From Paraspadella gotoi (lineage: Eukaryota > Animalia > Chaetognatha): a stretch of 64,000 bases of DNA. The stretch spans positions 8,257,523 to 8,321,522 of the forward strand of contig CM119264.1 of assembly GCA_051294375.1 (NCBI GenBank), in the 5' to 3' direction. Below, piece after piece: positions 1 to 64,000 of the stretch. The position numbers were made by a program, and so were the translations under genes. The notes under the pieces are model-generated. The model searched no databases. It worked only from the letters and a program-made list of their open reading frames with translations, and was not told the DNA's origin. The stretch's first letter is position 1. Every line of letters begins with the position of its first letter.

Positions 1-1641
1 TCATGAAGGTCGTTACAATACATTTTCACATTTTGATACTATGTATTGCGTATTTAAAGCCGACCAGACGCCAAGGCTTACGTTTACCGACATCAAAGCC
101 GACGACTCATCCGCCTCAGCCACTAGAACAAAATTTTTCGTTTTGTTTCAATTTTCCGGTCGTCGNNNNNNNNNNNNNNNNNNNNNNNNNNNNNNNNNNN
201 NNNNNNNNNNNNNNNNNNNNNNNNNNNNNNNNNNNNNNNNNNNNNNNNNNNNNNNNNNNNNNNNNNNNNNNNNNNNNNNNNNNNNNNNNNNNNNNNNNNN
301 NNNNNNNNNNNNNNNNNNNNNNNNNNNNNNNNNNNNNNNNNNNNNNNNNNNNNNNNNNNNNNNNNNNNNNNNNNNNNNNNNNNNNNNNNNNNNNNNNNNN
401 NNNNNNNNNNNNNNNNNNNNNNNNNNNNNNNNNNNNNNNNNNNNNNNNNNNNNNNNNNNNNNNNNNNNNNNNNNNNNNNNNNNNNNNNNNNNNNNNNNNN
501 NNNNNNNNNNNNNNNNNNNNNNNNNNNNNNNNNNNNNNNNNNNNNTATTTACATAATTACCTAATTAAAATAAGGTTCTGAGTTTCTAGCCGTTTCTACG
601 TAACCTAAGATATCTTTCAAGCTCTGTGGTTTGTTGAAAATAGTTTTAGATGTCTGGTTTGAACAAAGTTTGTCCTTATTTGACCTTTGGTAGATTTGTC
701 TGCGAACCTCTTTCACGATGGGCTCCCGCCAATTCAACACTGGCTCCTGTTCGTGAATTCCATCGGTGATTCTCCTTTTGTGAATTTGGTTTTTTTTTCT
801 TCTAAAACTCATTAAGAGAATCTGTTGGTGAATCCTTTTCGTCGAGTCTTTCGGGCGAAGTGAACGTCGCTGTCCGCGCAGGAGACAATCGCATTTGTTT
901 TGGGAGGAAATTCACTGNNNNNNNNNNNNNNNNNNNNNNNNNNNNNNNNNNNNNNNNNNNNNNNNNNNNNNNNNNNNNNNNNNNNNNNNNNNNNNNNNNN
1001 NNNNNNNNNNNNNNNNNNNNNNNNNNNNNNNNNNNNNNNNNNNNNNNNNNNNNNNNNNNNNNNNNNNNNNNNNNNNNNNNNNNNNNNNNNNNNNNNNNNN
1101 NNNNNNNNNGGGGGAAGATAAATGGCTGGAATGGAAGGGAGAAAAGAAGGAAAAGGAAAGGAAAGACTGGAAGGGAATGGAAAAAATAAAAAAGAGGAAG
1201 AGAAGGAAGGAAGGAAGAGAAAGATAAAGAGAGAATAAAGGAGACAATGTGGAAACTAAAAAATATAAAATTATAAAAGGCGATAGAACAATCAAAACAA
1301 AAAAAATAACAAGTTTGAGGTAACTATACTGAAGTGAATGAATTTAATTTCATTTCATTGATTGGAAATATGTGAAAATTAAAAAGGTAAAATAACATAT
1401 AAAATTCGAATTCTCTCTCTCTCTCTCTCTCNNNNNNNNNNNNNNNNNNNNNNNNNNNNNNNNNNNNNNNNNNNNNNNNNNNNNNNNNNNNNNNNNNNNN
1501 NNNNNNNNNNNNNNNNNNNNNNNNNNNNNNNNNNNNNNNNNNNNNNNNNNNNNNNNNNNNNNNNNNNNNNNNNNNNNNNNNNNNNNNNNNNNNNNNNNNN
1601 NNNNNNNNNNNNNNNNNNNNNNNNNNNNNNNNNNNNNNNNN

Positions 1642-4096
1642 ACGCGCGCAGTAAGTAAACGACTTCCGTCAAACTCTTGACGACGAAATCATGAAAAAAG
1701 GTCATTAGGTAAATCCACGTCATGAGCTTCGGCCCATAAAGCATCATAAAGACGGGGATGACGAATGTCGAGAATCTGCGCATGACTGCAAAAAAGGAGC
1801 GATTTCAGTTATAAGCCATCGAAGCAGGCATTCTATCTAACTGCGCTATATGATGCTTTGCACGGCAAATCACAGTAACCTAGGATTATCCATACGATAT
1901 CAAATCTTTGCAGAATGATGACATTTTATTGATAGTAGGATACCGTAATACTAAAATATCCCCGCTATTTGTTAAAGATAATTAATAATCTATAAACTAT
2001 AAATAATTAGGGCTCTGTCTTGCTGGTTGAACCATAGTACAGCGGAAAAATATAACGTATAATGGGCTGTAGGACTGATAGCTTGAATGCTTATATCTGC
2101 AATAAGTCCTGAGAAATACAATTTGAATGTATATAAGCTCAGCTTCATTTTTTGTCTCTACTTGTTTCATCCTTAGCTTTGTCGGTAAGAAGGTGGTCTG
2201 AGTTTTGCCTCAGCATATGAATGAATGCCGAATTAAAATGGAGCAGAACGATTTTGTATGCATCTTATATTAGAGTATAAGAACATCTCCTTCACACCTC
2301 TCTTTTTCCAAGGATGCTTAGTGAAACTATAAATTAAAAACAACCAGTCATGTCAAACCTTACCTGGCACAGCTAGTGCGAAATACTGCCGGAATACCAC
2401 AACGTTAAGACCCATGACGCTCATTACATATACATATTCCTTAATTTTACGCACCCTTTTCGGGATTTAGGTTGAAGTTCGCTGACACTACTGGCATGAG
2501 CATTTTAGTTCTATTTTTTATTGAATAGTTTTTCTGTCGGTTGCTATATTTATTAAATAAATATAATAACACAAAAAGCCTAAAGTAAAAAAAATACACG
2601 TGAAATGTTTTAAAATTTTAAAACGGATTTGAATTGCCTTACAAAAAGTTAGTATAAGAGACTCTAACTCCATTCTTAAAACATAAACAATCTTTTCATT
2701 AATCTAAGCTAGCGCATCACGATAGTTTAAAAATATTCTTAAAAGATATTATTTTTGTTAAATTTGTTACTTTTTGGTACATAACACATTATCACTCGGT
2801 CATGCAGGTTTTTCCTTGGTTCCGGTGGAATTTAATCACAGTATTGAGGAGTGGCCAATTTAAGACCGAAAACTATCTTATACAGTACACGTGCTATATG
2901 TGCTATCATGATCTCTTGTTGTATCGACACTGCATATCTATTCCCCTTGTTTATAACTTTTCCCCTAAAGAATTGCAGATCCCATGAAATCTACTCTCGA
3001 GAAATTATCTTTGATGTGGTGTGTGTGTGACGTCCTTGCCTAGCCCAGCCAACATTACACGCCCGGTCCACGACAGGTAGATCCGTTCACCTTCATCACT
3101 CTCTTTAGTTCAAGCGTCCTCTCTCGCATTTCATCTCTGATGTACATCCCTTAATATTAACTACTAACTTTTATTGCAAACATTTAAAATTTTTACAAAA
3201 AATCAAAAACCCCTCCACTACCCCCCCACGCCCCTACAAAATATTTTTATAAACATAGTCTTTTATATTGTTCAAAAGCTCATATAAATTTTTTAAATTT
3301 TAAATAATTGACCATCATAAACCTCTATAATGTTTGCTATTTGCTACTTCTGTCTTTTATAAACCAATTTTCTTAAAACATTTAAAAAACCCGCCGATTT
3401 TCCGAACAAGAAAGTAAATTACTACAAAAAAAATATGGTCTCATCCATCCATTCTACAGATACATCATAAAATAGTATTGAACGTCACCTTAGATTGTAT
3501 TTTGTTTTTTTCAAACCGCTCTAATAATATAATTAATAACGTTCATATTATGGCCGGCCCCACTGGCAACCTAGCCGCCCCGGTTTGTTTCTGGCTGAGT
3601 CACAATGCCCTCCCCCATCGCCTCTCGCTGCGGAATGAAGGCCCTAAAATCCCAGACTGTGCTTGGCTTCCCGTGGGCACTAGCCTTCGCTTCCCCCCTG
3701 GCCCCGCCCGTCCCCGCCCCGCCCCATAACTAACGAATACCCACTCGCTCGATGTGCACCATATGGAGCGCCTTTTCCCAGTCACTTTTGCTGGCCGTAC
3801 CCGTGCTTTACCCCTAGGACCTTTCTCGCCTGCTCTCAAACGCATCGAGGATATCTATCGTCAGACTGTACAATGGATACCCACATAGCCTGGAAGGTGT
3901 GTCTCCCCTCTGAGCCAATGGATTTGGCCTGACGGATGTTCTCCTGCATTGTGTGTCCGTGAAACCGTGAGACGGTCTTACTTCATATTGATAATTACCG
4001 CCACAAACGCAACTTTTCGAATCGAGGACTATTTTTAAAATTGCTGACGTTATAAAAAAATGCGGTGGCAATGAAACGAAGATGACGATGAAGACT

Positions 4097-4137
<41 letters not shown>

Positions 4138-4200
4138 ATCATCATCAATCAAGATCTCACCATTCGAGACTCCTTCGCCTCTTTTGGTGCTTATGTCCAT
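1642..4200 (-). CDS. Possible 5' part of an unidentified intron-containing gene (continues into N-gap)
   Basis: Exon 4200-4161 (MDISTKRGEGVSN, ends phase 1 before gtgag) joins in frame via a ttttttgcag acceptor to exon 1785-1642 (VMRRFSTFVIPVFMMLYGPKLMTWIYLMTFFHDFVVKSLTEVVYLLRA, hydrophobic). No family recognised. Confidence 0.3.
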
Positions 4201-4227
4201 TGAATAAAGAAAGATGAAGCTTAAGGA

Positions 4228-4299
<72 letters not shown>

Positions 4300-4910
4300 T
4301 TCTCTCTCTCTCTGTCTGGCTGCAGAGGAGGCGATTCAAATTCAAGACGACTCTTTTTTGCATTCGGTTTAAAATATCCTTTTTTTCCTTTGATATAATT
4401 TGAAACCGATCAGGCCAAGATTTTAGCAATTCTTAAAATTTCTTTATTAATCTGCTACATTTGTGCAAATTTTAAGTACTTTTTAGAAACCGAAATAATC
4501 TCTATGAAGACGATTCAAAAGGAAATTAAATCTGAAAAATTTTATAGGAAATGTCACCCTTCTATTTTTAACCTTCAGAGAGTTTACAATTAATCTGAAT
4601 TTGCAGAAGCAGATTTTAAATTGAAAAGAAATACATAAACTGATGAAATCATACTGAACTTTAACAGTTTAATTTACATAAAAAAACTGAAGAAATTGTA
4701 ATAATTGGGCAAGAAATCGACGACGACAACGACGATGATAACGACAACGACGAAGTCACAAAAAAGAAGAAGACGAAGAGTTGCGTCCGACCGTCAATCG
4801 CAATAACAAGGCGAATGAAAAGGCTGACCGGAGGCAAAGGCAAAACTGCGATTGCTGCGCAATGGTCCGCGTCTCTTGGCTTGAGAGAGAGAGCGAGAAA
4901 GAAAGAAAAA

Positions 4911-4969
<59 letters not shown>

Positions 4970-5685
4970 AAAGGACGAATCTAAAACGGACCCCTCCCGT
5001 CGAATTGCGATTTACAAGAATTGCTTTGAGAATCTGTCGACATCAAGAAATTCTGGCACCACAGAATCGTGATTTTGAAATCTAAGTAAGAGAAATATGG
5101 GTGGAATAAGTCAGGATTCAGGATAAAGATAAATAATTGGTAGAGGGTTCTAAGTATCATAGAATCTTATCAGTTGGGATACGTATACGTATATATTATA
5201 TATAAAATAGTTTTAACTAATTTACTAAAAAAAATTAAACACATTTACTTTTCACTTATCTTTTACGAGGTGGTTCTAATTTTAACTAATATAAGATATT
5301 CGTTGATTTCTTCTTTCTTCTTCCCAAAATTTGAATCTTCCGCTGAGTTTAGACTAAGTTGTTCTCTCGGGTTTTTTTTCTTTTTATTTAACAGATTTTT
5401 CCTCCACCTGAGCTTCGCGCAAAAGATGTTCATTGACTCCGGAAAAAAAAATCCATTAATCTAAAACTTAGACTCCCTGTTCTTTTTTTCCCTTTTTTTC
5501 GCGATGTTTTACATTTTTACATTTTTACATTTTTAAAGGTCCTTTTCTTTACATTCGTGATTCTTCACATAACTGCTTATCACTTACCATTTTCACATTT
5601 TCTGATAGGAACGTATCTTAATTTCCCGAAGCCTAAATTGTCTGAAGTGAAAGGTGTAAAAAAAAGTATTGTGCCTATAGTATCT

Positions 5686-5943
5686 GTAGTCGGGCATTGC
5701 CTAGGTTCACCCCGCCTAGAATCATGACACTTTCAGTTGTGACCCGGTGGCTCATTGAGTAAAGCCATCAGCTCATGACCACTAGGTACCAGGTTCAATC
5801 CCAGCCCGGTACCTACCCTGCGGGAAGCGTGAGGACGGCCGTAAGCCGCCTTGGGGGCATGGCAAACCCTCAAGCCTGGTTCCAAGCCCTGGGACCCGTT
5901 CAGCCCACGTAGCGCCTTATCCACATATCTATACTATACTATC
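5686..5943 (+). mobile_element. tRNA-derived SINE with 14-bp target-site duplication
   Basis: Direct repeat TGCCTATAGTATCT at 5672-5685 and 5944-5957; A-box-like TGGCTCATTGA (5748) and B-box GGTTCAATCC (5792-5801); simple-repeat tail (ctatactatactat). Confidence 0.8.
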
Positions 5944-6442
5944 TGCCTATAGTATCTATCCTATACTGAAACTGAAACTCTTCTCGACCAAATTACATTG
6001 TTGACATTAACCTCAGCTTCGTCAAATATTATTACTAAATTTATATTTTTCCGTTAATCACACATTTCGTCTCAAATAACGTTAGTATAAACAAAGCTGC
6101 CTGAGTTAAAATCGATGCTTCGTGTTTTGTCGTTTTTATAACCCTGCCGTTTCCTCGACAACGAAATTAGTTCAAACGAAACTTTATCACATTAGTTCGA
6201 AGCTTAATGTAAAGTTTTACGTAACCTTTCGAGTAAGAAAAATTAATAACAAAATTAAAAAATAAAACGCGTTTGAAAAAGTATAAAATTACAACAATTC
6301 TAGCTAAAATCTTTTAAAAACTTTCATTTACTTTCCTTTTTATAATTTAATTAAGGAAAAATCGCTAAATATCGAGAGCATTTATAATTTCAGATTGAAT
6401 TTTATAACATTTTTCATAATTTTTGGCGTCGCCTCAAAAAAT

Positions 6443-9426
6443 ATGAGCCTCGGCGGGGAGTCGACGAAGATATTGAAGGCGTTCTCGGCGACGACGACAG
6501 ATTCCACAGGCGTGGCAAGAGTCCTCCAACGACGACGCCTACTTCAGCGCCCGACAAAACCGCGCCAGACGGCTGGTCGTTGTCGTCGTGCGTCGTCGTT
6601 GTCGTAGTTTTTCTCATTGGTTGATTTAATTTTAGGATGAGAAGGCTTTTGATTGCTTTTACAAATCGGGGGGCAATTTGGGCACAAGGAGCGATAATTG
6701 ACGAGAGCGGTGCACCGAATCTAACAGATTTAAATCTCTTTAATTCAAGATCTTGGTTCCTCCTCCTCATCGGCATCTTCTCCGTCATGGTCATCAAAAT
6801 TGTGGACGAGCATTCGGAATACTTGTCAACCAGTCGCCTCCAGTGCGTCGAAGTCCGTGCAGCCGCCCCGTTCCCCTCGTCAGCTTTTATCTGGAAAGAG
6901 ACGGTAGAGACTAAGAGCGGAAGTTATGCGTTGTTGTTGTTGTTGAACGCTGACGTTGTGGCGTTAGCAATAATTGATTAGTGTTGACTGCGTGAAGCCT
7001 TAGTGAGTTAACCCTAATCAATAAGTATGTGATTATAAATGTAATATAATGTACAGAATATCTCTCCAACGAATCTCAGCACTTGACGGCAGATGGTCTC
7101 TTTTCCGATTATTGGCCGAAAACTTACGAGGGTCTCAGGTGATTAAATATCGTATTGAAGAGACAGTGAATATTGTGTTATGTGTTAGTGATAGAACCGT
7201 TCAATATAAGCAGTCGCCTGGAGCTTCGGATTCAGGCTGTAACAACCATGTTACAGGCAGGGTTATAGCGCCCCGTCCCTCTTAACTGCGCCCAGACGAC
7301 CACCGGCTAGAACCCCGGACCTTTGGGTTTGGGAGGCAAATGACTTGCCTCCGGCACCAATAGGCCCTGATGAAGCGGTTGGTGGATTTTTTAGTCCACC
7401 ATACATCCCCCCCTCCCGTAGGGAGAAGTCTGTTGCGGTCTCTTCAGTGAATTGTTGTTGTTGGTGGAAAGTTCATCACCAAGTTGAGGCATGTGCCCTG
7501 ATGTGTTGTGGGCGGAAAGTGCATCGCAGGTTGAGGCATTGTGCCTGAAAGTGTTGTTGTTGCTTGATTGTGCTTGCGAAGTCGGGCTCACCAATTGAAG
7601 AGAACAGTGATATTTTGGTTATGTGTTAGTGATAAACCGTTCAATATAGGCAGTCGCCTGAGCTTTCGGATCAGGCTGTAACACCATGTTTACAGGCGGG
7701 TTAGAGCGCGCCCGTCCCTCTTAACGGCCAGACGACCACTGGGCTAGAAACCCCGGACCTTTGGGTTGGAGGCGATAGACTTTGCCTCCGGCACAATTGG
7801 CCGCTGATGAACGGTTGGTGGATTTTTTTAGTCCACATAAGTATATTAGCATTAAAACTAGGAATTAAGTGCAGATGTAGAATAATTAAATAATCATTCA
7901 GTTCTTAAACGTATTTACGTAAATCTTTCCTACTGATACTTTCGGAACGTCGACTTCAACTCTCACTCTCTCTCTCTCTCCAGCTTCCGGCCATTGGATG
8001 ACCTTCAACTCCAACTCTTCCTACAATGCGACGTCGACATTCCCCTTCGCCTTCAGATTCGTCCCGCGCTGGAACACTCTCCTGTATTCCCGGAACGTCT
8101 TCCTCCACGGGCGCGGAGAGATTCCGACGACGGGTTGGTGGGTGGAGCTGGATCGCTGGGCGGAAGTCAGAGTCTCTTTCGAAGCATTCGAGATTAAAAC
8201 TTCGGCGCATGGATGCGTTGATGGATGGCCGGAAGAATGTAGGGTAAAAGAATTTAGGGTAAAAGAATTTAGGGTAAAAGCCGCGCAAGATTTAAGGTTT
8301 TTGCTTCGTTTACGTAGTACGTAACTATTAAGGCGTAGTGAAAGTTACATACGAAAATTCTAAAAGTCAATTATGAACAACATACCATCAGTGAACATTA
8401 ATTTGTAAAAAAAAATTAATTTTATGTTTTTTAATTTTCGCAGTAGGCTATATTTATATTTAGTACTATCCTTATAAAATCGAAAAATTTAAAAATAGGC
8501 TTTTCTTAATTTTGATTGAAGATTTGAATTCCTCGTCAAAAGTTGATAAAAGAAAATATAAATCATTTTAAAAATTCTTTCATTAAGTGGGTTAAAAATT
8601 AAAAAAACTATATTTAATATATAAAAAGTTAATTTTTAGCTTAAAATATAGCTTTTTTAATTTTTGACCCACTTAATGAAGGAATTTTTTAAAAAGAGTT
8701 ATATTTCTTTATATCAAATTTTTATGACGAATCCAAATCTGCAAAAAAATCTCAGAAAAAACTGTTTTGAAATTTTAACATTTATTGGTTTAGTACTAGT
8801 ATAAATATGGCCTACTGCGTAAATTGTAAAATTTATTAAAAATTTTTTTATTACATGTTTATTAATATAATGTTGTTCGTTCCTCACTTTTAGAATTTTA
8901 ATTAAAGTTAAATTTAGAAATTTTACTACGCCTTAGTAACTATAGTTGATGAACAATTAGGTTTTATTAAAGAATTAAAAGAATTAATTAAAAGAATTAA
9001 AAGAATTAATACCAGGCCAACGCGACTGATCCTTACTCGGTGGATCGTTGCCTCGATCAAATCGAATCGGCAAAAGCTTGCAGTCGATCCAGCGACGACT
9101 GCGCCGCGGCACTGCGACGATGCCCGCTGCCCTGTCGACGCGCTGCGCCCTGCGGCTTCTCCGTTATACGGCTAAGGGGTCGCTCCGCCGTCCTCGGAAG
9201 CCTCGCTATCGGATACAGGAAGTTGCTCGTCCGCGAGTGCGAAGAGGTGCACCTCGTCACCTCCTGCCAATTGATGGGCAGCATCGGCGGGCATCTCGGA
9301 ATGTGGATGGGCGTCTCCATCGTCGGAGTCATCGAGGCCTTCGAATTCGGGGCTTTCTGCGCCGTGGGGACAATGAGGAGCATTTGGAGAAAGATGGGAA
9401 AGAGGAAGGTGGTCGCGGAGAGATAG
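6443..9426 (+). CDS. DEG/ENaC (amiloride-sensitive, degenerin family) channel subunit; compact, multi-exon, with apparent indel errors
   Basis: N-terminal F..TTT..GV (HG motif obscured by apparent inserted bases); TM1 WFLLLIGIFSVMVIKIV followed by EYLS and FPS; an xTFN motif at about 7998; last exon 9016-9426 has a Cys-rich thumb (CPLPC) and the TM2 signature GSIGGHLGMWMGVSIVGVIE, then TAG. Confidence 0.8.
7210..7289 (-). ncRNA. Twister ribozyme-like motif (type P5 permutation) in the 3' LTR
   Basis: GCAGUU-AA-GAGG-GA-CGG-GGCGCUA-UAA-CCCU-GC-C-[UGUAACA uggu UGUUACA]-GCCUGAA-U-CCG-AA-GC-UCCAGGC-GACUGC: P5, P3 and P4 stems, T1 CGG/CCG, T2 GC/GC, conserved GA and UAA cleavage loop. P2 has one mismatch and P1 is minimal. 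Confidence 0.65.
7650..7728 (-). ncRNA. Second twister-like motif in the 5' LTR (indel-rich copy)
   Basis: Same layout: P4 GCCUGA/UCAGGC is perfect, loop U-CCG-AAA-GC, GA-CGG and UAA retained; P5 and P2 are disturbed by indels. Confidence 0.5.
8329..8935. mobile_element. hAT-like MITE, largely palindromic
   Basis: TIRs TAAGGCGTAGT...ACTACGCCTTA; 8-bp target duplication GTAACTAT at 8321-8328 and 8936-8943; long internal inverted similarity. Confidence 0.85.
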
Positions 9427-12400
9427 AGACGCCCTGGGTCTGTCGGAAGTCATTGGGGCCTGGACCGCCTGGTGGGCGCCAGTTTAAAAAAAAGGACGTG
9501 ATAATTCTTTGTCTAGTCTAGATCACATTTCAATATAGCTATTTCTAACGGAATAATTTAAAAATAAAAAGCAAAACAATATGTTTTTCTTTTATTCTTG
9601 AAAATGAAAACGATTACAATGAGTAATGAAGATAAAAAAGCAGTACCGCGAAAAGCTTGTTTAAAATGTAAAATATTAGCTGCAGAATACTGAGAAAATT
9701 TCAAAATAACAAATGAGTGTAAAATAAAAAGTCAATACGCAGGCATAAATATTTAAAAGCTTTTAATTTAAGTTTTTTTTTGTTGTTTTTTTTTTCAATT
9801 TGACTTTCAAAAAAAATTTAGGACTATTTTTAGCCAATGAAAGGATGAAGTTGAATCGAGTTAGATCCGTCAAAATAAATTGAAAATTCCTTTATTAATG
9901 ATTATTCTGTTAATTTTTTTCTATTCGGGTTGTGACAGTAGTAATCTCTGGTTAATATGATTTTTGTTAGTATTCAAAATCTTGGTTTGAATTCCAAATA
10001 ATTAAACAAATTATTTTCTTCAAACACATGCGAAAATTAAATTAAATAGTTATTAATAGTTAATAATGGTTATATAGATTATAGTAAATTCGTAAAGCTT
10101 TTCCAAAAAACTTTAAAGGATGTGATAAAAACCAGATCAAAGGTAAAAATTCTAATAACTATATAATACATTTATAAAAGAAAAATAGAAAATAAATGTA
10201 AGGATATTAACTATGATTAATACACAAATAGAATTAGTAAAAATGCAAGGATCTGCAGTTATTACCAAGATTGGACGGGTTAAGATTTTCTTGCTGTCAA
10301 ATCGGAAATAACTTCAGATCCTTCGCTTCGCAACATAACTTGGAATCACACGACATAACATGACACGTTCTTGGCGCAACAACACACTATGCGTCACAAC
10401 GTGTACTTGGATTTCGACGAAAAAGTACTGAGGCCTCAATTTTGAAAAGCGCGAGAAAAGTTTATATAGTAGCGACAAAAGCGTTTTTTAATTGGCATGT
10501 AAGGAACTGTTTTCGGCTTGTATGTATATTGTATAATGTAAAAAAAATCGTGTCAGCTTTAAACGTTCGAACTCAAGCGAGTATCTAGAACTATATGAAC
10601 ACAACAACTTTATGTTTAGGCACATTGTGAATGCGCAACTGTTTTGGCACAGCTGTTTATGCGCAGCCGTAATCGCGCAGCGCGGGTGGGTTCAACAATT
10701 TTTTGTTAAATATCTAAATTAAAGAAAAAATGCCGAGCTTTCTATTAAAGCTTTTCGGCTAAACGCCTCTACAACATTCATGATCAACTAGTACAATACT
10801 CTATAACAAATCTACGCCATTTCATACTAAAATACAGGGTGCGCAACATGACGTCAAGTTCTACTTTATTATGTTTTTGTTTTTTGATCGCGACATTGAA
10901 AAAAAAGAGCAAAACGGAACAGGATCAAGAAAACGGGCGGAACAAGAAACAATCAAAGGGAAAAAACCAATCATTCCATTTCTTTTATCCATTTTTATTC
11001 ATTTTTATTTTTTTAAAAAACCCGTGTGAACCGAACTCTCGGGAAAGAATCTTCTTCAACGCCGAAATTTATTTTTGGAGGGGGGCGGGGCGGGCGCGGA
11101 TGGGAGGTGAGGCACTGAGGAGACAGAGTTATCGTCCATTTGGAATGCCACAGCTCTTTGAATAACAAGTTCGAATTGACAGATTGAACCATCCAGCGAA
11201 AGACTCTTCAATTCGTCTATCATTGTCCAAAAAAAGAGAGGTAAAAAGGATCGACCCACAAATCATTTAGATTTTTTTTTTTTGTTCAATTGTGAAAGAA
11301 ATAGAAGTAAAAAGGCAAGTGAAAGCGAGTGAAATACTGAGGGTAAAAAAAAAAAATTCAATTACATTGTACGACGACCAGAGCGACGACGACGACCAGA
11401 GCGACGACGACGGTTAAACGAGAAAAAAAAATGCATTGAGCGAACGAAAAAAGCTAACACGTCGAAAATAAAATGTGCGGGAGACAATATGGAAAACAGT
11501 CAGCACACTTACTCACACACTCAAACAGGGCGGACGAATTCTAAAATTAATTTTGAAATTAAAGCTCACAGGAGGGCCCGTGGGAAAGTGCAAAGACCAT
11601 TTTCCTAATTTGTCTCCTTGTAAATTCGTCAAAAGTGAGATTGAATAAGAAAATCAAATACAATTTTTGCGAATGCAAACTTCGACGAATGGCGGCAACT
11701 TTACCGCTTACATCTTTTTGTTACAATGAGCTTGGAAATTGTAAGAACAAAAAGGAAAAAATAAGTTAAGGAGCTGACGCGCGCTGTTGTCGTCGACTAG
11801 TCCTTCGAGAACTTCAATCGAGAAATTGTAAAAAAACTGATTGATATTTAATTCAAGTTGAAAATAAAGATTATAAAAGTTTCATTTAGCAAAAACGTGA
11901 TTGAAGAACTTCGAATGACCTTTTCGTGACCCGAGTAGAGATGTCTCAATTGCGCGTTTTTAANNNNNNNNNNAATGCAAAAAAGGCTATTAGTCCGATC
12001 GTCAGTCGTTTCTTCGCAAATTTGGGAAACCAAATAAAACTAAAAAAATAATGTGAAATATGAGCGAGCTGTGGTAAGAACTAAAAATACGAGGTTTGAA
12101 GAAATAATTATCCATTTGAAGTCGGCGTGAATTGTGATAAATAAACCGTCAAAATAAAAAAAAAAAATGATAGAAAAAACTTGCTGCTTGTAAGAGAATA
12201 TTAAAATTAAAAAAAGAATAACAGAACAATCATTAAGCAGGAAAATTCAATAACGAATTTAGAGAAATGCGTAAAACTTAGGGTTTGAAGTAAGCTTAAC
12301 ATTTTCATTTGAACTTGATAATATTGAATCTTGATGTTGCGAATTAGATTTTAAACATGTGCGAACTTTTTCGAACTTTTATTTCTTTATTTTACTTTTC

Positions 12401-12547
12401 ATTGGGGAAATAAGAATTTATTTAAGAATACAAACCTCGTTTTTTTTTTCAAAACTTTTTTAAGTTAATTTTTTTATTCTTTAATCTTATTTACTTTTAA
12501 TTTTTCGATTTCCCCGCCCCCCCTTTTTATTCCTTTAACCTCCCCCT

Positions 12548-20451
<7,904 letters not shown>

Positions 20452-20758
20452 ATGAATAAAGATTATTTGTTAAGGCTCACCTGTGCGACATCTTTTTCGT
20501 TTTATGGTGAAAAGTTGACGGTAAATAGTAATCGCGGATCCAAATCACAGGAAAAGCTTGGCAGCGAAATGATGAGGCGGAAAATTAATGCATTAGTAGT
20601 TCGAGTGAATTTCTTTTTGTTCGGGTGATTTTTCTTTGAGTTTTGGTGACTTTTTGTTCCGATTAATTTCTTTTCCTTCCATCCGTGTTTCGTCCTTTTG
20701 CAGTTTACCTAAACCTTCCCTTCGAGTTGACTTTTTGGTTCTGTTTACCTTCGTTACT
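20452..20758. promoter_or_regulatory. Bidirectional promoter region between IQCA1 and the ASB gene
   Basis: Divergent start codons only ~307 bp apart; X-box-like ATTACCATGGAAAC at 20032-20045 in IQCA1 intron 2 and a weaker GTTACTATGGCA at about 20753. Confidence 0.5.
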
Positions 20759-23700
20759 ATGGCAGGTACTCGGCGTTGTCAAGAACGAGGTAAGAAAAAA
20801 AATCTTTTGTTTTCAATTTCGACCGACATGAAAGATAAGCTTCTCAAGTTCTCCGTTAGAAGGAGAGCAAAAAATAAATGAACAGCCGTGAGGCACAAAT
20901 AAAAAGTTTCACTGAAACCATCAGTTAACCTGTTTTTAAACTTTATGAGTGCGATTGAGCACATGAGGAAGAGAGTGAAAAAACAGGGATCGAAGAAGGT
21001 CTTGTCTCTTCTGTTTTGACGTCGCAAGATTTAACAAATGCGCACAAACATCGGTTATAAGATCGATGCTCCACTAGCTTAAAAACTCATATAGCGTCTG
21101 TGAAAATGTTTAGAATTAACATCCTTGCGTCGAGTTACAATCGATGTGCGACCATCTGCAAAGTGTTATTGCTCCTTGGATTTTTGTTTATATACAAAAA
21201 ACGGATAGGTGAGCAGTGAGCAGTGAACGACGAACAACAGGTTTCTTTTTCTGATTTTTTAAAAATTGAATGCCATTTAATTTAATGACTTGGAGGTTGC
21301 AAGAGATCGGTACATTGCATAGTAATAAAGACCCAACGCAAGATCATAAATTTATATATACTCCTATATAATTTACATTCGATTTGTATCCTTTTCTTCA
21401 ACTAACTTAACAGATGATCATCACTCGCTCAACCAACAGAATCTTGAAGAGTTGAGTCGGACTGGAGAATCGAGTGTCGAAAAGCGCGAGTTCCAATTTC
21501 TCTCCGGAATTATGAAGGCGAGTTCGTGAACTCAATTTGATGACAAACGAATGACATACCAGTTATATATGACAATTTATTATATGTACAATAAGGCGTA
21601 GTGAAAGTTGCATATCAAAAATCGAATAGTTGATCATGAGCTATAGAACATTGATATATAAAAAAAATTGTTTTTAATTTCTCAGTTTTCGCATTCGCCC
21701 TTATTTATACATAGTACTCACTATAGAAAATGTCAAAATTTTGAAAAAGGTTTTTCTTAGATTTGAATTCCTCATAAAAAGTTGATAAAAGAAAATTCTT
21801 TCATTAAGTTAGGTAAAACTTAAAGTTAATTATTATAACAGCTTTTTAGGATTTTGACCCACTTAATGAAATAAATTTCTAAAAAGAGTTATGTTTCCTT
21901 TTATCAACTTTTCTTAAGGACTTCGAATCTGCTTTCAAAAATAAGAAAAAAAAACACTTTAAAATTTTGACATTTTCTATGAGCTTTGCGAAAATTAACA
22001 ATTGACAATTCTACTTGAGTTTAACATTTTTTAACATTTTTGCTACCTCTCGCCTTCAATTTCTAAAGGCGATTCTCACGATCGTCGCCACGAAAATTTG
22101 CCTGAAAATCGTTTTGGCGGCTTTTTGCTCCATCTACGTCGTCGGCGGAAACAAAAGGGAAGCGAAGAGAATTTCTCAAGAAATCTACGGAATGGATCCG
22201 GAAGGAGACTGGATGGGTGAGGACTGAGGACTGAGGACTGAGAACTGGGGAGGATTGAAATGATGTGAGTCAGCCGGGGATAATTTGTAACAAGATAATT
22301 GTTATCAGGACGAACAAAGATGCACTGCGCTGCGGCTGTGGGAGACGTGAAAGCTTTGGAGAAGATGCTGAAAGATGGTAAGTTTTTGTTCTGCTCATAA
22401 AATATATGGATGGATGTAATTGGATCTCTAGAGAAATGATTGCTATATTGTAACTTCAACAGATTGACGGAGAGTTGTGAATATAGTATATATTATAAGG
22501 ATAAGCTTTTACTCAACGTGCAAAAGTTGCTGCCTAAATCGCGTGTCTCGCTGAAACTTTAAATGATATCTATTTGAATTACTAATTACGAAGGATCCGT
22601 AGTTTGAAAGACATGTTATTTATTAAAGGAGTCATGTGCAATGGCTAAAAATAATAAACTTGTTACCCTCAAGGTTCTCCGGTAAATTGTTTTGCCTGGG
22701 ACCGGACGACTCCTTTGCACGAAGCCGCGTACGTTGGCCACATGGATTGCGTCCGTTTGCTCGTTCAGGTTTATATTCATATTTTCATTTCTGATTTTCT
22801 AAACGATAGCGAAAATGCTTAACTGTACTAAAATCTGGTCATAATTATTTCATTAGTTTATAAGATCATGGACGATTATATTCATTTCAAAATAACATTT
22901 ATGAAAATGCATGTACAGTAACAGAAACAAGGTTAACGTTTAAATCATTAAAACAGGAAAAAAAAAACGGGTTATACTCGTAACAAAAAATGAGAATGAC
23001 GATTTAAAATAAACAGAAATAAAAAGTTTCGTTGACATAATTTTTTTATATGCTATTGAAAGCATAAATCTAAATAAAACAAAATAAAACTTTGTCAGAC
23101 ACCTTTTCCATAATCTGTCATCAGAAATTTTTGTTAAGATTTGATTATAGCTTACTTAAAAATATGCATGCGAGATAAATTCATAAGATTAAAGTTTGAT
23201 GCGAATTATAATTTTTTGTCCTCTAATTTTACTAATTTCTATCGATATTGATTATTTTGTGTACATCCACATTTGCTTCATCACTTTATACTGAATTTCA
23301 CTCTAGTTATTCAAAAATATTTTTTATAAAAATACGACTTCCATTCGGCCGTGTTTGAAAAACAAGATATTCTTTTGTTTATTTTATGTGTCTTCTACTT
23401 TTTATTATTGTATTCGTTAAATTGACTAACATTTACAGATTACATGTATAAATTACATTTAACGACTTGTCATTGCGTCTCATATAACCTCGAAATTGTT
23501 TTACAGTTTGGCGCGACAATAAACTCTAGTGGAATCGAGGGTGAAACTCCTCTCAGCCTTTCCGCTTCGCAAGGTTTTAACGTATTTCTATTTTCTAACC
23601 TAAAAGATTCTTAATCATTAATCAATTAATGTTTACCCATAGGTCACACTCAAATTTTAAATTACCTCCTTAATAAGGGTGCGAAAGTAAACCCAGCTGA

Positions 23701-25604
23701 AGAAGTCGCAGAAAGGTATATGGTAAAAATTTAATAACTTATAAATAATTATTAATTATATATCTTTTTTTAAGGTACAAACTGGAACGAATTAAATCCC
23801 CTTTACATGAAGCCGTTATTGGTGATCATACAGAATCAGTCAAAAAAATTCTTGAGGTTAGACGTCAAATAATAATAAGTAATTTATGAGAATTTTACTT
23901 TTACTAAGCAAAGATAAGGGAGATTAAATTATGCCATTTTTAATTTTTCTAACTAGCTGATTAGCACCCAAAAAATAATGTACACGGCATATTCAAATCT
24001 TAAATAAAATTAAAATTCATATTGCAAATTCACAATAGATTAAAAAAAGTTATCAATATGTTTATATTTTAGTATGGAGGTGATGCAAATTTTTTTGATT
24101 TGAGTATTGGACTTCCGCTTTCTGTAGCGGCCAACAAAGGGACAAAAGATATAGCCTTACTGCTATTACTTTATGGAGCCAAGGTGAGTGTGTTTTGATA
24201 TAAATTATACGTATTCTACCAAAAAAATTATTAATCAATCAATCAATTATCAATCAATGTAGCCATTAATAATGCAATTCGTGAGATATTTGGTTGGCAT
24301 AGATGGGAAAGCATCAGAAACCTTAGAAAATTTTTTGGTTACCCTGTCATTTATAATATTTTCAAAATTAGTCATGAACGATTCATGAAATGTTTAATTT
24401 TGACTTTGTCTTATTTCTATGAAAATATAGAAATGATAACGATATCTTGATATGAAATAAAATTCTCATAAATTGAAAACATATTTTAAAAACATTCTTA
24501 CTGTTTTTTGTTATCGTTTGTAGAACTTATACGTTAAAATATTGTATGAAAAACTTTTCTTCCATTTTGTTTCGTATTTGCATATGAGTTGATTTGTTAT
24601 AAAATTTAATTCAATTATAAAAATTATCAAAAAATCTTTTAGGCTTCAGCTTCGTCTCCGAGTTTTAAGTATCTGTCAGAACCAGACGAATGCAAAAATA
24701 TGACTGCCCTACATTTTGCAGCTAAACAGAGGCACCCAGGTAATTTAATAATAATAATAAGGGTATAATTTTATCGTTGTCATGAAAGTAGGAAATCAGT
24801 TTTACTCCGCGATTATTGATTATTTTATATATAATATATAATATATAATCAAAGTTTTTGAATTGTGCAACGAATTTTAATTTTTATTTTTTGCACAATT
24901 CAAAAACTTTTATTTTCTCTTAACTCGTAAACAACGAAAAAGAAAGGATTTTCATTTTTAAAATTTCTGTCCAGCGCCTCAGTTTCTCATTGATTGAAAT
25001 TATCCTCTTAAGAATTGAATGTAAATTATCTCTCGGTTTCGTCGCTTTTGAGAGTTGAAAAAAAAAAACAACGAGAGTTTTGATTGTTTTGGAAAAATGG
25101 TTTTTTTTTTAAAAATAAAAATACGGACGTAAGACCATAATTTGTCGAGTTTAATCCATTCACGTTTAAATTTTCTTTAAAATGACCTAAATTGTACCCT
25201 TCAAATCAACTCCCATTGTAAAGGGTTTTTTTTTTTGTTTTTCATAATTTTGAATTTACTTTTAATTCTCAGAAATCGTCGAACTTCTCCTTGAATTTGG
25301 CGCAAACTTGTTGGTAAAAAACGGGAGTGGAAAATATCCAAAAGACCTTTGCTTCTTCGAAACAAGTGCCTCCTGGGAAAGAGGACCAGAAAGATTTTTG
25401 GAGCAAGGAAAAAATCTGCAAATTTTTAATTTTAAATCTAAACTATGTCATGATATTCTTTGCTTTTATGAAAGTCACCCACGTTGTTTAAAATCATTAT
25501 GTAGAATTACGCTTAGAGAAAATGTCGGTGCGAACTATATTTCGTTTCTAAATTTGTTAAAACCTCCACCAAGGTTGAAAAATTATTTAATGTTTGCCAG
25601 TTGA
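20759..25604 (+). CDS. Ankyrin repeat and SOCS box protein, ASB5/9/11/13-like
   Basis: N-terminal KICLKIVLAAFCSIYVVGGNKREAKRISQEIYG resembles the ASB5/11 hydrophobic leader; ankyrin repeats (TTPLHEAAYVGHMDCVRLL, KSPLHEAV, TALHFAA, EIVELLLEFGAN); C-terminal SOCS box PRCLKSLCRITLR...PPRLKNYL*. About eleven exons. Confidence 0.9.
21592..22030. mobile_element. Truncated relative of the 8329-8935 MITE in an ASB intron
   Basis: Begins TAAGGCGTAGTGAAAGTT and shares internal blocks (gatttgaattcctc, ttttgacccacttaatgaa); no right TIR seen. Confidence 0.7.
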
Positions 25605-26078
25605 ATACAAAATCATCAATTATGAATTATGGAACTAAACTAAAAGTTCTAAAAATGTAATAGAAGCATGAAAACTGTTTTATATTAAAAATAAATGGCT
25701 ATCATAAACAAGTTTGAGCAAACAATGTCGGATCTGCCCACGATCATTATCGGTAATTAATTAATTAGTTAGTTAAAATTTCAGAGCTATTTCAAGATGA
25801 GAAGCCATATCTAAATTTTTAACTTACTATGATCACACACTTTTATAAAAATTCATTGTAAACTATAAAAGCGTAGTAGTTTTTATATTATTTAATTAAT
25901 TAATAATTAATTTTTTCAAGTTAATTATTTAATTAATTAATTAGATTCAAAAATTTTGTTTTGTTGATTAATTAATTGATTAATTAATTATTGATTAATT
26001 AATTGACTAATTGATTAATTAACTAATTAATTTTTTTATTAATTAATACATCTTGAATTTACATTTAAAATAAAAAGA

Positions 26079-26622
26079 ACAAGAAGCATAATCAATTAGT
26101 GAAACAGGTTCTTTGTTTTTTCCATTTAAACTCATTTCCACTCAAACGATTCCATCAAAACTTGATTTCCAGTTTAATCACACACATTTCTACCCAAATA
26201 CAAAATTTCAAGTTGATCACCCCATCCACTCATGAGTAATTGGTGTTCAAATAGTGAAATATATTTTTTTGTTTTTTCCATTTAAACTCATTTCCACTCG
26301 GACGATTCCATCGAAACTTCATATCCAGCTCAATCACACACTTCCCTACCCACACACAAAATTTCATTCAAATCCATCCATCCAGTCACGAGTAATTTGT
26401 GTTTTTTGCTAAGGTGGGACGGACGGACGGATGGACGGACGGACGGATGGACGGACGGACAGACAGACAGATGGACAGACGGACATCGTTTTTTTTTGCA
26501 TAATTTATCATAATTCGATGTTCTGACATGATATAAGTGAATGCCCGACAAGATTGAGGGGGCGGACCGACGTACCGACAAAGTGAATTATAGAGTCAAG
26601 ATCTGCTGAAAGCAGATCCGAC
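26079..26622. mobile_element. Helentron/HINE (DINE-1)-like non-autonomous element
   Basis: Two ~150-bp tandem core repeats (ttccatttaaactcatttccactc...), a (GGAC)n/(GACA)n microsatellite at 26416-26484, and a terminal hairpin GATCTGC-tgaaa-GCAGATC at about 26599-26617. Confidence 0.55.
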
Positions 26623-26938
26623 TGGGCGCAATCCTACGTGGGTACAATCCTAATGGAACCAAAACATCCGTATAATATTAAACTGATAATTACAAACTTA
26701 AAATCTATTAGTTTTTTTTTCTTTTAAAATATTTTCATTCTTTTTCAAACGGATAAACCCTGTATCTTGCGAATGACGCCGATTAAATTCTCCATTTCAT
26801 CCTTTGACAGACTGATACCGTAAAGCATATATATAATAAGGTTATAATTATAATTATATATAATTATATATATATAATTATATATAATTATATATATATA
26901 TATATAATTATATATAATTATAATTATAACCTTATTAT

Positions 26939-27209
26939 GGTTCCATTAGGATTGTACCCACGTAGGATTGCGCCCAGAAAATTGCGCCCACAGCATTGCG
27001 CACACTTATAATTACACCCGCAGGATTGTGCCCATGTGGGCGCAATTCTACGTGGGCGGAATCCTACAGGGCGGAATCCCATGTGGGCGCAATCTTCCGT
27101 GGGCGGAATACTATGGGTGCAATTGTATGTGGGCGCAATGCTACGTGGGTGCAATCCTAGGGGCGCAATTTTACGGGGCCCAATAATACGTGGGCACAAT
27201 CCTGCTACC
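26939..27209. mobile_element. Small foldback/MITE built from ~18-bp subrepeats (tgggcgcaatcctacg)
   Basis: Left end GGTTCCATTAGGATTGTACCCACG followed by inverted then direct arrays of the unit; the reverse complement of that end also occurs at 26623-26660. Confidence 0.6.
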
Positions 27210-28280
27210 ACCATATAATTAATATGAATCATCACCCCAACTTGAGAAAAATGCTTTTCGCTTTTTTTTTGTATTCAAATTATGAACTATGACATCCTTT
27301 TAGGCTCTTCTCTTTCAATAATATCTCAATATCTTGAATAATATATGTGTATGTAAATATCAAAGAATAAAGAATTGTAAGTGTATTTATAGTAAGAGTT
27401 TTTTTAATAATTTTGTGAGATTAGATAATTACAATTTTTCATTTTTATTTTACTAGCTGTCATAAAATTGAGGTGTTGACACCTCTCTGTCGAGGGAGTC
27501 TCAAGGAATTGGCGTCTCGCCTGAGTTTTAGTTTTGTACGTGTTTAAAAAATGATTTTGGTTTGCTCTCACATAATTTTATATTTTTACAGATACGAAGA
27601 AGACATTGTCCCCATGGGCTTGACTTCCCCTGCTTTCGCTCAGGCGAGGATGAGAGAGTTGCTGGGGCCCTCATTCGCCAAACTTCCTTGGGAATCGAGG
27701 GTTCTGGCCACTCCTCACCAAAGGAGGCCTTCGTCGGAGGCGGTAACGCCAATGACAATTGGGAAGACTAGTGTTCCGATAACGGTTATTAACGGTTAAT
27801 TATAATTTTAACTTAACCGTTAATGTATTTATTTTAACAGTTAAATTCGGTTAATTTTCAAATACGATTTTTGATATTATTTGTTAGGAAATCTTTGATT
27901 TTTTGAAAGAAAAGTATTTTTTTTTCCTGTCCTCTCTTATTCTCCTCTCCCTTTCTCACCATATTTTCCCCTTCTCTCTCTTCTCCATTTTTTCAATGTT
28001 TTTTTCCCTTTTTTTTATTATCATCCCCAATCTTTTTTCTATCCTAATCTCTCTTATTCTTTCTTCCCCTAACTTTATACCCTTCTGTTCCTTTCTTTTT
28101 CTTTCTCTCTTTTCCCCTCCTTCTTTCCCCCTTTCTTTTCTCTTCTTTTTTCTGCCCTTCCAGTATTTTTTTTTACTTTCTCCCAATTTTTTTTAGTTTT
28201 TCCTTTCAACTAATTTTATGCATTTACATCTTAGAAAAAAAGTTTGAATTAATTGACAATAACGATTTATTTTCAAGATG

Positions 28281-28326
28281 AAAACGTACATGTTTCGGCG
28301 TTTTTACAAGCCTTCTTCAGCGTCAA
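28281..28326 (-). ncRNA. Minimal type I hammerhead ribozyme, Penelope-like
   Basis: GACG-CUGAAGA-A-GGC-uuguaaaaac-GCC-GAAAC-AU-GUA-CGUU: full core, 3-bp stem II, palindromic stem III (ACAUGU), GUA cleavage triplet, stem I GACG/CGUU. Confidence 0.75.
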
Positions 28327-28514
28327 TTTAGTTAGTGAAAATATTAGACAGATTTTGTGTAGAAGAAGAGAGAGAGAGAGAGAGAGGGCAAAGTATCTCT
28401 GTTTCTCTCTCTCCCCATCTTCTATACAAATTCTATCTAATAATTTCACAATCTAAAATGACGCTGAAGAAGGCTTATAAAAAATCTTAAAACAATAGGA
28501 TCGAGCCTCCCTTC

Positions 28515-28775
28515 AATGATAACCAAATATTGATGCGATGATAACCAAATGATTGATGCGATGATAACCAAATATTGATGCGATGATAACCAATAATTGA
28601 TGCGATGATAACCCAATGATCGATGTGATGATAACCAAATGATTGATGTGATAAAAACCAAATGTTTGATTCTATGATAGTCATTCATTGATGTGATGAT
28701 AATCATTCATTGATACGATGATTGTCATTCATTGATGCGATGATAGTCATTCATTGACGCAATGAATCATTCATC
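28515..28775. repeat. Minisatellite, ~22-23-bp unit (gataaccaaatattgatgcgat)
   Basis: About 11 degenerate tandem units visible directly. Confidence 0.85.
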
Positions 28776-30857
28776 ATAAATAAAACAAACAAATGCGTGT
28801 ATGAGTGAAAAAGAGAGAGAGAGAGAGAAAGAAAGAGAGAGAGAAAGAAAGAGAATAAATCCACGAAAATCTCGGATGTAAATTTGGGATTTTGCATTGA
28901 GAAAAAAGCTCGGAATAAATGGCAATAATAAAAGTTTATAAAAGGAAAAAAATAATCAAAATTTTTCAAAAAACGATCACGCAAGAGATCGTACAGAGAG
29001 AGAGAGAGAGAGAGAGAGACAGAAAGAGAGAGACAGACAGAGACAGAGAAAGAGCTGGATAGCCGCTGGAAGGCAGCTGAACAGTCACTGCAGAGCCTGA
29101 ACTCGTTTTTAAAGGGTTCAGAAAAGGCAGCAACTGACAAAAATAGGAAGAAAAATCTATATATAATTTAAAGAAATAAAAGAAAGGGAAAAAAAATGTT
29201 ACAATTGTTTACAATTGAACATTTTTACAATTTTTTTTAATCATAGCTTGTAAAAGATTTTATTTTTATTTATATTAAAATTAAGATATAGCTTCTCATT
29301 AAAAAGTTCTTTTGATTTCACGTGTTTTTTATTAATTCAAAGATTTGTTTATGAATTTTATCTTCAATATTATTTACTGCAATATGTAAATTAGATTAAA
29401 TCATTTCTATATACTAATTTGGATATTATAATGAGTACTATAATCTCATTTGCATATTGCAGTAAATCATAATGAAGTGGAAATTTAAACAAAAAATACT
29501 TGAATCCAAATGTAATATGAAAATTTCAGAGCTATTTCAAGATGAGAAGCCATATGGCATATCTAAATTTTTAACTTACTATATGATCGCACACTTTTAT
29601 AAAAATTCATTGTAATTTATAATAATTTTCATTTAAAAAAAAAGGTAAGTCCCAGCCAAAACTATAAAAGCGTAGTAGTTTTTATAAAAAAATGCGTGAC
29701 GCTGCCGACGACAACGACAACGACGACGACGACGAACGACAACTCACAAGAAGCTCACCCGAATCAATTTTGAGCCTGAACCGGCTTCCCGGTAGGCTCG
29801 ATAAAAGCCGAAACATGTACGTTTTTATCTTGAAACGTCTACAACTCGTAAAATCTTGATCTCAGTTCATAGATTCGTGAATATGGTCGTTAAGTCGTTT
29901 GACAAATTCGATGTTCACTCGCGATAAAAAGTCATGATGATTTGAATCAAGTTTATCGAAACCACGTTTTTAGGAATCCCCGTAGCATGAAGCTCACTCT
30001 CCTCAGATACCAAAGATGGGTATTGGGAAACTGCATCGCAACCGGCGCGCCAATCGTGATTACGACGAACAATGGCATGCGCACCAATCGTAGGGATTTC
30101 ATGAAAGTGAGGGAGTTCATGAGCGAATGAGGATGATGATAAGGATGAAGGAGGAGGAGATCCCGAGGGGTATTTGGCATTGGAGGGGGCGGTGACGCGG
30201 GGGTAAACCCAAAGGCGGTGAGGGGGGTGGCACGGGCGAAGAAGGAGACTCAGACTGATCCTTGTTAATCTTTGTTTTGACTTTCTTTCTTTCTTTCTTT
30301 TCTTTATCTCAAAATTTTCAAACTCTGGACTCCTTCACTTCACTTCACCGCACCGCACTCGGTCGTCATCAACATCGTCAACGATCATAAAAATGAACAC
30401 CACAATCTGTCTCTTTTCCTTTTTTTTGCTTTTGCATGGGGTTGCTGGCGTCGTGGACCCACCAAAGGTCCATTTTTTTACTACTAGGTAAATGATTTTT
30501 TTTTCGTTTGAAAAAAAATCTCGAATATAAACCTTTCAATCTATTTTATTTTTCATCTTCAGTAATAAAATGGGCAACGACGACGACAACGAGGGCGACA
30601 ACCCCATGGACACCATTCATAAGAACATCTTCGCCGGCAACAACAACAAAAACAAGATTTTCGATGGCAGCACCAGCAATGGCAACAACAACAGCAAGAA
30701 CAACAACTCCGTTGCAACCAATAATCGAATCAACTGCATCAAGGTGCTTTAATGATAAACAATTAATAAATTAATCAATATACATTAATTATTTAATTTA
30801 AAAAAAAATTGTTTTCAATATTTGCGTATAGGACAACGACAAAAAGAGAGAGAATAA

Positions 30858-31187
30858 CATTATTTACCACTTCGATTTTGGTCCGATGGTCCGATTGCGC
30901 GACAAAATTTGACCCAAAAGTTTTTCCTCTTTCTTTCAAAACTTTGACGCGTTCGTTGATGAAATATTTCGGTATCGGGAGTTCGATGTCGTTCTGGAAA
31001 CGAAGTTTTGTTCATAATATTATTAATATTGGTAATATTCGGTAATTTTGTTAATGATTTTTTTGCTAAGGCATCAAAACAACTTACGGGGGTTAATTTG
31101 AGATCCGACAAGACGTCGTCGAAGTAGTGAAATTCCGAATATTCCAAGTTAAACCATCTCGTTCTTCAGCTCCAGAACGGCGAACCT

Positions 31188-31276
<89 letters not shown>

Positions 31277-31338
31277 AGAGGAAAAGACAAAGGGGATCAC
31301 CATCAGTCATTTTCACGAAACTCACCCATGGTGGCGTC

Positions 31339-31419
<81 letters not shown>

Positions 31420-34400
31420 ACGAAACTGACACCATAGTGGCGTCGAGAACGTGTCGCAAAGAGTCTCCTCTTTTTGCGGGTGAACGATTTGGTCGTAGCA
31501 CTGTTCCAACGATCTGTAAATCTGCGAGATTGTCGAATATAAAAGCATTAAGTCACCAAAAAGTTTAAATCATACATATTAATCTAACAGTTTTGAAATC
31601 GTTAATCAGAATTAGGATTCAAAATTATATAAAATGAACAATATCTCACGACTCGCTTTATTACTATGGAAACTGGAATGGAAATGAAAATCTACTCATC
31701 AATCTCATCTGAATGCATTTTACATGTTTATCTTTCCATTTCTCTCACCTGAATATATTTTATATACATGGTGGCGAGAAGTTGCGCCGCCGCCTGGCGA
31801 TCCTTTTCCGGCTTAGGCGGCTCCGGAGGAAGCTCCTGCTTGAGGAGGTCGTCCAGGGCCGTTTGAGCCTCTTTCCATTGGCGGTTGTATTGCGCTGCAG
31901 GTAATAACCATTTTTTTATGGTAATAGTTAATATTATTTTAAAAAATTAAAATTAGAGATTGTAAAGTATAATTTTTATTCTTTTTACTCGCTCTTATAT
32001 AAATCGTGAATTGTCAATCTTTGGCAATCGTAAAAATTAATAATAAAATTAGCAAAGACTATTATTAATTAATTGTAATAATGAATAAAGATTATTTGTT
32101 AAGGCTCACCTGTGCGACATCTTTTCGTGTTTAAATGGTGAAAAGTTGACGGTAAATAGTAATCGCGGATCCAAATCACAGGAAAGCTTGGCAGGAAATG
32201 ATGAGGCGGAAAATTAATGCATTAGTAGTTCGAGTGAATTTCTTTTGTTCGGGTGATTTTTCTTTGAGTTTGTGACTTTTTTGTTCCGATTAATTTCTTT
32301 TTCTTCCATCCTTGTTTCGTCCTTTTTGCAGTTTACCTAAACCTTCCCCTTCGAGTTGACTTTTTGTTCTGTTTTACCTTCCGTTACTATGGGCAGGTAC
32401 TCGGCGTTGTCAAGAACGAGGTAGAAAAAAAATCTTTTGGTTTTCAATTTCGACCGACATAAAGATAAGCTTCTCAAGTCTTTCTCCGTTAGAAGGAGAG
32501 CAAAGCGAAATGGAGTATTCTCTTTTCAGAAAAAATAAATGAACAGCCGTGAGGCACAAATAAAAAGTTTCACTGAAACCATCAAGTTAACCTGTTTTAT
32601 AAACTTTATGAGTGCGATTGAGCACATGAGGAAGAGAGGTGAAAAAACAGGGATCGAAGAAGGTCTTGTCTCTTCTGTTTTGACGTCGCAAGATTTAACA
32701 AATGCCACAAACATCGGTTATAAGATCGATGCTCCACCTAGCCTTTAAAAACTCATATAGCGTCTGTGAAAATGTTTAGAATTAACATCCTTGCGTCGAG
32801 TTACAATCGATGTGCGACATCACTGCAAAGTGTTATTGCTCCTTGGTTTTTGTTTATATACAAAAAACGGATAGGTGAGCAGTGAGCAGTGAACGACGAA
32901 CAACAGTTTCTTTTTCTGATTTTTTTAAAAATTGAATGCCATTTAATTTAATGACTTGGAGGTTGCAAGAGATCGTACATGCATAGTAATAAAGGACCCA
33001 ACGCAAGATCATAAATTTTATATATACTCCTATATAATTTACATTCGATTTGTATCCTTTTCTTCAACTAACTTAACAGATGATCATCACTCGCTCAACC
33101 AACAGAATCTTGAAGAGTAGTCGGACTGGAGAATCGAGTGTCGAAAAGCGCGAGTTCCAATTTCTCTCCGGGAATTATGAAGGCGAGTTCGTGAACTCAA
33201 TTTGTGACAAACGAATGACATACCAGTTATATATGACAATTTATTATATGTACAATAAGGCGTAGTGAAAGTTGCATATCAAAAAATCGATAGTTGATCA
33301 TGAGCTATAGAACATTGATATATAAAAAAAAATTGTTTTTAATTTCTCAGTTTTCGCATTCCCGCTATTTATACATAGTACTCATATAGAAAATGTCAAA
33401 ATTTTGAAAAAGGTTTTTCTTAGATTGAATGCCTCATAAAAAAGTTGATAAAAGAAAATTCTTCATTAAGTTAGGTAAACTTAAAGTTAATTATTATAAC
33501 AGCTTTTTTAGGATTTTGACCCACTTAATGAATAAATTTCTAAAAAGAGGTTATGTTTCCTTTATTCAACTTTTTCTTAAGGACTTCGAATCTGCTTCAA
33601 AATAGAAAAAAAACATTTAAAATTTTGACATTTTCTATGAGCTTTGCCGAAAATTAACAATTGACAATTCTACTTGATTTAACATTTTTTAAAATTTTTG
33701 GCTACCTCTCGCCTTCAATTTCCTAAAGGCGAATTCTCACGATCGTCGCCACGAAATTTGCCTGAAAATCGTTTTGGCGGCTTTTTGCTCATCTTACGTC
33801 GTCGGCGGAAACAAAAGGGAAGCGAAAGAATTTCTCAAGAAACTACGGAATGGATCCGGAAGGAGACTGGATGGGTGAGGACTGGAAGACTGAGGACTGA
33901 GAACGGGGAGGATTGGAATGATGTGAGTCAGCCGGGGATAATTTGTAACAAGATAATTGTTATCAGACGAAACAAAGATGCACTGCGCTGCGCTGTGGAG
34001 ACGTTGAAAGCTTTGGAGAAGATGCTGAAAGATGGTAAGTTTTTGTTCTGCTCATAAAAATATATGGATGGATGTAATTGGATCTCTAGAGAAATGATTG
34101 CTATATTGTAACTTCAACAGATTGACGGAAGAGTTGTGAATATATATATATTATAAGGATAAGCTTTTACTCAACGTGCAAAAGTTGCTGCCTAAATCGC
34201 GTGTCTCGCTGAAACTTTAAATGATATCTATTTGAATTACTAATTACGAAGGATCCGTAGTTTGAAAGACAATGTTATTTATTAAAGGAGTCAAGTGCAA
34301 TGGCTAAAAATAATAAACTTGTACCCTCAAGGTTCTCCGGTAAATTGTTTTGCCTGACCGGACGACTCCTTTGCACGAAGCCGCGTACGTGGCCACAGGA

Positions 34401-37400
34401 TTGCGTCTTGCTCGTTCAGGTTTATATTTATATTTTCATTCTGATTTTCTAAACGATAGCGAAAATGCTTAACTGTTACTAAAATGTGGTCATAATTATT
34501 TCATTAGTTTATAAGATCATGGACGATTATATTCATTTCAAAATAACATTTATGAAAATGCATGTACAGTAACAGAAACAAGGTTAACGTTTAAATCATT
34601 AAAACAGGAAAAAAAAAAAAAACGGGTATACTAGTAACAAAAAATGAGAATGAGATTTAAAATAAACAGAAATAAAAAGTTTCGTTGACATAATTTTTTT
34701 ATATGCTATTGAAAGCCATAAATCTAAATAAAACGAAATAAAACTTTGTCAGACCACCTTTTCCATAATCCTGTCACAGAAATATTTGTTAAGATTTGAT
34801 TATAGCTTACTTAAAAAAATATGCATGCGAGATAAATTCATAAGATTAAAATTTGATCGCGAATTATAATTTTTTGTCCTCTATTTTACTAATTTCTATC
34901 GATAATTGATTATTTTGTGTACATCCACATTTGCTTCATCACTTTATAACTGAATTTCACTCTAGTTATTCAAAAATATTTTTTATAAAAATACGACTTC
35001 CATTCGCCGTGTTTTTGAAAAACAAGATATTTCTTTTGTTTAATTTTATGTGTCTTCTACTTTTGTTATTATTGTATCGTTAAATTGACTAACATTTAAA
35101 CGATTACATGTATATAATTACATTAACGAACTTGTCATTGCGTCTCATAATAACCTCGAAATGTTTACAGTTTTGGGCGCGACAATAAATCTCTAGTGGA
35201 ATCGAGGGTGAAACTCCTCTCAGGCTTTTCCGCTTCGCAAGGTTTTAACCGTATTTCTATTTTCTAACTCTAAAAGATCCTAATCATTTATCAATAATGT
35301 TTACCCATAGGTCACACTCAAATTTTAAATTACCTCCTTAATAAGGGTGCGAAAGTAAACCCAGCTGAAGAAGTCGCAGAAAGGTATATGGTAAAAATTT
35401 AATAACTTATAAATAATTATAATTATATATCTTTTTTTTAAAGGTACAAACTGAACGAATTAAATCCCCTTATACATGAAGCCGTTATTGGTGATCATAA
35501 CAGAATCAGTCAAAAAAATTCTTGAGGTTAGACGGTCAAAATAATTAATAAGTAATTTATGAGAATTTTACTTTTACTAAGCAAAGATAAGGGAGATTTA
35601 AATTATGCCATTTTTAATTTTCTAACTAGCTGATTAGCACCCAAAAATAATGTACACGGCATATATCAAATCTTAAATAAAATTAAAAATTCATATCGCA
35701 AATTCACAATAGATTAAAAAAAGTTATCAATATGTTTATATTTTAGTATGGAGGTGATGCAATTTTTTTTGATTTGAGTATTGGACTTCCGCTTTCTGTA
35801 GCGGCCAACAAAGGGACAAAAGATATAGCCTTACTGCTATTACTTTATGGATCCAAGGTGAGTGTGTTTTTGATATAAATTATCGTATTCTACCAAAAAA
35901 ATTATTAATCAATCAATCAATTATCAATCAATTGTAGCCTTAATAATGCAATTCGTGAGATATTTGTTGGCATAGATGGGAAGCATCAGAAACCTTAGAA
36001 AATTTTTTGGTTACCCTGTCATTTATAATATTTTCAAAATTAGTCCAATGAACGATTCATGAAATGTTTAACTTTGACTATGTCTTATTTCTATAAAATA
36101 TAGAAATGATAACGATATCTTGATATGAAATAAAATTCTCATAAATTGAAAACATATTTTAAAAACATTCTTACTGTTTTTTGTTATGTTTGTAGAACTT
36201 AATACGTTAAAAATATTGTATGAAAAACTTTTCTTCCCATTTTTGTTTCGTATTTGCATATGAGTTGATTGTTATAAAAAATTAATTCTATTATAAAAAT
36301 TATCAAAAAATCTTTTAGCTTCAAGCTTCGTCTCCGAGTTTTAAGTATCTGTCAGAACCAGACGAATGCAAAAATATGACTGCCCTACATTTTGCAGCTT
36401 AAACAGAGGCACCCAGGTAATTTAATAATAATAATAAGGGTATAATTTTATCGTTGTCATGAAAGTAGGAAATCAGTTTTACTCCGCGATTATTGATTAT
36501 TTTATATATTAATATATAATATATAATCAAGTTTTGAATTGTGCAACGAATTTTAATTTTTATTTTTTTGCACAATTCAAAAACTTTTATTTTCTTTAAC
36601 TCGTAAACAACGAAAAAGAAAGGATTTTCATTTTTAAAATTTCTGTCCAGCGCCTCAGTTTCTCATTGATTGAAATTATCCTCTTAAGAATTGAATGTAA
36701 ATTATTCTCTCGGTTTTCGTCGCTTTTGAGAGTTGAAAAAAAAAAACAACAGAGTTTTTGATTGTTTTTGGAAAAATGGTTTTTTTTTAAATAAAAATAC
36801 GGATCGTAAGACCAGAATTTGTCGAGTTTAAATTTTCTTTAAAATGACCTAAATTGTACCTTCAAATCCAATTCCCATTGTAAAGGGGTTTTTTTTTTTG
36901 TTTTTCATAATTTTGAATTTACTTTTAATTCTCAGAAATCTTCGTAACTTCTCTTGGGAATTTGGGGCAAACTTGTGGTAAAAAACGGAGTGGGAAAAAT
37001 ATCCAAAAGACTTGCTTCGTCGAAACAAGCGCCTCCTGGAAAGAGGACAAAAGATTTTTGGAGCAAGGAAAAAAATCTGCAGATTTTTAATTTTAAATCT
37101 AAACTATGTCATGATATTCTTTGCTTTTATGAAAGTCACCCACGTTGTTTATAAATCATATGTAGATTTACGCTTAGAGAAAATGTGGTGCGAACTATAT
37201 TTCGTTTCTAAAATTGTTAAAACCTCCACCAAGGTTGAAAAATATTTATGTTGCCAGTTGATACAAAAATCATCAATTAGAATTATGGAACTAACTAAAA
37301 GTTCTAAAAATGTAATAGAAGCGTTGAAAACTGTTTTATATTAAAAATAAAATGGCTATCATAAACAAGTTTGAGCAAACAATGTCGGATCTGCCCACGA

Positions 37401-40400
37401 TCATTATCGGTAATTAATTAATTAGTTAATTAAAATTTCAGAGCTATTTCAAGATGGAGAAGCATATCTAAATTTTTAACTTACTATATCGCACACTTTT
37501 ATAAAAATTCATAATAATTTTTATTTAAAAAAAAAGGTAAGTCCCAGCCAAAACTATAAAGCGTAGTAGTTTTTATATTATTTAATTATTAATATTAATT
37601 TTTTCAAGTTAATTATTTAATTAATATGCAATTAATTAATTAATTTGATCAAAAATTTTGCTTTGTTGATTAATTAATTGATTAATTTATTGATTAATTA
37701 GTTGACTAATATGATTAATTAACTATTAATTTTTTTATTAATTAATTACATCTTGAATTTACATTTAAAATAAAAAGAACAAGAAGCATAATCAATTAGT
37801 GAAACAGGTTCTTTGTTTTTTCCATTTAAAACTTATTTCCACTCAAACGATTCCATCGAAACTTGATTTTCCAGTTTAATCACACCCAATTTCTACCCAA
37901 ATACCAAAATTTCAAGTTATATATATATATTATATATATATATATTATATATAATTATATTAATCCGTTCCATTAGGATTGTACCCACGTAGGATTGCGC
38001 CCAGAAAATTGGCGCCCACAGCATGCCCACACTTATAATTCACCGCAGATTGTGCCCATGTGGGCGCAATTCTACGTGGGCGGAATCCTACAGGGCGGAA
38101 TCCCATGTGGGCGCAATCTTCCGTGGGCGGAATACTATGGGTGCAATTGTATGTGGGCGCAATCTACGTGGGTGCAATCCAAGGGGCGCAATTTTACCGG
38201 GGCCCAATATACGTGGGTACAATCCTGCTACCACCATATAATTAATATGAATCATCACCCCAACTTGAGAAAAATGTTTTTCGCTTTTTTTTTGTATTCG
38301 AATTATGACTATGACATCCTTTTAGGCTTTTCTCTTTCAATAATATCTCAATATCTTGAATAATATAGGTGTATGTAAATATCAAAGAATAAAGAATTGT
38401 AAGTGTAAATTTAATAGGTAAGAGTTTTTTAATAATTTTTGTGAGATTAGATAATTACAATTTTTCATTTTTTATTTTTAACTAGCTGTCATAAAATTGA
38501 GGTGTTGACACCTCTCTGGTCGAGGGAGTCTCAAGGAATTGGCGTCTCGCCTGAGTTTTAGTTTTGTACGTGTTTAAAAAAATGATTTTGGTTTGCTCTC
38601 ACATAATTTTATATTTTTACAGATACGAAGAAGACATTGTCCCCATGGGCTTGACTTCCCCTGCTTTTCGCTCAGGCGAGGATGAGAGAGTTGCTGGGGC
38701 CCTCATTCGCCAAACTTCCTTGGGAATCGAGGGTTCTGGCCACTCCTCACCAAAGGAGGCCTTCGGTCGGAGGCGGTAAGCCAATGACAATGGGAAGACT
38801 AGTGTTCCGATAACGGTTATTAACGGTTAATTATAATTTTTAACTTAACCGTTAATGGTATTATTTTAACAGTTAAATTCGGTAATTTTTCAAATACGAT
38901 TTTGATATTATTTGTTAGGAAATTCTTGATTTTTTGAAAGAAAAGTATTTTTTTCCTGTCCTCTCTTATTCTCCTCTCCTTTCTCACCATATTTTCCCCT
39001 TCTCTCTCTTCTCCATTTTTTCAATGTTTTTTTTTTTTATTATCATCCAATCTTTTTTCTATCCTAATCTCTCTATTCCTTTCTATCCCCTAACTTTATA
39101 CCCTTCTTTTCTTCTCTCTTTTCCCTCCTTCTTTCCCCCTTTCTTTTCTCTTCTTTTTTCTGCCCCTTCCAGTATTTTTTTTACTTTTCTCCTCCCAATT
39201 TTTTTTTCTAGTTTTTCCTTTCAACTAATTTTTATGCATTTACATCTTAGAAAAAAAAGTTTGAATTAATTGACAATACGATTTATTTTCAGATGAAAAC
39301 GTACATGTTTCGGCGTTTTTTACCAAGCCTTCTTCAGCGTCAATTTAGTTAGTGAAAATATTAGACAGATTTTGTGTAGAAGAAGAGAGAGAGAGAGGAG
39401 AGAGGGCCAAAGTATCTCTGTTCTCTCTCTCCCCATCTTCTATACAAATTTCTATCTAATAATTTCACAATCTAAAATGACGCTGAAGAAGGCTTATAAA
39501 AATCTTAAAACAATAGGATCGAGCCTCCCTTCAATGATAACCAAATATTGATGCGATGAATAACCAATGATTGATGCGATGATAACCAAATATTGATGCG
39601 ATGATAACCAATAATTGATGCGATGATAACCCAATGATCGATGTGATGATAACCAAATGATTGAAGTGATAAAAACCAATGTTTTATTCTATGATAGTCA
39701 TTCATTGATGTGATGATAATCATTCGAGTGTTACGATGATTGTCATTCATTGATGCGATGATAGTCATTCATTGACGCAATGAATCATTCATCATAAAAT
39801 AAAACAAACAATGCGTGTATGAGTGAAAAAGAGGGAGAGAGAGAGAGAAAGAAAGAGAGAGAGAAAGAAAGAGAATAAATCCACGAAATCTCGGGATGTA
39901 ATATTTGGGATTTTGCATTGAGAAAAAGCTCGGAATATAATGGCAATAATAAAAGTTTATAAAAGGAAAAAAATAATCAAAAAAAAAAATTTTTCCAAAA
40001 AAAACGATCACGCAAAGAGATCGTACAGAGAGAGAGAGAGAGACAGAAAGAGAGAGACAGACAGAGACAGAGCTGGACAGTCGCTGGAAGGAGCTGAACA
40101 GTCACGGCAGACCTGAACTCGTTTTTTAAAGGTTCAGAAAAGGCAGCAACTGACAAAAATAGGAAGAAAAAAATCTATATATAATTAAAGAAATAAAATG
40201 AAAGGGAAAAAAAATGTTACAATTGTTTACAATTGAACATTTTACAATTTTTTTTAATCATAGCTTGTAAAAAGATTTTATTTTTATTTATATTAAAATA
40301 AGATGTAGCTTTCTCATTTAAAAAGTTCTTTTGATTTCACGTGTTTTTTATTAATTCAAAGATTTGTTTATGAATTTTATCTTCCAATATTATTTACCTG

Positions 40401-41870
40401 CAATATGTAAATTAGATTAATCATTTCTATATACTAATTTGGATATCATAATGAGTTACTATATCTCATTTGCATATTGCAGTCAATCATAATGAGTGGA
40501 AATTTTAAAACAAAAAATACTTGAATCCAAATGTAATAATGAAAAATTTCAGAGCTATTTCAAGATGAGAAGCCATATGGCATATCTAAATTTTTTAACT
40601 TACTATATGATCGCACACTTTTATGAAAAAATTCATTTGGTAATTGAATATATAATTTTCATTTAAAAAAAAGGTAAGTCCCAAGCCAAACTATAAAAGC
40701 GTAAGTAGTTTTTATAAAAAAATGCGTGACGCTGCCGACGACACGACGACGACGACACGACGACTCGGCACAAAGAAGCTCGACCCGAATCAATTTTGAG
40801 CCTGAACCCGGCTTCGCCGGTAGGCTCGATAAATAGCCGAAACATGTACGTTTTTATCTGAAACGTCTACAACTCGTAAAATCTTGATCTCAGTTCATAG
40901 ATTCGTGAATATGGTCGTTAAGTCGTTGACAAATTCGATGTTCGACTCGGATAAAAGTCATATGATTTGAATCAAGTCTTATCGAACCACGTTTTTTAGG
41001 AATCCCCGTAGCATGAAGCTCACTCTCTCAGATACGAAAGATGGGTATTGGAAACTGCATCGCAACCGCGCGCAATCGTGATTACGAGAAAAACAATGGC
41101 ATGCGCACCAATCGTAAGGGGATTTCATGAAAAGTGAGGGATTCATGAGCGAATGAGGATGATGATAAGGATGAAGGAGGAGGAGATCCCGAGGGATTTT
41201 GGCATTGGAGGGGGCGGTGACGCGGGGGTAAACCAAAGGCGGTGAGGGGGTGGCACGGCGAAGAAGGGAGACTCAGACTGATCCTTTGTTAATCTTTGTT
41301 TTGACTTTCTTTCTTTCTTTCTTTTCTTTATCTCAAAATTTTCAAACATCTGGGACTCCTTCACTTCACTTCACCGCACCGCACTCGGTCGTCATCAACA
41401 TCGTCAACGATCATAAAAATGAACACCACATCCATGTCTCTTTTCCCTTTTTTTTGCTTTTTGCATGGGGTTGGCTGGCGTCGTGGACCCACCAAAAAGG
41501 TCCATTTTTTTTACTACTAGGTAAATGATTTTTTTTTCGTTTGAAAAAAAAAATCTCGAATATAAACCTTTCAATCTATTTTATTTTTCATCTTCAATAA
41601 TAAAATGGGCAACGACGACGACAACGAGGGCGACAACCCCATGGACCACCATTTCATAAGAACATCTTCGCCGGCAACAAGAACAAAAACAAGATTTTCG
41701 ATGGCAGCACCAGCAATGGCACAACAACAGCAAGAACAACAACTCCGTTTGCAACCAATAATCGAATCAACTGCATCAGTGCTTAATGATAAACAATAAT
41801 AAATTAATCAATATACATTAATTATTAAATTAAAAAAAATTGTTTCAATATTTGCGTATAAGACAACGAC
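30858..41870 (+). repeat. Second, indel-rich copy of ~19222-30840 (5' IQCA1 exons, whole ASB gene, hammerhead at ~39296-39342)
   Basis: Collinear near-identity starting at acattatttaccacttcgattttg (19222 vs 30858) and ending at atatttgcgtata.gacaacgac; frameshifting single-base indels throughout. Confidence 0.92.
32388..37261 (+). pseudogene. Frameshifted duplicate of the ASB gene (probably a sequencing-error copy)
   Basis: All ASB exons are present in order but with many 1-nt indels. Confidence 0.6.
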
Positions 41871-42345
41871 TTTCAATTCAAAGAACCACAACAAAGATAN
41901 NNNNNNNNNNNNNNNNNNNNNNNNGAATCTTCCACATCCACAAGGTGATTTAATGATAAACAATTAATAAATTAATCAATAAATAAATTAATACATTAAT
42001 TATTTAATTATAAAAAATTGTTTTTAATATCTGCATATAGGGAAAAGTCTCCAGCAGTCCCAAGAAACACAACAACAACAACAAGACACTCAAATGTAGA
42101 GCCTTCTACATCAACATCCACAAGGTGATTCAATAATAAACAATTAATAAATTAATCAAATAAATAAATCAATTATTTAATTATGTAAATAAGTAAGTAA
42201 ACAAAATTATTTTTTCAACTTACAGGTTGAAAACAAGCCAAACAATGAGAACAACAACAACAATGGCGGCATCAGACACAACCCAAGAGACAAACACATC
42301 AGACATAAAGTGATTTAATGATAAACAAATTAATAAATTAATTAA
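41605..42345 (+). other. Possible low-complexity Asn/Thr/Asp-rich gene built from repeated exon-intron units (first exon also at 30570-30743)
   Basis: Short C/A-rich segments are each followed by a similar intron-like start (gtgatttaatgataaacaattaataaattaatc at about 41945, 42125, 42310) and preceded by ag acceptors. Confidence 0.35.
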
Positions 42346-45300
42346 GGAAATACAAATAAAAAAAATGTTTTTCAATTTTCAATTTTTTTTTTCAGTCNNN
42401 NNNNNNNNNNNNNNNNNNNNNNTCTCGATTCAATTATCAATCTACCGAAACATTCGTCAATTTCCGATAGTTTGGAAGTGTGAGAAAACCTCGATCTTGA
42501 TCCAAAAAAACCCTATTATGGTTATTTCATCATTTTTCATCTTTTTTGAAATTCACAAAAAAGTTTGTGTGAAACTTTAACATCTAATTTTTCCAAATAT
42601 TTTCAAGGCTTGTGCATTTGAGCTTTGAGCAAGATATTTGTAGTATTAATCTCCAATTTTCGATACGTTTGTTTTATTAAATTGAATGTTTTGAATTAAG
42701 TTTTTGATATTTTTAGAGATAGATATGGTTCTATGACAGTCATAAAGGTACGGAGAGTTCTATGACAAGTTTCATTGATGCATATGGATTACCTCACCTC
42801 TCCCAAAATATTAATGAGTTCTTTTCAAGATTTTGTTTGACTGATCTATACTCGGCACCATCTATCTTTTAAAAAGACAATTATTTAAATTGAAATCTTA
42901 TATAAAAACAAAAAACTTTAAAAAACTTAATTATTAAAAAACTAAAAAAAAGCCCATCTTAAAATAAAATACAAACTAAAACAAAATAAAAATAAGGGCT
43001 GGATGAACAAGGGGCGCAAATTATAACATGTAAAGAAATAATTCTGGGTAAAACATGTAAAAACATTTGCATAATCTGGGATATATGTAAAATGCTATCT
43101 ATATCTGGAATATGAAGTAAAAAACAATATTCAATATTCTGGTAAATATTTCAGTAGGATAAAGAAAATGGTTAATTTTTCAATAATTCTTGCAGACATA
43201 TATGAGATGTAACATTATCTCTCAAAATAATGAAAAATTAGAGAAGAATGTGTCCGTGCAAAAAAGAAAAATACAATGCAAAAAAGAAAATTACAATGCA
43301 AAAAGAAAAATACAATTGCAAAAGAAAAAATACACGCAAAAGAAAAAGCCAAAAGAACATCAGAAATTTGTTATGGCTATTACTAAGACTATAAGACACA
43401 AATTTTAGAGAAAATGTGCTCAACACAAACGCTTTTAATTCGAAAATACGCAATAAAAAAAAATAAAAGAACATTTGTGCTCTACCCTGTATAAATTATT
43501 ATAATATTCATATACATTTACAATTAGATTAAAAATTATATATTTAGGGTTAGTTTAGGGGGACAGGGTGAATAAATGTAAATATTTAATCTAAATGTAA
43601 ATGTATATTTAAAATTGAGAAAAAAACGATCAGAGAGCAATGTTTTCAGCTTCAGAATAAAGAAGGAAGTGGAAAGAGGTAAGAGGGATAGGGAATGCAT
43701 TACTATTAAAAAAAAAAAAAAAGTAATGGTGGATTCAAAAAACTCATTCGAGAGAAAAATGTGATATAACATGATACTCGTGGTAAAATACTTGTGTCGG
43801 TCAAAAAGTAAAAAAAATATTATCCAACAAATTACAAGATTTATCCATTGATGAAGTAATACTTTTTTACTTTCTTTTCTTCTTTCTTTACTTGGGTCAA
43901 AGCTTTATCCAATTGATGGTAAATTATAAGGGAATTTATTTAATCCGTTTAATCAATTAAAAATTTTAATTTTCCCTGTTAAAAATCATTCTAGAATCTT
44001 TTTTTGTTTTTTTCGATCATTAGGATCAAAACTGTCTGGCAAATTTGCTAAATACGTTTTTATTTCTGGATAAATAATTGGATAAATCTTGTCTTATGAG
44101 TAAATAGAAAAACAACTAAAATAAAAAAAAACCCCTTATTTTATTCTTATTCGCTCACCTTAACAAAAGTAAAAATAAATAAAAAAACCCCTCTAACCTA
44201 AACCCAATCCGCCCGCCAAACTCATCCTCCCCACCTCTTCCTCCTCGAAAACGTGGCCCAACGGGCGACGGCGGTCGTCGGACTCCGCCTCCGCCACGCC
44301 GTCCGCCGCCACAGGCTTTGCGTTGCCTCCGCCGCCTCGCGACGCCGCCGCTCCCGCGCTCTCCCCGCCGCCGCTTCGCCCTTTGATAGTGACGAGGAGG
44401 ACGAGAAGAGGAGGAAGACGGCGGCGCCCTCCGACTCCCGCTTGAGATGAGATGCTGTGGAGTAAAACAATTTAAAGTTTATGAGAGAATTTAAACTGAA
44501 AAACGAGAATGGAAAAGGAAGGGACAAGGAAAGAGCAAAAACGTAAGCCATAGAGAGGTAATAGAGAGTAAAGAGGAGTATGGGTAGGGAATGAAGAAAA
44601 AGAATGAAGAATGAGTTAAGGAGAAATGAGAAAGAATCATTATCATCTCGATTGACGCGGTTTATACTTATTTTTAACCAGGGTAAACTTTACACACGAA
44701 CTCGATGAAGCTTACTTAATCGAATTTATCCGATCTCCGCGCTCACCTCCGGTCTCGTCGCCGCCTCCGCCTTCGCCGTCCGTTTTTAGAGAAACAAAAG
44801 TAATTGTATTTAGAATCAATTAAAAAAATATTTAATTTATCTTGTACACATAAAAAAAATATTAGTAAAATTCTTTACAAGATGACGCATGTCGGCACGC
44901 ACAATGACCAAGACGAAAAGCAACGATCCGATAAACGCGCTGACATAAAATAAATATAAAAAGGAATTGGTTAGTAAAACGAAAATTGACAACTGAACAC
45001 TACGTTCCTTACTGGAATCAGATCCCGTTTGGTAAAATAATTTGAAAACCACCATTGCGTGGTTGGATTCCAAGCTCTGTAGATAGTTTGGTTTTCAAAG
45101 TATTAGATAAATATTTTTCTATACACTTACTAGTTATAGTTAACTTACTGTCTGTGCGTGTTGAGTGACCGGCGTCGGACTTGGCGCTCCCTCTTGTCGC
45201 CGTTTATACCTGTCTTCGTGGTCGTTGGTCGGACTTGTCTTCGTCGTTGTCCTCGGTCTCCCATTCCTTGTATCATTGGCGCTTTCCGCTCACAGGTTTT

Positions 45301-45689
45301 TGCAATTAGATGTAAAATATTGATATATTTAGGGTTTATGAGTGTAGGGGACGAGTTAATAATAATAGAATTTAATCAAAATGAGTAATAATGTTATATG
45401 TATCCAGATGCGAACGAGAATAGAGGAAGCGAAGAGGAAAGCAGAGGCTGAAGTCTTGGAGAGGAACAACATATGATCAGGATTAAAGGAAGAAAATTAT
45501 CGAATTAATTGATTGTTACTATGTTAACAAATAAATATAGTTAAAAAATTGACGTAACAGGAACTCAGTTATTCGGAGTTGTCTACATTTAGTGAAGTGT
45601 GATGTACCACAAGTCTTATGTAAATGGGACTGAGTAAAAGAGATTGTGTAACGAGTATTAGATAATGTAAAGATTGCTCTACCGACCGA

Positions 45690-46650
45690 TCGAGGACCGA
45701 AGAGAGCACTTTTGCGAAATGGTGTCGAGATAAAACAAAGATCATTAAAGAGGTTGGTTTCGACCAGTTTTCAATTTTTTTTAAGAGAGGAAAAAATTAC
45801 GATTGGAGAAATAATATTTCGATTTTTTAACAGTACGACGGAAAGATGTTCATTCCCTATTTTCCTACATTACGATTGGAAAAGATGGAAACGGACCCCT
45901 GCAGAAATAGCATACGGAATGAGATAGATAGATAGATATGATAGATAGAAGGAGAGGCACAAGAGAGAGATGTGAGAAAGAGGAGAGAGTGGAGAGCTCA
46001 ATATCTATTGCCAAATGTAAACCTTTGGTCTCGCCGCCCAAAGCATCAACCCAATTATGAGGAAGAAGTCCGACTCTTCTCTCTCCTTTTCTCTTTCTCT
46101 CTTCTCTTCTCTCTCTCTCTCTCTCCTTCTCTCTCTCTCTCTCTCTCTCTTCTCTCTGTCTTCTCTCCCTCTTCTTCTTTCCTCTTCTGTACCTATTGAC
46201 CCTCGAATTGAATAAAAAAGGCATAACCGAATGAGGATTGCGAACATACAAAAATCTACTCTACTTTAAAACTGCACAATGCCTGGGGCAGCTATTGGCC
46301 ATATATTGCATCATGGATGTTCTCATATTAATGTCACTTATGATGCGTTCAGACAACTTTGTCACGGATATATGAAAATAGATCCTTTGTACTATTGACC
46401 ATTACCATCCTATGGAGGTAAGATACATGAATATTTACTAGATCGTACTTAACTCTATCATACTTTCTACATTTTTTATCTTCGGCCTCATGTTAAGGTT
46501 TTCGGAGTAGAAAATATTCTGTGAGCGAACAAGAATCGCAGCATTTATTACGCCTTTACGAATGTATCAGAATGGTTTTTCGTTGTAATACCGTAGTGGA
46601 AACGAGATCATAACGAATGCAGAGGATTGAACAGAGAATAGTCAAAAAAT
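45690..46650 (+). pseudogene. Degraded internal PolB fragment (inverted twin at ~52300-53010)
   Basis: Matches about 61635-62320 including the first intron (gtaagatac); interrupted by a GA/TC-rich insert at about 45920-46195. Confidence 0.75.
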
Positions 46651-49109
46651 GTTCGGGATATTGTGACAATCGGGTCGGGATAAGTGGGGATCAAAAAAAA
46701 GAACAAATAAAAAATTAAACGATCTTTTGGGGGGGCAGAAGTGGAAATGGGGGCGTTGTGGGGTGCGGACTCACTGGGGTTGGGAGGTCAAAATCACTGG
46801 CCCAGTGAGGAAGGTGGCAAATGCCAATTTTGCCTTCTTTTAACGACGAAGACTGGTCTCCGTCGTCTAAACTGAAATGTTTTTTTAAAAAATTCCTCCT
46901 TTTCCAAGGGATTAACTTATCACGATCCTCCACCGAATCTCGATTATCTTCGATTTGCGGTGGTGTAAGTCTAATTCCTCTGGAGGTTTTTTTCGTTTTG
47001 TTAAAAAGTTCGCGAGTTTTTTGTTCTTTTCATCCGATTTCTTCCTTCAATTTTTTTCTTTTGTTCTTTCAAATTTATTGTTCTTGTCTCGCGGTAGCGA
47101 GTCTAAGACGCAGTAACGAGCATGTTACTGCGTTCAGCGTCTTTCGATATAGATCACAACCGGTTGATCTGCGGTGCTTGGTTTTCCGACAAAAGGGGCT
47201 CCCAGCCCCCTTTGTCGTTTCCGTGTCGCCGCCGCTTGCGACCGCCACCAAGTTCGTGGATGGTTTGTCGCGCGAATAATTGTTGCCGCGACAGATGTCG
47301 CGGTGATGTGATAGAGGGTGGTGTGATTTTTTTGTGAACGCCCTCGGCGGCCGCCAGCTTGTAGTCGCAACGCTGGCGGGAGCGGCGAGGACGGATTTTT
47401 GTTGACTAGTCTCTGTCTTTTTATATATTAAACAATTTGACATAAGCAAAATAAATGGTGGGCATCCATTTGAAGATCGAGGAAAAAACAAAGCGAGAAC
47501 GGTAAAGAGAGAATACAATTTGGGATGGTAGGAAACAAGGATGAAGAATCGGAGGACTTGGTCGGGGATAAACCGGGGATCAAAGTTGGGATAAAATTTT
47601 GAAAAATGAAAAAACGGAGAATCAAAAAGGATAGACGAGAAAAGAGCAAAAAGCGTAAAGCGAGCGATAGGTAGAGATAATGCATGCGGGGATAGGTGGG
47701 GACAAGGGTGAGAAAATTGGGGAATCGGGTCGGGGATAAGTGAACATTAAAAAGGGAAATGACGAATAACGAGGATGGAATAATAAACTAAAACTACGAT
47801 ATATGTACATGGGGGTGGGGACTCACTGGGTCGGGAGGTAAAATCATGACCCCAGTGAGGAAGTGGCAAATGCAATTTGCCCACATTTTTTAACTGACGA
47901 GACTCTGGTCTCCGTCGCTAAACCATTAAGGTTTTTATAATTTCATCCTTTTCCAGGAGGAAGGTGTCCCGATCCCTCCACCGCGATCTCAATAATTTTC
48001 GATTTGCGGTGGAGGAAGTCTAATTCCTCCTGGAGCGAAATTTTCATTTTTTTGAAAGTATTTCAGTTTTTCTCCTTTCCTTCAGTTCTGTTTTTTAATT
48101 TTTCGTTTCTGTTTTTAAATTGATTTGCTCCTGCCTCGCACTTGCCGAGTCTCAGGCGCAGTAACGAGCAAGTTACTGCGCAGTGTCTTTCGATACAGAT
48201 CAACCGGCTACCGGTTGGATCTGTGGTGCTTGGGGTGACAAAGAGGCTCCACGCCACTTTGTTTTGTTCGCGTCCGCCGCCGCTTGCGACGGCACCAAGT
48301 GGTGCGATCGGTTGTCCGGCGGCGTAAAAAATCTTGGTTATGAGGATAACGTGGGAGGTGGGGTAGGCTTCGGTGTAGGGGGTTTGGGTTGAGGATTGAC
48401 CTCGGCGTCGACGTGAAGATTGACCTCGGCGGCCGCCAGCTTGTGCTCGCAGTGTGCTGGCGGAGCGACGAGGTCGGGTTTTGGTTGTGCATAATTTCTC
48501 CTCCGTTTGAAAATAAGACAGATTTTACATAAGCAAAATGGATCGTGGTCTTTTTCCATTTTGCTTATATAGTTTTCTGATTAGGGAAAAAAAGATTCGA
48601 AATTTATTAAAGGAGTAGGATTAGTTTCGAAATACTAACAATAAAATAAACTAGCGCGTCGAGTAGCCCACAAATTATTGAGGTTCGTTTATTTCATACA
48701 CTTTTTCTAAGATACTTTAAGACGATAATTTCGAGCGCTAAAATGCGAATATGATGCAATGAGGTCCGCAAGTACTCGCAAAATCATTTGTATACAAAAA
48801 TCGTTATAAAAAATTTCATTCAAAATTTTTTTTTTTCTTTTTCTTTTTTCAAGTAATTCGCAATGAGGATTAAGCAAGGAGAATTTCTCAAGAATCAAAA
48901 TAAGTGAGAGACCTCTTTCTTTTAAAAAAACCCGACCAATGATTGCCTCGTCGGTTTGAGGCATCCATTGGCTATGAAAATCGAAAAATCTGGGGGATCG
49001 CCCGGCAAGCGATCCGCGGGGAAACGTTCCTAAATAGAAACGAGAACATTGAGAATCCGTAAGAAAGAATCTTTATCGATAAAGAGAGAATTCATGTTTC
49101 TTTTTTTTT

Positions 49110-50030
49110 TTTTAATAATCCTAAACTTAGTTCGCGATTATAATTTAGGAGCAAATTGACGCTATATTCGGCGTACACTAATATTATTAACGAAGGGTTA
49201 TCGAAGAATTTTTATAGTTTTAATTCTAATCTCGAACTACAGGTCTGTCGAACATGTGTGGTCTTCGGTAAAGACTGAACCTTCCCAGTATCGAGATAAT
49301 AAAATGTTAATCTTTCACGTATTCGTCGTAACTTATAGGGCACGGTATGTAGTATTAAAGAAATGTGAAACTAAAGTATAATAAGCTCTTGATAATTTCC
49401 ATTTGTAAAAGTTTAAGTTTTGAATGCCGTTTTTTTCCGGGCTTTTTACTCCGTCCAAACTCAAAGAGATCGATTCCAAATCGAAATGGTTAAAATTCAA
49501 ACAGAGATTTGGCGATGTCCCGGAGAAACTGACTTTGTTTACGCGGATTATTACCGTCTCTGGACGATTAGTTTTTGATAAAATTAAATTTTCTATATAG
49601 GACGCTCTTATGACCGCTAGGGTATTACAGTGGGGTCGAACCATAGAAAACCGGGTAGGCATCATTATTCCTCCTTTTCGGTTATTTTTTTCTCAATGTT
49701 GAGCTTTAAAGATGGTAACATAATAATTTTTAATTGAGGCAATGCAAAGACTTACTGCTGCATGCAAATATATTATTAATTAAAATTTTTTTTAAAATGT
49801 TGAATTATGAAAAAAAATACCTGTTTCCTTCGAAATGGTGTCAGCAATTTCATATAAATTGTACAATTATAATTTCAATTCGTGAGAATTTTTGATTGCC
49901 TGAATTCTAAGGTTAAGGAATGAATTTCCCACTAAAAATTATTGATCCCGTCCTGAAGTTTCGCATCCCTCGCACCCTATGGCACGATAGGGTGCTTTGA
50001 TATATAGATCATCAGGTCCAAATATGAAGA
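49110..50030 (-). CDS. Polinton-type major capsid protein (double jelly-roll), C-terminal half, frameshifted
   Basis: ENLILSKTNRPETVII..VSFSG...LNFNHFDLESISLSLDG...P...F...RAYYTL and terminal SRLEL...LIILVYAEYSVNLLLNYNRE follow the Polinton PY/MCP pattern (NPFNFxHF, IVYAEF). Candidate intron at about 49758-49820. Confidence 0.6.
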
Positions 50031-53000
50031 CCTTATATTATGAGTGTCCCTGATAGGGCTTAATCCGTCGTCTGCGTTTGTCGTTGCTTGTCCTGTCCTC
50101 GCCGGGAATTTGTTTTACTAGATTTTTTAATTGCTTATGATAAAAGTAAAATAATTACAATCAAAACGATTAAGGCGTTTGATGTTGCTATTAATCTTTT
50201 CATGTTATTCCCGACGAGGCGTCAGGTAGGCGGGTGTTCTTGTGCACCAAAGGAGGCCTTCGTCGGAGGCGGAAACGCCAATGACAAGAATGGGGAGGAC
50301 GAGGACAACGACCACGAAGACAAGGACAACGACCACGAAGACAAGGACAACGAAGACAAGGACAACGGCGACTCCGGCTCCTCAACGGCAGAAGTAAGCT
50401 AACTCATAACTAAGTATGTGTATTAGAAGAATATTTATCTAATACTTAAAGAGAGAGGATTTCACGTCGACGCCGAGGTCATCTCACCAAAACCCTACAA
50501 CGCGAAGGCTACCGCACTTCCCCACGTTATCCTGCAATCAACAGCCAAGATTTTTAACGCCGCCGCGACAAGCGATCGCACCAACTGGTGCCGGTTCGCA
50601 AGCGGCGGCGGACGGCGAAAACACAAAGTGGGGCTGGAGCCTCTTTGTCCACCCAGCATACAGGATAAGCCGGTAAGCGCGGTTGGATCTGTATGCGAGG
50701 AAGACAGTGGCGCAGTCACTTGGCTCGTTTACTGCGCTGAGACTCGCAAGTGGCGAGGCAAGAGCAAATCAATTTAAAACCACAAAACGAAAAATTAAAA
50801 AGCAGAACTGGAGGAAAAGGAGGAAAAAACTGAAATACTTTCAAAAAAATGAAATTCGCTCCAGGAGGAATTAGACTTCCTGCCACGCGAAATCGAAAAT
50901 TATTGAAGATCGCGGTGGAGGTCGGGACACCTTCCTCTGGAAAGGATGAAATTAATAAAAACTTTATTTTAAGCGAACGGAGACAGAGTCTTCGTCGTTA
51001 AAAATGTGGCAAAATTGCATTTGCCACGTTCTGACTGGGGTCACGTGATTTTTACCTCCCGAGCCCCAGTGAGTCCCCCCCCATGTACATATATCCGTAG
51101 TTTATTTTTATTCGGCATCTCGTTATTGTTCGTCATTTTTCCGCTTTTTTAATGTTCACTTAATCCCCGGACCGCGATTCCGGCCAATTTTCTGCAGCCC
51201 TTTGTTCCCCACCTATCGCATGCCAATATCTCTACGCTATCGCTGCGCTTTAGCTTTTTGGCTCTTTTCTCGTCTATCTTTTCTGGATTCTCCGTTTTTC
51301 GTCGAATTTTTTCAAAATTTTTTATCCCGACCCACTTGATCCCCGTTTATTCCGCCGACCAAGTCCTCCGATTCTCTTCGATCCTTGTTTCCTAGCCAAT
51401 GCCAATTGTTATTTCTCTCCTTTAACGCGTTCTCTCGCTTTGTTTTTTTTCGCCTCGATTCTTCAAATGGAAGCCGGCACCCATTCATTTTGCTTATGTC
51501 AATGTGTTTAATATATATAAAGAAGAGATTATGTCAACAAAATCCGTCTCGCACTCCCGCCAGCATTGGCGACTACAAGCTGGCGGCCAGCCGAGGGCGT
51601 TCATCAAAAAAATCACACACCGGCTGCATCACATCACCACCGGCGAGCATTGGTCGCGGCAACATTATTACGGCGCGACACCCATCGCACCCACTTGGTG
51701 GGGTCGCGAAGGCGGCGGCGACCACGGGAAGCGACAAAGGGGGCTGGAGCCCGCTTTTGTCGGAAAAGCCAGCACCGGCAGATGCCACCGGTTCGGATCT
51801 ATATCGAAAGGACAGCTGACGCAGTTAACATGGCTCGTTACTGCGTCTTGAGCTCGCTACGCCGGAGACAAGAACAATTAAATTTGAAAGAACAAAGAAA
51901 AAATTGAAGGAAGAAAATCGATGAAAGAACAAAAAACTCGAACTTTTTAACAAAACGAAGAAAACGCCTCCAGGAGGAATTAGACTTCCTCCACGCAAAT
52001 CGAAGATAATCGAGATTGCGGTGGAGGATCGTGATATTATCGCTTGGAAAAGGAGGAATTTTTAAAAACATTTCCAGTTTTAGCGACGGAGAACCAAGTC
52101 TTCGTGTTAAAGAAGGTGGCAAATTGCATTGTGCACCTGTCGCTCACTGGGGTCAGTGATTTTGACACTTTCCCAACCCCAGTGAGTCCGCCACCCACAC
52201 CGCCCCCATTTCCACTTCTGCCCACCCCAAAAGATCGTTTAATTTTTTATTTGTCCTCTTTTTTTTTTATCCACTTATCCCGGAACCCGATTGCTCAATT
52301 TCCCCAGAACATTTTTGACTATGTCTCGTTCAATCCATCTGGGCATTCGTTATTGAATCTCGTTTCCACTACGGTAATTACAAGCGAAAACCACTTCTGA
52401 TTACATTTCGTAAAGGCGTAATAAATGTGCGATTCTTGTTCGGCTCAACAGATATTTCTACTCCGCAGAACTTTAACATGACGGCGAAGCTAAAAATGTG
52501 TAAACGTAATGATAAGCTTAAGTAACGCATCTAGGTAAATATTCCATGTATCTTACCTCCATGGGATGGTTAATGTCAGATAGTAACGAAAGGATTATTT
52601 CATAATATCCGTGACAAAGTTGTCTGAACGCATCATAAGTGACATTATATGAGAACATCCATGATGCAATATATGGCCAATAGCTGACGCCAGGCATTGT
52701 GTTTTAAAGTAGAGTAAATCTTTTTAGTATGTTGTAATCCTCTTCGGTTATGCCTTTTTTATTCACTTCGTCCGTAAAATGCTAATTTGCCCAAGGAAGA
52801 GTCCGGTTCTCTCAATCTTTCCATGCGTAAGTAGGCAATAGGGAAATGACATCTTTCCGTCGATAATTAAATCGAAATATTTCTCATCGTAATGTTTTCT
52901 TAAAAAATTGAAAACTGGTTCGAACACCTCTTTATGATTTTTTTTATCTCGACAACCTTTCGCAAAAGTGCCTCTCCTTCGGTCTGCATCGTCGTAGAGA

Positions 53001-56000
53001 CAATCTTACAATTAAAACTCGTAACAATCTTTTTTACTAGCCTTAAAAAGATTGTGTAAACTCCATGAGAAATCGATAACTGTCGCTGTAGGTTTAAATT
53101 TTACATATTTTGTAACAAGTAAATTCAATTTATTGCATATTTTCTGCTTTCCGCGATCAAGTTTTCCTCCAGCGTCGCGCGCCTTCGTCCTTCTCATGTC
53201 ACTATCGGATACATATACATTTACATTTAGATTAAATATTTTATATTTATTAACGCCGGTCCCCTACGCATAAACCCTAAATAGTATAATATTTAATCTA
53301 ATTGCAAAAACTGTGATGCGAACGGCCAATGATGAACAAGCGATGGGGAAGACGAGGACACGAGCGAAGACAAGTCCGGCCAACGACCACGAGACAAGGA
53401 CAACCGGCGACAATAGCGAGACGCACATTCCCAGGACCTCCGCTCCTCAACGGCAGAAGTAAGGTTAACTCATAACTAGTTAAGTGTATTAGAGAATATT
53501 TGTATCTAATACTTTGAAAAACAAACTATCTACATGAGGCTTGGAAATCAACCACGCAAATGTGGTTTGCAATTATTTACCACGGGATGCTGATTCAGTA
53601 GACGTAGTGGTATCAGTTGTCATATTTTCGTTTTTTACTAACAATTCTTTTTTTATTTANNNNNNNNNNNNNNNNNNNNNNNNNTTTATGTCAGCGCGTT
53701 TTATTCGGATCCGTCGCCTTCGTCATCGTCATCGGCGCCGTCTCCGACATCGTCGTCTCCTTTGTAAGAATTTACTCTATTTTTTTATGTGTACAAGAGT
53801 ACAATTAAATTATTTTTTAATTGATTCTAAATACAATTATACTTTTGTTTCTCTAGAAACGGGACGGCGAAGGCGGAGGCGGCGATGAAACCGGAGGCGG
53901 GAGCGGCGGAGATGGATAATTCGATTAAGTAAGTTCATCGAGTTTGTTGTGTAAAGTTTACTGGGTTAAAAATAAGTATAAACGCATCATGCGAGATGAT
54001 AATGATTTTTCTCATTTCTCCTTAACCTCATTCCTCAATTATTTTTTCTTCATTCCCTACCCATACTCCTCTTTACTCTCTNNNNNNNNNNNNNNNNNNN
54101 NNNNNNGCGCCAAACTAAGCCAATGGATGATGGGGTCTTTTTCCATTTTTGCTTATATAGTTTTTGGTATGAGGGAAAAAAAGATTTCGAAAATTATATT
54201 TAATAGATTTAGACTAGGAAATTAGATTCGAAAGTACATAACAAAATAAAATTAAACTAGCGCGCGTAGTACCACAAAATTTATGAGGTTTAGTTTATTT
54301 CATCACTTGTTCAAGATATTCTTTTAAGCATCGTAATTTCGAGCGCTAAATAATACGAATATGCTATGCCCAATGAAGGGTCCGCAAGCTAGCCGCAAAC
54401 ATCATTTTTTGTAAACAAAAAATCGTTAAGTAAAAAATTTTCATTCAAAATTTTTTTTTTCTTTTTTACTTTTTTCAAGAGTTTCGCAAGTAGGATGGAA
54501 GCGATAAGGGATGGAAGTGGGTTCCGTAAGAGAATCAAAAAAGTTTTTGAGAGACCCCTCTTTCTTTTAAAAAAAATGCCGACCACATTGATGGGGAAAT
54601 GGCACAAATACAGCGAGCAACCATTGATCGCCTCTTCGTTTGAGGCACATCCCCAATTTGTGGCTCATGAAAATCGGAGAAAAAAAAAGAAAGAAAAAAT
54701 GGGAATAGGTTACAGGGGGGTGGGGGCGGGTCGGGGCGGGGGGATCGGCCCCTTGGGTGGAGATAGATGCTGTGGAGTAAAACAAAATTTAAAGTTTAAC
54801 GAGAGTTAAAACTTGAGAAAAAACGGAGAATGGAAAAAAGCGACAAGGAAAGAGCAAAAACGTAAAGCCATAGAGAGCGAATAGAGTGTACAGCATCTAT
54901 CTCCAAGCGGGAGTCGGGAGCGGCGCCGCTGTCTTCCTCCTCTTCTTCGTCCTCCTCGTCACCCTCAAAGTGGCGAAGCGGCGGCGGNNNNNNNNNNNNN
55001 NNNNNNNNNNNNNNNNNNNNNNNNNNNNNNNNNNNNNNNNNNNNNNNNNNNNNNNNNNNNNNNNNNNNNNNNNNNNNNNNNNNNNNNNNNNNNNNNNNNN
55101 NNNNNNNNNNNNNNNNNNNNNNNNNNNNNNNNNNNNNNNNNNNNNNNNNNNNNNNNNNNNNNNNNNNNNNNNNNNNNNNNNNNNNNNNNNNNNNNNNNNN
55201 NNNNNNNNNNNNNNNNNNNNNNNNNNNNNNNNNNNNNNNNNNNNNNNNNNNNNNNNNNNNNNNNNNNNNNNNNNNNNNNNNNNNNNNNNNNNNNNNNNNN
55301 NNNNNNNNNTCGAGGAGGAAGAGGGTGGGGAGGATGAGGTTTGGGCGGCGGATTGGGTTTAGGGTTAGAAGGGGTTTTTTTATTTTATTTTACTTTTGTT
55401 TAAGGGGTAGAGGGGATAAGATTAAAATAAGAGGGGGTTTTTTTTATTTTAGTTAGTTTTTCTATTTATCCAAGATCCAGTATTTATCCAATTATTTATC
55501 CAAGAAATAAATATTTAGCAAATTTGCAGACATTAAAGATCTAATGATCGAAAAAAACAAAACAAGATTCTAGAATGATTTTTAACAAAGGGAAATAAAA
55601 TTATTATTTGATTAAAACGGATTAAATAAATTACCTGATAAATTTACCATCAATTGGAAAGCTTTGAAAAGTAAGAAAGTGAGAAGAAAGTAAGAAAAGT
55701 ATTACTTCATCAAATTAATAACATCTTGTAATTGTTGGAGTAATATTTTTTTTACTTTCTTGACCGACCAAGTAGTATTTACCACGAGGTATCATGTTAT
55801 ATCCACATTTTTCTCTCGAAATGAGTTTTTTTGAATACCACCATTACTTTTTTTTTTTTTAATAGTTAATGCCATTCCCTTTCCCTCTTACCTCTTTCCA
55901 CTTTCCTTATTCCTTATTGCTGAAGCTGAAAACAATTGCTCTCTGATCGTTTTTTCTCAATTTTAAATATACATTTACATTTAGATTAAATATTTTATAT

Positions 56001-57443
56001 TTATTAACTGTCCCCTAACCCTAACCCTAAATATATAATTTTTAATCTAATTGTAAATGTATATGTATATATGTATATATATTTATACAGGGTAGAGCAC
56101 AAATGTTCTTTTATTTTTGTTTATTTGCGTATTTTCGAATTAAAAAGCGTTGTTGTTGTTGAGCACATTTTCTCTAAAATTTTGTGTCTTATTAGTCTTA
56201 GTATAGCATAACAAATTTCTGATGTTCTTTTGCTTTTTCTTTTTGCGTTGTATTTTTTCTTTTTGCATTGTATTTTTTTTTTCATTGTATTTTTCTTTTT
56301 TGCATTGTATTTTTCTTTTTTGCACGGACACATTCTTCTCTTAATTTTTCATTATTCTTGCGAGATAATGTTTTACATCTCATATTATGTCTGCAAGAAT
56401 ATTGAAAAATTAAACATTTTCTTTATCTACTTGAAAATATTTACCCAGAATATTGAATATTGTTTTTACATGTCATATTTACCCAAGATTATTGCAAATT
56501 GTTTTTACATGTCATATTTACCCAAGATTATTGCAAATTGTTTTTTACATGTTATATTTACCCAAGAATTATTTTTTACATGTTATATGTTTTGCGCGCA
56601 AAAATTGTTCATCCAGCCCTTATTTTTAATTTTGTTTTAGTTTTTATTTTAATTTTAAGAATGGGCTTTTTTTTAGTTTTTTTAATAATTAAGTTTTTTA
56701 AAGTTTTTTGTTTTAAAATAAAGATTTCAAATTGTCTTTTTAAAAAGATAGATGGTGACGAGTATAGAATAAGTTCAAACAAAAGATCTTGAGAAAGAAC
56801 CTCATTAATATTTGGGAGAGAGTGAGGTAATTCATATGCATATCAATGAAACTGTCATAGAACTCTCCGTACCTTTTATGACCTGTCATAGACACATCAT
56901 ATTCTCATCTCTGACAGTTGATACAAACGTTCANNNNNNNNNNNNNNNNNNNNNNNNNNNNNNNNNNNNNNNNNNNNNNNNNNNNNNNNNNNNNNNNNNN
57001 NNNNNNNNNNNNNNNNNNNNNNNNNNNNNNNNNAAAGATTTCAGGTTTCAGTTTAGATTCAAGTGGCCACATTCTTACGGAAATTCTCCTTTGCTTAATC
57101 CTCACTTTGCGAAATACTTGAAAAAAGAAAAAGAAAAAAAAAAAATTTTTGATTGAAATTTGTATAACGATTTTTTGGTTTACAAAATGATTTTCGGCGG
57201 TACTTGCGCACCTCATTGCATCATATTCGCATTATTTAGCGCTCGAAATATGATCTTAAAGATATCTTAGAAAAAGTGTACTGAATAAACGAACCTCATA
57301 ATTTGTGGTACTACTGTACGCCCGCTAGGGTTTATTATCTGGTTCAGTACTCTCTCACCAAACCTCCAATCCCTACTCCCCTCTCCTACATAACATCTCC
57401 GGACACTCTTTTTTTTTCCCTAATCAGAAACTATATAAGCAAA

Positions 57444-58270
57444 ATGGAAAAAGACCACGATCCATTTTGCTTATGTAAAATTTGTATTTTCTTCAAACAG
57501 AAAATATGTTGAAGAAAAACCGACCTCTTCGCTCCCGCCAGCACTCGAGAGCAAAAGCTGGCGGCCGCCGAGGTCAATCTTCACGCCACTCCCTACGCCG
57601 AGGTCAATCCTCAACCCAAACCCTACGCCGAGGTCAATCCTCACGCCAAAGCCTACGCCGAGATCAATCTTCACACCAAACCCTACCCCACTCCCCACGT
57701 CACCCTCAATCGGCCCAAGATTTTTTACGCCGCCGCGACAACCGATCGCACCAACTTGGTGCCGGTCGCAAGCGGCGGCGGACGCGAAGACAAAGGGGGC
57801 TGGAGCCCCTTTTGTCACCCCAAGGTCCACAGATCCAACCGGTAACCCGGTTGGATCTCTATCGAAAAACACTGACGCAGTAACGTCTTCGTTACTGCGT
57901 CTTAGACTCGCAAGTGCGAGACAGGAGCAAAATTATCTCCGAACTCAAAACTCAAACTTAAAAAGGAAATAAACGAAAAAGAGGAAAAACTAAGATTTTT
58001 CAAAGACCATGAGAAATCTCTCCAGGAGGATTTAGACTTCCTCCACCGCAAATCAAAGATTATCGAGATTGCGGTGGAGGATCGGGACACCTTCCTGGAA
58101 AAGGATGAAATGTTAAAAACTTTTAAATTTAGCGACGGAGACAGAGTCTTCGTCGTTAAAAAAAGGTGGCAAAATTGCATTTGCCACCTTCCTCACTGGG
58201 CTCAGTGATTTCGACCTCCCGATCCCAGTGAGCCCCCCCCCCGTCCCTTCCACCCCCCCTCCCCCCTGTA
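57444..58270 (+). CDS. Small intron-containing element gene with 10-aa repeats and a coiled coil (paralogs/copies at ~46700-47470, ~47810-48559, ~50460-52250)
   Basis: TATA (aaactatataagc) just upstream; MEKDHDPFCL then a gt...cag intron; repeats YAEVNPQPKP (30-bp units at 57566-57690); SLLRLRLA.ARQEQ...LQEELDFLHRKSKIIEIAVEDRD recoverable across frameshifts. 3' end approximate. Confidence 0.45.
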
Positions 58271-58840
58271 CATATATTCGTAGTTTAATTTTTATTCGCA
58301 TCATTTTTCCTCGTTATTCTATTTCCCTTTTTTGATCCCCACTTATCCCCGACCCGATTCCCCAATTTTCTCACCCTCGTTCCCCACCTATCCCCGCATG
58401 CATTATCTCTTACCTATCGCTCGCTTAACGCTTTTTGCTCTTTTCTTGTCTATCCTTTTTGATTCTCCGTTTTTTCATTTTTCAAAATTTTTATCTCCAA
58501 CTTTGATCCCCGTTTATCCCCGACCAAGTTCTCCGATTCTCTCATCCTGGTTTCCTACCAATCCCCAATTGTATTCTCTCTTTACCGTTTATCGCTTTGT
58601 TTTTTTTCCTCGATTATTCCCCTTCCTTCTCGATTCTCCGCTATTCCGATTTTCCCCCCCCCACTACGGTTTTTAAAAAAAAAAATTTTTTTTCCACTAA
58701 AGTTTTAAAAAATGTTGTTTTTTTTTCCCCTTCGAAAACTATATAAGCGTCTAATCTTTTGTAAATATTTCATTATCTCAGATTCGAAAAAGACAAATCG
58801 ATAATCTGAAGAGAGACACGACCAACAAAAAAAAAACACG

Positions 58841-59452
58841 ATGTTCAGCGATGGGACATTTCATTTGTCCGAAAAATGTCGCATAAATTTAATAAACTCG
58901 TTATATTCTTACTTCGTGATTGTTGCCAAGGGAGGTGCGTCGTGCGCCTGTTCTCGAATCTCTCTGTCGTTGGGGGAGTGGCGTAGTCTCGCGTCGGCGT
59001 TGGACAACCTGGAGGCGGAATTGGAATCGTTAGAGAATCGATTAAAGAAACCAGAACTCGGGCTGGAACCGAAAATTCGTTTTCTCTCTCATCAAATCTC
59101 CATCGCTGTTCACGTGAATAACGTTCGCGGCAAACTGTCGCCGGTCGTTTCTCTCTGCTTTCTCGATCAAGAAGGAGCCAAGGGCGCCTGCAGAACGCAA
59201 GATTCTGGCGTTTCTCTGACTCCGAGCGAATTTCGTGCCTTGAAATTCCTCTCTAGTTCGATCACTCGTCACATTTCGGAAAACGCGATTCGAACCTTCG
59301 TGGTGCGATCGGAAAACCGCAAGAACGTGGTCTCGGACATTTTGCAGATTCTCGAGTCGTTCGTCGAAGGCAAGTCGTCCTTCGGCTTGCGACTGAATCT
59401 GGCTCTCATTAATCAGCTCGAAGAGAATGATCCCAAAGTAGATGCAGATTGA
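58841..59452 (+). CDS. 203-aa protein with two PC4-like (ssDNA-binding) repeats
   Basis: Clean ATG-to-stop ORF downstream of TATA (58734-58748); motifs RISLSLGEWRSL and SGVSLTPSEFRAL resemble the PC4 GISL...W signature; lies directly upstream of PolB. Confidence 0.6.
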   Translation: MFSDGTFHLSEKCRINLINSLYSYFVIVAKGGASCACSRISLSLGEWRSLASALDNLEAELESLENRLKKPELGLEPKIRFLSHQISIAVHVNNVRGKLSPVVSLCFLDQEGAKGACRTQDSGVSLTPSEFRALKFLSSSITRHISENAIRTFVVRSENRKNVVSDILQILESFVEGKSSFGLRLNLALINQLEENDPKVDAD

Positions 59453-59517
59453 CTTTCGTCTGTATGAATACGGAATATAACTGAGAATATTGCATAATTT
59501 CACAAGAAAAGATCCTG

Positions 59518-62500
59518 ATGCCATCGCTGAAATCAGAATCTCATACGAAAGACATTTTCGCCTATCATCGCTATTATGCAAATGGGTTTTTTTGCATACG
59601 ACCAACATCTTCGTCTATCCATAGGATTTTTTTTTTGCATATGACACGGATCACTGCTTTTTTCAGCNNNNNNNNNNNNNNNNNNNNNNNNNNNNNNNNN
59701 NNNNNNNNNNNNNNNNNNNNNNNNNNNNNNNNNNNNNNNNNNNNNNNNNNNNNNNNNNNNNNNNNNNAAGATGAAAATGATGAAATAACCATAATAGGGT
59801 TTTTTTTTGATCAAATATCGAGGGTTCTTCACGAATCTTCCAACATATCGGAAATTTTGGACGAATGTTTCGGTAGATTGATAATTGAAATCGAGGACAA
59901 GACGACCACCGGTTCGAATCTCGTTTTTTTAGAAATAGAAAAGACAGATTTGACCATTTTAAAGATTAGTTCGGCCTTTAACGTGGGTTGTTATCAAAGT
60001 TCGGAACCGGAACTGAGATCAAAACGCGCCACCATCAATTTACCCTCGACAAAGACCCAAGATGATTGCGTCAAAATGTCAATTTTGGCTTGTTTATTTC
60101 ACACCGTAGTGATAAACCCGAGCAGGCGGTCTTGCTACGAACGATATATCGAGAAAATAAATATGGGAACCTTGAAAAATCCGTTGACGATAAATGATAT
60201 TTCGACTTTGGAAACCCTAAACCCAGATTTGAGCATTAACATTTACCAATATACTAGGAAAAAAACAAAAATGAAAAAAAATGGTCCCGCCTCATTTTTT
60301 TTCCATTTAGAATTTCGGGGAAAAATAATTTACAGGGAATAAAAATATGCAATTTGCTCTTGTTACCCAAAAAAGAAATGGAGGAAAGGCGACATTGCGT
60401 TAGCGTGATCAATTTAAGTAGACTCGTGACGTCACAATACTCTCGTCACAAAGGATCTGCTTTCGTTTGTTTAAATTGTCTTTGTTGTTGTCGATCTCAG
60501 TTTGTTTTGGAGAGACATAGGAGACTTTGCGATGAGAAGAATATCAAACAAAATATTTGTTTTCCTCTCAAAGGAACTAAATTAAAGTTTGAAAAATACT
60601 ATGCCAAATTTTACCAGGATGCGGTTATTTATGCAGATTTTGAAACTCAGACGGAAAGGAGAAATTTCGTCGAACCTCTTCCAGATCCGGAATTAACCTT
60701 TGTTCCGGAAAAAATAAAAACAAAATATCCTTGGTGTCGCTTAAAGAGCCATTTGAATCATTTAGAAAAAAATAAAGGATGTAAAAGTTGCTCATTCGCT
60801 AAGCCATGCGTTAAAATATCTAAAAATAGTGAAATATTGGCCGAATTAAAACCCATAGCCTTTTGTTACATAGTTTCTACCACTTTCGATCATCCCGATT
60901 ACGATATTCCTAAATATTACGTGGGATTAGATGCGGGAATAAAATTCGTAGAAATGATTCGCGAAGAGATGATTAGATTAAACGAGATTCTCAATAAAAA
61001 CGAAAATATGATCATGACGGAGCAGCAAGAATTTGAGTTTCAAAACTCTACTCATTGTCACGTTTGCGGAAAACCGTTTTTAAAAGGAAATGACAAGTCG
61101 GAAATGATTAAAACTAGGGATCATAATCATATTACCGGGTTGTATAGGGGTAGTGCTCATCAAGCTTGCAACCTGGCTTACGTGAACCCGAATCGCATCT
61201 CTTTGTTATTTCACAATACCCAAAAGTTCGATGGTCATTTATTGCTAACTTCTATAGCCGAAAAAAATGCCAATTATGCCGTAAAGACCATAGCTAATTG
61301 CATTCCTAAAAGCACTCAAGAGTTTATTACTTTCGAAATCATTTTCAATTGTGATTTTTGTAAAGATAAGAAAGCGAAGGGAAAAGATCCCGAATCGAGC
61401 GACGAGAGTTCGAGCGACGATGACGACGACGATAGCGATGATAGCGACGATGAGAAAGACGAAGGCGGTGAGCTGGAAAGGAAAACTTGATCGCGGAAAG
61501 AGAAAATATGAATAAATTGAATTGTACTTGTTACAAAATATGTAAAATTAAACTACAGGACAGTTATCGATTTCTCATCGGAGTTTACACAATCTTTTAA
61601 TGGCTAGTAAAAAGATTGTTACAGTTTAATTGTAAAGATTGTCTCTACGACGATGAACGAAGAGAGGCACTTTTGCGAAAGGTGTCGAGAAAAAAAAATC
61701 CTAAAGAGGTGTTCGAACCAGTTTTCAATTTTTTGAGAGAAAATTACGATGAGAAATATTTCGATTTAATTATCGACGGAAAGATGTCATTTCCCTATTC
61801 CTACATTACGATGAAAGATTGAGAGAACCGGACCTTCCTTGCAAATTAGCATTTTACGACGAATTGAATAAAAAAGGCATAACCGAAGAGGATTACGAAC
61901 ATACTAAAAAGATTTATCTACTTTAAAACTCAATGCTTGGGTCAGCTATTGGCCGTATATTGCATCATGGATGTTCTCATATTAATGTCGCTTATGGATG
62001 CGTTCAGACAACTTTGTCACGGATATTACGAAATAGATCCTTTGTACTATCTGACATTACCATCCATGAGGTAAAATACACGAATATTTTTACTGGATCG
62101 TACTTACTTAACTTATCATACTTTACTACTTTTTAGCTTCGCCGTCATGTTAAAGTTTTCGGGAGTAGAAATATCTCTGTTGAGCGAACAAGAATCGCAC
62201 ATTTATTACGCCTTTACGAAATGTATCAGAGGTGGTTTTTCGGGTTGTAATTACCGTAGTGGAAACCGCGATCAATAACGAATGCGGAGGAATTGACGAA
62301 GAATAGTCAAAAATGTTCGTTCAATTTATATTACGATTTTACAAACTTGTAAGTAATGATCCGAGCTCAAAACCGTAATAATAATAATAATAAAATAAAA
62401 AATATAAATACAGATACGGTTATTGTCAAACCGAATATTTTCCCACGGGCGACTTCTATTCCTTTTCCGAACCGGAGTGCCAAAACTTGTTGACCGAGAT

Positions 62501-62887
62501 TTTGGAAAAGCGAATTTATGACACGTGGACAGGTTTCGAAAAAAAAGGGTAAGCGTTCTTCGATGAAATATTGTTTTTAAGTTTTTAACCTTTTCTCTCG
62601 ATTTTCTTTCTTTCGTTTGTGTTTTATTTTTTTCTTCTTACAGATTTATATTAGAAATTAAATATACTATTCCGGAGAAAGTAAAGATATTTTATAGCGA
62701 TTATCCTTTATTAACTACTAAGAGAAAAGTTTTAAAGTCGGAACTGAGTTTTTTACAATTAGAACTGATTGAAAAATATAAACAAAATATCGACGCATCT
62801 CCCAGACTGATTGCCGATTTATCGGACGGAGATCATTACTTTATACATTATATGAATCTTAAATTAGTTTTAAGCTTAGGATACGAA
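59518..62887 (+). CDS. Polinton-type protein-primed DNA polymerase B, intron-containing, frameshifted and cut at an N-gap
   Basis: N-terminal SKRATINL...SILACL...LNPDLSINIY; C2H2 finger CLNC...HRRLC; ExoI VIYADFE; endonuclease-VII-like CHVC...RDHNHITGLYRGSAHQACNL; ExoII FHNTQKFDGH; FPYSYI; after splicing YEIDPLYYLTLPSMSFAVMLK, CIRGGFS, YYDFTNLYG (motif A) and GFILE...SDYPL. True start uncertain. Confidence 0.9.
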
Positions 62888-62897
62888 NNNNNNNNNN

Positions 62898-63700
62898 ACA
62901 CTAATATTATTAATGAAGGGTTATTCAAAGAATTTTTATAGTTTAATTCTAATCTCGAACTACAGGTCTGTCGNNNNNNNNNNNNNNNNNNNNNNNNNNN
63001 NNNNNNNNNNNNNNNNNNNNNNNNNNNNNNNNNNNNNNNNNNNNNNNNNNNNNNNNNNNNNNNNNNNNNNNNNNNNNNNNNNNNNNNNNNNNNNNNNNNN
63101 NNNNNNNNNNNNNNNNNNNNNNNNNNNNNNNNNNNNNNNNNNNNNNNNNNNNNNNNNNNNNNNNNNNNNNAAAGTATAATAAGCTTCTTGATAATTTCCA
63201 TTTGTAAAATTTAAGTTTTGAATGCCGATTCCAAATCGAAATGGTTAAATTCAAACAGAGATCTGGCGATGTCTCCGAGAAACTGACTTTGTTTTACTTG
63301 CGCGATTATTACCGTCTCTGGACGATAGTTTTGATAAAATAAATTTTCTATATAGGCGCTCTTTTGACCGCTGGGTATTACGTGGGGTCGAACCATAGAA
63401 AACCGGGTAGGCATCATTATTCCTCCCTTTTCGGTTATTTTTTCTCAATGTTGAGCTTTAAAGATGGTAACATAATAATTTTTAATTGAGGCAATGCAAA
63501 GACTTACTGCTGCATGCAAAATATTATTAATTAAATTTTTTTTAAATTTGGAATTATGAAAAAAAATACCTGTTCCTTCAAATGGTGTCAGCTAATTCAT
63601 TAATAAGATGACAATATAATTTCAATTCGTGAGAATTTTTGATTTGCTCTGACTTCTAAGGTTAGGATATGAATTCCTACTAAATTTAGTTGATCCCGTC
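62898..63700 (-). CDS. Second copy of the major-capsid-like gene, convergent with PolB
   Basis: Near-identical to about 49175-49960 (MMPTRFSMVRPH, FNHFDLES, LIILV), interrupted by N-gaps and indels. Confidence 0.55.
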
Positions 63701-64000
63701 CGAGTTCGCATCCCTCGCACGCGTAGTGCACATAGGGTGCTGTTGATATGATATAGTCATATAGCTACTGATTTGAGGTCCCCAAATGAAGTATCCGTGT
63801 ATTCTGGGTTGTTGTTACGTTGCTGTTGCATGTCTCGCCCCGGGGAATTTGTGTTTACTAGATTTTTTTAATTGCTTATAGATAAAGAGTAAAATAATTA
63901 CAATCAAAACGCTTAAGGCGTTTTGAATTGTTGCTATTATCATTTTTCAATGTTATTCCGACGAGCGTCAGGTAGGCGGGTGTTCCCGGTGGACTGGAAA

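Follow-up and report, generated by a model that had tools for sequence, protein, structure and literature searches.

Three intron-shaped segments in a Polinton-type PolB gene of the chaetognath Paraspadella gotoi, probably spliced by the host and part of a clade with likely differing intron sites

Animal Mavericks/Polintons (PMC8097293; 10.1101/2022.07.12.499685; adintoviruses in PMC8502044) are described, in the parts of these sources available to us, as encoding a protein-primed PolB with an endonuclease VII-like domain. According to the accessible sections of PMC8097293, intact vertebrate Mavericks have no introns and interruptions are treated as decay, while those of 10.1101/2022.07.12.499685 report intronless core genes in nematode Mavericks, with introns in cargo genes only. 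The excerpts of PMC12166617 describe introners, copies of active intron-making transposons, in eupolintoviral elements of dinoflagellates, and those of PMC10871703 describe crustacean endogenous nimaviruses with intron-containing genes that prokaryotic gene callers missed. No report of spliceosomal introns in the core genes of animal Polintons was found in the accessible literature, although supplements and Repbase entries may differ. Similarly, nothing on core-gene introns was found in the available parts of PMC8502044, PMC10748475, PMC11296320, PMC12220804, 10.64898/2026.10.13.758929, 10.1101/2024.03.25.586562 and 10.1101/2025.02.07.637071.

The stretch analysed here, called the window throughout, comprises 64,000 nucleotides of P. 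gotoi DNA. Like the animal Mavericks, its element combines a protein-primed PolB with an endonuclease VII-like domain, a Maverick-type major capsid protein and a putative adenain-type protease in an animal genome. Unlike the vertebrate and nematode Mavericks, whose core genes are intronless in the sections cited above, its PolB contains three intron-shaped segments (introns 1, 2 and 3), and unlike the full-length Maverick PolBs tested it has a Trp-His-Cys insertion. Since its core gene is not intronless, we regard the element not as a typical member but as a variant with the workings of a Maverick. It resembles the introner-bearing eupolintoviral elements of dinoflagellates (PMC12166617, as far as its accessible text goes) in being Polinton-like with intron-forming insertions in the DNA, but its introns lack mutual likeness and its host is an animal. 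With the crustacean nimaviruses (PMC10871703, same restriction), which belong to another virus group, it shares the integrated animal DNA virus type with intron-containing genes; the genes named there are eukaryote-like ones plus an integrase of Ginger2 type, and the replicative polymerase is not among them. We estimate a probability of roughly 70% that the segments are host-spliced introns in a Polinton-type PolB, gained singly, in a clade whose members differ in their intron sites. The relevant features of the gene are the following.

59768..62887, + strand: partial protein-primed PolB of Polinton type, with N gaps at both bounds and further frame breaks
60258..60303, + strand: PolB frame change located in runs of A and T
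60732..60809, + strand: Trp-His-CxxC-PC insertion after the first exonuclease motif; clade marker, predicted to bind metal
61023..61178, + strand: Endonuclease VII-like Cys/His domain in PolB (Pfam PF02945, E 7e-4, under the curated cut-off)
62071..62136, + strand: putative intron 1, 66 nt, GT-AG, phase 2, profile column 741; donor GTAAAA, acceptor TAG
62349..62413, + strand: putative intron 2, 65 nt, GT-AG, phase 2, profile column 808; donor GTAAGT, acceptor CAG
62549..62643, + strand: putative intron 3, 95 nt, GT-AG, phase 2, profile column 845; donor GTAAGC, acceptor CAG

The assignment to Polinton-type PolB made in the preliminary description is borne out by 108 long homologues (best E 1e-27), with an identity of about 29% to the best full-length relatives. 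PF03175 matches one exon (E 0.002) and motif A is present. The gene breaks off in an N gap at column 924 of the 1232 profile columns; motifs B (column 966) and C lie beyond, and the gap removes the last ~300 residues. The earlier picture of the gene located the three segments correctly and overlooked both this gap and the further frame breaks. A Cys-flanked acidic insert lies at 61360-61490 (+ strand), and its position is shared by an acidic insert in the relatives P0113, P0270 and P0272.

For the profile, 79 homologues of at least 1150 residues were taken from the 108 matches, and the coding pieces were joined with an X at each junction before alignment to it. The exon flanks of all three segments fall on adjacent profile columns without gaps, with one split codon apiece (columns 741, 808 and 845), and in each case the codon is split after its second base. 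None of the 79 full-length homologues has extra residues at the sites of introns 1 and 2; at the site of intron 3, the modal length is found in 73 of the 79, and one homologue is longer by 8 residues. The joined pieces score 126.5 bits, compared to 79.1 bits for the top unspliced frame, and stops occur in all three frames inside each segment. The coordinates and GT-AG ends first proposed are thereby confirmed, as is the claim that removal restores PolB across the junctions while the unspliced frame runs into stops. Two of the three lengths are no multiple of three. Among 39, 36 and 36 nearby frame-open placements of introns 1, 2 and 3, respectively, only the named placement has GT-AG ends; from the local sequence, any one placement would have GT and AG together with a chance of 0.002. 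The position of the segments at colinear GT-AG sites is not due to chance.

Intron 2 lies inside polymerase motif A, four columns past the catalytic Asp (column 804), and intron 1 also interrupts a conserved motif. The statement that all three do so has to be corrected for intron 3, which stands only at the edge of one. The segments have a GC content of 0.22-0.27; of the four flanking exons, three reach 0.38-0.42 and the fourth 0.27. Pyrimidines make up 15, 5 and 17 of the 20 positions near the 3' ends of introns 1, 2 and 3; the 3' end of intron 2 is A-rich and has no pyrimidine tract, while intron 3 has a long one. A branch-like TTAAC is found at -29 in intron 1 and at -59 in intron 3, and none in intron 2; only that of intron 1 is close to the 3' end. 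A length of 65-95 nt would be too short for a group I or group II self-splicing intron. Host introns read in the window measure 55, 59, 69, 71, 73, 79 and 533 nt; the PolB introns are therefore host-like in size, as had been claimed. Taken as they stand in the DNA, introns 1-3 are likely spliceosomal introns that the host cuts out of the element transcript. They share no sequence beyond 9-base matches, and no further copies occur in the rest of the 64-kb window. An introner, with many near-identical intron copies at unrelated sites, was considered and rejected, as the three are unlike one another and do not recur in the 64 kb; their lack of relatedness argues against a recent introner burst.

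The stretch is present in nine listed runs from one organism and three studies, of which four runs were compared; no established RNA run stands among the nine. Intron 1 is bridged by contigs of runs X1 and X8, and a contig of X6 runs into it. For intron 2 there is one bridging X1 contig, and intron 3 is spanned jointly by two X1 contigs that overlap; X5 leaves 62110-62694 uncovered. None of the nine listed joints skips an intron, and the X8 contig retains intron 1, the RNA label of that run being a guess. Contigs break often and differ between runs, as would be expected for several variants. An intron-free minority copy may exist, since contigs drop rare variants and one run may itself be the source of the window.

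These contigs also bear on the frame breaks. At 60258-60303, contigs of X1 and X5, which come from two studies, match the window without gaps; the frame change is a genuine slip carried by the commonest form, or possibly a ribosomal frameshift site. An intron at this place was rejected, as the sole GT there has no fitting acceptor unless a conserved motif is removed. Over 61440-62314, small indels set the short-read contigs apart from the window where its frame is broken, so these breaks are probably assembly errors. Among 40 of the 132 rows of letter differences between contigs and window, five of six differences in 60300-61400 are synonymous (p 0.006), compared to none of three in the N-terminal part of PolB, where one in run X8 makes a stop, and four of ten in a neighbouring PC4-like ORF. 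The copy in the window may itself be dead. Upstream, at 59667, an X1 contig extends 710 letters past the N gap and its loose end opens with GT following a CAG; the missing 5' part of PolB may therefore carry further introns.

Copies of PolB within the window add less to this comparison than first thought. Between 42400 and 58600 lies a tangle of direct and inverted re-reads of the element, 70-89% identical, separated by 25-N spacers and with gap openings about as many as mismatches, a pattern suggestive of gaps filled with raw long reads that fold back. Long inverted matches in the window likewise look like re-reads. Two of the pieces contain PolB.

46204..46655, + strand: PolB re-read of 61860-62319 including intron 1; 87% identical, 26 mismatches, 26 gap openings
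52307..53206, - strand: PolB re-read of 61440-62318 including intron 1; 89% identical, 39 mismatches, 50 gap openings

Intron 1 does recur in both, as had been noted, although the first has no clean intron 1 acceptor. The two form the indel-rich mirror arms of a single inverted duplication, and at some letters they agree with each other against the main copy. They are probably re-reads representing at most one further variant and not independent copies.

The phylogeny suggested as a check in the preliminary description was computed with FastTree on 55 hand-picked sequences (without P0216, P0226, P0028, L087 and L107) and gave a clade of 17 sequences with a support of 0.989. An earlier large tree, built on a poorer alignment than that of the 55 sequences, was poorly resolved and placed the window beside two non-clade proteins. 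By sequence, the window PolB is a member of this clade, which is marked by the Trp-His-CxxC-PC insertion, a marker new here. The best matches of the representative search carry the insertion too, whereas none of the 79 full-length homologues and none of the 59 long PolB ORFs of the fetched loci has it. Fourteen protein clusters belong to the clade.

Clade clusters: P0113, P0114, P0115, P0118, P0120, P0121, P0129, P0141, P0154, P0175, P0216, P0220, P0226 and P0260

All 14 have the same insertion, with 27-36% identity to the window piece, and every one is an incomplete ORF. The expectation that ORF-based virus searches would miss such a lineage agrees with the absence of any full-length cluster, the lineage being visible to them only as fragments. 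None of the 14 extends past column 850, compared to 38 of 135 other matches (Fisher p 0.013); for full length the figures are 0 of 14 and 20 of 135 (p 0.12, not significant alone). In all seven clade clusters with several members, homology is left at the identical residue while the contigs continue. Judged by eye and from protein evidence only, the homology is left at residues that a GT donor could encode in ten of the 14 clusters; the donor-like exits are Gly-Lys, Gly-Glu, Val-Ser and Arg-stop, often with low-complexity tails after them. P0272 runs through a low-complexity insert and then back into the motif. An automatic donor-tail test on all incomplete matches was marginal (11 of 105, p 0.02-0.06). 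The clade clusters break at columns ~522-554, 600, 707 and 810. The window PolB reads through 522-554 and 707, while P0216 and P0220 read through 741 and P0220 also through 808. Clade relatives thus likely carry introns at other sites than the window PolB.

Shared introns were also considered for P0122 (Ephemera danica), P0251 (Paramuricea clavata) and P0216, whose ends coincide with the column of intron 2 or of intron 1. These ends were not counted, as the next codons (Tyr, Trp) easily become stops and, for P0216, the contig barely exceeds the ORF. P0262 and P0263, both of the P0113 cluster, stop at one shared residue within a conserved motif, through which the other members continue; this could reflect an intron in only some close copies, or contig ends. 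Outside the clade, the fragments P0188, P0232, P0249, P0214 and P0185 have donor-like ends at the conserved columns 707, 707, 803, 971 and 742, which hint at introns in other Polinton lines. DNA of clade relatives was found neither in viral contigs (queries P0113, P0281 and alignment A3) nor in metagenome contigs (A3). With a general PolB alignment as query, 31 viral loci and 77 metagenome loci were obtained, in sets that favour intact ORFs (best 80 of 596). PolB was in one or two pieces in 27 of the 31 viral loci and in one piece in 54 of the 77 metagenome loci, which lie outside the clade and showed no clear intron in PolB, with one weak GT-AG candidate in L096.

PolB does not stand alone, and the virus lineage that had been proposed is supported by pieces of a capsid gene and probably a protease gene near it.

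57076..57290, + strand: adenain-type protease piece, broken; second read at 48690-48965, - strand
58841..59452, + strand: PC4-like ORF of 203 aa, preceded by a TATA-like box; product predicted to bind single-stranded DNA
63171..63900, - strand: Maverick-type major capsid protein piece, broken; second read at ~49130-50100
63510..63569, - strand: candidate fourth intron, in the capsid gene; 60 nt, AG/GT..CAG, AT-rich, present in both capsid reads

The capsid piece lies beside PolB only across an N gap. Its part 63441-63232 matches an ORF of L087 with 31% identity over 70 aa (E 5e-5 in 22.7 kb), and a capsid profile run on six frames gave E 3e-6. The reference ORFs, from PolB-bearing loci, are presumed to be capsid genes on the basis of motifs, as Pfam gave no label. 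Searches with the piece in the protein database, Pfam, solved structures and phages returned no match, and those in the atlas only unrelated ones. The two protease reads match each other, and the second weakly matches an ORF of L107 that is a Peptidase_C5 (E 0.001-0.003; broken reads); the piece itself has no Pfam match. The PC4-like ORF has atlas scores of 0.84-0.86 and PF02229 in all ten of its best named matches, one cluster being viral, which is taken as a lead only. Between the protease and PC4-like genes, a broken ORF at 57445-58210 (+ strand) lies behind a TATA-like box; it has short peptide repeats and a charged C-terminal part, with a paralogous module near 46700-47470 and no family found. 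Within the window, where the element is cut by gaps and by the window end, a profile from the fetched loci gave no retroviral-type integrase, no packaging ATPase or minor capsid protein was found, and 41000-64000 contained no AGT-repeat signature of terminal repeats.

In our reading, the element would reside in host chromosomes and be transcribed by host RNA polymerase II, and the host spliceosome would remove introns of the usual host size to give one PolB message. The introns would have been gained singly while the lineage lived in animal genomes, and would persist because only an exact loss is tolerated inside conserved motifs. Intron sites that likely differ across the clade point to repeated gain or turnover over one ancestral set. 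For the wider proposal of an undescribed, widespread and still-mobile clade of animal Polinton viruses, marked by a metal-binding PolB insertion and dependent on the host spliceosome, with introns continually gained and lost in replication and capsid core genes and hidden from ORF callers, which would see first exons only, we see even chances.

The introns could also be real but belong to an immobile, decaying provirus family, gained late in one host, with the lineage pattern an illusion of fragmentary assemblies. The frame change common to two studies, the stop in X8 and the lack of an integrase and termini in the window would suit such decay, and none of the three introns is clearly present in a relative, given that P0216 and P0220 read through 741 and P0220 through 808. 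Three exact, frame-keeping GT-AG insertions, however, would not be selected for in a dead gene, and clade members break at repeated donor-like places while their contigs continue, which makes this account unlikely. Somewhat less likely still is a PolB module domesticated as an ordinary host gene that gained its introns as host genes do. The capsid and protease pieces still adjoin PolB, the frequent breaks in the contigs and their differences from run to run suggest several variants, and a frame change is at odds with a maintained host gene; these points outweigh, in our view, the TATA-like boxes, the host-sized introns, the presence in nine listed runs of one organism and three studies, and the synonymous excess in one part of PolB. 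A pseudogene whose three segments are assembly errors or insertions that stay unspliced is highly improbable, for although the assembly of the window is rich in errors and contains palindromic re-reads, the segments are present in short-read contigs and three of three GTAA donors and YAG acceptors stand exactly at colinear junctions, at a GT-AG chance of 0.002 per placement.

The origin of new spliceosomal introns is an open question, and recent gains are rare in animals. If host-spliced introns of the kind we favour shift their sites within one conserved gene across a clade, that clade would be a compact system for studying this origin, and its elements would be expressed in the nucleus by host machinery. 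Surveys that read interruptions as decay (PMC8097293, in its accessible part) would discard spliced lineages as fossils. The Trp-His-Cys insertion motif offers a handle for collecting the clade from genomes.

Elsewhere in the window, an 11.6-kb tandem duplication (19215-30840 and 30849-41870; 94% identity, more indels than mismatches) is probably an assembly artefact. At 41380-42390 (+ strand), short repeated Gln/Thr-rich exons alternate with near-identical A-rich introns and adjoin an inverted re-read of the start of PolB. A gene for an amiloride-sensitive sodium channel (DEG/ENaC), whose last exon lies at 9202-9423 (+ strand, Pfam E 2e-8), indicates an animal host. The host intron sizes come from two intron-rich host genes at 13000-20300 (- strand) and 22300-25400 (+ strand); by eye, one of these encodes an AAA-type ATPase and the other ankyrin repeats.
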